A stretch of 64,000 bases of DNA. Origin: Rhodospirillales bacterium. Its GTDB lineage: Bacteria; Pseudomonadota; Alphaproteobacteria; Bin95. The stretch is from positions 384,001 through 448,000 of the forward strand of contig JAYQLI010000035.1 in assembly GCA_038143065.1 (NCBI GenBank). Direction: 5' to 3'. Shown one piece after another: positions 1 to 64,000 of this stretch. The stretch's first letter is position 1. Every line of letters starts with the position of its first letter. Under the pieces are notes generated by a model. It searched no databases, was not told the origin of the DNA, and worked only from the letters and a program-made list of their open reading frames with translations. The position numbers and the translations under genes were made by a program.

Positions 1-702
1 TGCTATCCAATTTGTATAGCTTTTACCGCGTTCGAAGGCATTTCTTGAGATTGGATAGATTACTATTTTTTGATCAGCATGCCCTGCCATTATCATTGAT
101 CGACCGGAAAGAAATGGAGTACTTTCGACCGCGGCGCGCCAGAGCACAGCTCCTGACCAGCGAGGCGGGCCTTCATCAGGGTAGAAGCCTGCTCGAACTG
201 CTGAATGGATCCCATCAGCTGCAACAAGCGCATCAGTCATCAAGGGACCAGTCAATTCGTGAGTACTACGATCTTCTAACCAGACAGCGACTTTACCTGA
301 AGTCGTTATTGTGTGTCTTTTATAGCTTAGGCCAAACCTAATGCTGTCTTTTGCAAGTCTTTGTTGAGCCGCTTCTAGGAGAATTTTTTGGAAATGTCCG
401 CGGTGAATGGAAAATTGTGGAACAGGATAGCCAGCAGCTATACCTCTTGGCTCACGCCAAATTTCTTGTCCAAATTTATTGAAGTAACATAATTCCTTGG
501 TTTCTATTCCGGTTTCACGAAGTCGGTCTTGCAGCCCGAGATCAGTCAGAATTGCAGTTGCGTGAGGGAGAACATTTATGCCCACTCCCAAAGGCTTTAT
601 TTCACGAACTGATTCATAGATCGTTGGGTTAATACCTTTTTCCAGAAGAGATAGAGCAAGAGATAAACCTCCAATTCCTGCACCGATAATCATGACGTCC
701 AT
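1..702 (-). CDS. FAD-dependent monooxygenase (salicylate-hydroxylase-like); runs off the window edge; one frameshift near 640
   Basis: Manual minus-strand translation from ATG 702: MDVMIIGAGIGGLSLAL (GxGxxG), then PLGVGINVLPHA, FSIHRG, LVAADGIHSAVR (DG motif). Absent from the ORF track. Confidence 0.85.
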   Translation of the reverse strand, partial: MDVMIIGAGIGGLSLALSLLEKGINPTIYESVREIKPLGVGINVLPHATAILTDLGLQDRLRETGIETKELCYFNKFGQEIWREPRGIAAGYPVPQFSIHRGHFQKILLEAAQQRLAKDSIRFGLSYKRHTITTSGKVAVWLEDRSTHELTGPLMTDALVAADGIHSAVRAGFYPDEGPPRWSGAVLWRAAVESTPFLSGRSMIMAGHADQKIVIYPISRNAFERGKSYTNWIA

Positions 703-778
703 GGTTTGAAGTTTCCCTCGTGACTGACCGACTTAATGGCTTTACTTTATGGTTAAACATATCTTTGGATTTTTGAAA

Positions 779-1687
779 ATGTCACATGCAAAACCAGCGC
801 TCGCTTTAACTCCAGTCCCTGGTCGCCGTCGGCTTGTAGTTGAGGCGGCAAAAGCAATGGAGGAGCGAGGTTATGCCGGGCTTTATTGCCCTTCTACCCT
901 TGGCGGTATGTCTTTGGTTGAAGCATTGGCTTGGAACACCCAAAGCATGCCTTTTGGCATCACCGTTGCGCCTATTTATGCCCGTGTTCCCGAGGATTAC
1001 TCAGAAACATCAGCTTGTATTCATGAGATTTCTGAGGGTCGTTTCAGGTTGGGTGTTGGTGTTAGCCACGGGCCTACTCAAAAAAGGTTTCGGACACCTG
1101 TGGGGAAGCCAATAAGTGATATGCGAGATTTCGTGGTTCGTTACAAGGAATGGACGGGTGCTGGAGATCCTGCACCATTAACTCTAGCTGGGATGCGGCC
1201 ACGTATGATTAAGCTGGCAGGGGAGATGGCTGATGGTCTTGTTTTTGCAAATGCAGCTCTCAGTCAGGCTTCAAAATCACTTGGGCTTCTCCCAGCTGAT
1301 AAGTTGAAGAATGATGAGTTTTTCATCGGTTGCATGACGCCTACATGCATTAGTGACGATGTTGAGGCAGCAAAAGCTGTTCATAAAAGGACCCTCGCAC
1401 GCTATGTGCAGCTCCCTTACTACCGTGAATACTGGCGAGAGTCTGGTTACGAAGAAGAGATGGCCGAGATCGATAAGTTGGTTGACACCGGTGAGACGGC
1501 AGCAATTTTTGATAAGCTCTCGGATCGTTGGTTAGATGATGTTACACTTTTAGGGTCGGCAAACAGAGTTCTTGAAAAACTTGAGGCCTGGCGTGAAGCT
1601 GGGAGTAAGACTCCAATATTGGTTCCATCCTCTGCTTCTGGAAACCAATTAAAGGCTGTTCAAGAGATTTTCCAGATTTTTGGGTAA
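779..1687 (+). CDS. LLM-class (luciferase-like) flavin-dependent oxidoreductase
   Basis: ORF 749..1687, likely ATG 779; SEGRFRLGVGVSH and PRMIKLAGEMADG are typical LLM motifs. Confidence 0.85.
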   Translation: MSHAKPALALTPVPGRRRLVVEAAKAMEERGYAGLYCPSTLGGMSLVEALAWNTQSMPFGITVAPIYARVPEDYSETSACIHEISEGRFRLGVGVSHGPTQKRFRTPVGKPISDMRDFVVRYKEWTGAGDPAPLTLAGMRPRMIKLAGEMADGLVFANAALSQASKSLGLLPADKLKNDEFFIGCMTPTCISDDVEAAKAVHKRTLARYVQLPYYREYWRESGYEEEMAEIDKLVDTGETAAIFDKLSDRWLDDVTLLGSANRVLEKLEAWREAGSKTPILVPSSASGNQLKAVQEIFQIFG

Positions 1688-1836
1688 GTTTTCGTAAGCC
1701 CAGTTCAGACCTGATGAGTGGGAATTATTATTTCCAAGTGTTTCATCAAAATTAACGCGATAATTTTACACGCTTTACTTCCCGAATGACAAAATTGGGC
1801 TACTTCTAGGACTGCACATAAGGATACAACCATACA

Positions 1837-2034
1837 ATGAATGCTTTTCTTGCTTTTCTAATACCCGCAGCAATCATCGCGACCGCCATTGTGTTGATTA
1901 TTGGGCTTGGCGGATTTGCTGGTGGTGGTAATTTCAATAAGAAATATGGAAATAAGCTCATGCAGATGCGCGTCCTGCTCCAAGGCGTGGCTGTCGGGCT
2001 TATCGTTATTTTGATAGTGGCGACGTCATCCTAA
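1837..2034 (+). CDS. Twin-transmembrane-helix small protein (HIG1-like)
   Basis: 65 aa, two hydrophobic helices flanking NKLMQMRVLLQ. Confidence 0.85.
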   Translation: MNAFLAFLIPAAIIATAIVLIIGLGGFAGGGNFNKKYGNKLMQMRVLLQGVAVGLIVILIVATSS

Positions 2035-2036
2035 AT

Positions 2037-2714
2037 TTAATTACTTAACGTGTTCAGAAATCGGGCTAGTGACTCTGGGGGAAAGCTTTTAGGCCATTGA
2101 GCTGGTCTATCTAAAGCCTTATCTAGTAAAACTTTGAATTTACTTCGGGTTATTTCTTTTGCACCAAATTGCTCGAGGTGTGGATTGGGAAATTGTGCGT
2201 CTAGTAAGGTAAACCCGCCATAATGCAGTCTAGCTGCTAGATGGACGAGAGCAATTTTTGATGCATCCCGATCACGGCTGAACATGCTCTCACCAAAAAA
2301 GGCGCCACCTAAAGATAGTCCATAGAGGCCGCCAACTAGCTGGTCCCCATTCCAGCATTCTACTGTATGGGCATGCCCAAGATCGAAGAGTTCTCGGAAA
2401 AGTTTTTTTATAGGCAGATTAATCCAGGTATCCTCTCGTCCGCGAGAGGGAGCAGCTTCCGCGCACCCGTCTATCACTTGATCGAAAGCTGTATCCGATC
2501 TTACCTTCAACGATGTATTGCGTATTGTTCTTCTAAGTCTTCTTGGAACCTTAAAATTTTCAAGGGGTAAAATCCCTCGGGTCCGTGGATCCACCCAAAA
2601 GACTGTTTCGCAATCTTTTTCCTCAGCCATCGGAAATACGCCTATAGCGTAGGCGCGTAGGGCCAAATTGGCGGTTAATTCTATTTGCTCTTCAGTGTTA
2701 GCATTTTCTCCCAA
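2037..2714 (-). CDS. aat: Leucyl/phenylalanyl-tRNA--protein transferase
   Basis: AYAIGVFPMA, TWIN, AHTVECW, LVGGLYG, FFGESMFS, DASKIAL; likely TTG start near 2714. Confidence 0.95.
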   Translation of the reverse strand: MGENANTEEQIELTANLALRAYAIGVFPMAEEKDCETVFWVDPRTRGILPLENFKVPRRLRRTIRNTSLKVRSDTAFDQVIDGCAEAAPSRGREDTWINLPIKKLFRELFDLGHAHTVECWNGDQLVGGLYGLSLGGAFFGESMFSRDRDASKIALVHLAARLHYGGFTLLDAQFPNPHLEQFGAKEITRSKFKVLLDKALDRPAQWPKSFPPESLARFLNTLSN

Positions 2715-2715
2715 T

Positions 2716-4074
2716 TTAATATCTCTTCCATCCGGGTTGTTTGAGGCCCCATAAGTTGAGCAATCCAAACATTATTATGCTGACAGAGATGCATAAAAAA
2801 ATACTTTTAAGGGATTCAGGTTGTATCAAGAATGCGGAAACCAAAATAATGGTTAATCGGGCTGCTACTGCAAAAGTAGGATACCGGGTTTGCTTTGCTC
2901 CAAGGCTGGCAAAGTAAATGGATAGACCAAGCCCAAGAAAGAAATAAGCTGGTCCGACATATGCCATGTAGAGGCTCCCAGCCTCAATAGTTTGTTGGTT
3001 GTCGGTAAATAACCCTAAAACAGTCTCTGGAACGATGAAACAAACTACGCCTACTGAGCCAGTTAAGATGCCTGCGATTACCCCTCCGATTAATGCTGCA
3101 TTATGTGCTCTTTTCCAATTCCCAGCTCCAACGTTCGTTGCAACAATCGTTGTGAGCACCGTTCCAATTCCAAAAACGACAGGGACCATCAGCAATTCTA
3201 ATCTTGCCCCTAGGCCATAACCAGCCAGAGCTTCTGTGCCACTTTGTGTGACTAGAATTGTTGCTGTCAAAACCGTTGCAACGTTCATGACAGGAGAAGT
3301 TAATGCGATCAATCCGACTTTCAGAATGTCCCAAAAATACTCCAACCGAAGACAGATTTTTGACTTTAGAAATGGGAGCCCCGTATGCCCGCTCAAAATA
3401 TAAGCTGAGAGAAAAATAGTTCCTAGTGTGAAGCCAATAAAATGGCCATATGCTGCCCCCGCAATCCCTAAATTTGGGAAGGGCCCAAGACCCAGAGTAA
3501 GGCTTGCACCAAGAGTTATTTGAACCGAAAAGGCAAGTGTTACACCAGCTGTTGCAATCGAAATTGCTCCTGTGCCACGTGCTATACTAGCAAGGGTATT
3601 AAGCAACCAAACCGAAGGGGCGCCGAGAAATACGATGCCTGCTTAGGTTAAAGCGCCTGGTCTAGTTAGGTCGGTGGCCCCAAGGGCGTCGAGTACTTTC
3701 GCTCCGTGCCCTAGCATAATTGTTTGGAAGAGTACTGCGCCCAATAAAGCAACAATCAGTGAGTGTATGGCTAGGTTAGCTGCACGATCTATTTCACCTG
3801 CTCCAATTGCCCGAGCAATTGCAGAATTTATAGCCCCGCCCATAGCGCCGGCAGACATCATCTGCATAAGGATAAGTATGGGATATACGAGAGCAATAGA
3901 GGCAAGTGCCTCTATGCCTAGCTCGCTGACATACCAGGCTTCAGCAATCTGAGCACCGATTTGCACAGCAACAAATGGAATGTTTATTAAAGAAAGTCGG
4001 AGTATTGTTGTCGCAATTGGGCCGTTCAGGATTTCATGTGTACGGTTCTCTCGGATAGCTGATCCTCTTATCAA
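2716..4074 (-). CDS. MATE-family efflux transporter (frameshift near 3640)
   Basis: ORFs 3643..4074 and 2716..3606 together give a multi-TM MATE pattern (LGIEALA, LGIAGAA, EALAGYG). Confidence 0.85.
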
Positions 4075-5297
4075 TTACCCGATGATCCTTTAATTATTTT
4101 TCGGTCATGTAGTTTGCCGATGGCCCCTGCCGTCAGCCCAAGGATATTAGCAAGGACTTCATCTGTATGCTGCCCAAACCGTGGAGCTGGGGCAGGCGCA
4201 AGTCGCTTTAGGCCCTCAAACCACATGGGTGCACCAGGAATTGGGAAGGCTGCGCCGTTTAAATTAGGCTGTGCGATAGTTTCGAAAAGAGGATTGTCTG
4301 CATAGAGATACTCATCGTTAAGAGATTGACGGAACGATTGATAGCCTGACCAAAGTGCTCCGGCTTTTTCTAAAGTCATGGCAACATCATTATAATCTCT
4401 AGCTCCAATCCATGTACCCACTATTGATTCGACTTCGGTGCGGACTTGGTAGCGAGATGCTTCATCTTCTAGTTTTATTCCATGTTTAGTCTCAATTTCG
4501 GCAAAACTGCCGTCACTCCCCATAATCTCTTTAACAGCTTTCACATGCCTGGGAGTGAACATACAAAGCATTACCCATTGGCCATCCCTGGTTTTGAACG
4601 TCTGTCCAAATGTTCCAAAAATTTGATTTCCAAGTCGTTGACGGTCGCTTTGATTTAGAGATGCTTCTCCGACATAACCTAAATTTGCGGTTGTCCATAA
4701 AGCAACATCGAGAAGTGAGAGTTTTATCAGAGAGCCAGCTCCAGTTCTTGACCGCCGACGTTCGGCCGCCAGAAGACTTGTAGAAATGGTAAGTCCGGCG
4801 CCGATGTCCCACGCAGGTAGAACATTGTTAACGGGGCCATCTGTTTGTGTCGGACCAGTCACCATTGGGAATCCGGTCATAGCATTGACGGTATAATCAA
4901 CGTGAGGGGCACCATCCCGGGCTCCCGTCAAGGCAACCATGATCAGGTCGTCGCGTCGAGCTTTAAGATTTTCATAAGCAGACCAGCCTCGAGCCGGAAG
5001 GTTGGTCAGGAACATACCTGCGTCTGCCCCCGGAGCTGTTGCTATAGCTGTTAAAAGTTCTCTCCCTTCCTCTGACCTTACATCGACAAGTATAGATTTT
5101 TTGCCTTTATTCATTCCTGCCCAGTAGAGTGACTGTCCATCGGAGGTTACTGGCCAGCGTTCATGATCAAGGCCACCATTGATGTCATCGAACCTTATTA
5201 CGTCTGCTCCGAGCTGTGCGAGTGTCATCCCGCCAAGAGGAGCTGCTACAAACGCAGATCCTTCAAGGATGCGCATACCAGAGAGAAGATCATACAT
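4071..5297 (-). CDS. mct: Family III CoA transferase, mesaconyl-CoA C1-C4 CoA transferase (Mct)-like
   Basis: EGSAFVAAPLGGMTLAQLGADVIRFD..GGLD..RWPVT, VDYTVN and VLPAWD match the Chloroflexus Mct sequence as recalled, beyond generic CaiB similarity. Confidence 0.75.
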   Translation of the reverse strand: MYDLLSGMRILEGSAFVAAPLGGMTLAQLGADVIRFDDINGGLDHERWPVTSDGQSLYWAGMNKGKKSILVDVRSEEGRELLTAIATAPGADAGMFLTNLPARGWSAYENLKARRDDLIMVALTGARDGAPHVDYTVNAMTGFPMVTGPTQTDGPVNNVLPAWDIGAGLTISTSLLAAERRRSRTGAGSLIKLSLLDVALWTTANLGYVGEASLNQSDRQRLGNQIFGTFGQTFKTRDGQWVMLCMFTPRHVKAVKEIMGSDGSFAEIETKHGIKLEDEASRYQVRTEVESIVGTWIGARDYNDVAMTLEKAGALWSGYQSFRQSLNDEYLYADNPLFETIAQPNLNGAAFPIPGAPMWFEGLKRLAPAPAPRFGQHTDEVLANILGLTAGAIGKLHDRKIIKGSSGN

Positions 5298-5511
5298 TTT
5301 GTGAGTGTCCCAAATTATAATTACAACGGAATTTTAGCTGTACTGAACACAGCCTTAATTCGCACAAAATTCAAGATAATCTGAAATTCTTTTTTACTAT
5401 TTTTACCCAGAGTTAGCCGAACGGTTAAAAAAATTTGTGTCTTGAGCGTATTAATGTGTTTTGGCACATTCTACTGTAACATTGAAGTCGCGAAAGAAAG
5501 CAGGAGGGGGC

Positions 5512-6326
5512 ATGTACGTTGTTCTCGCGCCAGTTACTGAATCTGGCTTGGAAAGCATTTGTTCTATTGCCTTGCATTGTGGAAACCATATTGCTGTATC
5601 CAACGTGGAAGGTCTACATGTTAGGGCTGAGCCGAGTGTTATTTTGGCTGCTGATGAGACCGGGGCGGCAACTCCTGCCTTAATAAGAAACTTAGAGACT
5701 GAAGAGGCAGAGAGAAGCAATCGCGTTCGTCAGGCTTTTGAAGCTTCAATGTCTAGACAGACAGACATTAGAGTCTCGTGGACGGAACTGCGTGCAACAG
5801 ATCTTGATCTGGGAGCATATGCACGACTTTTTGACTTTGTAATTCTTTCTCGGCCTGATCAAGCCAATGATACCCCGTCGATGGGCCTAATTGAGGCAGC
5901 TCTTTTTGATAGTGGACGTTTTTTAATTATTGCTCCCCTAAACCAGTAGAAACGTTCGCGGATCGTATAGTGATTGCGTGGAATGGTGGAGCTGAAACAG
6001 CACGATCCATCGCTTGTGCGCGACCATTTTTACGACAGGCGTCTGATGTTATTTTACTCCAGGTGGAAGAGGGAATGACCCCGGGGCCTGATGCGGATGA
6101 TGTAGCCGTATACTTGGCTGGAATTGGTATAAAAGCGCGGGTGCAAAAGATGAAATCTGGAGCTCTTAGTGCTGGTGCAGCAATCCTTGATGGAGCTACT
6201 GAATTAGGCTGTGATCTACTTGTAAAGGGTGGATATACGCGCAGTAGATTGCGGCAAACAATTTTTGGTGGTCCCACAGTCCATATCCTGCAAAATGCAG
6301 AAATGCCCGTGTTGATGTCACGGTAA
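5512..6326 (+). CDS. Universal stress protein, tandem USP domains (frameshift near 5940)
   Basis: GGAGG RBS before ATG 5512; IAWNGGAETARS and DLLVKGGYTRSRLRQTIFGGPT..IL..AEMPVLMS. Confidence 0.88.
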
Positions 6327-6346
6327 AAAGGGCTATCTGCTAATTA

Positions 6347-7354
6347 ATGCAGGAATTTAAATTTGATTGGCTGAAGTTGCGCCCTGAGGGTCTGTATTGT
6401 CAGCCGGCGGACTGTTTCATCGATCCTGCAAAAGCAGTCCCACGCGCTTTGATAACGCATGGGCATGCAGATCACGCCCGGCCAGGGCATAAAAAGGTTC
6501 TTGCAACAAAAGAAACCCTAAGAATTATGAAGGTTCGGTATCCTTCAGATTTGGCCCAACACCAACAATTAAATTTTGGTGAAAAAATTCAAATAGGCGA
6601 GGTTACTGTTTGGTTAGCCCCTGCGGGACATATATTAGGCAGTGCTCAGGTGGTAATGGAATATCGGGGGCAACGCGCGGTCGTTTCGGGTGACTATAAA
6701 CGTCAAATGGACCCTACAGCTATTCCTTTTGAACCTATTCTCTGCGATCTCTTCGTTACTGAGGCAACTTTTGCGCTTCCAGTTTTCAGGCACCCAAAAC
6801 CGGAAACACAACTTGAAAAGCTTCTCTCCTCCCTTCAAGCTTTTCCGGAGCGCCCACATTTATTGGGGGTTTATGGGCTTGGTAAGTGTCAAAGAATACT
6901 CTTTTTGCTTCGGGGTCTTGGTTTCGATGCTCCAATATATCTGCACGGAGCACTTGTTGGATTGACAGAGCTTTATAGCTCATTGGGTTTTGACTTTGGT
7001 AATCTTTTACCTGTTCAAGGGGCTGCCAAGTCTGATTTATCATCAGCTCTAGTATTAGCGCCGCCATCTGCCACGATAGATCGTTGGTCTCGACGATTTA
7101 GCGATCCGCGCATAGGCATAGCGTCTGGCTGGATGCAGGTTCGTGGTAGAGCGCGTCAGCGTAGGGCGGAGGTTCCTCTGATAATTTCGGACCATGCTGA
7201 TTGGGACGATCTGCTTCGAACTTGTAATGAGACGCAGGCAGAAACTGTTTGGATTACTCATGGGCGGGAGGATGCGCTTGCATATGAGTTGGGCAAGCGA
7301 GGCCAAAAGGCTATTCCTCTTCGTTTAAGTGGTCGCCAAGAAGAGAGCGAATAA
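6347..7354 (+). CDS. Ligase-associated DNA damage response exonuclease (metallo-beta-lactamase/beta-CASP)
   Basis: ALITHGHADH, PAGHILGSAQ, VSGDYK, TEATFALP, SDHADW; directly upstream of an ATP-dependent ligase. Confidence 0.92.
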   Translation: MQEFKFDWLKLRPEGLYCQPADCFIDPAKAVPRALITHGHADHARPGHKKVLATKETLRIMKVRYPSDLAQHQQLNFGEKIQIGEVTVWLAPAGHILGSAQVVMEYRGQRAVVSGDYKRQMDPTAIPFEPILCDLFVTEATFALPVFRHPKPETQLEKLLSSLQAFPERPHLLGVYGLGKCQRILFLLRGLGFDAPIYLHGALVGLTELYSSLGFDFGNLLPVQGAAKSDLSSALVLAPPSATIDRWSRRFSDPRIGIASGWMQVRGRARQRRAEVPLIISDHADWDDLLRTCNETQAETVWITHGREDALAYELGKRGQKAIPLRLSGRQEESE

Positions 7355-7367
7355 ACGGAGGAAAACA

Positions 7368-8952
7368 ATAGAAACATTTTCACGACTTCTTGATAGCTTG
7401 GTATTCAGCAGCTCAAGGAATGAAAAACTCAGGCTCATTCAAAAATATTTACGTATGACACCGGACCCTGCTCGGGGCTACGCTCTTGCGGCCTTGACTG
7501 GCGATCTAAAAATTCCCGCTGCTAAAAGCGCCACTATTCGGTCTCTTGTAGAAAAGAGGATGGATGCCGAGCTTTTTGCCATGTCCTATGATTATGTAGG
7601 GGATATGGCTGAAACGGTGGCTCTGATTTGGACAGATGTAAAATATTCTCCTCCTACATTTATAGAAGTTATTGAGGGGCTGCAAAAAGCTAACAAAGCA
7701 TCTGCTGCTCTTGCATTAGAGAGATGGTTGGACCGTTTGGACACCACGGGGCGATGGGCTTTATTGAAGCTTGCAACAGGAGGGTTGCGCGTTGGGGTAT
7801 CTGCAAGACTTGCAAAGATAGCTGTTGCTCAGGAATTTAAGGTTTCTGCAGATGAGGTGGAGGAAATCTGGCATTCGATAGAGCCGCCTTATGAAGAGCT
7901 TTTTGGGTGGCTAGAAGGGGTGGGGGAAAAACCTAATTATACTTTAGGTGCTGGATTTAGACCTGTAATGCTAGCGAACCCCTTGGACGAGGGCCTGCTC
8001 AGCCAGCTTGATCCATTAAGCTACGTGGCTGAATGGAAATGGGATGGTATTCGTGTTCAAGCTATTTCCCGAGGTGGTGAAAGGAAGCTGTACACAAGAA
8101 CGGGAGAGGATATTGGAAATAGCTTTCCTGATATTCTTAATAGTCTTGAGTTTGATGCTGTTATTGACGGCGAGTTACTCATAAAGAGTCAAAAATCACT
8201 CAAATTGCACGAGGCTGCGCCCTTTTCTGTGCTTCAAAAAAGGCTAGGCCGTAAACGACCCAGCACCAAAATTATTTCTGAAATGCCAGCTTTTATCCGG
8301 GCTTATGATCTTCTTTTTGAAGGTGAAGAGGATTTAAGAGGTTTTGCTTTTGAAGATCGACGCAAGCGACTGGAGATTTGGGCTAAGAACGCTCCACGCA
8401 CAATTGATATTTCGGCAACAATTCCATTCAAAACATGGCAGGAGTTATCGAAGATCCGCTCTGAAGCGCGAGAAACCGGCATTGAGGGGCTAATGTTAAA
8501 GAGGAAATCCTCTTTTACCTATCAGGGCGTCCAAAAAATCAATGGTATAAATGGAAAGAGAACCTCTCACTCTGGACCTAGTGTTGATGTACGCTCAACG
8601 GGGGCACGGTCGCCGGTCATCGTATTACTCTGATTTTACATTAGGTGCTTGGAGCGATGCTGAGACGCTTGTTCCGGTGTGTAAAGCCTATTCTGGATAC
8701 ACCGATAAGGAATTGATAAAGATTGATAAATGGGTGCGTGAGCACACAAATGATCGATTTGGCCCAGTGCGGTCAGTTACACCGGGCCTCGTTCTAGAAA
8801 TTGCATTTGATGCAGCTCAATATTCTAAACGGCATAAGTCGGGCGTTGCTCTGCGTTTTCCCAGAATAAAACGTTTAAGATGGGATAAACCAATAAGTGA
8901 GGCTGAAACACTTAAACATGTGAGAAGCCTCATCCAAGAACCAGAGTTTTAG
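7368..8952 (+). CDS. ATP-dependent DNA ligase, cisplatin-damage-response type (frameshift near 8510)
   Basis: EWKWDGIR (adenylated Lys), EGLMLK, YAQRGHGRRSSYYSDFTLG, SGVALRFPRI. Start placed at ATA 7368 behind GGAGG. Confidence 0.92.
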
Positions 8953-9419
8953 TCGTCATCAAGACTAATGGGTACGCCAGCGAGCCTTTTCGACGTTTGA
9001 ATAATAGGAAAAGACGTTACTTTAAGGACGTCCGTGATACTCGTGAGCCTCTGTGTTAATTCATTTTCATGACTTGTGTCCCGGGCTATAATTCTAAGAA
9101 GAAAATCACCTCCTCCGCGAATCATATGACATTCTCTCACTTCTTCCCAAAGTGAAACAGCTGTTTCAAAGGCTTTAAGCCGATCCAAGGCTTGGCTTTC
9201 TAAACCAACAAGAACATAAAATTCAGCCTCATACCCAAGCATGCTCGGCTCAAGATCTGCGTGATAACCTCTGATATAACCCTCATCCTCTAATAGTCTA
9301 AGGCGGCGAAGAGAGGGGGGTGGTGAGATGCCAGCATTTGTTGCTAATTCCACGTTAGAAATTCGGCCGTCGTTTTGAAGGTCAGATAGTATCTTTCTGT
9401 TAATTCGGTCTAATTTCAT
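8949..9419 (-). CDS. Lrp/AsnC family transcriptional regulator
   Basis: MKLDRINRKIL..LQNDGRISNVELA...GIS...LRRLR.LE..GYIRGYHA; divergent from trxB. Confidence 0.93.
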   Translation of the reverse strand: MKLDRINRKILSDLQNDGRISNVELATNAGISPPPSLRRLRLLEDEGYIRGYHADLEPSMLGYEAEFYVLVGLESQALDRLKAFETAVSLWEEVRECHMIRGGGDFLLRIIARDTSHENELTQRLTSITDVLKVTSFPIIQTSKRLAGVPISLDDD

Positions 9420-9581
9420 ATTCTACAGTCCTTCATTTCACAGCCAATTTTCAATTTAACAATTTAAAGCACTTTTGCAGCTGAATTGGATCAAATTATG
9501 TCTTGTCAGAAGACACTACGGATTGTTCCTGGCATCATACAAATATTGTTGATTCGTTAGTTTCTTCGAAAGGTTTTAGTA

Positions 9582-10550
9582 ATGTCGGCCCAGCATACCA
9601 CAAAGGTTCTAATCATCGGATCCGGTCCAGCTGGCTACACCGCTGCAATATATGCAGCGAGAGCAGGGTTAGAGCCTGTCCTAGTTCAAGGTCTAGCACC
9701 AGGTGGACAACTGACTATTACGACAGATGTCGAAAACTATCCTGGCTTTGGTGACGTAATCCAAGGGCCTTGGCTGATGGACCAAATGCGTGAGCAGGCA
9801 GAAAAAGTAGGCACCCGTCTTGTTTATGATATTATTAGTGAGGTGGACTTTTCTGAACAACCGTTCGTTTGCAAAGCAGATTCTGGAGATGAGTTCGTTG
9901 CTGACAGCGTTATTATCGCAACGGGAGCTGAGGCTAAGTGGCTTGGTTTAGAGAGTGAACAGAAATTTATGGGATTTGGAGTTTCTGCTTGCGCTACATG
10001 TGATGGATTTTTCTTTAGAGACAAAGAAGTAGCGGTAATTGGCGGAGGCAACACAGCTGTAGAGGAAGCTCTTTATCTTACAAACCATGCAAAAAAGGTG
10101 ACGGTTATCCATCGTCGAGGAGAATTTCGAGCTGAAAAAATTCTTCAAGACCGTCTTGCGCGCAATCCAAAAATTAAAGTTATTTGGGACAGTGTGCTAG
10201 AGGAAGTGAAAGGCGACGATAACCCTCTTGGTGTAAATTCTATATCAATCCGAAATGTTAAGTCGAATGAGCTTAAAGACTTATCAGTTGATGGTGTCTT
10301 TGTGGCGATTGGTCATCGTCCAAATACAGATGTTTTCCAAGGCAAGGTGGATTTAGATGCGGAGGGGTATATCCAGCCAGTTGATTCATCAACACGAACA
10401 AATGTACCCGGTGTCTTCGCGGCTGGAGACGTCCGAGACAAGGTTTACCGTCAGGCTGTAACCGCCGCTGGTATGGGCTGCATGGCCGCTTTAGATGCAG
10501 CGGGCTGGCTTGCTGAGCAAGAGGACGCGGTAAGCGTAGCTGCAGAATGA
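9582..10550 (+). CDS. trxB: Thioredoxin-disulfide reductase
   Basis: IIGSGPAGYTAA, GVSACATCDGFF, GGGNTA, VFAAGDV. Confidence 0.98.
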   Translation: MSAQHTTKVLIIGSGPAGYTAAIYAARAGLEPVLVQGLAPGGQLTITTDVENYPGFGDVIQGPWLMDQMREQAEKVGTRLVYDIISEVDFSEQPFVCKADSGDEFVADSVIIATGAEAKWLGLESEQKFMGFGVSACATCDGFFFRDKEVAVIGGGNTAVEEALYLTNHAKKVTVIHRRGEFRAEKILQDRLARNPKIKVIWDSVLEEVKGDDNPLGVNSISIRNVKSNELKDLSVDGVFVAIGHRPNTDVFQGKVDLDAEGYIQPVDSSTRTNVPGVFAAGDVRDKVYRQAVTAAGMGCMAALDAAGWLAEQEDAVSVAAE

Positions 10551-11491
10551 AGTCACGAATGGACTGGGATAAACTTCGCGTCTTCCATGCGGTTGCCGAT
10601 GCTGGAAGTTTTACCCATGCCGGTGATACTCTTTCACTATCCCAATCAGCAGTTAGTCGTCAGGTACATGCTCTAGAGGAAAGCTTGGGAGTGATGCTTT
10701 TCCACAGGCATGCAAGAGGCCTCATATTAACCGAGCAAGGTGAGCTCTTGTATCGAAGCGTGCACGATGTTTTTCATCAGCTTGCAATGACGGAGGCGGT
10801 CCTTACTGACTCCAAAGATCGACCTGAAGGTCCTCTTCGCATAACCACAACCGTTGCATTTGGTTCAACCTGGCTTACCCGCGTAATCAAACGTTTCATT
10901 GATGATTATCCAGGCATTGAAGTCAGCTTAATCCTTGCCGACACAGATTTAGATATCACTATGCGTGAGGCTGATTGTGCGATTAGGTTTGCTATGCCGA
11001 CCAGGGCAGACCTTATTCAGAGACATTTACGAACGGTTAGATCTAGGCTCTATGCGTCTCCGGATTATCTTAGGGTTCATGGAATGCCGAGATCTTTGGA
11101 GGACTTAGATGGTCATTTGATAGTGTTTGGCGATGACGGTCCTGTTCCAACACCTTCAATAAACTGGCCCTTGGGGCTTCAGGTTAATGACCACGGTTTG
11201 AAGCCGGTGCTGAAAGTTAACAACATCTACGGAATATACCGTGCGGTTGTTTCTGGTTTAGGAATTGCACCTTTACCGAGTTACATGGCCCGCCTCAGCC
11301 CAGAACTTGTTCACGTTTTGCCTGATTTAGTTGGCCCAGAAATCGATATGTATTTTGTGTATCCAGAGGAATTGCGAGACTCTATGCGTATATCAATGTT
11401 TCGAGATTTCTTAATTCGAAGCTTGAACGAAGCGTGGGCAGCGCCGCCTCTTAGAGAAAAGGCACAAGGTAGTGTAGCGGCAAAAAAATAG
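10547..11491 (+). CDS. LysR-family regulator, LsrB/VtlR type
   Basis: MDWDKLRVFHAVADAGSFTHAG..L.LSQSAVSRQV; 4-nt overlap with trxB, the same arrangement as rhizobial trxB-lsrB/vtlR. Confidence 0.9.
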   Translation: MKSRMDWDKLRVFHAVADAGSFTHAGDTLSLSQSAVSRQVHALEESLGVMLFHRHARGLILTEQGELLYRSVHDVFHQLAMTEAVLTDSKDRPEGPLRITTTVAFGSTWLTRVIKRFIDDYPGIEVSLILADTDLDITMREADCAIRFAMPTRADLIQRHLRTVRSRLYASPDYLRVHGMPRSLEDLDGHLIVFGDDGPVPTPSINWPLGLQVNDHGLKPVLKVNNIYGIYRAVVSGLGIAPLPSYMARLSPELVHVLPDLVGPEIDMYFVYPEELRDSMRISMFRDFLIRSLNEAWAAPPLREKAQGSVAAKK

Positions 11492-11542
11492 GTCGTTATT
11501 TTAGTTTCTGTCTGGTATGGGTGATCTAAAGACTTTTGAGTT

Positions 11543-11557
11543 ATGCGTTATGCGCAT
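11543..11557. promoter_or_regulatory. Putative LysR recognition site (T-N11-A dyad)
   Basis: ATGCG-N5-CGCAT, about 60 bp upstream of the inferred sRNA start. Confidence 0.5.
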
Positions 11558-11609
11558 GCCTCATTCCCTTCACCGCTCTACCTCGAGCTGAATAAGATAT
11601 ATATACAAG

Positions 11610-11732
11610 ATATAGATCGTTAATGAGCGATTACGGAAGATATATGCTTTGTTCTGCATAATTTGTCCGGGCGTCTTATGACGTTAGCCTCCCTGTTCTA
11701 TTGACGCCGGGCCTTCGGGTCCGGCTTTTTTT
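11610..11732 (+). ncRNA. Candidate AbcR-like small regulatory RNA (5' end approximate)
   Basis: No ORF; TATATA -10-like run near 11598; anti-Shine-Dalgarno-like CCTCCCT at 11688-11694; strong terminator; position next to an lsrB/vtlR-type gene. Confidence 0.5.
11706..11732 (+). terminator. Rho-independent terminator
   Basis: GCCGGGCC-TTCG-GGTCCGGC followed by T7. Confidence 0.9.
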
Positions 11733-11998
11733 ATGTGTTTTTCAAGAAATACTGTGTGGGTCTTACATCGCCTTCTGCCCTAAGTGCGATATCAGGTCAG
11801 TAAAGACTAACACCAGACTATTTTAAAAGTTTGTTTGGGACATTTTTAACAAGAAGAAAATTTTTAAGTCCAGATAAAGTGCGTTTTAAGTGCAAAACTC
11901 TCTTGGCACTTTGAGCTTATACACTCCATAATAGCAGTCAATTAAATAGAAATTCGCTTCGACAAGCGCATCAAAGGGTTTCATGGGGGGACAGTTCA

Positions 11999-14008
11999 AT
12001 GAATGCTGAAAGCACGACTGCTGAAGTAAGTTCAGATGAAACGCCAGTAGGACGTATTTCTGGGCTAGTTCGCCTCCTCCTAATTACATTCATATTGGTT
12101 GCCCTGGTTTTAAATATGAACAAGGTAGGGTTAATTAACTATGTAATAGACCTTGTTTTTCCCGTATCTGTCTATAATTGGTGGATTGCAAATATATTTG
12201 AGCCCACCTTAATCATAGATACTTCTTATTATTATTTAATTATTGGACTTATTTTATCTTTAGTTTTTTTGATTTATCCACTGAGTCCAAAATATCAAAA
12301 TAAGGTGCCATTATACGATTGGGCTTTGTTTCTGATTACAATTTTAAGTGCTTTTTATTTAGCGTATAATGGTGAACGTATCATTCAAGAGGGGTGGGAT
12401 ATAATAGCCCCTCTGGAAGCAACAATTATAGCTGCTGTTATTTGTGCACTTTGCTTGGAGGGTGTAAGGCGTGCTGGCGGGTTAATTTTATTCTCGGTGT
12501 GTATCTTTTTCTTTGTTTATCCAATGTTTGCTGAATACATGCCAGGTTTTCTTTGGGGGCCACCGTCTGAAATTTCTGAATTTGTGCGCACCCATGCCTT
12601 AGGAACTGAGAGTATTATCGGTGTTCCAATGCGTGCGGTGACCAATCTTTTGATTGGGTTTTTAGTGTTTGGTTCTGCTCTAGTTGTTACTGGTGGAGGA
12701 GATTTTTTCCTTGCCTTTGCAACGGCTCTTTTGGGAAAGAGCCGCGGAGGACCAGCTAAGGTGGCTATCATTTCATCTGGCTTCTTCGGATCACTCTCAG
12801 GTTCAGTCATTTCAAACGTAGTAACGACGGGTAAAATTACGATCCCGACAATGAAGAGAGCAGGGTATCCGCCTGCTTACGCCGGAGCGGTCGAGGCTTG
12901 TGCGTCTACCGGAGGAGCTTTGATGCCGCCTGTGATGGGCGCCGTTGCCTTCTTAATGGCAGAAAACCTTAATATGCCTTACGCTGATATCATCATTGCA
13001 GCGGCTGTTCCTGCATTCTTATTTTATCTGGCCCTCTTGCTACAGGTAGATAATTATGCGGCCAAAGTAGGACTTAAAGGACAGCCTGCTGAAGAAATAC
13101 CTAATCTTTGGAAGACATTCATCTCAGGCTGGCATTATCTGTTCAGTCTTGCCGCTCTGATTTACATGCTGCTAGTACTTAGAATTGAAGTGTTTGCTCC
13201 GTATTTCGCAACGCTTATTCTTATTTCCACCAGTGTAATCACCAGTTTGGTTCGAGGTGAAAAGCCTTTTGGATTTTCCGGGTTCATTGAACTTCTAATC
13301 GATGCTGGCAAGACAATTGTGAATATTGTCGGAATTTTGGTTGGCATCGGAATGATTATTGGAGCGCTATCAATTACAGGTGTTGGACCTGCTTTTTCTA
13401 GTGAGCTGCTCCGCTTCGCAGAAGGTAGTGTATTCTTATTACTTGGTCTCGGAGCGATCACTAGCTTCGTACTCGGAATGGGAATGACCGTCTCTGCTTG
13501 CTATATCTTCCTAGCAGTTGTTATGGGTGGAGCAATGGTAGATAGCGGGCTGCATCCAGTCGCGGGTCATCTTTTCATTCTTTATTGGGGGATGATGAGC
13601 TATATCACTCCACCTGTTGCTGTTGCTGCTGTTGCTGCGTCCACGATTGCACAATCTCCAGCAATGGAAACCGGGTTCAGGGCAATGAGGCTTGGTGGTA
13701 TTTTGTTTGTCTTACCATTCCTCTTTGCAATCAATCCGACCCTAATCTTAGAGGGTGAGTTGATAGATATTGTGCACGACGTGTTCACGGCCATCGTTGC
13801 AGTATGGATGTTAGCCTCAGCCTTCGAAGGATGGTTGTATGGCGCTGGGCGCTTGATATTGCCCTTGCGCGTGGTTTTAGGACTGGCTGCTCTCGGAACG
13901 TTAGCGCCTGGAACATTAACCGACCTTATTGGTCTAGGTGTTTTGATTGGGGTCTATGCATTCACGAAATTTACAAAGGCTTCATCACCAACTCCCACGC
14001 CTTCATAA
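11999..14008 (+). CDS. TRAP transporter fused permease (4TM/12TM, TAXI type)
   Basis: SRGGPAKVA, GSVISNVVTTG..TIP.MK..GY, EACASTGG.LMPPVMGA, ITPPVA. Confidence 0.93.
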   Translation: MNAESTTAEVSSDETPVGRISGLVRLLLITFILVALVLNMNKVGLINYVIDLVFPVSVYNWWIANIFEPTLIIDTSYYYLIIGLILSLVFLIYPLSPKYQNKVPLYDWALFLITILSAFYLAYNGERIIQEGWDIIAPLEATIIAAVICALCLEGVRRAGGLILFSVCIFFFVYPMFAEYMPGFLWGPPSEISEFVRTHALGTESIIGVPMRAVTNLLIGFLVFGSALVVTGGGDFFLAFATALLGKSRGGPAKVAIISSGFFGSLSGSVISNVVTTGKITIPTMKRAGYPPAYAGAVEACASTGGALMPPVMGAVAFLMAENLNMPYADIIIAAAVPAFLFYLALLLQVDNYAAKVGLKGQPAEEIPNLWKTFISGWHYLFSLAALIYMLLVLRIEVFAPYFATLILISTSVITSLVRGEKPFGFSGFIELLIDAGKTIVNIVGILVGIGMIIGALSITGVGPAFSSELLRFAEGSVFLLLGLGAITSFVLGMGMTVSACYIFLAVVMGGAMVDSGLHPVAGHLFILYWGMMSYITPPVAVAAVAASTIAQSPAMETGFRAMRLGGILFVLPFLFAINPTLILEGELIDIVHDVFTAIVAVWMLASAFEGWLYGAGRLILPLRVVLGLAALGTLAPGTLTDLIGLGVLIGVYAFTKFTKASSPTPTPS

Positions 14009-14011
14009 GCT

Positions 14012-14804
14012 TTAAAAACTTCGTGGACGTAAACGGTATGGTGTCTGGTCTTGATAATGTGGCCAGTCGAAAGGTATGGCTGAGGTGCGAAGCGCCTCAG
14101 TCCTTAAAGTTCGTTTATCTGTATTATTGACATTTTCGGCAATGAATCCGTCGATTGTTTGGTGTGGTGCAAAGCGATCTCTAAGTAAGGATTGCATTTG
14201 AGGCTGCCGCAGTGACGGGTATTTTCTACCTCTTGCGGAGATCTCACCGATAGCTACCGGTGTATTAGAGATGTTTAAGGAGCCCGCGCTCTGTACGTAT
14301 GCGCGAACTGAGGTCCATTTGGGACCACAATCAAACTTGAGATCAATCTGTTGCAATTCTAAGCTTATAAACTCCCGAAGACAAGCCTTCGGTTTCGTGC
14401 ATCCTCTCCAGCTGTTTATCATCAAGCCATGTTACCCAGGCTTCTACCTCAGTGCCTAGTGAATGGGTTAGTGTTGCGCCCCCAATTGCGCCGTAGCTGC
14501 TGATCCCGGCTCCATACACGATATCAAAATCTTTTAGGGTTGCCTTAGCTATCAAAACTGCACATGGAGGATCAAAATCAGAAAATTTTCTTCTTAATTG
14601 TACCGGCGCACGATTTGAGCCAATTGCTAAGACTGGTGTTCGTTTCGCCCTTGGATCGGCTCCAGCATTTGAGATGGCATTTGCTATCTGATTTATCCCT
14701 ACTCCTTCCAGGGGGAAAACACTTCCAGCTGCCCAGACACAATCAAACGGAGGTGCGCGGTAGGGATAATCCAGGGCTCGTGCGCGTGCTACCAAATCCA
14801 GCAA
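14012..14804 (-). CDS. Hypothetical protein, possible gamma-glutamylcyclotransferase-like fold (frameshift near 14360)
   Basis: ORFs 14343..14804 and 14012..14425 join; VLAIGSN and MHETEG...Y resemble the GGCT YGS/N and LD..EG motifs. Confidence 0.5.
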
Positions 14805-15108
14805 GTAGCTAACTCCTATTAAGATATGAAATGGTGGACTAACAGGTCAGACTAACTTCAATAACCTGTCACACAATTGTTTGGCTCAAAAGAGGCATTT
14901 ATTAACAGCTTTCCAAGCAAAAAAGCCCTGAAAACAGGAGTAGCTAGAGAATGTTTAGAGATTAAGATCATGATCTTACACGTGTGTTCCTAACAGAGTG
15001 GGAGTTAAAGGTCTTATTTTTAAGGAGTAAGACTAAAACGTCTCACCTCGCTTTTCTTCATAGTATGGTATGACCATGTCAGCGTGACAAAGAATTGCAG
15101 GGTTTGCC

Positions 15109-16632
15109 ATGTCTAATGCTTACAAGTCCCTTCGAGATTTTATGAAGTTGCTTGAAGGACGTGATCTGTTGCGGCGGGTTAAAACGCCGGTCAGTCCAAT
15201 ATTAGAAATGACAGAAATTCAGACTCGATTACTTGCAAGTAATGGACCGGCGGTTCTTTTTGAGAATGGTTCTAAGGTCGACGGACAGCATTATGACTTT
15301 CCGGCTCTTGTAAATCTATTTGGCACAGTAGAGCGTGTAGCCCTCGGGATGGGGAGAAAGCCAGAAGAGTTACGGCAGGTCGGCGAGACCTTGGCATTTC
15401 TGCGCCAGCCAGAGCCACCTGGTGGGTGGAAGGAAGCGCTGAACATGCTACCTCTAGCCCGGCAGGTTTTCTCAATGAAGCCAAAAACGGTGTCCAGAGC
15501 TCCAGCTCAGGAGATTGTTTTGAAAGGCGATGAAATTGATCTTTCAATGCTGCCAATCCAAACCTGCTGGCCTGGAGAGCCGGCTCCGCTAATTACCTGG
15601 CCATTAGTTGTCACAAAAGGGCCAACCGGTGCACGAGAGGATAACTTTAATCTCGGCATCTACCGTATGCAGGTTTTAGAAAAGAACAAAACCGTAATGC
15701 GCTGGTTAAAGCATCGGGGAGGTGCTCAGCATCACGCTCGTTGGTCAAAAAGAAAAAGTGAGCCATTGCCTGCTGCTGCAGTTATTGGTGCTGATCCTGG
15801 TGTAATATTGGCGGCGGTCACACCTGTACCCGATACTCTCTCAGAATATCAGTTTGCTGGTTTGTTACGGGGCGAAAAAACGGAATTAGTTGATTGCAAA
15901 ACGGTTCCATTAAAAGTTCCAGCTGAAGCTGAAATTGTTCTGGAGGGGTATGTAAGTCTCGATGAGTATGCCCCTGAAGGACCGTACGGAGATCATACTG
16001 GTTATTATAACGCAGTAGAAGAATTTCCTGTATTCACGGTAACCGCTGTTACGATGAGACAAAAACCGATTTATTTAACGACATTTACGGGACGTCCCCC
16101 GGACGAGCCAAGTGTATTGGGGGAGGCGTTGAATGAGGTGTTCATACCACTTCTTCAACAACAGTTTCCTGAGATCACTGACTTCTGGCTTCCACCTGAG
16201 GGCTGTTCTTACAGAATTGCCGTCATCTCAATGAAAAAAGCTTATCCAGGTCATGCCAAGCGGGTAATGCTTGGTGCGTGGTCATATTTGCGGCAGTTTA
16301 TGTACACAAAATGGGTTATTGTCGTTGATGATGATATAAATGCTCGTGATTGGAAGGATGTAATGTGGGCTGTTTCAACTCGAATGGATCCAGCCAGGGA
16401 CATCACAGTGATCGAAAATACGCCTATTGATTATCTTGATTTCGCCAGCCCTGACAGCGGACTAGGATCGAAGATCGGATTAGATGCTACAAATAAGTTA
16501 CATCCCGAAACTAAGAGAGAATGGGGAGAAAAGCTTTCCATGAGTGGGGATGTTATAGAAAAAGTTACAAACATGTGGCCAGAGTTAGGCTTGCCTGGTG
16601 ATGGTAAGCCCATCTGGCCTCAAAATAGATAA
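15109..16632 (+). CDS. ubiD: UbiD-family decarboxylase (3-polyprenyl-4-hydroxybenzoate decarboxylase)
   Basis: [44 protein letters not shown]. Confidence 0.95.
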
Positions 16633-16765
16633 TTTGCCTTTGATAGAAATGCGCATTTGAAAAATTACAAAATTTTACCCTAGCTCGAATTATTACTGCA
16701 GCTTAAATATGGATTTTAAAAATTTAGTGCTGTTCTGTGTCGTTAGATGATTCGTTGGGCAGGAT

Positions 16766-17674
16766 CTAATTGTAATCAAACGTTTTTGCGAAAGTATTGG
16801 CAATTTGATCTGCAAATCGCGCTGCTGCAACGGGTAAAGTCCGATCGCGTAATTGCCCAAGATAAAGTAACCCTGGCCGTGCATCTCTTGGGTCTAAGTG
16901 AACTATTTTACGTTTGATTAGATCGCCCCCCATTGGTAAGCCAATTGGAATTTGAAAGGTTATTATATCTTTGCTCTGAGAAAAGGCAATTAGAAACTCG
17001 AAGCTGTCTGACTGGATCAATGGCTCCAGGTCAATGCCCAATCGCGCAGCACCAGCATCTAAGAGAGAGCGCACCCCAAAAGGTGCCATTGGCAATGCTA
17101 ACGGATATTGCTGACATTCTCGAAGTCGAACACTGTCTTGCTTCGCCAAAGGATGGTTGGCGTTCATCACTGCACATACGGGTTGTCTTACAGTCATAAT
17201 CGTTTGAAAGTGAGAAAAATGAATTGGCTCGAAGACTAGAGCGATATCGGTTTCATATTCTATTAGAGAGTGTTCAGCGGCATCTCGATCACGCAAGTGC
17301 ACCCCAAAGCTAACTGAAGGATGTTCAGAATTATATCGTTCAATCTGCGTTGGTAAAAAATAGGGAAGTAACGCCTGGCTGCAGCCGATCGAAACATGGC
17401 CGCGGCGCATACCAGAGAGATCTGCAATATGCGATCTCAAGCGATCAATATCTGAGTTCTGACGGCGGACGTGATCAATTAATAGCTCGCCGGCTGTATT
17501 TAAGCGAACTCCCCGCGGTAAACGCTCAAATATTGGTGCCCCTAGCTCATACTCAAGTGCCAGTATCCGTCGGTTAAGCGCAGAAGGTGTAATAGCCAGC
17601 TCTTCTGCGGCTTTCCGAATTGAACCCATCTTGGCGACATCTATGAGATAGCTCAGCGACTTAAGTGTCGGCAT
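16766..17674 (-). CDS. LysR-family regulator divergent from the ABC-AtzF operon
   Basis: GSIRKAAEEL..TPSALNRRI..LE.ELG..IFER.PRGV.L; ATG 17674. Confidence 0.92.
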   Translation of the reverse strand: MPTLKSLSYLIDVAKMGSIRKAAEELAITPSALNRRILALEYELGAPIFERLPRGVRLNTAGELLIDHVRRQNSDIDRLRSHIADLSGMRRGHVSIGCSQALLPYFLPTQIERYNSEHPSVSFGVHLRDRDAAEHSLIEYETDIALVFEPIHFSHFQTIMTVRQPVCAVMNANHPLAKQDSVRLRECQQYPLALPMAPFGVRSLLDAGAARLGIDLEPLIQSDSFEFLIAFSQSKDIITFQIPIGLPMGGDLIKRKIVHLDPRDARPGLLYLGQLRDRTLPVAAARFADQIANTFAKTFDYN

Positions 17675-17810
17675 TATAAAGCCTTTTTTAATGATGAAAA
17701 AAATGCACCGCTCTGGTGATTTAATAGCAGAAGACTGCACGCATAACAGTACCTATTTATAAATAGGTTTCAACAAAGCAGTGATCTTTTGCTGTAAAGG
17801 GGTTTGGAAT

Positions 17811-19426
17811 ATGGATCGTCGTAATTTCCTAAAAGGCGCAGGTGTGGCCGGTGTATCAGCTGCGATGTTGCCTTATCTAAAAGTCTTGCCAGCATCGGCA
17901 GCACCGAATGGGGTGGCGGTAGTTGCCATTAGCCAAACTATCAATTCTCTGGATATTCATCGGTCTGGGACAAACAGGCCCAGCTATCAGATTGCTGTGA
18001 ATTGTTATGATCGTCTTGTTTCTTTCGGAACAAAAACAATGGCGGACGGCTCTCTCTCTTACGATTATAGCACAATCAAACCTGATCTTGCAGAGAGTTG
18101 GAAATTTGCACCTGATGGAATGTCTGTGACGTTCAAAATACGCCAAAATGCAGTCTTTTCTGACGGTTCCCCTGTTACTGCCTCTGACGTGAAGTGGTCC
18201 CTTGATAGGGCAGTTTCCCTTGGCGGTTTTCCTGCAGTTCAAATGAAGGCTGGTTCACTTGAAAAACCGGAGCAATTTGTAGTTGTCGACGACAAAACAT
18301 TTCGCATCGATTTCATCCGCAAATCAAAGTTAACCATTCCCGACTTGGCCGTGCCGGTGCCGATGATCATTAATTCAAAGGCTGCAAGGGCTAAAGCGAC
18401 ACCTGAAGACCCTTGGGCAACAGAATACTTGCACCGTAACACAGCGGGCAGTGGTGCCTACACGATTGCGCGCTGGGATCCCGGTCAGCAAATTGTCTAC
18501 GAGCGAAACGATAAATGGACAGGTGGCGAGTTGCCAGGCGTAAAGAGGGTCGTAGTCCGTGAAGTGCCATCGCAAGCTACTAGCCGTGCTTTAGTTGAGC
18601 GTGGTGACGTTCAATTGGCATTTGGTATACCAGACAAAGATGCGAAGGAGTTATCCGCTCAGGGTAAGGTGGATGTGGTGGGCACGCCGATAGAAAACTG
18701 TATTTATTGCTTATGCCCAAACCTTTCTTTCGAGCCTTTTAAAGATAAAAAAGTGCGGCAGGCTATTGCCTACGCAGTTCCCTATGAAGAAATTTTTAGA
18801 ACTGCAGCGTATGGGCAGGGGTGCCAATGTGGGGTGCGAGCTCTTCTCAGGTCTCTGACATTTCTTGGCCACAACCTTCTCCTTATTCCACCAATTTAGA
18901 TCGGGCCAAGTCTTTAATGGAGCAGAGTGCTTTCAAGGGTGGCATAAAGACATCTCTGTCTATCAATTTATCACTTGCTAGTTGGATGGAACCAACTGCC
19001 CTGTTGGTGCAGGAAAGCTTGGCAAAGATTGGTATTGAGACGACGATCGAGAAAATCCCAGGAGCTAACTGGCGGACTGCAGCCCTTGTTGAAAAGCGAC
19101 TCCCTCTCCACCTCGAAAACTTTGGGGGCTGGCTGAATTACCCAGACTATTATTTCTTCTGGGCGTATATAAAAGGACACCTCTTCAATTCCTCGAACTA
19201 CGATAATCCCGAGGTTGCAACGTTGGTTGACCAAACACTGCATATGAGTATCGATGATCCAGCTTACGCACCCAAGGTTACGAGGTTAATTAGTATTGCT
19301 TTTGATGATGTGCCACGTATTCCATTATGGCAGCCAAACTTGAACTCGGCCATGTCAAAAAGCCTTGGGGGCTATGAGTTCTGGTTTCATCGTCAGCTAG
19401 ATGCGCGTAAATTCTCTGTATCCTGA
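17811..19426 (+). CDS. ABC peptide/nickel-family substrate-binding protein with Tat signal (frameshift near 18820)
   Basis: MDRRNFLK twin-Arg signal; PDLAESW, FSDGSPVTASDVKWS, VRQAIAYA. Confidence 0.92.
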
Positions 19427-19452
19427 TACATTCGGTAAAGGGATAACCCTTT

Positions 19453-20462
19453 ATGTCAAACCGGTTGCGCATGGCGCTGGTCCGGGCAGGGCAGGCATTG
19501 CCTGCTTTGCTTGGGGTCGTGGTAGTAAGCTTTATTCTGACACGAGCCTTGCCGGGTGATCCAGCTGTTTATTTTGCTGGTCCCGCGGCTGACGCGAATT
19601 CTATACAGCAAGTCAGAGAGTCCCTTGGACTTGATCGTCCTTTAATGGAGCAATTTTTCATTTATCTCGGAGACCTTCTTGTTGGGGATCTTGGGGTTTC
19701 AATATCTACAGGGCAGCCTGTGTTGGATGAATTGTCACGCCGACTTCCAGCCTCTCTTGAATTAACTTTAGGGGCATTGTTGTTATCGCTTACTGTCGCT
19801 GTCCCAATGGGCATTCTGGCTGCAGTGCGTCCCGGGTCGATTTTTGACCATGGTTGCCGGGTGTTTGCTACGGCAGGAGTATCGTTGCCCACCTTCTTTA
19901 CTGGTATCGTATTAGTTTTTGTTTTTTATTATCTTTTAGGATGGGCTCCTGCTCCTGTTGGGCGGCTAGACTTTGCTTTTTGTCCCCTCCAACTATCACC
20001 GGATTTTACACTATAGATGCGGTATTAGACGGTGACGCTGACACCGCAATAGCGGCGCTGGGTCAATTGCTTTTGCCGGTAATCACTTTAGCTCTTTTCA
20101 CCTTAGCTCCAATCACTCGTATGACCAGGGGTGCAATGTTACAGGCGCTAGGTAGTGATTTTATTCGGACTGCTCGAGCTGCAGGTTTGCCTTCCAAAAC
20201 CGTGATAAATCGGTATGCGTTTCGTAATGCCATGCTCCCAGTGCTGACAACTCTGGGCATGGTATTTTCCTTTACCCTCGGCGCAAATGTTTTGGTGGAA
20301 AAGGTGTTTGCCTGGCCAGGAATTGGCTCGTTTGCAGTGGATGCTTTGGTTGTTTCCGACTATGCGGCCGTTCAAGGTTTCGTTTTGTCAATGGCGATTT
20401 TGTTTGTTTTATTAAATTTGCTGATAGACATTGCGTACACCCTCATCGACCCAAGGATTTAG
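19453..20462 (+). CDS. ABC permease, DppB/OppB type (frameshift near 19980)
   Basis: LPGDPA, LGLDRPL, RLPASLEL, DFIRTARAAGL, EKVFAWPGIG, IDPRI. Confidence 0.92.
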
Positions 20463-20466
20463 GTCG

Positions 20467-21333
20467 ATGGCTAGTACAGATCTCGAAATCAAGCGTTCAC
20501 ACAGTCACTTGGTTTATGTTCTGTGCCAAAACCCAGTTAGCTTAGTCGCAATATTTGGATTTGGATTAATAATATTTGCCGCTTTGTTTGGTCCTGTTGT
20601 TGCACCCTATGATCCGCTGGCTACAAATGCAGCAGAGGCGTTGCAAGCGCCTTCTTTGGACCATTGGTTTGGCACAGATCAGCTTGGGCGTGATGTGTTA
20701 AGTAGGGTGCTAACGGCTGCTCGCCTAGATTTAATGATATCCTTTGCAGCAGTAACACTTTCGTTTTTCATTGGTGCCGCCATGGGTAGTTGTGCCGGAT
20801 ATTTTGGTGGGTGGTTTGATGCCATAAGCGGAAGAATAGTTGATACAATAATGGCTTTTCCTCTGTTTGTACTTGCCATGGGAATAGTAGCTGCTCTTGG
20901 CAACACTGTAGAAAATATTATCTATGCCACCGCCATAATAAATGTACCGTTTTACGCGCGGGTTGCTAGAGCTGAAGCAGCAATAAGGAGAAATTCTGGA
21001 TTTGTGCAAGCGGCTAAGGTTGCTGGAAATAGTGACTTTCGCACCCTAGCTATACATGTATTTCCTAATTCTCTGCCTCCAATGGCTGTGCAGGCCTCTC
21101 TTAACATGGGTTGGGCAATTCTGAACGCGGCAGGTCTATCGTTTATTGGCCTCGGTGTACGTCCCCCAACTCCCGAATGGGGGATCATGGTGGCAGAGGG
21201 AGCAAATTTTATCATCTCTGGTGAATGGTGGCTTGCAATTTTTCCTGGTGTGGCTCTAATGCTAACCGTGTTTACCTTCAATCTCCTTGGGGATGCGTTG
21301 CGTGATATAATCGATCCAAGGCAACGCACATGA
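20467..21333 (+). CDS. ABC permease, DppC/OppC type
   Basis: HWFGTDQLGRD, LSFIGLGVRPPTPEWG, FNLLGDALRD. Confidence 0.94.
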   Translation: MASTDLEIKRSHSHLVYVLCQNPVSLVAIFGFGLIIFAALFGPVVAPYDPLATNAAEALQAPSLDHWFGTDQLGRDVLSRVLTAARLDLMISFAAVTLSFFIGAAMGSCAGYFGGWFDAISGRIVDTIMAFPLFVLAMGIVAALGNTVENIIYATAIINVPFYARVARAEAAIRRNSGFVQAAKVAGNSDFRTLAIHVFPNSLPPMAVQASLNMGWAILNAAGLSFIGLGVRPPTPEWGIMVAEGANFIISGEWWLAIFPGVALMLTVFTFNLLGDALRDIIDPRQRT

Positions 21334-23059
21334 GAGATGTTTCCTTTCCTCTGGTATCTATCCAAAACCTTACCGTGTCATTCGGTACCCGTAATGGTTT
21401 GGTTAAGGCTGTTAGTAACGTTTCGTTTGATCTGAGTCGTGGTGAGACACTTGGAATTGTTGGTGAGTCTGGCTCTGGAAAGTCAGTCACTACCTACGCC
21501 TTGATGGGTATTCTCGATTCAAATGGCACCATTGATGGTGGGAAAATTGAGTATTCCGGCATAAATCTTCGCACAGCTAACGAAAAGCAAATGAGAGAAA
21601 TTCGTGGCCGTGAAATTTCAATGATTTTTCAAAATCCACGTAGTGCATTAAATCCAATTCGTAAAATCGGCCTTCAAATAGAAGATGTTTTAAGGGCCCA
21701 CTCTGTAGCTGTGGGTGCAGATGCACGCAGGCGAGCAATAGATCTATTAGATAAAGTCAAAATACGAGATCCAGCAAAGCGATATCATTCATTTCCTCAT
21801 GAAATCTCTGGAGGTATGTGCCAACGAGTTGTAATAGCTTTGGCTTTGGCATGCAGCCCAAAGGTTTTAATCGCCGACGAGCCGACCACTGGATTAGATG
21901 TCACTACGCAGAAAGCTATAATGGATCTAATTAAGGAACTTGGTGAAGATCAGGGCTTATCTACTATTTTAATCACGCACGATCTGGGGTTAGCAGCTAG
22001 TTATTGTAATCGTGTAGTGGTGATGCAGCATGGCGAAGTGATTGAGACGGGAGTCGTCAAATCCCTTTTTAGAAATCCTCGTCATCCCTACACCCGGGCT
22101 CTTGTAGATGCTACGCCGCGACGAACCGGGATTATAAGAGAGCTCCTCCCAAAAAATGATCCGCGTCATGCGCAACCTGAGCCAAGACTATCGTCTTCAA
22201 CTAGATCTGATCCTCTTTTGATTGTGGATGGGTTAACGAAAAAGTTTGTGGACGTCCGTACCTTGGGGTGGATGCCTTGGCGGCGTAATAAGGCTACCGG
22301 AGCAGACAGTACTTTTCGTGCTGTGGATGGAGTTTCGTTTGAATTACATGAGGGCGAGAGCTTGGGTTTAGTCGGAGGTCAGGCTGCGGAAAATCTACGA
22401 CGTCGATGATGATTATGCGATTACTCGACCTTGATGAAGGCACAATCCAGCTTGCTGGGCAGGATATTGGCTCCGTTCCATCGTCCCGTTTTGCTCGGCA
22501 CCGTGCAAGGCCCCATTTACAATTGGTCTTTCAGGATCCAACTGAATCACTAAATCCACGCTTTACCGCGATGAGATGCATAGCAGACCCATTATTGAGA
22601 ATGGGTCGTTTATCTCGGCGAAGTGATATTAAAGCCCGGGTAGAGGAGCTGGCAAATCTTGTGCAGTTGCCGGATAGCCTTCTGTCACGCTTTCCGCACC
22701 AGCTATCTGGTGGTCAAAAGGCAAGAGTGGGTATTGCCCGTGCAATAGCCCTTGAGCCCAAGTTACTAATTCTAGATGAGCCAACTGCAGCTTTGGACGT
22801 ATCAGTTCAAGCTGTAGTGCTGAATTTGCTTGTTGATCTGCGTGCCCAGCTCGGCATGAGTTATTTATTCGTTAGCCACGATTTGAACGTTGTACGACTT
22901 CTTTGCGATAAAGTGATGGTCATGCAAGCGGGGCGTATCATAGAGCAAGGCCCATCTTCTAAGGTTATGAATACACCCCAGACAGCATATACCAGACAGC
23001 TTTTGGCCTCCACTCTAGAGCCACCACATACTTCTTTCCGCCAGGAGGTCGCTCAATGA
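21330..23059 (+). CDS. Fused double ABC ATPase DppD/DppF (frameshift near 22375)
   Basis: [21 protein letters not shown]; second Walker A broken at the indel (..GCGKST), then SGGQKAR and LDEPT. Confidence 0.92.
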
Positions 23060-24789
23060 CCCTGAGGATTTCGGATTATCATCAGGCTTATTCAAATGGT
23101 GCAAGTCCAAGTGCACTCATAGCTGCAATTCGGGCTCGTCTGGATCGGATCGGTGATCAGGGAATTTTCCTACATTTTGTTGATAATTCTCTCCTAATCA
23201 AAATGGTAGAAGATATCGGGCCTTTTGATCCAGCCTCAAAACCATTATGGGGTGTGCCGTTTGCCGTTAAAGACAATATTGATGTCTTCGGCATGCCAAC
23301 AACTGCTGGGTGTGAAGCTTATGCTTATAAACCAGGGAAAGACTCTACAGTTGTGGCGCAGTTGAAAGCTGCCGGTGCAATTCCCATTGGTAAAACCAAC
23401 CTGGATCAATTCGCTACGGGTTTAGTAGGTCTTCGAACACCATATACCGCCCCGCTAAATTTTATCGACCCAAAGCTTGTCCCAGGAGGCTCTAGTTCTG
23501 GGTCAGCAGTAGCAGTTGCACATGGCCTTGTTCCCTTTGCTCTTGGGACAGATACGGCAGGGTCTGGCAGGGTCCCAGCTGGTCTTAATGGTATTATTGG
23601 ATTAAAGCCCAGTCTTGGCGCTATATCGACTCAAGGAGTGGTTCCCGCTTGTCGCAGCCTTGATTGTGTTTCCATTTTTGCTGGTAATATCATCGATGCT
23701 CAGAGGGTATTTAGAGCTGCAAGTTGTTTTGATAAATCTGATTCGTTCAGTAAGCCACTGGTTCAGCACGAGCCATGGGCCTTCATAAAAGGGGCTCAAA
23801 GTTGGAATTCCTAGGCGGGAGGATCTCATATTTGATTCCTGCTCTGCGGCAGAGACTGCATTCGACGATGCAGTTTCCGCACTGGTTTCCATTGGCATGA
23901 ATGTGGAAGAAGTCCCTTTTGGAGATTTTTACGCTATTGCGCAATTGCTCTACGAGGGGCCGTGGGTATCGGAGCGCTATGCTGCGATTGGTGCATTTAT
24001 CGAAAAACAGCCAAACTCTATGCACCCCATTACCCGATCGATCATCGAGAAGGGGTGTAACTTTTCGGCTGTAGATGCATTCACAGCTTTTTACGAACTG
24101 GCGGAGCTTCGTCGCAAGGTTGAGCCGTTTCTGGAATCAGTCGATCTGCTATGTGTTCCAACGATCCCACGTAATCCGAGCGTTAAGGAAGTTTTGGATG
24201 ACCCGATAGGGATTAATTCAATGCTTGGAACCTATACCAATTTTGTGAACTTGTTAGGTATGTGTGGCTTGACAATACCCTGCGGAAAGCGTTCGGATGG
24301 CGAGCCATCAAGTATAACATTTTTGGCTTCGGCCGGGCATGATATCCGTCTTTCATACGTTGCAGAGCAGGTCAGTGGGCTCTTAGGCGGAGGCGATGAG
24401 GAAGAAGCCGTTATGCTTGCAGTCGTTGGGGCGCATCTCTCAGGAATGGATTTGAATTATCAACTCCGTGACCTGGGCGCTATCTTTGTATCCACTACAG
24501 AAACAGCTCCAGTTTATAAGCTCTACGACGTTCCTAACAGCAATCCACCCAAACCAGGTATGATCCGTGTTCAGAAGGGGGAGCTGCAATAGAGGTCGAG
24601 ATCTGGAAGCTTACTTACTCAGCTTTTGGGAAGTTTGTTGCTAACATTCCAAGTCCACTGGGAATTGGTAATGCTCAGTTAAAAGATGGCAATACAATTA
24701 AATGCTTCTTGGCAGAGCCTGCTGGATTAGACGGGGCGGAGGACATCACGCGCTTTGGTGGCTGGCGTAGTTATATAACTACAAGATAA
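23056..24789 (+). CDS. atzF: Allophanate hydrolase (frameshifts near 23770 and 24580)
   Basis: VKDNID, GKTNLDQFATGLVG.R.PY, PGGSSSGS, GTDTAGSGRVPA, LGTYTNFVN; C-terminal domain AVVGAHLSGM.LNYQL ... DITRFGGWR, TAA 24787-24789. Confidence 0.92.
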
Positions 24790-25039
24790 AGTAAGTTATT
24801 TTCTGAAAAGGCGAAGTTCTATAGCTTGGTAAAGTTCCAAGATTAATGAAGATTCGTTCCAAACCTATAAACGTAAATATAAAGAGGTCGGTGCTGCGAA
24901 ATAAGTTCATATTTATATAAAATTTTGTAATTCAAAGTTGCTGACTTTTTTTCTCGAAGTCATTAGACCTGTTATGGCAGTTGCTGTTGTTTCTTAGCCC
25001 AAAGACCTTTCCTAGCATTAAAAACGTGGAGTGAATTTA

Positions 25040-25831
25040 ATGGAATATAAGGATATTATCTATTCTGAAGAAGAAGGCACAGCAATTATCCGGATCAACA
25101 GGCCAGAGGTCTACAACGCCTTTCGTCCACGTACAGTGGTTGAGATGATTAATGCTTTACTTACCGCAGGGTGGAATGATGAGATTGGTTCTATAATCCT
25201 TACGGGTACTGGGCCCAAAGCTTTTTGTACTGGAGGAGATCAATCCGATAAATCTGGCTCCTATGGAGATGGTGAGACCCGTGGGACGGTTGGAATGCCG
25301 ATGGAAGAATTGCATACAGCCATTCGGGATGTTCCAAAGCCGGTCGTTGCAATGGTGCGTGGCTATGCAATTGGTGGGGGTAATGTACTCGCTACGTTAT
25401 CTGATCTTACTATAGCTAGTGAGACGGCAGTATTTGGTCAGGTGGGGCCAAAGATGGGGTCCGTGGATCCAGGATTTGGGACAGCTTATCTTGCTCGCAT
25501 TGTGGGTGAAAAGAAAGCTCGAGAGTTCTGGTATATGTGCAAGCGTTACACAGCTCATGAAGCAGCCGCTATGGGCTTAGTAAATGCCGTTGTGCCTGAT
25601 GATAAACTCGAGGAAGAGACCAAAGCCTGGTGTCGCGAATTAAATCAGCGAAGCCCGACAGCTATTTCGATTGCGAAGCGATCGTTTAATGCTGATAGCG
25701 ATAATATACGGGGAATTGGTAGCCTCGGGTTTGCTGCACTCAAACTTTACTACCATACGGATGAGTCTAAAGAGGGCGGTAACGCATTTCGGGAGCGCCG
25801 TGATCCAGAGTTCCGCAAATACTACAAGTAG
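25040..25831 (+). CDS. badI: Crotonase-family hydrolase, 2-ketocyclohexanecarboxyl-CoA hydrolase (BadI)-like
   Basis: AFCTGGDQS, EELHTAIRDVPKPV, AIGGGNVLAT, GSVDPGFGT, ALKLYY; fits BadI better than MenB (GGGHVL, GSFDGG). Confidence 0.75.
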   Translation: MEYKDIIYSEEEGTAIIRINRPEVYNAFRPRTVVEMINALLTAGWNDEIGSIILTGTGPKAFCTGGDQSDKSGSYGDGETRGTVGMPMEELHTAIRDVPKPVVAMVRGYAIGGGNVLATLSDLTIASETAVFGQVGPKMGSVDPGFGTAYLARIVGEKKAREFWYMCKRYTAHEAAAMGLVNAVVPDDKLEEETKAWCRELNQRSPTAISIAKRSFNADSDNIRGIGSLGFAALKLYYHTDESKEGGNAFRERRDPEFRKYYK

Positions 25832-25905
25832 TTCTTATGGAACTTGATAGGGTTAACGGGATATAGATAGAACTACTGATCTCTATTTGATGAAACCTTT
25901 GAACT

Positions 25906-25937
25906 AAAAAAGGCCACCAAGAATGGTGGCCTTTTTT
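25906..25937. terminator. Bidirectional Rho-independent terminator
   Basis: AAAAAA-GGCCACCA-AGAA-TGGTGGCC-TTTTTT between convergent genes. Confidence 0.92.
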
Positions 25938-25956
25938 AAATGTAAATACAATGTGT

Positions 25957-26750
25957 TTAGGATAGCCAGCGCTTACGGCGACGGTATGTTTTTACATCCC
26001 GATAAGATTTACGTTCGCCACCTTCACTCATTCCTAAGTAGAACTCTTGAATGTCTGAATTTGTTTTCAGAGACTCAGCTTCGCCCTCCATGACGATAGA
26101 GCCATTTTCCATAACATAACCAAAGTCTGCGTACTCGAGAGCCAAGGCAGCGTTTTGTTCTACAAGCAGAATTGTTACGCCTTGCTCTTCATTTAGCCGC
26201 TTTATAATCCCAAAAATTTCCTCAACGATCATTGGGGCTAATCCAAGGAAGGCTCGTCAAGGCATACCATCTTGGGGTTTGACATAAGAGCTCGCCCAAT
26301 AGCGAGCATTTGTTGTTCACCTCCGGAGAGGTAACCAGCTCTACTAGTATGTCGCTCTTTAATACGGGGAAAATAAGTATAAACCATCTCCTTGCGACGG
26401 TTCATTTCAGCTGTGGAAGGTTCAATGTGGCCGCCTGCAATGAGGTTTTCATCAACGGTTAAGTTTACGAAAACGCGACGGCCTTCAAATACTTGTACTA
26501 CCCCCTTTTTGACAATCTCAAAGCCGGCAAGGTGATCAATCCGTTCCCCACCAAAAGTAATATTTCCTTTGGTAATGGCTCCACGTTCTGGACGTAATAA
26601 TCCTGAAATTGCTTTTAACGTTGTCGTCTTGCCAGCACCATTAGCGCCTAGGACTGTGGTAATCTTACCTTCCTTGGCCTCCAAGGAAATGCCCCGGAGA
26701 ACGAGTACAACGTTATTGTACATCACCTCAATGTTATTAATTTGAAGCAT
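25957..26750 (-). CDS. Branched-chain-type ABC ATPase, LivF-like (frameshift near 26240)
   Basis: GANGAGKTT, LSGGEQQM, LDEPSL, LLVEQNA. Confidence 0.92.
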
Positions 26751-26779
26751 ATTTAAATCTCGTCGTCCGGTGATTGAAA

Positions 26780-26820
26780 GAGGGGTCTGCAGGCTCCGAT
26801 TGGAACCTGCAGCACGCCTC
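26780..26820 (-). other. Intercistronic stem-loop after the substrate-binding protein gene
   Basis: CTGCAGG-CTCCGATTGGAA-CCTGCAG with outer GAGG/CCTC pairing; typical mRNA-stabilising hairpin after ABC SBP genes. Confidence 0.6.
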
Positions 26821-26828
26821 GGTTTGGT

Positions 26829-28097
26829 TTACTTCTTTGCGGCCTTTTCGATTTCTTCGATAAGAAGTTCAGAAACTTCATGTCTATAATCGCGGTACCA
26901 TTCAGTGACAGGTTTATAACCAGATTTCGTCACCTGGAAGACACGAACCCATCCACCACCTTCATGATCTTTCTTTGTGATCTGAAGAGGAGGTAGGAGA
27001 CCACCCAGAGTGAAGTCTTTGATTTGATAGAAACCGTCACGGACTTGCTCGCCTGTCACATCACAACTACCTTTTGCCTTAACAGCATTCTCAATAGCTT
27101 TGATGTGCACTGCAGCCTGGAATACACCCCGGTTATAGTAAGCGGTGTATTGCATCGCATCTGGATCGCCTTTGCCGTTAGCCTTGTACATATCCTTGAT
27201 CTGTTGGATCACAGGGTAATCTTGGCCAACACCTGCAAAGTGCATTGTGTTGTAACCTTCAGCGGCTTCATTACCGCCGGCTGCTTGAATATCACCTTCG
27301 GATCCAGCCCATACAACGCCTAGGATTTTATCAAGTGGATATCCCGCCCGCTTAAACTCTTTCAGGGAAACGGATGGAGCGCGCCCGAAGAGGTGGCTGA
27401 TGACAAAATCAGCGCGATAGCGCCGGGTGATATCAAGGATCTGAGGACCCATCTCAACGCCTGGTGCTGGAACAGCAAAAGTACGTAGTTCGTAACCCTC
27501 TTGTGGCTTCAACTTTTCAAGGACAGGAATTCCCTCTGTCCCGGCAGGGTTATCATAATAGATGTAGGCAATCTTTTTGCCTTTAAGGCTTCCACCGAGT
27601 TGATCCTTAGCAAACTTAACAGCGGCAGCTGCTTGGCTGTAGTAGCTTGCAGCAATTGGGAACATGTATGGATAGGCTTCGCCATTACCTGCTAGAGCTG
27701 TACCAAAACCGGCTGATGTTCCAGGGATCTTATCTTCCGCCATCTTTTGGACGAGAGCGTAGACCATAGGTGTACCATACGGTGAAATTAGAACAGCATC
27801 TTCTGCTTTATAGGTCTGATAAGCTTCAACGGCTGCAGGAACCTTGTACTCATGGTCAATTTCATGCGCATTAATTTTACACTCACCCATGTTGCCTTGT
27901 TTGTTATACAAGTTCACGTAATCGTGATATCCTGGGCATAAAGCTGTTCCTGTTACTGATGTAGGACCAGTGCGGTCACACATCATACCAATAACAATGT
28001 CCTTTGCGCTTGCCTGACTGGCGAGTGCTCCGGCCGCTAGGGCCGCTGCCCCAAGTGCGGTAAAGAACTTCATTCTTTTTCCTCCCTTACTCTTCAA
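26829..28097 (-). CDS. Branched-chain-type ABC substrate-binding protein
   Basis: Signal peptide (..ASQASA), DRTGPT, YYNRGV, DHEGGGWVR. Confidence 0.9.
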   Translation of the reverse strand: MKSKGGKRMKFFTALGAAALAAGALASQASAKDIVIGMMCDRTGPTSVTGTALCPGYHDYVNLYNKQGNMGECKINAHEIDHEYKVPAAVEAYQTYKAEDAVLISPYGTPMVYALVQKMAEDKIPGTSAGFGTALAGNGEAYPYMFPIAASYYSQAAAAVKFAKDQLGGSLKGKKIAYIYYDNPAGTEGIPVLEKLKPQEGYELRTFAVPAPGVEMGPQILDITRRYRADFVISHLFGRAPSVSLKEFKRAGYPLDKILGVVWAGSEGDIQAAGGNEAAEGYNTMHFAGVGQDYPVIQQIKDMYKANGKGDPDAMQYTAYYNRGVFQAAVHIKAIENAVKAKGSCDVTGEQVRDGFYQIKDFTLGGLLPPLQITKKDHEGGGWVRVFQVTKSGYKPVTEWYRDYRHEVSELLIEEIEKAAKK

Positions 28098-28115
28098 GTT
28101 CTCGCTTTAGTTTTT

Positions 28116-29182
28116 CTAATGTGAGAACGGCCAAACCCGGAAATAATTCGGACGTTAATCCACAAACGGTTTAATCCATCTGGTTCCACAATCAGAAAGA
28201 AGATGATCAGGACACCAAAAGAATTTGACGCAATTGTGAAATACTTTGAGCAAGAACGTCTGGTTCAACAAACAATGACCCGACGTTCTCCATAACTAGC
28301 CTTATTGCAATTGGCAGAAGACTTATGAAGAAAGCACCAAAAACAGATCCAAGAACCGATCCTAAGCCTCCTATAATTACCATTGACAAGTAATCAATCG
28401 ACACACCAAGCTGGAACTGTTCGTAAGATGCGATACCTAAATAATAGGTATAAAGTACACCTGTGACACCGGCGTAGAACGAGCTTATGGCGAATGCATA
28501 AAGCTTATATTTGAAGACGCTTATTCCAATAATTTCTGCTGCAATATCCTGGTCACGGATGGCAACAAAAGCACGGCCCACCCGGCTCCGAACAAGGTTT
28601 TGTGTGGCGATTACGGCGACAACAGCTACTATAAGTAGGAAGTAATATAGTTCTGTAGGGCTATCTAGTTTTTCACCGAGTAGGGTAGGGGGCGAGCCAC
28701 CTCAATGGAAGCTTGCGCACCACCAGAGATAGAAGGTGAATGGTTGATAATCCACTCGATAATAAATTGTGCAGCCAATGTAGCAATCGCAAGATAAACA
28801 CCTTTAATGCGCAGTGAGGAACACCCACAATAATGCCTATGGCAGCTGCCATCAGGCCGCCAGCAGGTAGTGTTATTAAGAATGGTAAGTCGAATTTCGT
28901 TGCAAGATTAGCGGCTGTATATGCGCCCACTGACATGAATGCCGCGTGCCCGATAGAGAGCTGGCCTGCGTAGCCTAGAAGAATATTTAGTCCAAGAGCG
29001 CCTACAGTTGCGATTGCGACAAGGCTTAGGAGAGTGAGGTAGTACTCACTCATCACCAATGGGGCGGCGATGAAGAATAAAACCAATAAGGCAAATGCCG
29101 AGAAGCGCGAAATTGGTAGGGGATAGAGCCCCATATCCGATTTGTAGTTGGTCTTATAATAACCAGACTCGCGGTAATACAT
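28116..29182 (-). CDS. ABC permease, LivM-like (several frameshifts)
   Basis: LGLNILLGYAGQLSIGHAAF, GRAFVAIRDQDIAA, IIGGLGS, C-terminal NYFRVWPFSH* at 28116. Confidence 0.88.
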
Positions 29183-29186
29183 GAGC

Positions 29187-30085
29187 CTAAATCCTCTCGA
29201 TCAACTTACGGCCTAACAAGCCGTAAGGCCTTATCATCAGCATGATAATCATCAATACGTAGGGGGTGAAATCCTTGGTGCCGCCACCCACATACGGATC
29301 AATAAACCCAGCAGCGAGAGCCTCGGCTACCCCAACTATTATCCCGCCAATAACAACGCCAATGATTGAATCAAGGCCTCCTAAAATCACAACTGGGAAC
29401 ACCTTTAATCCAACTAGAGCCAATTGGGTATCGACGCCTGACGCGCTTCCCCAAAGTACCCCGCCCAACATTGCAACAATGCCAGCCATCACCCATGCAA
29501 GTGCAAAATAGCGTGCAACGGTGATGCCCATCGCTCGCGAGACTTGATGGCTATCTGCCACTGCCCGCATTGCAACTCCTTTGCGGGTTTTTAGAAATAA
29601 CCATCCAAAAATAAGAAGGAAGAGGATACTAGTACCTGCGCCCAGGAGTTGAATGGGAGTGAAGAAAAACGGCCCAATGATAACTGGATAATCTTCAATC
29701 GGTAGAGTGATACCTCGAGGTGCAGCGCCAAATACCATTGGGCCAATCCCTCGAAGAATAAAGGCAAGACCAATAGTTGCCATAATAATTGCTACGATGG
29801 GGCGACCGATTAGTGGTCTTAAAACCACTCTTTCAAGCGCAATGTTGAAGGCAATCATGAAGATTAGTCCTGCAAAAGGGCCAACCACAGAGGAAACTCA
29901 TAAGCAGCGCTAGCGAGTCCAGATATGACTATACCTGCAATCATAACGAACTCACCCTGCGCGAAGTTTATCGCATCTGTTGCCTTGTAAATAAGAACAA
30001 ACCCTAGGGCTACCAATGAGTACATCAAACCGTTGGCTACACCTTGGCCAAATAGTTCGATTGCGAATGCCATATCACCGCTCAT
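29187..30085 (-). CDS. ABC permease, LivH-like (frameshift near 29880)
   Basis: ALGFVLIYKA...INFAQGE, GVAMRAVAD, VILGGLDS, RPYGLLG. Confidence 0.9.
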
Positions 30086-30095
30086 CCGCCTTCTC

Positions 30096-31997
30096 CTATG
30101 CCGCGTCTTGTATTTTGAGGTTCATGTCAACGTGGCTCTTCCGGCCATCCTCAAACGTAACCTCAGCACGGAGGTCAACCACTGAAGCGCCTGAGTAAAA
30201 TGCTGTGATGACGGGCTCATATTGCTCCGCTATAAAGCTCCGACGCAGCTTCCGCGTTCGGGTTATTTCAGCATCATCAGCATCAAAATCTTTGCCTAGG
30301 ATTAGGAACCGTTTTACTTGAAGAGTCTCAGGTAGAGTGCGATTTATACCAGATACCTCTGCTGAAATTAAATCCAGCACCTCCTGCTTCTGAGATAGGT
30401 CCATATAATTTGTATAAGGGAGAGTTTGTCTTTCCGCCCATTTGCCTACAGTATTGAAGTCAATGGCGATCATTGCGCAAACAGAGGGTCGCTCATTACC
30501 AAATGAGATTGCTTCGGCGATATACGGGCTATATTTCAGTTTATTTTCAACAAATTGAGGTGCAAAAGCCGAGCCATCTTCAAGTTTTCCAACATCTTTG
30601 GCTCTATCGATGATTGTAAGTTCACCGTTTGCTTCTAAGACACCGGCATCACCGGTTTTAAACCAGCCATCTTCAGAAACTGCTTCTTTAAAGGCATCCT
30701 CATTTTTGTAATAGCCGACGAAAACATTAGCGCCCTTGACTTGCAATTCGCCATTATCAGCAATTCGAAGGTCAATACCTTCTATTGGTTTTCCAACGCT
30801 ATCAGGATTTGCTTCACCGTCTCGTTGGATTGAACCAAGCCCTGAAATTTCTGTTGAACCATAAACTTGTTTTAGGTTTATTCCGAGCGCTCTAAAGAAG
30901 CGGAATGTATCAGGACCTAAAGGAGCACCACCTGTAAGTGCCCAACGGGCCCTTCTCAAACCAAGTTGGTCTCTTATGGGTGAATAAATAAGAAGTTCAC
31001 CAAGTGCTAAATTTATCCTATCGCCGAGACTAGGAGATTTTCCATCCTCTTGCTTGCGCATCACATTAATAGCTGCACTGCTGAAGCGGTTGTAAACAAA
31101 TTTCTTTAGACCGGTGATGTCTTCAGCTTTTACCTGGATGTCGGAAAGAAAGTTTTCCCACGCCCTGGGTGCCGCTAGAATACCGGTCGGTCCCAATTCA
31201 CGCATATCACGAAGAAGCGTCTCTGGTCCTTCAGGGCAATTGCATGACGCTCCAGTCAACAAGCTTGTGGCTAAGCTATAGGTTACATCACCTACCCAAG
31301 CCATTGGGAGGTAAGAAAGAAAGTCATCACTTTCCCGAACATCTTCAACTGATACGAAGGCTTTAGCTGCGGCTACGAGATTAGCGTGGTTAAGCATAAC
31401 CCCTTTAGGCTTTCCTGTAGTGCCTGACGTATAGCACATTAGAGCTACCGTATTCGCGTCAAGCGCCTGAACGCCTGCTTCGTAAGCCGCTCGATCACCG
31501 TTAACGCCTAACTCAATAACTGCTTCATAGGATTTAAGTAATTTGTGATCATAATCACTTAAGCCACGATCATCGCAGTATACAATTTGTTTTACCTGGG
31601 GTAGGCGGTCTTCGATCGACAGCATCTTGTCGACCTGTTCTTGGTCTTCTGCAAAAATAACGGAGACATCTGCATCACTAAGAACGAACGCAAGCTCATC
31701 TGCGATGGAATCCTGATAAACAGGTACTGATGCTCCACCTAATGCCTGAGCCGCTAATTGTGCCCAGTAAAGTCTGGGGCGATTATCACCAATGACAGCG
31801 AGCTTATCGCCTGCGCCAAAACCAACAGCTTTCAGCCCAAGAGCGAGTTCAGCTACTTGATCGGCATAATCTGACCAACTGTAGGTTTCCCAAATACCAA
31901 GATATTTTTCTCTCATAGCCGGTTTAGAACCGCGTATTTTACTGTTCTCAACTACCAGGCCAGGCAGTGTTTGTGCGTTGGTTGTAGCCTCGGTCAT
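30096..31997 (-). CDS. Long-chain-fatty-acid--CoA ligase (AMP-binding)
   Basis: YTSGTTGKPKG, YGSTE, GWFKTGDAG, IIDRAKD, EITRTRKLRR. Confidence 0.92.
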   Translation of the reverse strand: MTEATTNAQTLPGLVVENSKIRGSKPAMREKYLGIWETYSWSDYADQVAELALGLKAVGFGAGDKLAVIGDNRPRLYWAQLAAQALGGASVPVYQDSIADELAFVLSDADVSVIFAEDQEQVDKMLSIEDRLPQVKQIVYCDDRGLSDYDHKLLKSYEAVIELGVNGDRAAYEAGVQALDANTVALMCYTSGTTGKPKGVMLNHANLVAAAKAFVSVEDVRESDDFLSYLPMAWVGDVTYSLATSLLTGASCNCPEGPETLLRDMRELGPTGILAAPRAWENFLSDIQVKAEDITGLKKFVYNRFSSAAINVMRKQEDGKSPSLGDRINLALGELLIYSPIRDQLGLRRARWALTGGAPLGPDTFRFFRALGINLKQVYGSTEISGLGSIQRDGEANPDSVGKPIEGIDLRIADNGELQVKGANVFVGYYKNEDAFKEAVSEDGWFKTGDAGVLEANGELTIIDRAKDVGKLEDGSAFAPQFVENKLKYSPYIAEAISFGNERPSVCAMIAIDFNTVGKWAERQTLPYTNYMDLSQKQEVLDLISAEVSGINRTLPETLQVKRFLILGKDFDADDAEITRTRKLRRSFIAEQYEPVITAFYSGASVVDLRAEVTFEDGRKSHVDMNLKIQDAA

Positions 31998-32003
31998 ATC
32001 TGC

Positions 32004-32819
32004 TTATTCCTGCAAATGTGAGGCGCCTAGGTAGGCGCGTATGACGGCAGGATCAGCTTAGACCTGCTCCGGCGTTCCATCAGAAATTTTCTCACCCTGA
32101 TCAAGGACAACAATGTGGTCTGATATATCCATGACCACGCCCATGTCGTGCTCGATTAGAACAATTGTGGTTCCAAATTCTGCATTCACATCCAGAACAT
32201 AGCGAACCATGTCCTCTTTTTCTTCTTGGTTCATTCCTGCCATCGGCTCATCAAGAAGAAGAAGGGTAGGGTCTAATGCTAGGGCTCGGCCCAATTCTAC
32301 CCGTTTTTGCAGTCCATACGCCAACTCACCGGTGTTTGCTCGACGGAGATCCGAAATTCTAAGGAAATCAATGATTTCCTCAGCACGCTTCCGGTGGTGA
32401 ATTTCTTCTTTTTGGGCGGCTCCCCAATACATAAAGCAAGAGAGCACACTCGATTTCATCCGGACGTGGCGGCCCAACATAAGATTGTCTAACACCGTTA
32501 GGCCGCGAAAAAGAGCAATGTTTTGGAAGGTCCGTGCGATTCCGAGCTCAGCTATACCGTTTGGCTTCCGACCTATAAGCTCAGTCCCATCAAATTTAAT
32601 TGAGCCTTGGTCTGCTTTATAGAAACCACTGATCATATTCACTAACGATGTTTTACCTGCGCCGTTAGGTCCAATAATTGAGAAAATCGAGCCACGCTCG
32701 ACTTGAAGGCTCACTTCACGAACGGCCTGCACGCCGCCAAAGCTCTTTGCTACTTTATCGACAGTCAATATCGGGTCGCTGACGCCCCCGCTCGAGTCGA
32801 GCATGGACTGTTCCTCCAC
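32004..32819 (-). CDS. Branched-chain-type ABC ATPase, LivG-like (frameshift near 32060)
   Basis: GPNGAGKT, ARTFQN, LDEPMAG, IEHDM; shifted C-terminus DPAVIRAYLG, stop at 32004. Confidence 0.92.
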
Positions 32820-32900
32820 CTGTCAAATTTATAAATACAGACTTGAGCCTGTTTTTTTTGTTGGGTGAAAGCGTAGTACTAGAAATTTAAAAAGCGCAAC

Positions 32901-34337
32901 CTAAATCAAGAAATATTTTTTCCCCAGTAGCATACGAACTATCCACCGAATTTTGGGGCTATAGATTTTGGGCTTGAAAAACTCATGTGCTGCGCTTTTA
33001 GAAATTTCTGACCGTGTTGGATACGCCGCAATGACCTGTGTAAATATTTTAATATTTTGTTTTTTTTCAATAGCCTGAACCCACGGCAAGATCAGTTCGC
33101 CGGCACTTTGGCCTACAATAGATGCGCCATAAATTCTGCCCTTTGAATTTGTTATTACCTTCAAAAATCCTTCAGTTCTGCCCTCAGCCACTGCTCGATC
33201 GTTATCGGAAAAGCCTACTTTAAGAATTCTAGAATTTTCCTTAAGAAATTCTTTAGCTTGTGTTTCGGACATGCCCACATGCGCTAATTCTGGGTCGGTA
33301 TAAGTGATTCGGGGCACAGATTCATAGTTTGTTTTAGAAGGAAGCAGAAATAGCGCATTTTTTGATGACTACCCCAGCATGATAACCTGCAACATGGGTG
33401 TATTGTGGTCCTCCTGAAGCATCTCCAACGACAAACACACGATTGTTTGTCTTACTACGCAATCGCCTATCTACCAGAATTGCGCCATTAGCAGTGGCAA
33501 CATGCGCTTGTTCTAGCTCAAGGTTTTCGAAGTTTGGACGTCGACCCGCTGCAACCAGGAGATGGCTTCCATGTAGTACTCGACCATCTTGCAGTTCTAC
33601 TGAAAAGGTTTTGTTGTTTCTGCTAATGAGAGAAATTTTTGCATCTGATAAGACTTCAACGCCTTCTGCCTTAAGGGCGTCTATTACTACCTTCGATACT
33701 TCGAGGTCCTCTTTTTAAGCGGCCTAGATGAGTCTAGAACAGTTACTTTAGAGCCTAGTCGGCGGAAAGCTTGAGATAGTTCCATACCAATTGGGCCGGC
33801 TCCAATAATCAGGAGATGCTCTGGCAATTCTTGGTTTTCAAAAATTGTTTCGTTGGTGAGGTAAGGAACTTCCGAAAGTCCCTTAATATGTGGAACTACA
33901 GGTCTAGACCCTGTTGCTATTACAAAGCGCTTGGCCTGTACTCTAATTCCAGCAGCATCGACAGTCTTGCGGTCCAGAAATTTTGCATGTCCTCGTACAA
34001 CTCTTACACCTAAACTCTCAAAACGCTCCTGACTATCATGCGGTGCTATCTGCGATATTACCTCGTTTACGTGCGCCATCACCGTGTCAAAACTAATTGC
34101 GGGCTCTACATTAGAAATACCAAACTTAGCCCCTGTTCGGAGAGTTTGTGCTTGTTTCGCTGCAGCTAGCAGTGCTTTTGAGGGGACGCAGCCAGTGTTT
34201 AGGCAATCGCCTCCCATTTTGCCCTGTTCTATTAGGGTTACAGATGCTCCCATCTGAGCAGCACCCGCGGCAATAGATAGCCCGGCAGAGCCACCGCCAA
34301 TTATGCAGAGGTCTGAATACCAGGTCCCATTTACCAT
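32901..34337 (-). CDS. Class I pyridine nucleotide-disulfide oxidoreductase (MerA/Lpd-like; two frameshifts)
   Basis: GGGSAG, GGDCLNTGCVPSKA, GAGPIG.E, PRITYTDPELA, YPTRSE; no C-terminal CC pair. Confidence 0.88.
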
Positions 34338-34426
34338 TGGCTATCTTTCCAAAGCATGCTGAACACGCTTAGGGTTCCCCAATAAAAAATATTAAATGTC
34401 CAATCTTAGAGCTACGACCTAATATT

Positions 34427-35982
34427 CTAGATCTCTAGCTCTATCAAATATGGGCCATTGCTCGCCAGACCGTGCCGCAGCGCGCGAACAAGACTGTCGC
34501 AATCATTCGCGCGCGTTGCTTCAACCCCCAGGCTTTTGGACATATTCATCCAATCAATTGTAGGTCTATCTAAGCTTAACATATCTACTGCACGCGGACC
34601 TGGGTTCTGAACACCAACATTGGTAAGTTCACCTTGAAGAATTTTATACGCGCGGTTTGCAAATACGATGACTGTCACATCAAGATTTTCGCGGGCCATG
34701 GTCCACAAAGCCTGCACCGTGTACATCCCGCTACCGTCGCCCTCCAATGTGACGACTTTGCGGTCAGGCTGAGCTACCGCGGCGCCAATGGATACTGGTA
34801 ATGCATATCCAATGGATCCTCCCATCCCATTTAACCAGCAATGCGCAGGCGCATGAGAAGTTAAAGGGAAGAAGCCTCGACCAGAAGTTACAGACTCATC
34901 AACAACAATTGCATTTTCTGGAAGCGTTGCTCCAAGTACTGCCGCAATCTTATCAAGAGTTATCTCGCCAGTTGGCGCTTCTGGGCGATCAAGAGGGGCA
35001 ACATGGGCTGGGTCGAGGTTAATACAACCAAGCTCGATGGCTAGTGCCTCGAGAGCTCCTTCGAGGTCATCTTCTGCGCTAGCCAGATGGGTAATTTGGC
35101 AACCTTCTGCCGTGAGTACTGAGGGCTTATTGGGATAGGCAAAAAAAGCAACGGGCTGCTTGGCTCCACATAAGACCATATGCTGAGTGTCTTTGAGAAC
35201 ATTTCTTGCTAAGTCGACAACGTATGGAACGCGTTCTACCTTTACCCTGCCAGCCCCTCGTTGAAGGCGCGCGTTTTGACCCTCTGATAGTAGACGGCAC
35301 CCAGTCTTCGCAGCTATTCGACCAGCATATTCAAGAGCTTTCTCGCGAAGAGCGACACCGCCTAGCATGAGCATGCCTGCTTCGCCTGAGCTTAATAATG
35401 CCTTTGCGGCGGCAGTAACTTTCTCTCCAGATACTTTTGATCGTGGTGCTGGTGGCTTAGCAGTTACTGGGCTTCCCCTGCATTCCATGCTGTATCAGCA
35501 GGTAAGATTAAGGTAGCTATTTGACCAGGGGCAGTGCGAGCGGCTTCAACTGCTAATGCACCATCTGCTGCAATCCCCTCAGCTCTAGGGGATGATTTAA
35601 CCCAGTTGGACATGGGAGCAGCTACCGCTTCAATATCAGAAGTCAGGGGTGCATCATGTTCAAGGTGATATGTTGCATGATCTCCTACAACATTAACAAT
35701 GCCAGACTTAGCCTTTTTGGCGTTGTGTAAGTTTGCAAGGCCATTTGCTAATCCTGGGCCCAAATGAAGCAAAGTTGAGGCAGGACGGTCGGATAGTCTG
35801 TAATATCCATCTGCAGCGCCGGTCACTACACCTTCAAAAAGTCCTAGGACACAGCGCATACCCGGGACGCTGTCTAAGGCTGCAACAAAATGCATCTCGG
35901 AAGTGCCAGGATTTGTAAAACAGACGTCTACATCACTTGCAACTAGAGTGCGCACGAGGCTTTCAGCACCGTTCATGCTCAT
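34427..35982 (-). CDS. ThDP-dependent enzyme, acetolactate-synthase-large-subunit-like (frameshift near 35465)
   Basis: [43 protein letters not shown]. Confidence 0.9.
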
Positions 35983-36088
35983 ACTTTAATTCCCATATTA
36001 GCTATTTTCCGAAAATAGACGTTTAAAGATTGAGGCTCTGAAATTAACACATATACTCTAAGCAACAATTAAATAAGAGGACAGTGGC

Positions 36089-37276
36089 ATGGATGGTGTC
36101 CTAAACATGGCTAGCTTTGAAGCATCTCCAGGAGCCCGTGCTGCACAAATTGCTCCCTTGATAGATCAACTTGCTAACGAGATTGAGGCTAAGCGCAGGC
36201 TTCCGCCAGAGCTTCTCAAAGCGCTGCACGAAAATGGTCTTTATAAAATGCTTCTTCCGAAACCTTTTGGTGGCGAAGAGGCATCGCCATTGGAGTTTAT
36301 GGACGCAATCGAGACACTTGCTCGCCACGACGCTAGCGTGGCTTGGTGCATTGGTCAGGCGAATGGTTGCGCTATGACGGCTGCTTATTTGGAGCCACGG
36401 ATTTCAGAAGAAATTTGGAAGCACGATTCAGCTGGTGTGTTGGCCTGGGGGCCAGGTAAGGCGGAAGCGCAAGTTGTTGAGGGCGGTTACAGGCTTTCAG
36501 CGTCATTGATGTTTGCAAGCGGTGGAAGGCATGCCTCTTGGTTAGGTTGCCACACTATCGTGAAAGATGAAGATGGAACGGTTATTAACGGTCCCGATGG
36601 AACTCCCGAAGTTCGCACCTTCTTAATGCCAGCGGCAAACATAGAAATGTTTGATGTTTGGGATGTAATGGGTTTACGAGGAACAGCTAGCGATGGCTAC
36701 AGCGTTAAAGATGTATTTGTGCCAAATGCGTATGTAACAGCGCGCGACAAGGCACACGCTCGTGTTTATCAGTCACCGCTATATATCTATCCGTCTATGA
36801 CGATTTTTGCTCAGGGCTTTGCCTCCGTAGCACTGGGGATAGCGCAAGGTGTGCTTGGTGATTTTCTGGCCTTTGCAGGAGCCAAAACGCCCCGCTTAGC
36901 TAAATCGACCATTTCTGAAAGTGCAGTAGCGCAAACGGAAACAGCTCTTGCCTCTGCGCGTATTATGGCTGCGCGAGCATTTCTTCGTCAGGAAGCTGAA
37001 GCAATCTGGGGCGAAGTCTGTTCTACAAATGAATTAACCATTGCTGCGCGCGCTCGAATTCGCTTGGCATCAACATATGCAATTCACGAGGCGAAAGCTG
37101 CAGTTGATAGCCTTTTCGATTTAGCTGGCGCTGATGCAATTTTTAAATCCAAACCATTTGAACGCCGTTTCCGTGATATTCATACTGTCACGCAGCAACT
37201 ACAAGGACGTAAGACGCATTTGCAGTCAGTAGGAGCTTGGATGATGGGGAAGGATGCGGATCTGTCAGTAATGTGA
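36089..37276 (+). CDS. Acyl-CoA dehydrogenase-fold flavin-dependent hydroxylase (HsaA/HpaB-C2-like oxygenase)
   Basis: FASG..HASW, WDVMGLRGTAS, FERRFRDIH. Confidence 0.85.
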   Translation: MDGVLNMASFEASPGARAAQIAPLIDQLANEIEAKRRLPPELLKALHENGLYKMLLPKPFGGEEASPLEFMDAIETLARHDASVAWCIGQANGCAMTAAYLEPRISEEIWKHDSAGVLAWGPGKAEAQVVEGGYRLSASLMFASGGRHASWLGCHTIVKDEDGTVINGPDGTPEVRTFLMPAANIEMFDVWDVMGLRGTASDGYSVKDVFVPNAYVTARDKAHARVYQSPLYIYPSMTIFAQGFASVALGIAQGVLGDFLAFAGAKTPRLAKSTISESAVAQTETALASARIMAARAFLRQEAEAIWGEVCSTNELTIAARARIRLASTYAIHEAKAAVDSLFDLAGADAIFKSKPFERRFRDIHTVTQQLQGRKTHLQSVGAWMMGKDADLSVM

Positions 37277-37304
37277 TTTAGCAAATGAATTAAGGGCGTT
37301 CGAT

Positions 37305-37794
37305 CTAAGGCATCCTGTGACGTTCGTTGTAGTCTTGTAGATAATCTAGATATCCCTGCAAGATAAATGCGGCAGCAGATGAGTCTATTACTTCCCCGCG
37401 CCGTTTTCTGCTCAAATCTGCTTCCAGTAATACGCGTCTCGCTGCATTTGTAGACATTCGCTCATCCCAAAACGCTAAGGGAAAGTCTCGGATTTTAGTC
37501 AGATTTCGCGCAAATGCTTTAGATGCTTGTGCCCTTGGGCCAGGCTTTCCGGACAGATCAAGTGGTAGTCCTATGATAAGGGCACCGACTTCAGCTTGAT
37601 CAAAAAAGTTCAAAGATCTGCGTGGCAAAGTCCTCAAATCCTTTGCCTCGTCTTAAAGTTTTTCTTGCGGTTGCAATGGTAAGGTTAGGATCCGAGATTG
37701 CTATACCAACAGTAGCGCTCCCAACATCCAAGCCGGCAATGCGTGATAATTGAGGAGTTGTCTCATATAGTTCATTAGGCTTGCAGATAGGCAT
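37305..37794 (-). CDS. ruvX: YqgF/RuvX RNase H-fold nuclease (frameshift near 37605)
   Basis: GLDVGSATVGIAISD, IGLPL, WDERMST, IDSSAAAFILQ; divergent from gatC as usual in Alphaproteobacteria. Confidence 0.92.
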
Positions 37795-37865
37795 ATGCGA
37801 TGCTAATCGCCCTGCGCCGAATGTGGCAAGAAAAGTATTAATTTTTAGGATGTGAGGGAGCTGAT

Positions 37866-38153
37866 TTGTCCCTAGATCGAGAAACAATAGTTCGCATAGC
37901 GAAATTGGCTCGTATTGATGTGGAAGACTCCGAGATAGACGGTCTTGCCAGTGAGCTAAATAATATCCTGGACTGGGTAGAGACTTTGAACTCCATATCA
38001 ACAGAAGGCGTAGAGCCAATGGTTGGCGTTGGTGTCAGTAAAGCACCTCTTCGGATGGACAATAACAATGATGGGGACATCGCAGAAGCTGTCCTCGCAA
38101 ATGCTCCAGATCCTACTCCTCCATATTTTACAGTGCCCAAAGTGATTGAATAG
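37866..38153 (+). CDS. gatC: Asp/Glu-tRNA amidotransferase subunit C
   Basis: [27 protein letters not shown]. Confidence 0.96.
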
Positions 38154-38155
38154 AA

Positions 38156-39644
38156 ATGTCAAAGTCAGAATTATTGCAGCTTGATATTGCGACTGCTGGT
38201 AAGGGACTTCGAGATGGAGACTTTACTGCTATCGAATTGACCGAGTCATATTTGGATGCCGTTGAGGCCAGTCGCGAACTCAATATCTTTATTACTGAAA
38301 CGCCTGACCGTGCCATGGCGGATGCAGTAGCTGCTGATAAGAGCATAAAGGCAGGTACATCCAGCAAAATGACTGGAATGCCGATTGGAATGAAGGACCT
38401 ATTTTGTACGGAAGATATCAAAACAACAGCCGCTTCAAATATTCTTGGGGAGTTCGTCCCACCATATGAGTCAACGATTTCAGCTCGATTAAAAGCTGCC
38501 GGTACAATCCTTTTGGGAAAGACCAATTTGGACGAGTTTGCGATGGGCTCATCCAATACAACTAGTGCCTTCGGCGCAGCATTTAATCCTTGGGAATTAA
38601 CGGAAGATAAAAAGCCTTTAACGCCAGGTGGTTCCTCTGGAGGCTCTGCTGCTGCTGTAGCTGCTGGAGCTGCCATCGCGGCTACTGGAACGGACACGGG
38701 TGGGTCAATTCGGCAGCCTGCGGCTTTCTGCGGAATTGTTGGAATGAAACCAACTTATGGTCGCTGCTCTCGGTGGGGGTTGTAGCTTTTGCATCCTCTC
38801 TTGATCAGGCTGGACCTTTCGCTCGAACCGTTCGCGATGCAGCTATTATGTTAGAGACAATGGCGGGGCATGATCCAAAGGACTCAACTTCAGCTGCGCA
38901 AGCAACGCCGAATTTTGAAGCGCTAATAGATGGGGGCGTTAAGGAATGCGCGTTGGTATTCCCAAGGAATACCGTGTTGAAGATATGCCAGAAGAAATAG
39001 ACAGTATCTGGCGGCGTGGTATCGATATGGTTACCGCTGCTGGCGCGGAGGTGGTTGAGGTCTCATTGCCGATGACGATGTCGGCTCTGCCGACATATTA
39101 CATTGTAGCTCCTGCTGAAGCATCTGCTAACTTAGCTAGGTACGATGGTGTTCGATACGGTGCACGCGTTGAAGGCGACGATCTAAATGGGATGTACAGC
39201 GCAACGCGAGGACAGGGTTTTGGTAAGGAAGTTCGACGTAGGATAATGATCGGTACCTACGTACTTTCTGCTGGGTATTACGATGCCTATTATAAAAAAG
39301 CGCAGCGCGTTCGTACTCTAATATCTCAGGACTTTGACAATGTATTTCATTCGGTTGATGCATTGCTAACACCAACCACACCTGGTGCAGCTTTTCCTAT
39401 CGGTGAAAAAGAGGACGATCCAATTTCAATGTACTTGAATGACGTCTTTACTGTACCAGCAAGTCTGGCCGGGTTGCCTGCTATATCAGTGCCAGTTGGG
39501 TCTAATGAAAACGGCTTGCCGTTGGGGCTTCAGATTATAGGGAGACCTTTCGATGAAGGAACCGTCTTTAGGCTCGGTCAGGCTTTAGAGGATGCAGCTC
39601 AATTTGATAAACGGCCACGTTTAACGGTGGAAGGCTTCAAATGA
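38156..39644 (+). CDS. gatA: Asp/Glu-tRNA amidotransferase subunit A (two frameshifts)
   Basis: [49 protein letters not shown]. Confidence 0.97.
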
Positions 39645-41095
39645 GCACTTTAATAGAAGGTAGGGAAGGTCAGTGGGAACTGGTTATCGGTTTGGAGACC
39701 CATGCCCAGGTAACTTCTGAGGCTAAGCTTTTCTCTGGAGCTTCGGCTTCATTTGGAGCTAAGCCAAACAGTCATGTCAGCTTTTTAGATGCTGGGATGC
39801 CGGGCATGTTACCAGTTATAAATCAACGCTGTGTAGAAGCCGCAGTTATGACTGGTATTGCGCTCAATGCGCAAATTAATTTGGTCTCGATTTTTGACCG
39901 AAAGAATTATTTTTACCCAGATCTACCCCTTGGGTATCAGATTTCACAATTTTCCGATCCTATTGTGGGTAAAGGTTGGTTAGATATTGAGTTAGACGAA
40001 GGTTCTACTAAGCGGGTTGGAATTACTCGCCTCCATTTAGAGCAGGACGCAGGAAAGAGTCTGCACGATCAAGACCCATTTCGAACGTTTATTGATTTAA
40101 ACCGTGCTGGCGTAGGACTTATGGAAATTGTAACGGAGCCAGATATTCATTCTGCTGATGAGGCTGCTGCCTACGTAACAAAACTGCGCGAAATTCTTCG
40201 GTATTTAGGCGTTTGTGATGGCAATATGGAAGAGGGTTCACTGCGTTGTGATATAAATATTTCTGTCCGAAAACCTGGCGGCGCTTTGGGTACTCGAACC
40301 GAAATAAAAAACGTTAACTCAATTAGATTCATGCGTGAGGCCATTGCTTTTGAGGCCCGGAGACAGGTTGAGATCATCGAGGATGGGGGAAATATAGATC
40401 AAGAGACAAGGCTGTTTGATCCAGATCGCGGTGAGACTAGAGCTATGCGCTCAAAGGAAGATAGCCACGATTATAGATATTTTCCAGACCCTGATCTCCC
40501 TCCTCTTGTTCTCGATACAAATTACATCGCTGAAATGAAAAGCCAGATGCCCGAATTGCCAGACGCGAAACGTTCGCGTTTCGTAAATGAATTGGGGCTA
40601 ACTGAATATGATGCAAATGTAATAGCTGCGGATAAGAGTAGTGCTGCTTACTTTGAGAAGGCGGCAGAGAAGGCCGAGCCAAAGTTGATTGCCAATTGGA
40701 TCATGGGGGAAGTATTTGGGCGCTTAAATAAAGACGGCTTATCTATTGATGAGGCAAATGTTGCGCCTGAAGAGCTCGCAGCCTTAGTTATGATGATCCA
40801 GGATGGAAAAATTTCTGGGCGCCAGGCGAAAGAAGCGTTTGAAAAAATGTGGTCAGAGAGCATGGGTGCCCTCGAAGTAATTCAAGAACTTGGGTTGGAA
40901 CAAATATCTGACGATGGAGCGATAAGAGAATTGGTTGACGCTGTTATCTCTGCTAACCCAGATAAAGTGACGGAATTTAAAGCTGGTAAGACTCAGCTTT
41001 TAGGGTTCTTTGTTGGACAAGTCATGAAAGCCAGTAAAGGAAAGGCTAACCCAAAAGCGGTGAATGCAATTCTTCAGGAGAGTTTGGGGCAGTAA
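39641..41095 (+). CDS. gatB: Asp/Glu-tRNA amidotransferase subunit B
   Basis: [44 protein letters not shown]. Confidence 0.98.
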
Positions 41096-41187
41096 AAATT
41101 TATCTGCGCTGTAGGTTGCTGAGGCGGGTATTCTTTATTTTTGGCTTATTGAAATATTAAATTTCCATCGATGCGAAAGTTCTTGGA

Positions 41188-41216
41188 TTGACAGTATCTC
41201 TATAGGCTCATATCAA
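41188..41216 (+). promoter_or_regulatory. Sigma70-type promoter of tRNA-Ser
   Basis: TTGACA-17 nt-TATCAA ending 18 nt before the tRNA. Confidence 0.65.
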
Positions 41217-41234
41217 GCCGTTACAATTTATTAT

Positions 41235-41326
41235 GGACAGGTGGGTGAGTGGCTGAAACCAGTGGATTGCTAATCCGCCGTACCTTTAATTGGGTACCGA
41301 GGGTTCGAATCCCTCCCTGTCCGCCA
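41235..41326 (+). tRNA. tRNA-Ser (anticodon GCT)
   Basis: GGACAGG/CCTGTCC acceptor stem, anticodon loop TTGCTAA, long variable arm GTACC..GGTAC, GGTTCGAATCC T-arm, discriminator G and encoded CCA. Confidence 0.96.
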
Positions 41327-41530
41327 CTCTTTCATTAGTTTTTCACTAATTCTCACGCTGCACTTTTAAAAATGCCGCGTACATCAATGCTTATTGCTGT
41401 TTTAATACAAGCTCTCAAGATAGAGTATACCTGTTTTTTAGCGATTTTGTATCCTAGGCTTTATCAACTTGTGGCGCCAGCGTTGTAAATCAAAGACAAT
41501 TATTCTACCCCGATCTATTAGGTTGCAGGA

Positions 41531-44500
41531 GTGACGCTGTTGTCTCTAACGACCCTTCAGGAAAAGTTCTTGTCTCGTGCGCTCGACGTGGAAGAAGATG
41601 CACTATCTGAACAAATTTTCGAGATAAGAGACTATCTTGAAAACGAGATTGTTGTTGTTGAGGGGACTTCCAACGACGAGGCATATGTGGTCGTTGAGGG
41701 CTCTGTGCGGGTTACCACATTTAATCACCAACAAAATCTATAGTCTTAGAATTAAAGGGAATTTCATCACTTGTTGGTGAAGAAGCTTGTTATTCATTTA
41801 ACAGCGCTCACAGAAACACGATTAAGGCAGCAGAAAAATTAAAAGTCGTCGTGATCCCAGGTTCCTTCATTAGAAAGTTATTTCGACAGAGAAGGAATTC
41901 TTCAAGTTTTATGTCTCAAGATGATCGTTCGGAGGCGCTTAGTAAGCTAAGTAACCAATCCTCAATTGGAAAGGATATTGCTGAACTTTTACAAAACGAA
42001 AGTGAGATCGAAACAAAATCCCTCAAACCAGGAGAAATTTTGTTCTCCGAAGGTGATAAGGCAGAGTTTTCTTGTTTGATTTTGGCTGGAAAAATAGAAG
42101 CACTAAAATGGGAAAAAAGTTCTCAAAAAATTGTTGGTAGTTCTGGTGTTGGGACCTTTGTAGGCGAGCTGGGTGTCCTGGAAAACGCACCCAGAGCGGC
42201 AACTGTACGCGCTATTGAGAACACCGACCTTTTGATAATACCTGCTGCAGTTGTTCGGAAAATTTGCACTGTATCAAAAGCACAAGCTCTGACTTCAGCT
42301 TTGAAGGCGGGTTATAATTTTTCAGGGCGAGGGACCACATTCAGTGTGGTCATTCCCGGAGAAACGGAAGACAGAGTTTCAACAACAATAAAGCTACCTG
42401 GCAATCGTCAGATAGCAATATCACGAACCCTTATGTCTGAGATGGTTGTCGCCCATGATGGGCAAGTTTCTGACAAAAAATTAATTTCTCATGATGGCAG
42501 ATATCGCATTGAGGTTCTTGATGGATTGCCAGTCCGTATTGAAGGGGCTCAAGACTGGCCTGATCTCCCAAAGCTTATGGATCGGATGCTTTCTGGAGAT
42601 GTTCTAGAGCCATGGCGATTGGTTGCATTTGAGGCACATGGAACGTTGATGTTTTCTGAAGAGGACGAAACATCAACCGATGCAGTAGTGTGTGCATGCA
42701 CGGGTGTCACCAAATCTGGAATTCGAAACCACGCACTTTCGGGCGTCACGACATTACAAGAAATTGGAGAAGCTTGCGGCGCTGGCAGTATTTGTGGCGG
42801 CTGTAGAAACAGGCTCTCGAATCTTTTAGGCCGTGAAAATTTTAATATGTGTCAGGCTAATGTTGAACCATTGAGTGAGGGTTCGGTTAAAGTAGTTCTT
42901 CGTTCAATACGTGACAAAATACATAAACCTCTTCCAGGACAACATGTATCCATTGATGGCCTTATCAAAGGCAATTGGGTTTCTAGGAGTTACACTGTCG
43001 TAGATGGCGACGAAAATCATATCGAGCTTGGCGTAAAGATTGAAGAACAGGGAACGTTTTCGCGCTGGCTATCAAAAACGGGTGATGGCTCACTGGTTAG
43101 GGTCTCTAACCCACAAGGTGAAGAAATTCCAAAGGCGGGGGAAGGGCTTCTATTTGTTGTTGCGGGGATAGGAGTTACGCCTGCTGTAGCTGCTCTAAGA
43201 AATCTAAGAAATCATAGAAACCTTCATATTTGTTACATTTTCCGTGGAGAAAAAACGGCCGCGTTTTTATCAGAACTAAAATTAGCAGAAGAAGAAGGAT
43301 TATCAGTCTCTCCCTTTGGGATTCTTCCATTCAAGGCCGTCCTGACCTCTCTGCTTTCGTTAATGCTGGAGTTGCTGACAGTAAAGCAAAAGAGGCAATA
43401 GTTTGTGGGCCTGTATCTTTTGCCGAGACAACGGCTGAGATATTAAGATCTGCGAACCTTAATGTTCGCACTGAGACTTTCACACACACTGGAATTGCAA
43501 ATGGGCCACCTCTCATTTGCCCTGGCTCTTGGCGCAATGAAACTAATCGAACCCCGCCTAAGGCGTGGAACCAGTACTCCATTGCTAAGCCAGGTTCTAA
43601 AAAAGATGAAGCAGAGGCATTTCTAAGGCAGTTTTTTTGTGAGAATGGGGTGGAAGCTGCCTTTGAAAGCAGGTGGAATGAGGTTCAGGAAGAGATCAAG
43701 GAAACTGGAACTTATTGGCAAAGCATTGAGGAATTAACCTTTTGGTGCAAAGCTTAGTTGGCGTAATGCCTCCCGCTGCATAGGCCGTCTCTATTGGTCA
43801 GGACTAAGAGTTAGGGACTTCCGGCATTTAACTCATCCGGATGATATGGCTCAAGAATTAATAAGACACCTTGAAATAGCTTATAATGATGGCGACCTCA
43901 GCCCTACAATGACCGTTTTCAATCCTGGCGCCCCTGGAGCGCCCGCGGTGAGAATTTGGAACCCTCAGCTAATGCGATATGCCGCATATCGCGATGAAAA
44001 TAACGAAATAATTGGAGACCCCGCTCAATTACATCTTACCAAAGAGATAGAAGCTCTTGGTTGGAACGGTCCAAAAACAAAGTTCGATATGCTGCCTATC
44101 GTAATTCATGTTAATGGACAAAAACCCCGTTATTATGAAATCCCAAATTATGAGCGTTATGAAATTGAGATCCGTCACCCGGAATATCCTGGGATTAATG
44201 AGCTTGGTCTAAAATGGTACGCGATCCCAGCGGTGTCTGATATGGCACTTGATTGTGGAGGAGTGCTTTATCAATGTGCCCCTTTTAATGGTTGGTACAT
44301 GGGGACCGAAATTGGTGCTCGGAATTTCACCGACGTAGAACGCTACAACCTTTCAGTAAAAATTGCTGAAAAAATGGGTCTTGAAACTAAACGTGAAAAT
44401 AATCTCTGGCGGGATAAGGCCTTAACAGCAATGACAGAGGCAGTGTTAGATAGCTTTGAGGCAAAAGGAATAAAAAATAACCGATCATCACTCTGCAGCG

Positions 44501-44686
44501 CTCGAGTTTCTTCAATTTTGTGAAAATGAGCAGGACCAGACCCGTGAAGTGTATGGAGATTGGACTTGGCTAGTTCCCCCAATTGGGGGGTCAGCAACAC
44601 CTCTGTTTTTAGATGGTTGGAAGCACGAAGAATTAAAACCCGCTCTCAGGATGCAGGAACCAGATTATCCATTGCCAGACCCCTAA
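41531..44686 (+). CDS. nos: Multidomain nitric oxide synthase: cNMP x2 - BFD [2Fe-2S] - FAD/NAD(P)H reductase - NOS oxygenase (four single-base frameshifts)
   Basis: GTG 41531 behind AGGA. Fragments 41531.., 41851.., 43230.., 43741/43846.. and ~44477..44686 give FVGELGVLENAPRAATVRA, C-X-C-X31-C-X2-C, RSYT, AGIGVTP, VCGP, ETGTY....[60 protein letters not shown]. Confidence 0.9.
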
Positions 44687-44897
44687 CCCTTGGAGTTGTT
44701 CTCAAAAAAACTTGAGCTACGTGGTTCGCGGCATTTATAGCGCTCCCGGCTTTGCTGGCCGAGGACTGTGGATACTTAGGTCTCTAAAGAGCATGCGTGA
44801 ATTAAATTCTATGCTAAACAAGAGTGATTATCGGTGGAACAAGAAAAAGCTTTTGCTTGAGAAATTTACCTCAGGAAAAACACCTTGGAGATATGAA

Positions 44898-45644
44898 ATG
44901 GCATTTTCACCTAGAAAAGTTTTGAAATTTATTGGTCTACCGTTGCTAATCTCCGGAGTTAGCTTTTCTTCAGCACAGGCAAAAAATGATGGTGGCTATG
45001 TCGCTTCAATTGAGGCTGGATACGCGTACACCAAGGTCGATGGAAAAGATCAAACCTTTCCTTTAGACGGCGAATTAAACGGCTTGGATATTGATATTGA
45101 AATTAGATCTTTTGAAAATGTGGTGTTGGAGTTTGGTTATCGAAGAGATGAAGGCGAGTTCACAAGAACTGACGGACTCAAGACTGACTATAAAAGAGAT
45201 ATATTCAATATAGATGCCGGGTATAATTTTGCTCCCAAAGAGGCAACTAACGAAATTATTCCATTCATAGGTCTTACCTTAATAGATGCAAAAAACAGAG
45301 TAACTGTTGGTGGTGTTAACATCTTATCTACCCAAAATGCTCAAAAAGGACACTTAGGCCTTAGAGTTGGAAAGCGATGGGAAAAGGCATATGCATCGAT
45401 TTCAGGTGGGTGGGAATTAACCATTGATGAAGATCAAGAGGTGCCAACCGTTGGAATATCTCAAAAGGGTGAGGTGGAGAATTCATTTTTTCTAAAGGCT
45501 AAGATGTCCTATCAACTTACTGATATGCTGAGTATCGGGATCAAGCCTGAGTTCAGATATGATGATTTTGATCAAAAAAATGGTGCACGAAATGTGACCC
45601 AGGAAGAATATTCAGTGACAGTATTTACTGGGCTAAATTTTTAA
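44898..45644 (+). CDS. Outer-membrane beta-barrel protein
   Basis: GGAG before ATG 44898, signal peptide ending SAQA, alternating amphipathic strands, C-terminal Phe (VFTGLNF). Confidence 0.75.
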   Translation: MAFSPRKVLKFIGLPLLISGVSFSSAQAKNDGGYVASIEAGYAYTKVDGKDQTFPLDGELNGLDIDIEIRSFENVVLEFGYRRDEGEFTRTDGLKTDYKRDIFNIDAGYNFAPKEATNEIIPFIGLTLIDAKNRVTVGGVNILSTQNAQKGHLGLRVGKRWEKAYASISGGWELTIDEDQEVPTVGISQKGEVENSFFLKAKMSYQLTDMLSIGIKPEFRYDDFDQKNGARNVTQEEYSVTVFTGLNF

Positions 45645-45850
45645 TCTTCTAAAAGAACGGTAGTATTACAACAGCAATGTTTTGTTGCTATGACGACCTC
45701 GCGGTGACCAATTTTTTCTGATTGAAATTGCGGCGTGGCTGATTAGTTGAATTTTCTATTGTGAGTCAGCACTGAACATATGTGTTGTCTGAGGAACAGT
45801 AACGCATGGTTGTTTTTAAATCCTCTATTGATCTCAAGATTATATTGGCG

Positions 45851-46415
45851 GTGGACAAGTTACTTAAATTGATTGTCTTGAGCGCTATGTGTCTGCTCCT
45901 TGTTAGCAATATAGCGTTAGCAGAAAGCAGACATAGCCACGCTTCTTCAAAGCATATGCACCATCATGATGAAGTTAATATGCCTGGGCTTCGCGGCGAA
46001 AATGCTTCGGCTGAAGAGACTTCTGATTTGGCTGTCCTATTTAGGAACTTTGAGACCTTAAGTCGTGAGGTGGGAGAATCTTCCAAATGGGATCAAAACT
46101 GTAACACGCTCCTCCAATTCGAAGGTTATGGAAGTACTTGTGCGACATGCTGTGGGTATGATTGGGCGCGTGGAACGGAAAGATGATCCAAAGATTTTTA
46201 TCCAAAGTCCAACGCTCAATGCATTTTTCTTACATGGTGACCAAATAGACTCTGAGATTGAAATAACAGATGAGGGATTAGTTATCGTTCAGACTTCAAA
46301 TAATCCTGCACTGGTCAAGGCGCTACAGGTTCATGCTGCTGAAGTCAGTGCAATGGCTGATCGAGGTATGGCTGCTGTTCACGAGATGATGATGAAACAG
46401 CAACGCGGTCATTAA
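45851..46415 (+). CDS. Secreted His/Met-rich hypothetical protein (frameshift near 46073)
   Basis: Signal peptide ending IALA, SRHSHASSKHMHHHDEVNMPG, C-terminal VHEMMMKQQRGH; ORFs 45806.. and 46065.. join at REV/ENLPNG. Confidence 0.7.
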
Positions 46416-46481
46416 AAGAATATATCGTTTTCTTCTAGATTAAGTTACTAATCGCAACATAACTAACTAAACAGATCGAAT

Positions 46482-47221
46482 TTAGTATTTTAACGCGTAG
46501 AAAATTCTTCCAGCCATCTCCCGTACGAAAAAACTAGTGTCTTTGAGTGCCTCTGCGGTAGGAATGAAGTCAATCACCGTTAGCTCCTCGTTTCTTGTCT
46601 AAAGTCGACCGCAAAGGGTTCTACGTTCAGCCCGGCAGCTTCGAAAACCTGCTTGGCGCGCGGCATGTGAAAGGCTGATGTGACAAGGATTATGGTGGGA
46701 TTGGATTTCACAAGAAGCCTTGCTGTTTGAAATGCCTCTTGTTCCGTATTTTCAACCTTTCCTGTTAATATAATTTTTTCTGCATCTACTCCTTGGTCCA
46801 TTGCGATTTTCTTCAGAAAGCTGCCTTCCGGTTCGCCTAATGACCAAGGAAGTTTTCCCTGGGTTAATACCAGCCTTGGAGATTTACCTTTCTTCACGAG
46901 TTCAATGCCCGCAAAGATCCTATCGGATGCATCCGTCCATTCGTAATGAAGGCCCTCTTTAGCGTTTATGGTTCTAACCATGCCACTCAATACAACAATA
47001 GCATCTGCATCTGGCATCAGATCAATTTTTTCTAATCGATAACCTCTTTCTAAAAAATGGATGAGATTATTTGAAACAAAGGGCATTGAGAGAGTAATTG
47101 TTATAATTAACGTAAATATAGATATCCTTTTTGAATTCAAAAAAACCCCTATTAACATTAACAATATAATAAAAAATATAGGACTTATGAAAAAGGGAAG
47201 AATCTTATTTAAATAAATCAT
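46482..47221 (-). CDS. YdcF/DUF218 (ElyC/SanA-like) envelope protein (frameshift near 46590)
   Basis: AIVVLSG, ENTEQEA, LVTSAFHMPRA; shifted C-terminus DFIPTAEAL....FVREMAG..FY ends at 46482. Confidence 0.88.
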
Positions 47222-47228
47222 AAAATAA

Positions 47229-47828
47229 TTAACTCATGCTTGAAATTATTTTCACGCCAGGGCTTTGGGGCCACGCTACCATCTTATCATTAGCCACCCT
47301 ATGTCGCCCTAGGATCAACCATGGATCATCAACCGAACCTATAAATTTATCGACGCGGAAATAACCAGGGTTAGTTTCTGCAATATCGAGAGTGGTCAGT
47401 CCACTGTCATATTTTGATTGCAGGAGTCCTTCAGCAACAAGCATTATTGAATTAACAAAAATATGTTCTGGCCAATCTGATAGATCTGTATAGGCACGAG
47501 TAGCTTTTTGAAGAGCGAGTGTTTGAGGTTTTTCGATGGAGGAACGGGTTAATATTGCGAGGTCTTTGCTGGATGAAATGAATGTGTCCATGACATGGAT
47601 GCCATAATCAAAATGGGCTTTCGCCACGACATCGGAACAGTCTGGGTGGACAGCAGCTTGAACCAAGTAATCAGCGCTTCCTTGAGCGATCATTTCTAGA
47701 CCTTTAAAAAAATCGGTAATTAGATCTAGCTGTCCGTTAATGCCGTGAAAATTCATAAATCGTTGGGTTATTAGTTCGTGGTTAGTGCCAGAAGGGCCTA
47801 GTGTTACAAATATCGGTTTGCGTACCAT
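47229..47828 (-). CDS. Hypothetical protein resembling the prephenate-dehydratase/PBP2 N-terminal fold
   Basis: FVTLGPSGTNHE resembles the PDT LGP.GT.S motif; no ACT domain or TRF motif seen. Confidence 0.55.
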   Translation of the reverse strand: MVRKPIFVTLGPSGTNHELITQRFMNFHGINGQLDLITDFFKGLEMIAQGSADYLVQAAVHPDCSDVVAKAHFDYGIHVMDTFISSSKDLAILTRSSIEKPQTLALQKATRAYTDLSDWPEHIFVNSIMLVAEGLLQSKYDSGLTTLDIAETNPGYFRVDKFIGSVDDPWLILGRHRVANDKMVAWPQSPGVKIISSMS

Positions 47829-47904
47829 TGATGTTCCCTTTCGATTCAAACCAATTTACATTTTGGTTAAGCTTTTTAAACAAAGGTGATTGGGGGACGG
47901 ACTA

Positions 47905-48706
47905 GTGCGACAAGCAGATTGGTATTTTGATTTCATTTCACCTTGTAGTAATGAAACCGCATCGGGAAGGACGGGTGGTTTTTAGTTGCGGTAGTGACGC
48001 TGAAGTATTTATTAAAATTGGCTTTTCGTATCACTTTCCTTGCATACCTGCAATTCCATCAGTTATCGCGTCTACCTGAAGATGTCGAAGTAAGACTTAA
48101 ACCAACACTGTTCGCCGGCCTGTTAAATTTTTGGGGGCAATTAGGTCCAGCTGAAATCCCGGAAAAAAAAGGCATACGTTCCAATTGTGTCGCTGGAGAG
48201 CTGCCAGGACGGGACTAAAGTTCAAGGCGCCCCCAAGACATCCTTTTAATCCTCTTGCTACTCTTCGTTTAGCTATCGCAACTGGAGCTACAATGAAGTC
48301 AGTTGGAATTATATTCGATTATCTATGGTCTGAGGGACAAGACGCTCAAGATCCAGATAGTCTGAGAATTTTGGCCGATCGTCTTGGCGTTCAAGATTTG
48401 AAAACAGCTACTGGTGACGAAGCAGTCAAAATGGCGCTGAGATCAAATACCGAAGAAGCGTGCGCTGCGGGTGTTTATGGTGTGCCAAGCTTTGTTATTG
48501 ATGGTGTCTCCTTTTGGGGCGATGACATGATGGAAATGATGTTGGAGTGGTTAGATGATCCAAATATTTTGGATGATCCTGAATCACACCGCATCGCAAA
48601 TTTGCCAGCAGCTGCAGTGAGGCCGCGTCGTGGAGTTTCAGGTAACTCAAAAAACCATGCGTCTCAAGCGGTTGAGGGCATGGAACTAAAATCGATTGGT
48701 TTGTGA
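47905..48706 (+). pseudogene. DsbA-family 2-hydroxychromene-2-carboxylate isomerase-like gene, interrupted by a 95-bp insertion and a frameshift near 48170
   Basis: GTG 47905 gives MRQADWYFDFISP; after the insert, FAYLQ...LFAGLL..WGQLGPAEIP; then HPFNPL and GVYGVPSFVIDG..FWG.D. Confidence 0.75.
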
Positions 48707-48710
48707 CGGT

Positions 48711-49919
48711 CTAATTTTTCTCCATTTTGGGGAGGGGATATTTTAGTCCAGTTGCACAATTGAATAACACGCATGTTTCATCTTTTGAGATTCTACCGTC
48801 GGCCCTTGCATCCTGATATGCCGCATAAGTCGCAGCTCCTTCTGGACATAGAAGAAAGCCTTCAGATTTTGCTGCTTTTTCGAGTGCAGCTTGTATTTTG
48901 GTGTCCGATACCGCGATTGCGAACCCATTTGATTCTCGCACGGCATCAAGAATAAGAAAATCACCAACAGCCTGCGGAACCCGGATGCCCATAGCGATAG
49001 TTTGAGCATCTTCCCAGCGTTTTGCATGCCGCTCATTAGCCTGAAAGGCGCGCACCATTGGAGCACACCCTTCCGCTTGTACAGCAACCATTCTCGGTCG
49101 TTTGGAACCTATGAACCCAATCTTTTCAAGCTCATCGAAAGCCTTCCACATGCCAATGAGACCAGTGCCTCCACCTGTAGGATACAAGATGACATCTGGT
49201 AACTCCCATCCGAATTGCTCTGCTAATTCTAGACCCATCGTTTTTTTGCCTTCGATGCGGTAGGGCTCTTTTAGGGTGGATGTATCAAACCAATCCATCT
49301 CCTCTTTGCCGTCACCCACAATTTTACCGCAATCGTCAATGTAGCCATTTACACGCCATGTTTTTGCGCCTTGTACCGCTATCTCGCGGAGATTTACTTC
49401 TGGAGTGTCTTCTGGTGCAAAAACATATGATTCAATTCCCGCCCTGGCACAGTAAGCCGCGAGAGCAGCACCAGCATTGCCGTTGGTTGGCATAGCCATT
49501 CTTTTTACGCCAAGTTCTTTAGCCATGGAGACTGCCATGACAAGTCCTCGAGCCTTAAAAGAACCAGTTGGGAGTCGACCTTCATCTTTAACGAAAAGTT
49601 GAGCAGAAGCACCTTCTGCTTTTTGCAAGTTTGGCATTGGTAGGATGGGCGTCATTATCCCGCCAATAGAAACGCAGTTTTCTTGATGGCGTACAGGTAA
49701 TAGTTCCCTATATCGCCAGAGGGTTTGTTCCCTTTTGAGAAGTGTCTCTTTAGTGAACGACCTTTTTACTTCTTCTAATTTATATCGGACCAGGAGGGGC
49801 TTACCCACTCGTGAAAGATTGTGAAGTGTATCCGCTTCATATTGCTCTCCTGTGTAGCTACACTCGAGGTGGCTTACAAAGGTTTGAGTTTTAGGAGCCG
49901 AAGCTAGCATCATTGTCAT
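48711..49919 (-). CDS. Threonine synthase-like PLP enzyme (fold type II)
   Basis: KDEGRLPTGSFKARG, PTNGNAG, KEPYRIEGKKTMG, YPTGGGTG, CPEGA. Confidence 0.88.
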   Translation of the reverse strand: MTMMLASAPKTQTFVSHLECSYTGEQYEADTLHNLSRVGKPLLVRYKLEEVKRSFTKETLLKREQTLWRYRELLPVRHQENCVSIGGIMTPILPMPNLQKAEGASAQLFVKDEGRLPTGSFKARGLVMAVSMAKELGVKRMAMPTNGNAGAALAAYCARAGIESYVFAPEDTPEVNLREIAVQGAKTWRVNGYIDDCGKIVGDGKEEMDWFDTSTLKEPYRIEGKKTMGLELAEQFGWELPDVILYPTGGGTGLIGMWKAFDELEKIGFIGSKRPRMVAVQAEGCAPMVRAFQANERHAKRWEDAQTIAMGIRVPQAVGDFLILDAVRESNGFAIAVSDTKIQAALEKAAKSEGFLLCPEGAATYAAYQDARADGRISKDETCVLFNCATGLKYPLPKMEKN

Positions 49920-49937
49920 GGGTCTGAGTTCCTGAGC

Positions 49938-51428
49938 TTGGTCACAGAAGGAGAATACCCTTTGCGGATTGCGTTAGCGGGTTTTTGGTTAGAATCGGTT
50001 ACTTTTTTACCCGATCAAACCGGAATAGTGGAGTTCGAAAGAAGCGCAAAGCGCGGTAAAGAGTTAGTTGTAGGATTTCAAAATACCGCAACTCCACAAG
50101 GTGGGTTAATTGATGTATTAATTTCTGAAGGCGCGGAGGTTATAGGTATAGTCGACGCCGGTGTAGGTGCTGCGGCATCAGCTAGTGATGCTGCTTATAA
50201 AAAATATCTCTCTGAAATCATTGTAGGTCTTGATTCCATTAAGGAAGAAATTGATGGCGTGGCATTGCACCTTCATGGCGCACTTGCAACTCCCTCCAAT
50301 CGCAAAGCGGATGCTCATATATTAGAGGCTATTAGAGAAGTTGTTGGTCCTAAGATCCCAATTGCCTGTGCTATGGACTATCATGCAAATTTGGCACACG
50401 AGAGCATCACTGCGGTGGATATCATCACAGGCTTTAGATACTCTCCTCATACTGACATGTGGGAAACTGGAGCGCGGGCTGCTCGGCTTTTGGCAAGAAC
50501 TATACGGGGTGAGATTAATCCCGTCATGGCAATGGCAAAGCCAGGTATTGCGCTTCCATCAGTTTTCAGTGCCACACAACTAGAACCTTTATCAGAACTT
50601 GTTGCGTTCGCCGAAACATCTACTGGCGACGGGACTTTATTGGATTGTTCCTTCTTTGGCGGTTTCTCTTATGCCGATACCCCCGATACTGGAATCTCTG
50701 CACTTGCTGTTGCCGATAGTGATGCTGAAGTAGCCAATAATTGGGTTCAAAGCATGGCGGCAAAGTGCTGGGAATTGAAAGACCAATTATTTAGAGAAGA
50801 CTTAATCCATGACGTTGAGAAAGGAGTAGAATATGCGCTGAAGCTCAAGCAATGCAGTAATAAACCTGTCTGTATTCTTGAACATGCTGATCGATTGAAC
50901 GATAGCACATACGTTTTAAAGGAATTACTAAAGAAAGGTGCAACAAAAGTTTACGCACCTTTCATGTTTGACCCCGACTTAGCTGATTTAGCTAATCAAG
51001 CGGGAGTAGGAGCTAGAATAGAACAACCCATGTTCGGTAAGTCTAGCTCACGTGCAGGTGGTGCAATCAATGCATCGGCCAGAGTGCTTTGGGCTGGCCA
51101 GCTTAAATTTCCGATTACGGGCCCTTTAAAGACTGGAATGGAAATTGATCTCGGGCCAACAGCTTTAATTGAATTACAAGGTATTCTTATCTCAGTAATA
51201 TCTGTTCAGTGGTCGGCCATCGATATGGATTGTTTTTATCAATTTGAGGGTCTGAAGCCCGAAGATTTCGATATCATTCTTTTGCGGTCTAAGACCCATT
51301 TCAGAGAAATATACGAGCCAATGTGTTCTGAAATCGTTATTATAGATACTCCTGATTGGGGCCCAGCAAAACTGAGTGCATTGCCCTATGAATTCCTTCC
51401 TAAAGGAGTTTTTCCTGTAACCATTTAA
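49938..51428 (+). CDS. M81-family (MlrC-like) metallopeptidase
   Basis: ESVTF, LHLHGA, DYHAN, YSPHTD, GGFSYADTP, RSKTHFR. Confidence 0.88.
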   Translation: MVTEGEYPLRIALAGFWLESVTFLPDQTGIVEFERSAKRGKELVVGFQNTATPQGGLIDVLISEGAEVIGIVDAGVGAAASASDAAYKKYLSEIIVGLDSIKEEIDGVALHLHGALATPSNRKADAHILEAIREVVGPKIPIACAMDYHANLAHESITAVDIITGFRYSPHTDMWETGARAARLLARTIRGEINPVMAMAKPGIALPSVFSATQLEPLSELVAFAETSTGDGTLLDCSFFGGFSYADTPDTGISALAVADSDAEVANNWVQSMAAKCWELKDQLFREDLIHDVEKGVEYALKLKQCSNKPVCILEHADRLNDSTYVLKELLKKGATKVYAPFMFDPDLADLANQAGVGARIEQPMFGKSSSRAGGAINASARVLWAGQLKFPITGPLKTGMEIDLGPTALIELQGILISVISVQWSAIDMDCFYQFEGLKPEDFDIILLRSKTHFREIYEPMCSEIVIIDTPDWGPAKLSALPYEFLPKGVFPVTI

Positions 51429-51435
51429 GCGCCAG

Positions 51436-53017
51436 CTAAGATTGCAGCGGAAATTTTTCAGCAATCATAATGGTGGGCGCGTTCGTATTTCCTGAAATAA
51501 CGGTTGGCATAACGGACGCATCAACCACACGAAGCCCAGCAATACCTCGAACTTTGCAGGTAAGATCTACAACGGCCATGGGATCAGAGTCTGCTCCCAT
51601 GCGACACGAGCTTGCTGGATGCCAATTTGAAGCTCCTATTTCTTTTGCATAAGCTAAAAACTCATCATCGGTTTTGACATCTGCGCCTGGTGTCATTTCG
51701 TAGCCAAAGAATGGTTTAATAGCCTCTGTTTCCATCAACTTACGGCTAAAACGCATTGCTGTTACGGCTGACTTTTCATCTTCAGGGGTACCCAATACGT
51801 TTGTTAGAATGGACGGTGATTGCTTAGGGTTTGATGACGTGGCATGCACGGATCCACGTGCTTCTGGCCGAAGTAAAGTTGGTCCTAATGTTACACCTGG
51901 TTCTTTATCTAAAGTTCGGTCACGAATTGAAACATAAGTTCCCGGAAAGAATTGAAGTTGTACATCTGGTGTTGCAATTTCAGGTCGTGTTTTAAAGAAA
52001 GCATTCACTGGATTAGTGGGATTTGTAAGAACACCTGTTCTTGAAAAAATATATCTAGCCCCTTTAAAGAGCCCTGAGCCCATGAACTCTTTCATTGTAG
52101 GTATTCAGGTTTCCTTTTTTAGGCGCCAACGCATCCGAAAAATTTGATGGTCATGCAGATTTTTCCCAACGCCTGTAAGAGAATGTAATGGTGTTATGCC
52201 GGCAGACTTAATTATCTGTGGATCGCCAATGCCGGATAGCTCCAGAAGGTGTGGGGAGCCATATGCACCACATGAAACTATAACCTCACGGCTGGCATGT
52301 TGAACGCCCTTAATTTCATAAACTAAACCGGTCGCTTGTTTATCGTTAAGGATAACGTGATGTGCGAGTGCGCCAGTAGCTACTTGAAGATTTGGCCTTT
52401 TTGAGCTGGCTTTAAAAACGCTGCCGCGGTCGAATTCTCTTTCCTTTGGAAATTGTAACTTGAGCATAGCCAATTCCTTCTTGCTCTGCCCCGTTAAAAT
52501 CGGGATTTTCTGGCAAGCCTAATTCCTTGCCAGCAGCGATCATAGCCTTTGAGAATTCTGTTTGCTCGGTAAGGTCTGATACTGTGAGAGGGCCGCCGAT
52601 ACCATGATAGTCATCAGCTCCGCGCTCGTTATTTTCTGCTTTCTTAAAATAAGGTAAGACATCTTCATAAGCCCAGCCTCGGCATCCAAGCTGGGCCCAA
52701 TGATCGTAATCCGCAGCCTGACCGCGCATATAGATCATCCCGTTGATTGATGAAGAGCCTCCTAGAGTTTTCCCGCGTGGCAGGAAGTCTTTTCTTCCAT
52801 TGAGGTTAGGCTCAGGTGCACTCTCAAATAGCCAATTCACATTTGGATTTTGGAGTGTCTTTCCAAATCCAAGAGGCGTATGGATCCAAAAATTTTTATC
52901 TTTGGGCCCAGCCTCTACCAGTAGAACGTTATTGGCTGGATTTTCTGAAAGGCGATTTGCTAATACACAGCCAGCTGAACCCGCACCGACAATAATAAAA
53001 TCAAATTCTTCAGCCAA
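51436..53017 (-). CDS. GMC oxidoreductase, choline dehydrogenase family (several frameshifts)
   Basis: DFIIVGAGSAGC, PRGKTLGGSSSING, VGKNLHDH, WHPASSCRMG, SGNTNAPTIMIAEK. Confidence 0.9.
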
Positions 53018-53030
53018 TTTCACCAGCTTT

Positions 53031-53903
53031 TCATGCTGCGATGACCGGCCCATCACCAACAATGGTCGTTCGGTGCATTACACGCCGTTCCATTGGGTCA
53101 TGAGGGGTGACGAGATGCATAGTGCATCGGTTGTCCCAGAGCACCATATCATCTGTTGTCCAAGAATGACGGTAAACGAAGCGATCTTGCTCTGCGAAAG
53201 CAGTTAATTCTTCGATTAAATCCGAAGCTTCTGCGTTATCCATACCTTCAATTTCGTCATTGTATATAGGACTGATAAATAGTGACTTTTTCTGAGTAAT
53301 TGGGTGCCGTCTGACCATGGGCTGCCAGACAGGGGGCATAGCTTCGCGCTCTTCTGACGATGCTTTTTTTGCATGCGCTATACGACTTAGTTTGTCGAAA
53401 TCATGGCAAGCACTACGCCCCTCAACTTTTTCTTTTAAATGGGGCGGGAGTTCCGAATAGACCGCATACATGATTATAAAACAGGTTACCCCACCAGTTC
53501 TTGAGATTTCTATCCCATGTAAAAGGGAGCCCATTGCTGGGTTTTGACGATAGCTTGAGTCTGTATGCCATTTTCTCGCACTACCCAGCTGCTGCATAGT
53601 GGGATGTTGAGGCATCATAAGATTTCCGTCGTCATCTACATTGGAAACACGGAAGATTTCAGGGGCTTTACGTGATTTAATAATGTTTTGATGAAATACC
53701 TCGGGTTCACCAAACGCACGTGTTGCCGCAACATGTTCTTCATCAGTTACCGGTTGGTCTGGGAAGACTAATACAAGGTTATCCATCCAAATATGATTTA
53801 ATTCTTCCATGACGTCAGCAGACATCGGCTGACGAAAATCCACACCGCGCACTTTAGCGCCAATTAATGGATGCAATTTTTCAACGTCTAAGGTCATTTC
53901 CAA
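53031..53903 (-). CDS. TauD/TfdA-family Fe(II)/2-oxoglutarate dioxygenase
   Basis: WHTDSSY (HxD), WDNRCTMH, RVMHRT. Confidence 0.93.
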   Translation of the reverse strand: MEMTLDVEKLHPLIGAKVRGVDFRQPMSADVMEELNHIWMDNLVLVFPDQPVTDEEHVAATRAFGEPEVFHQNIIKSRKAPEIFRVSNVDDDGNLMMPQHPTMQQLGSARKWHTDSSYRQNPAMGSLLHGIEISRTGGVTCFIIMYAVYSELPPHLKEKVEGRSACHDFDKLSRIAHAKKASSEEREAMPPVWQPMVRRHPITQKKSLFISPIYNDEIEGMDNAEASDLIEELTAFAEQDRFVYRHSWTTDDMVLWDNRCTMHLVTPHDPMERRVMHRTTIVGDGPVIAA

Positions 53904-53909
53904 AGTCTC

Positions 53910-54857
53910 TTACTCGTCAACAAACTCAAAGCCCATAGCGCGGGCGTGATAATAGAAGCCCCCATCTTGTACTATGAGAAAGAAGCAACGCTCATCACCT
54001 GCGTTGGTATGGCTATGAACGGATACGGGTGGGGTGATGGTCGTCGCAAAAGGGGACCAGTCCTTTCTTTTGCCATCTACTGTTGAGTAGCAATTTTTTC
54101 CTTTGACTACGAGCGACACAGCTACTGAATTGTGCCTGTGTGGTCGCTGCGTAACGCCTGGATCCAGGGTGTTCATCGCGACGGTTAAAGTTGGTAGCGC
54201 GTTCCGGCTCGCTTCTTGGACATCTGATGAAATTATTAGTGCCGTCCCAGGTATTTCGGCATCTTTACCGATTTCATAAAGATAATCGATCTGCCGCTCT
54301 ATTTCTTCGGCCGTGCAATGAACGACGGGTGTAGGTGCGTCTCCAAGAGCAGGGGGCTGTGCATGCTCATGTCTAAATTGCGGCTCATTAGTCACTATCC
54401 ATAGGACAGCATCATCGTTTGCCGAGTGGGCGTGGTGTACGCCTCCCGGTGTGATAAATAAATCTCCGGTATTCCATTCGATTATTTCATCACCAATAAT
54501 AGTTTTTCCGGAGCCTTGAATAACATACTGCACGGCTCCACTCGCCCGTGGCGTAGTTTCCCACGTATCCCCCGCCTTTATCTTTGCATACCCAGCCAAT
54601 ACAAGGGGGGAGGTCGCCGGAAAGCCACATTCCATTACATTTGAGGCATCGCAGGGAATAAAACCTGTTGCTGTTTTGGAGCTAAGGGCTTTTTCAGGTT
54701 CCGCGCTGAAAGCTGTATCCGGCACTGGCGGTAGGATCACATTGAAGGCATTCCCGGGGTTAAAAAACCGCGCTCTGGCTTGTGCTTCTGTCTTTGGGGA
54801 TTGTGCGTGCTGAGCTGGCAGATCACCGATTGTAATTGGGGTAGTGCTGTCGGGCAT
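53910..54857 (-). CDS. Bicupin protein, gentisate 1,2-dioxygenase-like
   Basis: Two cupin motifs: GDLFITPGGVHHAH and QRPHRHNS...TPPVSVHSHTN. Confidence 0.75.
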   Translation of the reverse strand: MPDSTTPITIGDLPAQHAQSPKTEAQARARFFNPGNAFNVILPPVPDTAFSAEPEKALSSKTATGFIPCDASNVMECGFPATSPLVLAGYAKIKAGDTWETTPRASGAVQYVIQGSGKTIIGDEIIEWNTGDLFITPGGVHHAHSANDDAVLWIVTNEPQFRHEHAQPPALGDAPTPVVHCTAEEIERQIDYLYEIGKDAEIPGTALIISSDVQEASRNALPTLTVAMNTLDPGVTQRPHRHNSVAVSLVVKGKNCYSTVDGKRKDWSPFATTITPPVSVHSHTNAGDERCFFLIVQDGGFYYHARAMGFEFVDE

Positions 54858-54901
54858 GTTTAAGCTCCAAAGTTTAAGAAGAAATACTGTTGCAAAGCAT
54901 A

Positions 54902-55879
54902 CTATAACGTCAACACCAGTTTTCCGATGACACTTCGATCTTGAATTTTCATTAGTGCTTCTTTTGCGTGTTCGACAGGATAGGTCTCTTGTACGCGAGG
55001 TTTAAGTTTACCAGCGCTCACGAATGGAAGTAGTCCTTCCAGTCGTTCTCGAGTTTCTGAGGGATAGCGCCAAGAGTGTTCACCGAATACTACACCCACC
55101 ACCGAAAAATTTTTCACCAAAATCATATTAGTGGCAACTTTCGGGATATCACCTGAAGCAAATCCGATAACTAAAATACGGCCTTGCCAGGCAATGCAGC
55201 GGACGGCTTGGGCAAAAGCATCCCCACCTACGGGGTCAAAGACTACATCGGCGCCTTTGTCCCCTGTGATTTCCTTCACCCGATCGCGAAGGTTTTCTTC
55301 TCTATAATTAATCACTTCATCGGCTCCTACCGACGCAGCAACTTTTAATTTTTCTGACGTGCCCGCCGCAGCGATTACTCGAGCACCAAGTAGTTTTCCA
55401 ATTTCAATTGCGGCAATTCCAACTCCTCCTGTTGCTCCTAAGACGAGTAAGGTTTCCCCCGGCTGAAGTTGTCCTCTATGTGTGAGAGCGAAATGGGCAG
55501 TGCCGTAGGCAACTGGGAATGCAGCGGCATTGGTAAAATTCATATCGTCCGGAATTGGGGTGACAATATCTCCTGGAACTACACATTCAGCGGCAAATGC
55601 ACCACCTCGACGCGCAAAGGCGAGTACACGATCACCGACCTTAACGTGCGATACGCCTTCTGTTACTTCGAGCACGTGACCCGCACATTCTAAGCCTGGC
55701 ACAAATGGCAGCTCTGGCTTCACTTGATATTTACCTTCAGCCATTAAGATGTCAGGAAAATTGATGCCAGCTGCACGTACGCCTATGCGGACTTGCCCCC
55801 TTTCTATTTGGGGTGGGGAGATTTCAGAAACAGTTAAATTGTCAACTGAGCCTAACTCAGGGCAAATCAATGCTTTCAT
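54902..55879 (-). CDS. NADPH:quinone oxidoreductase (MDR family)
   Basis: AGINFPD...GKYQ, PFVPGLE, LGATGGVG, DPVGG, IGFASG. Confidence 0.92.
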   Translation of the reverse strand: MKALICPELGSVDNLTVSEISPPQIERGQVRIGVRAAGINFPDILMAEGKYQVKPELPFVPGLECAGHVLEVTEGVSHVKVGDRVLAFARRGGAFAAECVVPGDIVTPIPDDMNFTNAAAFPVAYGTAHFALTHRGQLQPGETLLVLGATGGVGIAAIEIGKLLGARVIAAAGTSEKLKVAASVGADEVINYREENLRDRVKEITGDKGADVVFDPVGGDAFAQAVRCIAWQGRILVIGFASGDIPKVATNMILVKNFSVVGVVFGEHSWRYPSETRERLEGLLPFVSAGKLKPRVQETYPVEHAKEALMKIQDRSVIGKLVLTL

Positions 55880-57446
55880 GAAAGTTCTCCGTCAGCGACA
55901 GCATTTATTGCTAAATTTCTCAAATCCCTGCGCATTAACTTACCTGTTGGAGTGAGTGGTAACTCTGACACGAAGAATATGCGATCTGGTAGTTTGTATG
56001 ATGATAGAAGTTGCTTGCAGTGGTCGCGGAGTTGAATGGCATTCCGTTCTGTTCCAGGCCGAAGGATGACAAAAGCTACAATTATTTCACCCTTGTCTGG
56101 GTCTGGTACTCCTGACACTCCAGCTAGGCCAACGTATTCATCTTTTTGCAATGCTTCTTCGACTTCTGCAGGTGATACGTTAATCCCAGAACGTTTAATC
56201 ATCTCAGATGATCGCCCCGCATAAGACACTGTGCCATCTGAATTTAATGACCCAAGATCTCCAGTTCTAAAAAACCGTCTTCTGTAAATACTTCATCGTT
56301 ATGAATTGAACTCTGTCCACCATATCCGGGCGTGAGGTATCCATGTACCTGTATTTCACCAACATCATCGCTAGCCATAGGTTGGCCTGTTTTGGGATCT
56401 GTTATGCGAATTCTAACTCCAGGTAGGGGAGGGCCTTGGCAGTGGGCTCGACGCTCTAGAGGCCAATGATGTGGAGTTACGCTGCAGTTACCGTAACTCT
56501 CTGTTTGTCCATAAATATTGCAAATTTCATTTGCACCGAGCTCATTTGCGGCTCTTATGATATCCTGCGGCGAGCCTATTGTAAGGCCGGTCCGAAGGCT
56601 TTTGGTCCGCTGTGGTGTAAAGCTTGGTTCGGCAAGAAGAGCATTTGTCATAGCAGGTAAAGTATAGAGAGCAGTTGCCCTACGCTCTTCTATTAATTCA
56701 AGCGCGCCCGCAGGTTCAAATTGTTGCTGAAGGATCATTGAAGATCCATGGCTTAAGACTGCAATCAGAGCATTTGCTGCTCCGTATGACCAAAAAAGAG
56801 GGATTGATATTAGAACTCTATCAATCCCAGAAAGCCCCATCCGCTCGCCAATATTAAAACCATTTTCTATAGATGCCCAATGGGTGAGTGGCACGCACTT
56901 AGGTCGACTTGAGGAACCAGAAGTATATAACACCACGAAATTGTCACCGGCGCTTCGGCCATCTCCAGGAGGCTTTGAAGCCAAGACCGGTCCTTTCAGG
57001 TATTCATCGAATTCGTGAGTATCTAAGGCTATAATTTTAGTCAGGTTTTGAAGCTTTCCAGCTTTTTTGAGCTCTTGAATGCCCTCGTGGAAATTTTGAC
57101 GTCCATATTTGGATAGTGTGAATAGGGTGCAGGCTCCTGCGTCCTCAAGTAGGAACTCAAGTTCAGAGGTTGTTGACCAAGTGCTAAATGGAGCTAGCAC
57201 TGCGCCAACTCCAGCTGCACCAAAACATATATCCAACCACTCAATTCGGTTGTTACACAGAAGGCCTATTACATCTCCCCGCGTGATGCCATCTTCCTGA
57301 AGTCGTCCTGCTACAGCTGCTGAACGATCTGCCATCTGCCGATAGGTGATTTCTTCACCACCAATGAATGCAAACGGCGCATTTGGCGTTTTCTCAGCAA
57401 TTTCATGGAGCAAATCATATACTGTTCTAGCAATGGGACTTTGCAT
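55876..57446 (-). CDS. Acyl-CoA synthetase / AMP-binding enzyme (frameshift near 56270)
   Basis: YTSGSSSRPK, IYGQTE, GR.SEMIKRSG.NVSPAEVE, LPLTPTGK. Confidence 0.9.
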
Positions 57447-57498
57447 GATTATTCCAATGTTGGACTATCTTAGGAATCTAACGCTAAGGGGCGAAGCT

Positions 57499-58257
57499 AT
57501 GCCACTCAATATTCGCACGCCAGAAAAATATGTCACTCTTATAGAGCTCGATGAACAATCCAAAATGAATGCTATGTCCCGCCAAATGTTAGGGGAGATA
57601 GCAGATCTTTGGGAGAAACTTGATGCTGATCCAGGATGCCGGGCGATAGTACTCACAGGCGCGGGAGATCGCGCTTTTTGTGCAGGAGCCGATATAGGAG
57701 GTGACCTCACAGCCAGTGAGGAGATGGCTGAAATGATTAACCGAGCGCTATTAAAAACACACGCGATTTCTAAGCCTGTTATTGCTGCAGTTAATGGTGT
57801 CTGTGCAGGTGGAGGAGTGGAGTTACTTCTTTCAACAGATATAAGAATAGCAGCTGAGCATGCCCGCATTGGGTTGCCGGAAGTACGGTACTCTATCTAT
57901 CCATTTGGTGGCGCGGTTTTGAAGCTTTTTAAGCAAATTGGTTATACACATGCGATGGATTTGCTTCTTACGGGGCGACTGATTAGCGCTTTAGATGCTG
58001 CTAATTTAGGTCTTTATACCCGGGTGCTGTCTAAGGATAAAGTCTTAGATAACGCCATAGAGACAGCAGCTGTTATTGCTGAAAATAGTCCACCAGCGGT
58101 GCAAGCTGTTAAGAAGCAGGTGGCACAAATGATCGCCTTTGATGCAATGCAATGGGAAGAGGAGGAACAATCGCTTGGGGATATGGTCAGGGCAAGTAAC
58201 TCTTTCAAAGAGGGGGTAGCCGCATTCCTGGAGAAGCGTCCCCCTAAATACGATTAG
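57499..58257 (+). CDS. Enoyl-CoA hydratase/isomerase
   Basis: AFCAGAD, KPVIAAVNG...GGGVEL, GLPEV, EGVAAFLEKR.P; ATG 57499. Confidence 0.92.
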   Translation: MPLNIRTPEKYVTLIELDEQSKMNAMSRQMLGEIADLWEKLDADPGCRAIVLTGAGDRAFCAGADIGGDLTASEEMAEMINRALLKTHAISKPVIAAVNGVCAGGGVELLLSTDIRIAAEHARIGLPEVRYSIYPFGGAVLKLFKQIGYTHAMDLLLTGRLISALDAANLGLYTRVLSKDKVLDNAIETAAVIAENSPPAVQAVKKQVAQMIAFDAMQWEEEEQSLGDMVRASNSFKEGVAAFLEKRPPKYD

Positions 58258-58721
58258 AGTGGAAGCGGTGCTGACGTTTTTAAAGTCTCCATGGAAAGCT
58301 GAGACGTAACCTTATAAATTTGTATGCGCTCGATAAGGCGGCGATAAAATTCATCGTAATCTCTAGCCGTTGCAACTTGGACTTTCAAAATATAATCGAT
58401 CTCACCAGCAAGGCGATGAGCTTCAACGATCTCGGGCATATCACTCACGGCAGCGGAAAAGTGTTCTAACCATTTCTTATCGTGCTGATTTGTGCTGACC
58501 ATGACAAAAAAGGTTTGGCCAAGACCAGCAAGTTCAGGATCAAGTAACGTTTGGTATCGAATTATTAGACCACTTGCCTCAAATTTTTTTATCCGGTTCC
58601 AAACAGCAGTTCGAGAAGCACCAACAGTTGATGCTATTTGGTCCAAAGGAAGGTTCGCTTCCGATTGCAGAACTCGGAGGATCCTGCGATCCAGATCTGA
58701 GAGGTTAGGGTTTTGCTGCAT
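58254..58721 (-). CDS. Lrp/AsnC family regulator (DecR-like)
   Basis: DRRILRVLQ, AVWNRIKKFE..G.I, EAHRLAGEIDYILKV. Confidence 0.92.
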   Translation of the reverse strand: MQQNPNLSDLDRRILRVLQSEANLPLDQIASTVGASRTAVWNRIKKFEASGLIIRYQTLLDPELAGLGQTFFVMVSTNQHDKKWLEHFSAAVSDMPEIVEAHRLAGEIDYILKVQVATARDYDEFYRRLIERIQIYKVTSQLSMETLKTSAPLPL

Positions 58722-58926
58722 GAGCCGGCACTTTCAAACTTCATTCAATTTGTATATTGGAAAAATATTCTAATATTTTAAGGATAAATACTGCTATAAA
58801 GAAAAAATGTTATAAATATTATAAAAATATTGAATAAATTTCAATTTCGCGAAAATTTTTACGACTTGTGTTTTACGTCCACATCAGTCCATCTAAGACC
58901 GGTAAAATGCTGGTCTTCTGGTAGAT

Positions 58927-60345
58927 TTAACTTCTCTTTCCAGCATGCCATTGCTCCGTAAAACTTTTTTTGCCGGGTAGAGTAAGGTCCCTATCTTTTG
59001 TCCAAGAAGTTGCAAATGGTGCCTGCTTTAAGCGGTTATTTTTTCCTTTGAATAATCGGAGCGTTGGGAGAGCAAGCTTAACAGCAAGTCGATATAACCA
59101 TGGGCGTAAAGCAAAGTATGCCCAGGCGGTCATAATCCAGCGAGTACGTTGGCTGCCTGTCTTCTCTCTCCACTGGCGTTCGCGTAAAGCTCTCATCATG
59201 TCTGGTAAGGGTATGTCCACCGGACATACTTCCCGACATCTTCCATTTAACGTGCATGCATTAGGCAAGTCCCCGGCCTGCTCTAGGCTATTTAGGGCAG
59301 GGGTTAAAATTGACCCCATCGGCCCTGGATATGTTGAACCATATGGATGACCGCCAATCACTGAATAAACAGGGCAATGATTCATGCAGGCACCGCAACG
59401 AATGCAGCGGAGCATTTTTGCCATATCACCGCCCAACATTGATGTCCGTCGATTGTCTACTAAAACAATGTGCATTTCTTCTGGACCATCTCTATCACCA
59501 GAACGTTTAGGTCCGTTGAAAAAAGTTACATATTGGGTGAATTCACTACCCAATGCGGATCTGGATAAAAGTCTAAGGAAAACTGCTGTGTGCTCTAAGC
59601 TTGGGACAAGTTTTTCGATGCCCACTGTAACGATGTGGCAGGGAGGTAGTGCTGTTGTTAGCTCTGCGTTTCCTTCGTTTGTTACTGTTAAAACCGAGCC
59701 GCTATCAGCAGCGAGAAAATTTGCTCCAGAAATGCCTACATCGGCAGAAATATATTTTGGCCTAAGCTCGTGTCGGGCGCTTTCGACCAAAGCTTCGACA
59801 GTGTCAGATGATCTTTGCCTTGTATGTTTATCAGTAAACAGGTCAGCCACTTCCTCCTGTGTCTTATGAAGGGCCGGGATCACTATGTGTGAGGGGCGCT
59901 CACCTGCTAATTGAATAATGTGCTCCGCGAGATCTGTTTCAACACGCTCAATTCCCGCCGCTGCAAGAGCGCCTGGTAGGCCAATTTCTTCGCCTAGCAT
60001 TGATTTCACGCGCGTGGCTGTTTTTGCCTCTCGTGCCTTGCATATATCTACAACGATTCCCGTCGCTTCGTCAGGGGTTTCGGCAAAGTGAACTATAGCA
60101 CCTGAGGCTTCAGCAGCGGCCGTGAATTGTTCTAAGTAGTAATCAAGATTTTCTAACGTATGATCTTTAACCTGCACTGCTAGCTTTCGGGCTTCTTCGA
60201 ATTCAGGGTAATTAGTAATTACCTCCGTTCGCCTGCCTTGAAGTAAGTTAGTTGCCCGATCTAATGCTATTTTTAGTTGAGGCTTTTTTAGTGCGTGAGC
60301 TGCCTCTGTTTTGAAGGCAGAAGGTGAAGCGGCGTGAGAGGTCAT
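58927..60345 (-). CDS. lutB: Lactate utilization Fe-S protein LutB
   Basis: KSM..EE, ETDLAE.IIQ, PSHIVIPALH, NEGN, CIRCGAC.NHCP, YPGPMG, C..VCPV.I. Confidence 0.93.
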   Translation of the reverse strand: MTSHAASPSAFKTEAAHALKKPQLKIALDRATNLLQGRRTEVITNYPEFEEARKLAVQVKDHTLENLDYYLEQFTAAAEASGAIVHFAETPDEATGIVVDICKAREAKTATRVKSMLGEEIGLPGALAAAGIERVETDLAEHIIQLAGERPSHIVIPALHKTQEEVADLFTDKHTRQRSSDTVEALVESARHELRPKYISADVGISGANFLAADSGSVLTVTNEGNAELTTALPPCHIVTVGIEKLVPSLEHTAVFLRLLSRSALGSEFTQYVTFFNGPKRSGDRDGPEEMHIVLVDNRRTSMLGGDMAKMLRCIRCGACMNHCPVYSVIGGHPYGSTYPGPMGSILTPALNSLEQAGDLPNACTLNGRCREVCPVDIPLPDMMRALRERQWREKTGSQRTRWIMTAWAYFALRPWLYRLAVKLALPTLRLFKGKNNRLKQAPFATSWTKDRDLTLPGKKSFTEQWHAGKRS

Positions 60346-61094
60346 ATGCCTTCTCCATCTGCCATGCCAGCAAGAACTTCCGCGATATGAAAACAGCGGA
60401 TGTTTGAATTTTCGCGCGATAGCTTTCCTGCCATATTCATTAGACAGCCTAAATCACCTGCAAGAAGTACATCTGCACCACTGGCCTTTATTGTCTTAGT
60501 TTTGTCGGCCACGATTGCTGAAGAAATTTCTGGATATTTGATGCAGAAGGTGCCGCCAAAACCGCAGCATGCCTCTTCACCTTCGAGTGGATGAATTTCC
60601 AATCCTGAAATTTCAGATAAAAGAACACGAGGCTGTGCCTTAACGCCAAGCTCCCTTAGTCCCGAACAACTATCATGGTAGGCAACTTTGGCTGGGAATA
60701 CGGTCGAGGTTGGTTTCCAACCCATGATATCAACAAGAAACTGGGTGAGCTCAAATGTTCGAGCAGCTAGATCTTCTTGCCTGAGCCGCCAACCTGGGTC
60801 TTCCGGAAAAAGGTCTGCGTAGTGTACTTTGATCATTCCTGCACAAGAGCCGGATGGTGCCACTACATAGTCATATGTTTCAAATGTTTTAATTACTTGC
60901 TCTGCTATTGCGCGACTTGCACTTTTTGCGCCTGAATTAAAGGCAGGTTGCCCGCAGCAAGTTTGTGCCTTTGGGACTATCACCTCACAACCTGCTAATT
61001 CTAAAAGGCGAACAGCGGCAAATGCCACGTTTGGCCGCATTGTGTCAGCCAAGCAGGTTACAAAGAGCGCGACGGAAGGCTTAGATCTTGTCAT
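60342..61094 (-). CDS. lutA: Lactate utilization protein LutA (CCG domains)
   Basis: LFVTCL.D, QTCCGQP, SGSC, YHDSC, CCGFGGTF, DLGCLMN; ATG 61094. Confidence 0.93.
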   Translation of the reverse strand: MTRSKPSVALFVTCLADTMRPNVAFAAVRLLELAGCEVIVPKAQTCCGQPAFNSGAKSASRAIAEQVIKTFETYDYVVAPSGSCAGMIKVHYADLFPEDPGWRLRQEDLAARTFELTQFLVDIMGWKPTSTVFPAKVAYHDSCSGLRELGVKAQPRVLLSEISGLEIHPLEGEEACCGFGGTFCIKYPEISSAIVADKTKTIKASGADVLLAGDLGCLMNMAGKLSRENSNIRCFHIAEVLAGMADGEGI

Positions 61095-61233
61095 ACCACA
61101 AAAATATCGCCGGTGTATCTTCGTAGCGATGCGCGCCGCCGCCGCAGCGCGCGAATGCCGCAATTTTCCTTGCCGTTAGGTTGGTGCAGGTGGCCGAAGC
61201 ATGAATGCCTTAGAGACTGCTTGGGAACTTCTT

Positions 61234-62393
61234 TTAAAGATCCTTCAATATTTCGTTCCAAAGAGTAGACTTAAGTTCAAAGCCGACGCCTGGAGCATCT
61301 GGCAGGGTAATTTCCCCGCTTTCAACCTTTGTATCGTCTGCGAACCCACCAAAGGGCTGAAACACTCCCGGGTAACTTTCGTTCCCTCCCAGTCCAAGCC
61401 CAGCGGCTATGTTTAAGGCAAACTGGTGGCCACCATGAGGAATGCAGCGTCGCGGTGCCCAACCTAACTCATGCAGCATTTTAAGTGTGTCGAAATATTC
61501 AACTAAACCATAAGAAAGAGGGGGTCGAATTGAAGCCAATCGCGATCACTGCGCATCCCTGCGTACCTGATTAAGTTACGAGCATCTTGTACCGAAAATA
61601 AATTTTCTCCTGTAGCCATTGCGCCAGGATAGATTTCACTAAGGACTGCCTGTAGTTGATAATCTAGGGGATCTCCAGCCTCCTCATACCAGAAGAGGTC
61701 GTAAGGCTTCATCATTTCGGCATAGGCAATAGCTGTTTGCAGATCAAAGCGACCGTTAGCGTCTACGGCTAACCTCTGGCCGTCGCCAACCACCTCAAGT
61801 ACTGCCTCTATGCGTTCTTTATCAAGATCGATACTTTCGCCACCAATTTTCATTTTAACGATATCGTAGCCGAGGTTAAGGTAGCTCTTCATCTCCTCTT
61901 TAAGAGCATCTAAACCTTTTCCCGGATAGTAATAGCCGCCAGCGGCGTAGACAAAGACCTTGCGGTCAGCTTTGCCAGCATTAAACCGGTCGGCCAATAG
62001 CTGCCACAAAGGTACTTGATTGGCCTTTGCGAGCGCATCCCAAAGGGCCATATCGATCGTTCCAACTGCCACAGACCTCTCTCCGTGTCCTCCTGGCTTT
62101 TCATTTACTCTCATCGACTTGTTTACTTTTGCTGGATCGATAAAGCCGTCTTCATCAATCCATTCGTTTTGGTCCGCGGCTTGGATCCGAGGAATAAATC
62201 GGTCACGCATTAATGCGCCCTGGCCATAGCGGCCGTTTGAGTTAAATCCGTAACCAATGACCTGTTTGCCATCTATATAAACATCGGTTTTAACGGAAAC
62301 TACGGTGCAGGTCATTTGGCTAAAGTCAACATACGCGTTTCGGATATCTGACTTTAGCGATACGGTTTTTTCAACGATGTCTATAATTTTCAT
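61234..62393 (-). CDS. tarD: Enolase-superfamily enzyme, D-tartrate dehydratase-like (frameshift near 61520)
   Basis: IRNAYVDF, GFNSNGRYGQG, NEKPGGHGERSVAVG, KMK, VDANG, YEE, TGEN, PHGGHQ match Bradyrhizobium TarD as recalled. Confidence 0.8.
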
Positions 62394-62544
62394 ACCAGCT
62401 TTACTTTCAAATCAATCAAGGAATTACTCCTAGTGAAGTAATCCTTTACTTTGCAAGAGGTCCCTTTGGTGTTTTGCAAAAAATTATTTGGTTCATTCAA
62501 TAATTCAGCAGAAATAGGACTTGATTAAATACCCAAGATGATAC

Positions 62545-62581
62545 AAATCCAATTCGTACATGATTAGTACTAATTGGATTT
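62545..62581. promoter_or_regulatory. Long inverted repeat, putative Rrf2 operator
   Basis: AAATCCAATTCGTAC-N7-GTACTAATTGGATTT (15-bp arms, one mismatch), ending 7 nt before the rrf2 ATG. Confidence 0.6.
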
Positions 62582-62588
62582 TGGGTAC

Positions 62589-63041
62589 ATGCTGCGCTTA
62601 TCAAAAATGACCGATTATGCGGTTGTAGTTATGGGGCAATTAGCTTCCAGACCTGATTGCCGTCAGTCCGCTGCTAGTATAGCTGAAAATACTGGTTTAC
62701 CGACCGCTACAGTCGGGCAAGTACTTAAAGCTCTCAGCTTTTCAAACCTAGTTGATGGCACCCGCGGCGCATACGGTGGCTATTTATTGTCTCGCTCTCC
62801 TTCTGCCATTTCAGTTGCAGAGATTGTGGTGGCAATGGATGGGCCCGTTGCGATTACCGCTTGTGTGGATGGAGCGGACGACCCCTGCAATGTTCAGGCT
62901 GGATGTTTGCTTCGTGGTAGTTGGGATGCCGTGAATTCAGCAATTGAAGGTGCTCTGAAGGGTGTAACTCTTGAAGAAATGCTAGCTCCCTTATTTAGAT
63001 TTTCTGTATCCAAATCCTCTGAATTGGAGGTCCGCTCATGA
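62589..63041 (+). CDS. Rrf2-family SUF Fe-S assembly regulator (IscR-like)
   Basis: [21 protein letters not shown], three Cys (TAC..PC..GC); directly upstream of sufB. Confidence 0.92.
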
Positions 63042-64000
63042 GTGCTACAGCAGAAACTATTGCTGATGTCGAGAAGTTAGGCGATCGTTACAAATACGGC
63101 TTCGTTACTGAGATTGAATCAGAAACTGCTCCTAAGGGTCTGTCTGAGGACGTAATTCGTTTTATTTCGGCCAAGAAGGAAGAGCCGGCGTGGCTCCTGG
63201 AATGGCGGCTGCAAGCCTATGCAAAATGGCAAAAAATGAATGAGCCTAATTGGGCTAAATTGGGTTACCCTCCGATAGATTACCAAGACTCTTATTATTA
63301 CTCGGCACCAAAACAAAAAGATGCCCCCAAAAGCCTAGATGAGGTTGATCCAGAGTTACTAGAAACATACGAAAAACTTGGCATTCCACTAAAAGAACAG
63401 GAAATGCTGGCAGGGGTGAGAAACGTTGCCGTTGATGCAGTATTCGATAGTGTCTCGGTTGCTACTACCTTCAAAGCAAAATTAGCCGAAGCTGGTGTCA
63501 TTTTTTGTTCGATATCTGAAGCGGTTCGCGAATATCCAGACCTGGTCAAAAAGTACCTCGGCTCAGTAGTGCCGCAGGATGACAATTTTTTTGCCGCCTT
63601 GAATTGTGCAGTCTACACCGATGGCTCATTTGTATACGTACCCAAGGGTGTGAAATGTCCGATGGAACTCTCTACCTATTTTCGAATAAATCGCTGAAAA
63701 TACGGGGCAGTTTGAGCGCACATTAATTATAGCGGATGAGGGGTCTTACGTCAGTTACTTGGAAGGGTGTACAGCTCCGATGCGGGATGAAAATCAGCTG
63801 CACGCGGCTGTTGTTGAGCTTGTTGCGCACAAGGATGCGGAAATCAAATATTCGACTGTTCTTAATTGGTATGCGGGTGATGAAAATGGCAAAGGCGGGA
63901 TTTTCATTTTTGTGACGAAAAGAGCCCTCTGTCAGGGCGACCGTTCAAAGGTCATGTGGACCCAGGTGGAAACGGGTTCTGCAATTACATGGAAGTACCC
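63038..64000 (+). CDS. sufB: Fe-S cluster assembly protein SufB (frameshift near 63690; runs off the window)
   Basis: [27 protein letters not shown], then GQFERTLI and SYLEGCTAP in the shifted frame. Confidence 0.97.

Follow-up and report, generated by a model that had tools for sequence, protein, structure and literature searches.

The window, meaning the whole stretch of 64,000 nucleotides that was analysed, carries on its plus strand at positions 41531-44686 a nitric oxide synthase (NOS) gene that is distributed over five open frame pieces, as seen in the ORF listing together with a three-frame translation. A MAFFT DNA alignment of this gene with its ortholog from a genome of the same genus (G008) contains exactly four gaps, all of a single base, and when these four indels are followed, the pieces join into a gene of 3,156 nt, as long as the ortholog, with no internal stop. 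The pieces, the whole gene and the indels are as follows:

41522-41740, plus strand: piece 1, frame 2
41725-43398, plus strand: piece 2, frame 1
43218-43754, plus strand: piece 3, frame 0
43738-44520, plus strand: piece 4, frame 1
44474-44683, plus strand: piece 5, frame 2
41531..44686, plus strand: whole NOS gene, 3,156 nt, 1,051 codons plus stop, four indels followed
41737..41738, plus strand: indel 1, one base missing after 41737, where the ortholog has an extra C; inside the first cyclic-nucleotide-binding domain (CNB-A)
43296..43299, plus strand: indel 2, one base missing after 43298 in a GG run; within the reductase, in its NAD(P)-binding part
43737..43740, plus strand: indel 3, extra T at 43740 (four T against three in the ortholog); inside the NOS oxygenase, just before the heme motif
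44467..44472, plus strand: indel 4, extra A at 44472 (six A against five in the ortholog); inside the NOS oxygenase

The gene starts with GTG at 41531 and stops at 44684-44686; TTG at 41540 is an alternative start, since AGGAG (41527-41531) stands 8 nt ahead of it. The five pieces tile an intact database protein of 1,051 amino acids (P0003; residues 1-69, 71-589, 591-737, 739-980 and 982-1050) at 91-99% identity and therefore do not fit together by chance, which confirms that they are one NOS gene cut by four single-base indels. The preliminary description of this locus had proposed just such a joined gene of 3,156 nt and about 1,051 residues, with two missing and two extra bases and each shift inside a domain; the alignment bears this out, and the heme cysteine codon at 43777 and the stop codon lie where it had placed them.

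The four frameshifts are most likely homopolymer indel errors of this assembly, with a gene that is intact in nature. It is very improbable that this strain carries a true pseudogene, with four real frameshift mutations and a NOS in the course of being lost, although four frameshifts do fall within 3.2 kb, and only one of nine other same-genus genomes searched has the gene, which is therefore dispensable in the genus. Similar indels break the essential gene gatA (38774 and 38942) and several other genes of the window, all of them whole in G008, and about 18 single-base indels were found over the 16.7 kb aligned to that genome, or approximately one per kb. All four indels of the NOS gene are single-base and located at or beside short one-base runs, and they are accompanied neither by a nonsense substitution nor by a larger deletion. 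In G008, the syntenic gene is an open frame of 1,051 amino acids, which is 87.2% identical at the nucleotide level; the four single-base indels account for the whole difference in length. Furthermore, Logan contigs from four public metagenome runs, which belong to four studies, are near-identical to the window gene, and wherever they cover one of the four sites, an indel restores the frame: a C is inserted behind 41737 and one G behind 43296 or 43299 in all four runs, one base is dropped at 43740 in all four, and one base is dropped at 44472 in the three runs that cover this site. The stops are thus lost, as had been anticipated for accurate reads; the run that matches the window gene best may be the source sample of the window assembly itself. 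The gene is also under purifying selection, with a dN/dS against the ortholog of 0.152 for the whole gene and of 0.124 for CNB-A, 0.134 for the second cyclic-nucleotide-binding domain (CNB-B), 0.254 for the adaptor, 0.053 for the BFD domain, 0.226 for the FNR-like reductase and 0.118 for the oxygenase (gatB, for comparison: 0.052). The disruptions are thus almost certainly not real in the organism, and the gene does not evolve without constraint. It was 'hidden', as the preliminary description put it, because homopolymer indels run throughout this assembly, gatA included, and it offers a clean example for genome scanning of an interesting gene that is masked by uncorrected errors of this kind.

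The joined protein has the domain order CNB-A, CNB-B, adaptor, BFD [2Fe-2S], FNR-like FAD/NAD(P) reductase and NOS oxygenase:

41588..41895, plus strand: CNB-A, approximately residues 20-122 (Pfam, profile search, Foldseek)
41962..42294, plus strand: CNB-B, approximately residues 145-255 (Pfam, 73.6 bits; profile search; Foldseek)
42313..42669, plus strand: adaptor domain, approximately residues 262-380 (modelled with seven strands and two helices)
42685..42828, plus strand: BFD-like [2Fe-2S] domain (Fer2_BFD; four cysteines, C-x-C ... C-x-x-C)
42841..43478, plus strand: FNR-like reductase with FAD barrel (R-x-Y-T) and putative NAD(P) Rossmann half (G-I-G-x-T-P, C-G)
43605..44668, plus strand: NOS oxygenase of the bacterial type, lacking the N-terminal Zn/pterin hook (Pfam, alignment, Foldseek)

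This is the order that had been read from the sequence at the outset, and the Pfam families cNMP_binding, Fer2_BFD, FAD_binding_6 and NO_synthase, all named then, were found in the window pieces; the NAD(P)-binding part was recognised by its motifs, the structural model and relatives.

The oxygenase is recorded in three consecutive window pieces, which match positions 7-56, 53-297 and 297-360 of the 362 positions of the NO_synthase profile (PF02898) with 28.7, 356.4 and 63.2 bits (cut-off 22.7), and the intact ortholog reaches 474 bits. The heme-thiolate cysteine (codon 43777-43779) lies within the motif W-R-N-x-x-R-C-I-G-R and the substrate-binding glutamate within G-T-E-I-G, both in the frame-1 piece of the window. 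All 92 aligned relatives share these two residues, the four BFD cysteines and the FAD and NAD(P) motifs without variation. A phmmer search matches the oxygenase to Bacillus subtilis NOS (bsNOS) at 1e-106, and Foldseek superimposes the AF2 model of the ortholog on bsNOS with a TMt of 0.96 and an rmsd of 1.3 A. The AF2 models were built from the 87%-identical ortholog rather than from the broken reading frame of the window; the full-length model has a mean pLDDT of 87.7 and a pTM of 0.56, so that it does not fix the arrangement of the domains. On the substrate side, the gate residue is Val, as in mammalian NOS, where bsNOS has Ile; a passage of PMC9500659 links Val at this position to efficient NO release.

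Within the reductase, Fer2_BFD scores 38.5 bits (cut-off 26) and FAD_binding_6 34.1 bits in the window. Pfam does not list NAD_binding_1 for the ortholog at E <= 0.01; PF00175 is recorded in several relatives, the 92 aligned relatives all have the G-I-G-x-T-P and C-G motifs, and the model of this half is Rossmann-like. No NCBIfam model reaches its cut-off, and the likeness to PaaE, Hmp, MmoC, CRP and NirB is at the domain level only. The Pfam search of the ortholog found no flavodoxin/FMN family, no globin or NO-dioxygenase domain and no EF-hand.

The N-terminal profile matches tandem CNB domains of PKG (7e-46), PKA RI-alpha (8e-30) and CAP (1e-17), and for the AF2 model of residues 1-390 (pLDDT 90.2) the best Foldseek matches are the CNB-A/B pairs of PKA RII-beta and PKG, at E values around 1e-16. 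CNB-A, as read from piece 1 of the window, stays below the cut-off of cNMP_binding (PF00027; 21.2 against 27.5 bits) because indel 1 cuts the domain, and the ortholog has two cNMP_binding stretches with 100.2 bits in total. The cassette of CNB-B is canonical and PKA-RI-like (G-E ... P-R-A-A-T). That of CNB-A keeps Gly-Glu and has His-Arg in place of the Arg-Asn of the family, the Arg standing one position later; the clade of the window protein (5 of 92 sequences) has His at the cassette Arg, and across the family Gly is kept in 88, Glu in 85 and Arg in 86 of the 92. In other clades, the planctomycete-type one included, CNB-B is degenerate (Glu in 60 and Arg in 75 of 92), and cNMP binding is therefore not universal at both sites. 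The adaptor has no Pfam or PDB sequence match and no usable match in the ESM Atlas, and Foldseek hits were swamped by NOS chains for the whole model and by CNB pairs for the N-terminal one; the domain always sits between a sensor and a BFD domain. In a complex prediction, the sensor-adaptor part (residues 1-380) and the oxygenase (693-1051) scored 0.46, rated as 'weak support', and the best of three controls 0.00. The runs, for which alignments made in this analysis were supplied and no interface was specified, agree in at least 82% of the contacts, with a partner pLDDT of at least 79. Of 80 solved complexes, 58 come up to the mark set for such predictions, as do two of 110 mismatched pairs, but only seven of the 80 solved complexes score 0.60 or below, together with both mismatches that pass the mark, and the result is not counted as evidence.

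CNB-NOS proteins occur widely in uncultured bacteria: of the 120 database relatives listed, 118 have this architecture, and automatic JGI names of relatives already read 'NOS oxygenase / ferredoxin-NADP reductase / CRP-like cAMP-binding protein'. A full-text literature search, which covered few subscription journals, returned no paper in which a cyclic-nucleotide-binding domain is combined with a NOS or with a P450 reductase. The architecture is thus recorded in databases, and no description was found in papers, although a published mention may exist; the earlier suggestion that it is uncharacterised holds as far as the papers searched are concerned, but the design is neither rare nor unrecorded. 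In NOS proteins of Sorangium, Nostoc, Coleofasciculus and Myxococcales, an EF-hand pair replaces the CNB pair in front of the same core of adaptor, BFD, FNR and NOS. The adaptor profile matched 314 representative clusters. Among 18 of these that were scanned, CNB domains are present in 17 and BFD in all 18; seven are fused to a cytochrome P450, one is an EF-hand NOS and one a partial CNB-NOS, and the remaining ones either stop behind the reductase or have different ends. A regular expression for the P450 heme motif found no match, although Pfam finds P450 domains. The sensor thus stays with the reductase irrespective of the oxygenase that follows.

No conserved neighbour gene and no operon partner emerged from ORF clustering across 80 related loci: NOS itself was found in 69 loci, and other families in eight at most, none of them recurring outside the genus Sorangium. 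This is as expected for a self-contained enzyme. The tRNA-Ser(GCT) gene between gatB and the NOS gene was considered as a possible insertion site; in five other same-genus genomes the match is limited to the tRNA, at which three contigs end. An Rfam scan of 41000-45000 returned the tRNA only, promoter- and terminator-like sites in this interval are no commoner than in shuffles, and none of the 20 runs holding the gene is on record as RNA.

Taken together, the window gene probably, though by no means surely, encodes an intact, self-sufficient NOS with an electron path from NAD(P)H to heme that is gated by a cNMP-sensing CNB-adaptor module. From the sequence, we infer that the enzyme synthesises NO and that its CNB pair binds cNMPs, and the domain content suggests gating by cAMP or cGMP. 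Electrons would pass from NAD(P)H to the FAD of the FNR-like reductase, on to the BFD-type [2Fe-2S] cluster and then to the heme-thiolate oxygenase, which is predicted to oxidise L-arginine to NO and citrulline. A cNMP, most likely cAMP at CNB-B, would bind the sensor-adaptor module and change its hold on the small BFD domain or the reductase, thereby switching the flow of electrons to the heme. The favoured mode is that of PKA, PKG and Epac, in which binding relieves autoinhibition and so activates the enzyme, but the effect could also run in the opposite direction. Six matches to class III cyclase domains were found in the genome. The preliminary description had spoken of a reversal of the animal NO-to-cGMP order, which is a framing rather than a result; its interpretation as a whole is partly supported, namely for the single gene, the domain order and the likeness to Sorangium NOS.

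The CNB folds might instead bind other ligands, or offer the reductase a scaffold for dimerisation or docking, in an otherwise self-sufficient NOS. CNB folds of the CRP/FNR superfamily bind heme, 2-oxoglutarate and other ligands, and both the His in the CNB-A cassette of the window's clade and the degenerate CNB-B of planctomycete-type relatives would fit such a role. We consider it rather unlikely, as CNB-B has the full cassette of PKA RI, CNB-A retains its Gly, Glu and Arg in 85-88 of 92 relatives, purifying selection acts on both domains and the best matches in sequence and fold are the cNMP-binding pairs of PKA and PKG; moreover, the sister architecture has a bona fide second-messenger sensor, the EF-hand pair, at the corresponding position. 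Still less probable is that the NOS chemistry serves metabolism, by mobilising arginine nitrogen or donating NO for biosynthetic nitration, rather than an NO signal. No H-NOX sensor was found in the genome, which is 97.6% complete, and such roles occur in other bacterial NOS proteins; syNOS, for instance, forms nitrate according to the abstract of PMC6104048 and passages of PMC12922734. Against a metabolic role stand the missing globin or NO-dioxygenase domain, the lack of a conserved neighbour or gene cluster across the 80 loci and the Val at the gate in place of the Ile of bsNOS.

The cNMP-gated NOS favoured here may be one case of a wider principle. Somewhat more in doubt than in favour, we tentatively propose that CNB-CNB-adaptor-BFD-FNR is a general second-messenger-gated electron-donor cassette, which is either mounted on heme-thiolate oxygenases (NOS, P450) or free-standing, NO synthesis being the output of cAMP/cGMP in this marine Rhodospirillales-like bacterium and of Ca2+ in the sister form of Sorangium and cyanobacteria. 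If this were true, messenger-switched NOS would have evolved independently at least two times in bacteria, on one reductase chassis. Little is known about how bacterial NOS activity is controlled, and a built-in cNMP sensor would provide a directly testable input and a bacterial counterpart to the control of animal NOS by calmodulin. That the sensor-reductase cassette also occurs alone or fused to P450 points to messenger-gated redox partners as a class, which would be of interest to signalling biology and as switchable biocatalysts.

The NOS of Sorangium cellulosum (scNOS) was reportedly studied by Agapie et al. in 2009. Passages of PMC4436077 and PMC9500659 place a reductase with a BFD-type [2Fe-2S] cluster, FAD and NAD(P)H sites ahead of its oxygenase; the window protein resembles it in the BFD and FAD domains and the predicted NAD(P)-binding half of its N-terminal reductase and in the bacterial-type oxygenase at the C-terminus, and the comparison drawn in the preliminary description was sound. 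The BFD domain of the window protein likewise precedes the oxygenase. Sorangium loci align from query residues 202-343 onwards (most of them from 264), and the adaptor is therefore at least partly shared. Sorangium strains (L066, L068), however, have an EF-hand pair in front of the adaptor and no cNMP_binding, whereas the window protein has two CNB domains and no EF-hand, which makes it a sister architecture and not the same one. In the EF-hand-type NOS of Nostoc (L071), a weak NAD_binding_10-like match lies ahead of the EF-hands.

SiliNOS of Silicibacter sp. TrichCH4B is described in passages of PMC4436077 as a 'full-length' alphaproteobacterial NOS with an N-terminal 2Fe-2S, FAD and NAD(P)H reductase, which is the likeness to the window protein. 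According to these passages, its oxygenase domain, supplied with H4B or H4F, converts N-hydroxyarginine to NO, and the full-length enzyme was not obtained in active form by expression; the text of the paper contains no mention of cyclic nucleotides. SiliNOS is not among the 80 loci compared here, and Silicibacter sp. TrichCH4B has an H-NOX partner, whereas none was found in the genome of the window. bsNOS shares 44% identity over the oxygenase and the same N-terminal boundary without the Zn/pterin hook, but it has neither a fused reductase nor a sensor, and its Ile beside the substrate takes the place of the Val of the window family.

With mammalian NOS and syNOS, the window protein has a fused reductase in common. 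Their electron delivery is switched by second messengers, through Ca2+/calmodulin in mammalian NOS and a Ca2+-responsive C2 domain in syNOS (PMC12922734, in part), and such switching is predicted here from the domains present. Both have a C-terminal diflavin (FMN and FAD) reductase, whereas the reductase of the window protein is N-terminal and contains a [2Fe-2S] domain; no calmodulin site was seen in it, which sets it apart from the mammalian type. For residues 1-255, the CNB pairs of PKG and of the regulatory subunits of PKA are the best profile and fold matches, and CNB-B has the R-A-A-T of PKA-RI. The tandem CNB domains of PKA and PKG drive a kinase, whereas those of the window protein are joined in cis to a redox enzyme, with an extra adaptor after the CNB pair.

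The nitric oxide synthase (NOS) gene (41531-44686, plus strand) is split in the assembly into five open pieces, which were found by ORF listing and translation between 41522 and 44686, lie in three frames of the plus strand and give the following Pfam matches:

41522-41740, plus strand: partial cNMP_binding, 21.2 bits, below the cut-off
41725-43398, plus strand: full cNMP_binding (73.6 bits), Fer2_BFD (38.5 bits) and FAD_binding_6 (34.1 bits)
43218-43754, plus strand: NO_synthase part 1, profile positions 7-56 of 362
43738-44520, plus strand: NO_synthase part 2, profile positions 53-297 of 362
44474-44683, plus strand: NO_synthase part 3, profile positions 297-360 of 362

A family search of the entire 4.63-Mb assembly found NOS in these three pieces and nowhere else. 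The same-genus genome G008, a metagenome-assembled genome (MAG) labelled Rhodospirillales bacterium, contains a single uninterrupted NOS frame of 1,051 amino acids, and gatB lies upstream of the gene in both G008 and the window. The two NOS genes, 3,156 nt each, are 87.2% identical, and their MAFFT alignment contains exactly four gaps:

after 41737, plus strand: window one base short
after 43298, plus strand: window one base short
43740, plus strand: window one base extra (T4 versus T3)
44472, plus strand: window one base extra (A6 versus A5)

The preliminary description had joined the pieces by four single-base shifts into one gene; the positions and signs of the shifts and the total length all proved correct, and the observation as a whole is confirmed. 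Furthermore, the five pieces lie end to end along database protein P0003, which is intact at 1,051 aa, with 91-99% identity.

The interruptions could reflect decay of the gene in this strain or errors of the assembly. A true strain-specific pseudogene would account for the four frameshifts; however, the same kind of indel is found in other genes. Alignment of 16.7 kb (28395-45079) to the G008 contig revealed some 18 indels of one base, most of them at short single-base runs, so the indels are not special to the NOS gene. In the window, gatA (38156-39644) lacks one base at each of two G runs (38774 and 38942), which breaks it into at least three frame pieces and splits its Amidase profile (positions 1-179 and 237-444), whereas gatA of G008 is an open frame of 534 codons. 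Further genes broken by indels in the window and whole in G008 are:

28673-29897, strand not given
32901-34340, strand not given
34427-35494, strand not given
37600-38019, strand not given

The genes for an SBP_bac_5 solute-binding protein (17781-19423) and an ABC permease (19453-20459) are split likewise, as is, outside the window, one tRNA-synthetase-family gene of the same genome. The pseudogene reading also conflicts with Logan contigs, which show presence rather than absence, from four public metagenome runs of four studies (marine, estuary and seawater; 95-99+% identity to the region); the best-holding run may have been made from the sample that gave the window. These contigs restore the frame at the covered sites: all four runs insert a C behind 41737 and a G at 43296/43299 and drop one base at 43740, and the three runs with cover at 44472 drop one base there. 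Finally, no internal stop is present in the NOS gene once the frame is followed, and every part of the protein is under purifying selection (dN/dS versus G008 of 0.152, 0.05-0.25 by domain; 0.052 for gatB). Region-wide indels, metagenome contigs and selection argue that the frameshifts are almost certainly errors and that the gene is real and almost certainly intact in the organism; a pseudogene is highly improbable. That the gene is hidden is an artefact of the assembly. The entire assembly probably needs polishing, and its indels make ORF-based readings of it unreliable. A 434-aa ORF with an ATP-dependent DNA ligase domain (PF01068; 7329-8630) shares about 80 nt with the ORF that follows and may likewise be broken by a frameshift.

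The protein anatomy was read on the intact ortholog P0001, which shares 87% amino-acid identity with the window's protein. Pfam detects two cNMP_binding stretches, Fer2_BFD (residues 386-433), FAD_binding_6 and NO_synthase (residues 693-1045, 474 bits), and a full-length AlphaFold2 model built with 92 relatives reached a mean pLDDT of 87.7 and a pTM of 0.56. The window's protein belongs to the NOS oxygenase family: the modelled oxygenase superimposes on B. subtilis NOS (bsNOS) with a TMt of 0.96 and an rmsd of 1.3 A, and phmmer aligns residues 693-1046 to bsNOS at 1e-106. This alignment begins at bsNOS residue 8, so P0001 lacks the mammalian N-terminal hook. The window's protein is not a mammalian-type NOS. 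All 92 aligned relatives share, without variation, the heme Cys with its W-R ... C-x-G-R context, the substrate Glu, the four Cys of BFD, the FAD motif R-x-Y-T and the NAD(P) motifs G-I-G-x-T-P and C-G. The NAD(P)H, FAD, [2Fe-2S] and heme domain chain, its NAD(P) part recognised by motifs and model fold, is complete within one polypeptide. Beside the substrate stands a Val (P-A-V, conserved to at least 90%), which mammalian NOS also has, whereas bsNOS has Ile; a review ties Val at this place to efficient NO release (PMC9500659).

A tandem sensor resembling that of PKA/PKG, followed by an adaptor, immediately precedes the small BFD domain. When residues 1-390 were modelled (36 relatives, pLDDT 90.2), the best fold matches were the CNB-A/B pairs of PKA RII-beta, PKA RI-alpha and PKG (E about 1e-16), and the N-terminal sequence profile matches PKG (7e-46), PKA RI-alpha (8e-30) and CAP (1e-17). 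The adaptor (residues 262-380) is modelled as a confident seven-strand, two-helix domain and gave no match in Pfam, PDB sequences or the Atlas. In the 92-sequence alignment, the cassette of the first cyclic-nucleotide-binding domain, CNB-A, is kept at Gly (88/92), Glu (85/92) and Arg (86/92), and that of the second, CNB-B, at Glu (60/92) and Arg (75/92). The window's own clade (5 of the 92) has His at the CNB-A Arg column and Arg one position later. Its CNB-B carries the full G-E ... P-R-A-A-T cassette, the PKA RI form, and therefore at least CNB-B looks competent for nucleotide binding. In the source genome (97.6% complete), class III cyclase domains are matched six times, and no H-NOX domain was found. 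Binding of a cyclic nucleotide might re-position the sensor-adaptor, thereby freeing or blocking the BFD shuttle between FAD and heme, and NO synthesis would then track cNMP levels. By analogy with PKA, PKG and Epac, activation is tentatively favoured, and cNMP gating of NOS is a well-motivated and testable hypothesis. A complex prediction of sensor-adaptor and oxygenase (score 0.46, best of three controls 0.00, rated 'weak support') is not counted as evidence.

The sensor is exchanged between CNB and EF-hand forms. NOS proteins of Sorangium strains, Nostoc, Coleofasciculus and a Myxococcales MAG align only from about residue 264-343 onward and carry, by Pfam, an EF-hand pair and no CNB before the same adaptor-BFD-FAD-NAD-NOS core (loci L066:4735-8403, L068:4786-8247, L071:4840-8439, L075:2267-5830 and L077:4732-8232), whereas a Polyangiaceae MAG has the CNB form. 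Two second-messenger sensors therefore occupy one position, and the EF-hand pair suggests a Ca2+-sensing form of the Sorangium cellulosum NOS (scNOS) type; no statement on this pair was found in the literature examined. The Nostoc protein also has a weak NAD_binding_10-like region N-terminal to the adaptor core.

An adaptor-only profile searched against 1.84 billion representatives yielded 314 clusters at E <= 0.001 (142 at E <= 1e-10), 18 of which were scanned with Pfam. BFD was present in 18 of these 18, CNB in 17 and EF-hands in one; two were NOS (one partial CNB form and one EF-hand form), and seven, of about 1,240-1,610 aa, were fusions of the CNB-CNB-adaptor-BFD-FNR cassette to cytochrome P450 (P0131, P0133, P0141, P0171, P0218, P0247 and P0207), one also with an N-terminal sulfotransferase. 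Some scanned clusters stop soon after the reductase (about 660-705 aa), others have an N-terminal FAD-oxidoreductase-like part, and P0139, P0158, P0165 and P0173 (844-883 aa) extend about 190 residues past the reductase with no Pfam family. Among the best 150 adaptor matches, 16 contain the NOS heme motif, 44 measure 600-730 aa and 48 fall below 600 aa, the last probably being fragments; proteins of about 690-710 aa form a size class that resembles the free-standing cassette. By these results the sensor goes with the [2Fe-2S]-FNR reductase and not with any one oxygenase.

The CNB-NOS architecture is common among uncultured bacteria and has been annotated automatically, some JGI names already spelling out its three parts. 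Of 120 relatives listed from 200 hits among 8,000 scored candidates, 118 combine NO_synthase with cNMP_binding at about 1,030-1,130 aa, the exceptions being a 705-aa partial protein and an EF-hand form; among the sources named for them are Alphaproteobacteria, Planctomycetota, Cyanobium, Sericytochromatia and Methylomirabilota. In species-representative genomes, relatives are encoded at 522 of 600 pattern hits, and among the best 80 are full-length forms from MAGs whose bin labels, which may be wrong, read Alpha-/Gammaproteobacteria, Verrucomicrobia/Opitutae, Planctomycetota, Acidobacteria, Myxococcota and Methylomirabilia. Distribution is patchy: the gene occurs in one of nine other genomes of the window's genus and, with the same query, in none of 31 more distant relatives. 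A tRNA-Ser(GCT) (41235-41326) separates gatB from the NOS gene; just past it the window has 23 extra bases relative to G008 (about 41336-41358), and the contigs of three other same-genus genomes stop at this tRNA. This site may be variable or island-prone, which would fit the patchy presence of NOS in the genus. The downstream ORF (44712-45644) weakly matches an outer-membrane beta-barrel (26.2 bits, short of the cut-off of 28.7), and its 5' part carries two compensating single-base indels versus G008 (44848 and 44874).

A literature search of incomplete coverage found no description of CNB-NOS or of a CNB-reductase-P450 fusion, and as far as it reached the CNB-NOS architecture is uncharacterised. 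A 2026 structural paper on cyanobacterial NOS, in its available text, notes auxiliary domains in some non-cyanobacterial prokaryotic NOSs and nothing further (PMC12922734). The closest known systems, scNOS and Silicibacter NOS, are self-sufficient bacterial NOSs of the same core type; the available text of PMC4436077 describes a 2Fe-2S/FAD/NAD(P)H reductase N-terminal to the oxygenase in only two organisms then known, and nowhere mentions cyclic nucleotides. The window's protein is a sister of scNOS, with which it shares this core but not the exact architecture.

Follow-up and report, generated by a model that had tools for sequence, protein, structure and literature searches.

Bacterial nitric oxide synthase (NOS) enzymes are generally regarded as oxygenase domains that lack regulation. 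The locus described here, which lies in a 64,000-nucleotide stretch of a Rhodospirillales genome (the window), raises the question of whether such an enzyme may be placed under the control of a second messenger, as its NOS gene opens with two consecutive cyclic-nucleotide-binding (CNB) domains, one carrying a textbook and the other a spoiled phosphate-binding loop. Such a tandem suggests cAMP switching of NO production in a marine alphaproteobacterium. The gene is interrupted by four frameshifts in the available assembly, and the answer depends on whether it is whole, on the enzyme that it encodes and on what so lopsided a sensor may do. The features of the locus are collected in Table 1.

Table 1. 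Features of the NOS locus, in positions of the window
Feature	Position	Strand	Details
NOS gene, whole	41531..44686	+	1051 codons, four single-base assembly indels read through
CNB domain 1, residues 33-120	41627..41889	+	split by the indel behind 41737
Assembly indel 1	41737..41738	+	one base missing; C-T in window vs CCC in orthologue
Degenerate phosphate-binding cassette, domain 1, LVGEEACYSFNSAHRNTIKA	41770..41829	+	next frame after the first shift
CNB domain 2	42016..42267	+	PF00027 E 1.3e-20, 73.6 bits, profile 2-86/89, window's own translation
Canonical phosphate-binding cassette, domain 2, FVGELGVLENAPRAATVRA	42157..42213	+	frame start mod 3 = 1
Middle domain, residues about 265-385	42322..42684	+	conserved; seven beta strands then helices (AF2 pLDDT 90-96)
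BFD-like [2Fe-2S] domain	42685..42828	+	PF04324 E 1.5e-9
FNR-like FAD/NAD(P) reductase	42829..43604	+	PF00970 E 3.5e-8; contains indel 2
Assembly indel 2	43296..43299	+	one base missing; orthologue comparison and metagenome contigs
NOS oxygenase	43605..44665	+	PF02898 7.4e-7, 2.9e-103, 2.7e-17 on three frame pieces
Assembly indel 3	43740..43740	+	one extra T within T run
Assembly indel 4	44472..44472	+	one extra A within A run

The window gene and its intact orthologue in G008 (1051 aa) each span 3156 nt with 87% nucleotide identity, and a further relative, P0003, is an intact 1051-aa protein showing 97% and 94% identity to the window pieces; the orthologue employed for scoring of the intact domains is 86% identical to the window. 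Comparison with the orthologue established that the NOS gene contains no in-frame stops once the four indels are allowed for. These indels were checked against contigs from three DNA metagenome runs, derived from three independent studies, and from one RNA run (X15). An extra C behind 41737 and an extra G at the second indel were present in contigs of all three DNA runs, and the surplus T and the surplus A of the third and fourth indels were omitted in all three DNA runs as well as in the RNA run. The X15 contigs cover parts of the NOS gene, one piece being only approximately 91% identical, and as contigs of an RNA library they do not constitute proof of transcription. Other genes of the window, essential ones included, are similarly split, namely gatA (in three pieces), ruvX, lpdA, sufB and those for MatE, a ligase and a GMC oxidoreductase. 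As the four indels are absent from the contigs of three independent studies and as so many other window genes are split, the frameshifts are assembly errors, and the gene is whole in nature and is no pseudogene. For annotation purposes the frameshifts of assembly GCA_038143065.1 are to be regarded as artefacts at this locus, and the NOS gene should not be labelled a pseudogene.

The encoded protein follows the order CNB 1, CNB 2, middle domain, BFD-type 2Fe-2S domain, FNR-like reductase and NOS oxygenase. The four Cys residues of the BFD-like domain and the WRN..RCIGR heme-thiolate motif of the oxygenase are invariant in 20 sequences, and NAD_binding_1 is weakly matched in the orthologue and clearly in relatives. 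The oxygenase, which is split into three frames by the indels at 43740 and 44472, is matched by PF02898 at 3.5e-142 in the intact orthologue. Judged by this succession on one chain of a 2Fe-2S domain with four Cys, an FNR-like reductase and an oxygenase, which is that of scNOS, the gene product is predicted to be a reductase-first (Sorangium-type) self-sufficient nitric oxide synthase. The middle domain was matched by no Pfam family at E values up to 1 and had no usable match in the protein atlas; in the VIA search, which CNB matches filled, this part was hardly probed. None of these outcomes is evidence of a new fold. From about residue 326 onward the middle domain is common to those relatives that bear EF-hands. 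A full-length AF2 model built from nine sequences (pLDDT 64, pTM 0.42) has a badly modelled oxygenase and is too poor for domain contacts to be read from it.

The first-pass annotation, an earlier reading of the window's letters, had proposed a tandem module of the type found in PKA-R and PKG, with a textbook cassette in the second domain, and both proposals are supported. The peptides on which it relied, FVGELGVLENAPRAATVRA, RDYLENEIVVVEGTSNDEAYVVVEGSVRV and LVGEEACYSFNSAHRNTIKA, are encoded as it had stated, and domain 2 exceeds by a wide margin the PF00027 cut-off of 27.5 bits. The domain 2 cassette, which reads G-E-L-G-V-L-E-N-A-P-R-A-A-T-V-R-A at 42163-42213 with Arg222 at 42193-42195, matches PKA-R cassettes at every residue in alignments, and the pattern G-E...P-R-[AS]-A-T-V-R-A is kept in all 19 of the alphaproteobacterial-clade sequences examined. 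In the VIA search domain 2 (model residues 129-269) matched PKG II CNB-B with Z 16.0. Among solved structures the best sequence match was 3of1 at 8.9e-14, some of the alignments spanning both domains, and the best Foldseek matches were the CNB-A/B tandems of PKA-R and PKG, with E about 1e-16 over 260-285 columns. Superposition on the latter gave TM 0.25-0.44 and rmsd 12-19 A, the orientation of the domains being unmatched in a module that is flexible anyway.

Domain 1 is recognized in the window over the first half of PF00027 only (21.3 bits, E 2.7e-4), and it scores below the cut-off because the frameshift cuts the domain; in the intact orthologue it is matched from position 2 to 88 of 89 (E 1.5e-10, 41.4 bits). 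Its beta-roll peptide, RDYLENEIVVVEGTSNDEAYVVVEGSVRV, shares its frame with the 41531 ORF and spans 41627-41713. Structure prediction of the N-terminus, which the first-pass annotation had proposed, yielded an AF2 model of orthologue residues 1-385 with a pLDDT of 88.7 (82-97 within domain 1), and when searched with VIA domain 1 (model residues 2-126) gave Z 15.6 to 3fx3 (rmsd 2.9, 119 aligned), 14.4 to 3ocp and 13.1 to 3dkw. The domain, rebuilt across the first shift, therefore possesses the beta roll ascribed to it, which is eight-stranded and, like that of solved CNB domains, accompanied by the cassette helix. Its cassette departs from the canonical one. His94 (41809-41811) occupies the position of the canonical Arg and Arg95 (41812-41814) follows directly, in agreement with the earlier reading; this register was reached by counting back from the beta-8 'IP' conserved in both domains, from the R that relatives have at the same column of the family alignment, and from the AF2 model, in which the start of beta-7 lies at the same distance of three residues from R222 in domain 2 as from H94 in domain 1. 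By both the family alignment and the model, the cassette has no Arg at its phosphate-binding position. The cassette keeps Gly83-Glu84, its loop is one residue longer, an Asn stands in place of the usual small residue, and its helix includes a Cys conserved within the clade. With Gly-Glu retained and Arg95 beside His94, phosphate might still be bound, either by the displaced Arg or by a protonated His.

Five clade members, G008 and P0001-P0004, with overall identities of 82-97%, share the altered cassette exactly or with a single N/D difference, and in the single pair formed with G008 dN/dS amounts to 0.12 for domain 1 (core 0.08) and 0.13 for domain 2 (core 0.10). Domain 1 is a true CNB fold with a non-canonical cassette, which is not decaying and is under purifying selection equal to that on domain 2. 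The suggestion that this domain is either structural or a sensor of another ligand stands insofar as it is read as that of a non-canonical partner; 'structural' cannot be taken to mean decay.

In the sister clade (P0005-P0008) the Arg is kept in the corresponding column of domain 1, and a tree calculated without the CNB columns nests the window clade (four rows, support 100) in an eight-row clade of which the other four rows keep Arg. As the sister clade keeps Arg, the change is specific to the window's clade, and the His-for-Arg replacement is, on this tree, a derived state of that small clade and does not characterize the family as a whole. Among reductase-first NOS proteins the motif has been lost repeatedly in either domain, domain 2 often being the degenerate one elsewhere. 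Thirty-six reductase-first relatives were scanned at the N-terminus, of which 22 carry cNMP_binding, seven EF-hands and seven no Pfam domain; the N-terminus of the family is, by this distribution, apparently a swappable sensor.

An inventory of nucleotide cyclases, which had also been proposed, returned six PF00211 matches in the genome, of which five are full class III cyclase domains. All five have Lys in D-K-[FY]-[IM]-G-D and a Ser/Thr three residues before G-D-x-V-N, a pattern that marks adenylyl cyclases among class III cyclases, and all five look adenylyl-type, so that a supply of cAMP is plausible. No class I adenylate cyclase was found in the genome, and neither was an H-NOX NO sensor (PF07700); with genome completeness at 97.6% and indels throughout, such a sensor may have been missed. 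The first-pass annotation had assigned cAMP to domain 2 from its R-A-A sequence; R-A-A versus R-T-A is a weak predictor of cAMP or cGMP outside PKA and PKG, and the residue following the cassette Arg varies freely across the NOS family (A, S, T, Q or L). cAMP nevertheless appears the more likely ligand of domain 2, an assignment that draws more on the genome's cyclases than on R-A-A.

The reading that we favour, at somewhat better than even chances, is that domain 2 senses what is likely to be cAMP, that domain 1 is a retained non-canonical partner, and that NO synthesis is tied to cAMP. The first 260 or so residues would form a PKA-R-like tandem of CNB domains, in which domain 2, having kept all canonical ligand-contact positions (Gly-Glu and Pro-Arg-Ala-Ala-Thr), would act as the working sensor, most likely of cAMP. 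Domain 1 would probably have lost canonical cyclic nucleotide binding, given His94 and the longer loop, and would be kept as a partner which relays or shapes the conformational change, comparable to the non-binding or low-affinity CNB domains of other arrays. Ligand at domain 2 would move the helices that follow the beta roll, and this movement, transmitted via the middle domain, would alter electron delivery from the 2Fe-2S/FNR part to the haem, thereby tying NO synthesis to the cell's cAMP level. Here we infer the identity of the ligand, the failure of domain 1 to bind it, and the effect on catalysis together with its direction. A wider version, put forward tentatively and held at clearly less than even chances, is that a cyclic nucleotide (cAMP) directly gates the NOS by way of the fused PKA-R-like tandem, that is, the animal NO-to-cGMP pathway run in reverse, and that the family disables one site in a lineage-specific manner or swaps in EF-hands, the window's domain 1, with its His94/Arg95 and Cys, serving as a second input other than a cNMP or as a feedback site.

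The strongest competing explanation, albeit an unlikely one, is that both domains bind cyclic nucleotide, with Arg95 (or His94) taking the phosphate, to form a cooperative two-site sensor like PKA-R. The retained Gly83-Glu84, the Arg only one position off, the strong purifying selection on domain 1 and the cassette shared by the five clade members would all fit such a sensor, as would an alignment in which the domain 1 Arg pairs with an Arg of a Plasmodium PKG domain, yet the latter is the third CNB of that kinase, which is degenerate and non-binding. The canonical column, moreover, holds His followed by Asn instead of the usual small residue in both alignment and model, and within the alphaproteobacterial clade domain 1 fails the motif in nine of 19 sequences, some lineages being devoid of Gly-Glu, whereas domain 2 never varies, which argues that ligand binding in that clade does not require site 1.

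It is improbable, though consistent with purifying selection on an altered cassette, that domain 1 has been retuned to another small ligand, such as a nucleoside or another nucleotide, and that the enzyme integrates two signals. Precedents are provided by trypanosome PKA-R, which has altered cassettes, is cAMP-independent and according to PDB titles was crystallised with inosine or guanosine, and by haem-binding (CooA) and 2-oxoglutarate-binding (NtcA) folds of the CRP family, which match the model with Z 13-14. The sequence points to no particular ligand, however, the change is limited to one small clade, and a purely structural role fits the same data.

Still less probable is that neither domain senses a nucleotide in vivo and that the tandem serves the reductase only for dimerisation or as a scaffold. 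An initial census of 42 sequences had indicated that no family member lacks the motif in both domains; this was corrected by a larger census of 115 clusters, in which, using the crude criterion G-[ED]...R, four fail the strict motif in both domains, all four keeping Arg, and a canonical cassette is thus no strict requirement in this family. A scaffold is compatible with these four clusters and with the neighbourhood of the gene, as a scan of 12 related loci, which took in the two ORFs closest to the gene on either side (41 proteins), revealed no cyclase, phosphodiesterase or recurring family. Against it, the motif survives in one or both domains of the remaining 111 clusters, the domain 2 cassette is PKA-type residue for residue and invariant in the clade, and the EF-hand Ca2+ sensors present at the same position in other members point to signalling. 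Finally, that the gene is a decaying pseudogene, of which the odd domain 1 cassette would be a part, is suggested by the four frameshifts and is rejected as highly improbable, as far as sequence can show, on the independent contigs of three studies that lack all four indels, a whole-gene dN/dS of 0.15 in the single pair with G008, the freedom from in-frame stops, the intact orthologues that carry the same cassette, and the other split genes of the window.

Should the favoured reading hold and the tandem CNB module gate electron flow, it would represent the first case of a bacterial NOS switched by a second messenger, and in marine and freshwater bacteria NO output would be coupled directly to cAMP signalling. 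The unequal cassettes lend themselves to experiment. Natural variants occur with both sites intact, as in Sericytochromatia and Polyangium proteins, with site 1 alone, as in Planctomycetota, and with site 2 alone, as in the window protein, and the role of each site could be read by comparison and mutagenesis.

Within the reach of our literature search, which did not extend to the original scNOS paper, no paper was found in which a bacterial NOS is connected with a cyclic-nucleotide-binding domain. In the parts of two articles that deal with them, scNOS of Sorangium cellulosum and SiliNOS of Silicibacter sp. TrichCH4B are described as reductase plus oxygenase only (PMC4436077, PMC3701330), 'cyclic nucleotide', 'cNMP' and 'cAMP' do not occur, and it is for scNOS alone that NO formation driven by NADPH, with no separate reductase, is reported (PMC4436077). 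According to the same source, attempts to obtain active full-length SiliNOS did not succeed. Like the two enzymes so described, the window protein combines an N-terminal 2Fe-2S and FAD/NAD(P) reductase with a C-terminal NOS oxygenase in one polypeptide; its approximately 260 N-terminal residues form two CNB domains, of which those descriptions make no mention. A cultured Polyangium and a Polyangiaceae MAG encode full-length relatives covering residues 31-1041/1045, and the Polyangium relative carries CNB domains.

The window NOS resembles PKA-R and PKG in having two consecutive CNB domains and a PKA-type P-R-A-A-T-V cassette in domain 2, but differs from both in that it lacks a kinase partner, an inhibitor segment and a docking domain and would have a fused redox enzyme as its output, in that domain 1 is without the Arg, and in its modelled domain orientation. 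In domain 1 the fold is kept and the canonical phosphate contacts are lost, as in the cAMP-independent PKA-R of trypanosomes and the third CNB of Plasmodium PKG; in contrast to these eukaryotic kinase regulators, the change consists of His for Arg with the Arg shifted by one, and it occurs in a bacterial NOS. Regulation by Ca2+ is exerted through calmodulin on mammalian NOS and is attributed to a C2 domain on syNOS of Synechococcus in the part of the source that covers these enzymes (PMC12922734). As in those systems, a sensor for a second messenger would lie within or be docked on the enzyme, and EF-hand versions exist in the window's own family; unlike in mammalian NOS and syNOS as there described, the messenger would be a cyclic nucleotide, and the reductase, of the 2Fe-2S/FNR type, is situated on the N-terminal side.

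The four frame changes that interrupt the NOS gene in the window (see the table) are, on the evidence of comparison with independent sequences, assembly errors. G008, a genome of the same genus, carries a syntenic, unbroken 1051-aa orthologue downstream of gatB, and the two genes, of 3156 nt each, share 87% nucleotide identity and are separated by exactly four single-base indels. Contigs of three DNA metagenome runs from three different studies and of one RNA library were aligned to the NOS gene as a check on each indel. We infer that the gene is whole in nature because the contigs of the three DNA runs are free of all four indels and those of the RNA library of the last two, because P0003, a related protein from an independent assembly, is intact at 1051 aa and matches the two sensor-spanning window pieces at 97% and 94% identity, because dN/dS for the whole gene is 0.15 (window versus G008), and because many unrelated genes of the window were found to be likewise split in a Pfam scan of its 77 long open frames. 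In addition to those tabulated, the split genes comprise a MatE transporter, a DNA ligase and a GMC oxidoreductase, and they include ones expected to be essential. The assembly has a high indel error rate, and 'pseudogene' calls in this genome therefore need independent reads. DNA near-identical to 41400-44800 is present in marine, estuary and seawater metagenomes of several studies (runs X1-X14), and a seawater metatranscriptome library yielded contigs over parts of the gene. An orthologue was found in just one of the nine other same-genus genomes searched, three of which are 87-90% complete, and GC content falls to 0.41 across 44001-48000. The NOS gene may lie in accessory DNA inserted at tRNA-Ser(GCT). 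The ORFs just 3′ of it (44712-45644 and 45806-46415; 310, 126 and 116 aa) had no Pfam match with an E of 1e-5 or less.

Features of the NOS gene and of other frameshift-split genes in the window
Feature	Position	Strand	Evidence or remark
tRNA-Ser(GCT) gene	41235-41326		directly upstream of NOS gene
NOS gene, one coding region with four frame changes	41531-44686	+	ORF list and three-frame translation
Half cNMP_binding domain	41531-41740	+	Pfam E 2.7e-4, profile positions 2-37 only
Domain 1 beta roll	41627-41713	+	
Domain 1 cassette	41770-41829	+	one frame over from the beta roll
Cys87	41785-41787	+	fifth cassette position, G-E-x-A-C
Full cNMP_binding domain (domain 2)	after the half domain	+	Pfam E 1.3e-20
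Domain 2 cassette	42157-42213	+	
Middle domain	42322-42684	+	between CNB tandem and 2Fe-2S domain; well conserved, beta-rich, confidently modelled
BFD-like 2Fe-2S domain	after domain 2	+	Pfam 1.5e-9
FNR-type FAD-binding domain	after BFD	+	Pfam 3.5e-8
NOS oxygenase domain, three pieces	3′ part of gene	+	Pfam 7.4e-7, 2.9e-103, 2.7e-17
Missing base	behind 41737	+	G008 alignment; extra C in contigs of 3/3 DNA runs
Missing base	near 43298 (43296-43299)	+	G008 alignment; extra G in contigs of 3/3 DNA runs
Extra base in homopolymer run	43740	+	G008 alignment; absent in 3/3 DNA runs and RNA library
Extra base in homopolymer run	44472	+	G008 alignment; absent in 3/3 DNA runs and RNA library
Dihydrolipoamide-dehydrogenase-type gene, 3 pieces	32904-34340		frameshift-split
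ruvX	37308-38034		frameshift-split
gatA, 3 pieces	38150-39641		frameshift-split
sufB	63023-63998		frameshift-split

The peptides that the first-pass annotation had assigned to both sensor domains were recovered exactly at the tabulated positions. Translated directly from the window, domain 2 far exceeds the Pfam cut-off, and its phosphate-binding cassette, G-E-L-G-V-L-E-N-A-P-R-A-A-T-V-R-A, pairs residue for residue with the cassettes of PKA regulatory subunits from yeast and apicomplexans in an alignment of solved-structure sequences. The assignment of domain 1 to the cNMP fold holds once the frame is corrected, as residues 1-140 of the intact orthologue alone match PF00027 with an E of 1.5e-10 (41.4 bits, profile positions 2-88 of 89). 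In an AF2 model of orthologue residues 1-385, built from a 41-sequence alignment (mean pLDDT 88.7, pTM 0.64), residues 2-126 of domain 1 match solved CNB domains (Z 15.6, 14.4 and 13.1) and domain 2 matches CNB-B of PKG II (Z 16.0, rmsd 3.0, 140 aligned). The top Foldseek matches are the tandem CNB-A/B modules of PKA-R and PKG, with E about 1e-16 over 260-285 columns, but TM-scores to these modules are low (0.25-0.44), and the fold and the tandem are therefore common with PKA-R/PKG whereas the modelled orientation is not. The middle domain matched no Pfam family, and fold searches gave no identification. The domain 1 cassette reads G83-E84-E-A-C-Y-S-F-N-S-A-H94-R95-N-T-I-K-A, and three lines place His94 rather than Arg95 at the phosphate-binding position, as the first-pass annotation had noted: when residues are numbered backwards from the conserved Ile-Pro that closes beta-8, His94 faces Arg222 of domain 2; its alignment column holds Arg in relatives; and beta-7 in the model starts three residues past Arg222 in domain 2 and three past His94 in domain 1. 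Between the cassette helix and the His94 position, domain 1 has a loop one residue longer than that of domain 2. Across the five clade members the altered cassette is unchanged or shows a single N/D exchange. Cys87 is invariant in the nine sequences of alignment A1, being common across the wider alphaproteobacterial clade and not elsewhere in the reductase-first NOS family; a redox- or NO-reactive role for it is purely speculative.

In a single pairwise comparison of the window with G008, dN/dS was 0.12 for domain 1 (core 0.08), 0.13 for domain 2 (core 0.10), 0.27 for the middle domain, 0.17 for BFD plus FNR and 0.12 for the oxygenase, and decay of domain 1 was rejected on the first two values. 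Relatives were scored for Gly, Glu/Asp and Arg at three cassette columns, a crude criterion that passes some domains with unusual residues after the Arg. By this measure the motif is present in both domains in 23 members of a 42-sequence set, in domain 1 only in 10, in domain 2 only in 9 and in neither in none, and the corresponding counts among 115 full-length clusters, a set from which six listed proteins of under 1000 aa were excluded, are 34, 43, 34 and 4, the last four having kept the Arg and lacking the Glu. On a 40-row tree of the C-terminal 690 residues, with CNB columns excluded, the three motif states change at least 10 times. The window clade (G008, P0001, P0003 and P0004; support 100) is nested in an eight-row alphaproteobacterial clade of which the other four rows have Arg in domain 1, which makes His94 a derived state that arose on a single stem. 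Across 19 sequences of the wider alphaproteobacterial clade, domain 2 passes in all and domain 1 in 10, with even the Gly-Glu of domain 1 gone in some lineages, while in Verrucomicrobiota and Planctomycetota domain 2 is often the degenerate one, or the domain 1 Arg is replaced by Ala. The asymmetry is a clade-level detail, of interest within a family-wide pattern of repeated loss at either site.

An exhaustive search run without a profile gave 633 representatives with an E of 1e-30 or less. Full-length relatives, taken from a scan in which each species was represented by one genome and spanning query residues 3-31 to about 1045, occur in Sericytochromatia, Polyangia (a cultured Polyangium included), Verrucomicrobiota, Planctomycetota and a gammaproteobacterial MAG, and all 13 contain two cNMP_binding stretches, BFD, FNR and NOS. 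Among 36 scanned reductase-first relatives the N-terminus carries cNMP_binding in 22, EF-hand pairs instead of the CNB tandem in seven (P0026, P0028, P0032, P0037, P0045, P0056 and P0151) and no Pfam domain in a further seven, whose N-terminus is of comparable length; similarity of the latter two groups to the query begins at about residue 326. The N-terminus therefore behaves as an exchangeable sensor module. P0101, a 660-aa relative with two CNB domains and BFD, aligns with query residues 34-631 and is without the oxygenase, being either a stand-alone sensor-reductase or the product of a truncated contig. With the reductase-oxygenase part as query, a word-indexed search found PF00027 in 117 of the 120 best clusters, and one source names some of these 'NOS oxygenase / ferredoxin-NADP reductase / CRP-like cAMP-binding protein', so the architecture is already known to databases. 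The passages of PMC4436077, PMC3701330 and PMC9500659 that describe scNOS and SiliNOS place the oxygenase C-terminal to a 2Fe-2S/FAD/NAD(P) reductase and leave cyclic nucleotides unmentioned, and a full-text literature search found nothing linking a CNB domain to bacterial NOS. The gene under study is a reductase-first NOS with a predicted, database-listed CNB sensor.

An inventory of nucleotide cyclases in the genome gave six PF00211 matches, five of them full domains, and no class I cyclase was found there. Each of the five full domains carries Lys in D-K-[FY]-[IM]-G-D, as well as Ser or Thr three residues ahead of G-D-x-V-N. A first-position Lys marks adenylyl cyclases among class III enzymes, and Glu marks guanylyl cyclases. 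One of the five (L094, G000:C35:2573448-2573963) contains an in-frame TGA and a garbled stretch, probably from another assembly indel. Cyclic nucleotide preference tends to follow the cassette, R-A-A going with cAMP and R-T-A with cGMP, and the title of 5kjz (the A336T mutant of PKA RI-alpha CNB-B crystallised with cGMP) agrees with this rule; it was given little weight because the residue next after the cassette Arg varies widely within the reductase-first NOS family. Judged from gene content, cAMP is a likelier candidate ligand than cGMP, mainly because the cell appears to make cAMP. The first-pass interpretation, in which domain 2 binds cAMP and domain 1 is structural or senses another ligand, is partly supported, and the observation of one canonical and one degenerate cassette itself is confirmed. 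Rival readings are that both CNB sites bind, that domain 1 binds another ligand, or that neither domain binds. In the reading with the best support, domain 2 would be a cAMP site and domain 1, in the window clade, a non-canonical partner that has been retained; acting via the conserved middle domain, the tandem may control how electrons pass from the 2Fe-2S/FNR reductase to the haem. Such control is suggested by the domain order, by the interchangeability of the N-terminus with EF-hand sensors and by the established action of tandem CNB modules in PKA, PKG and Epac.
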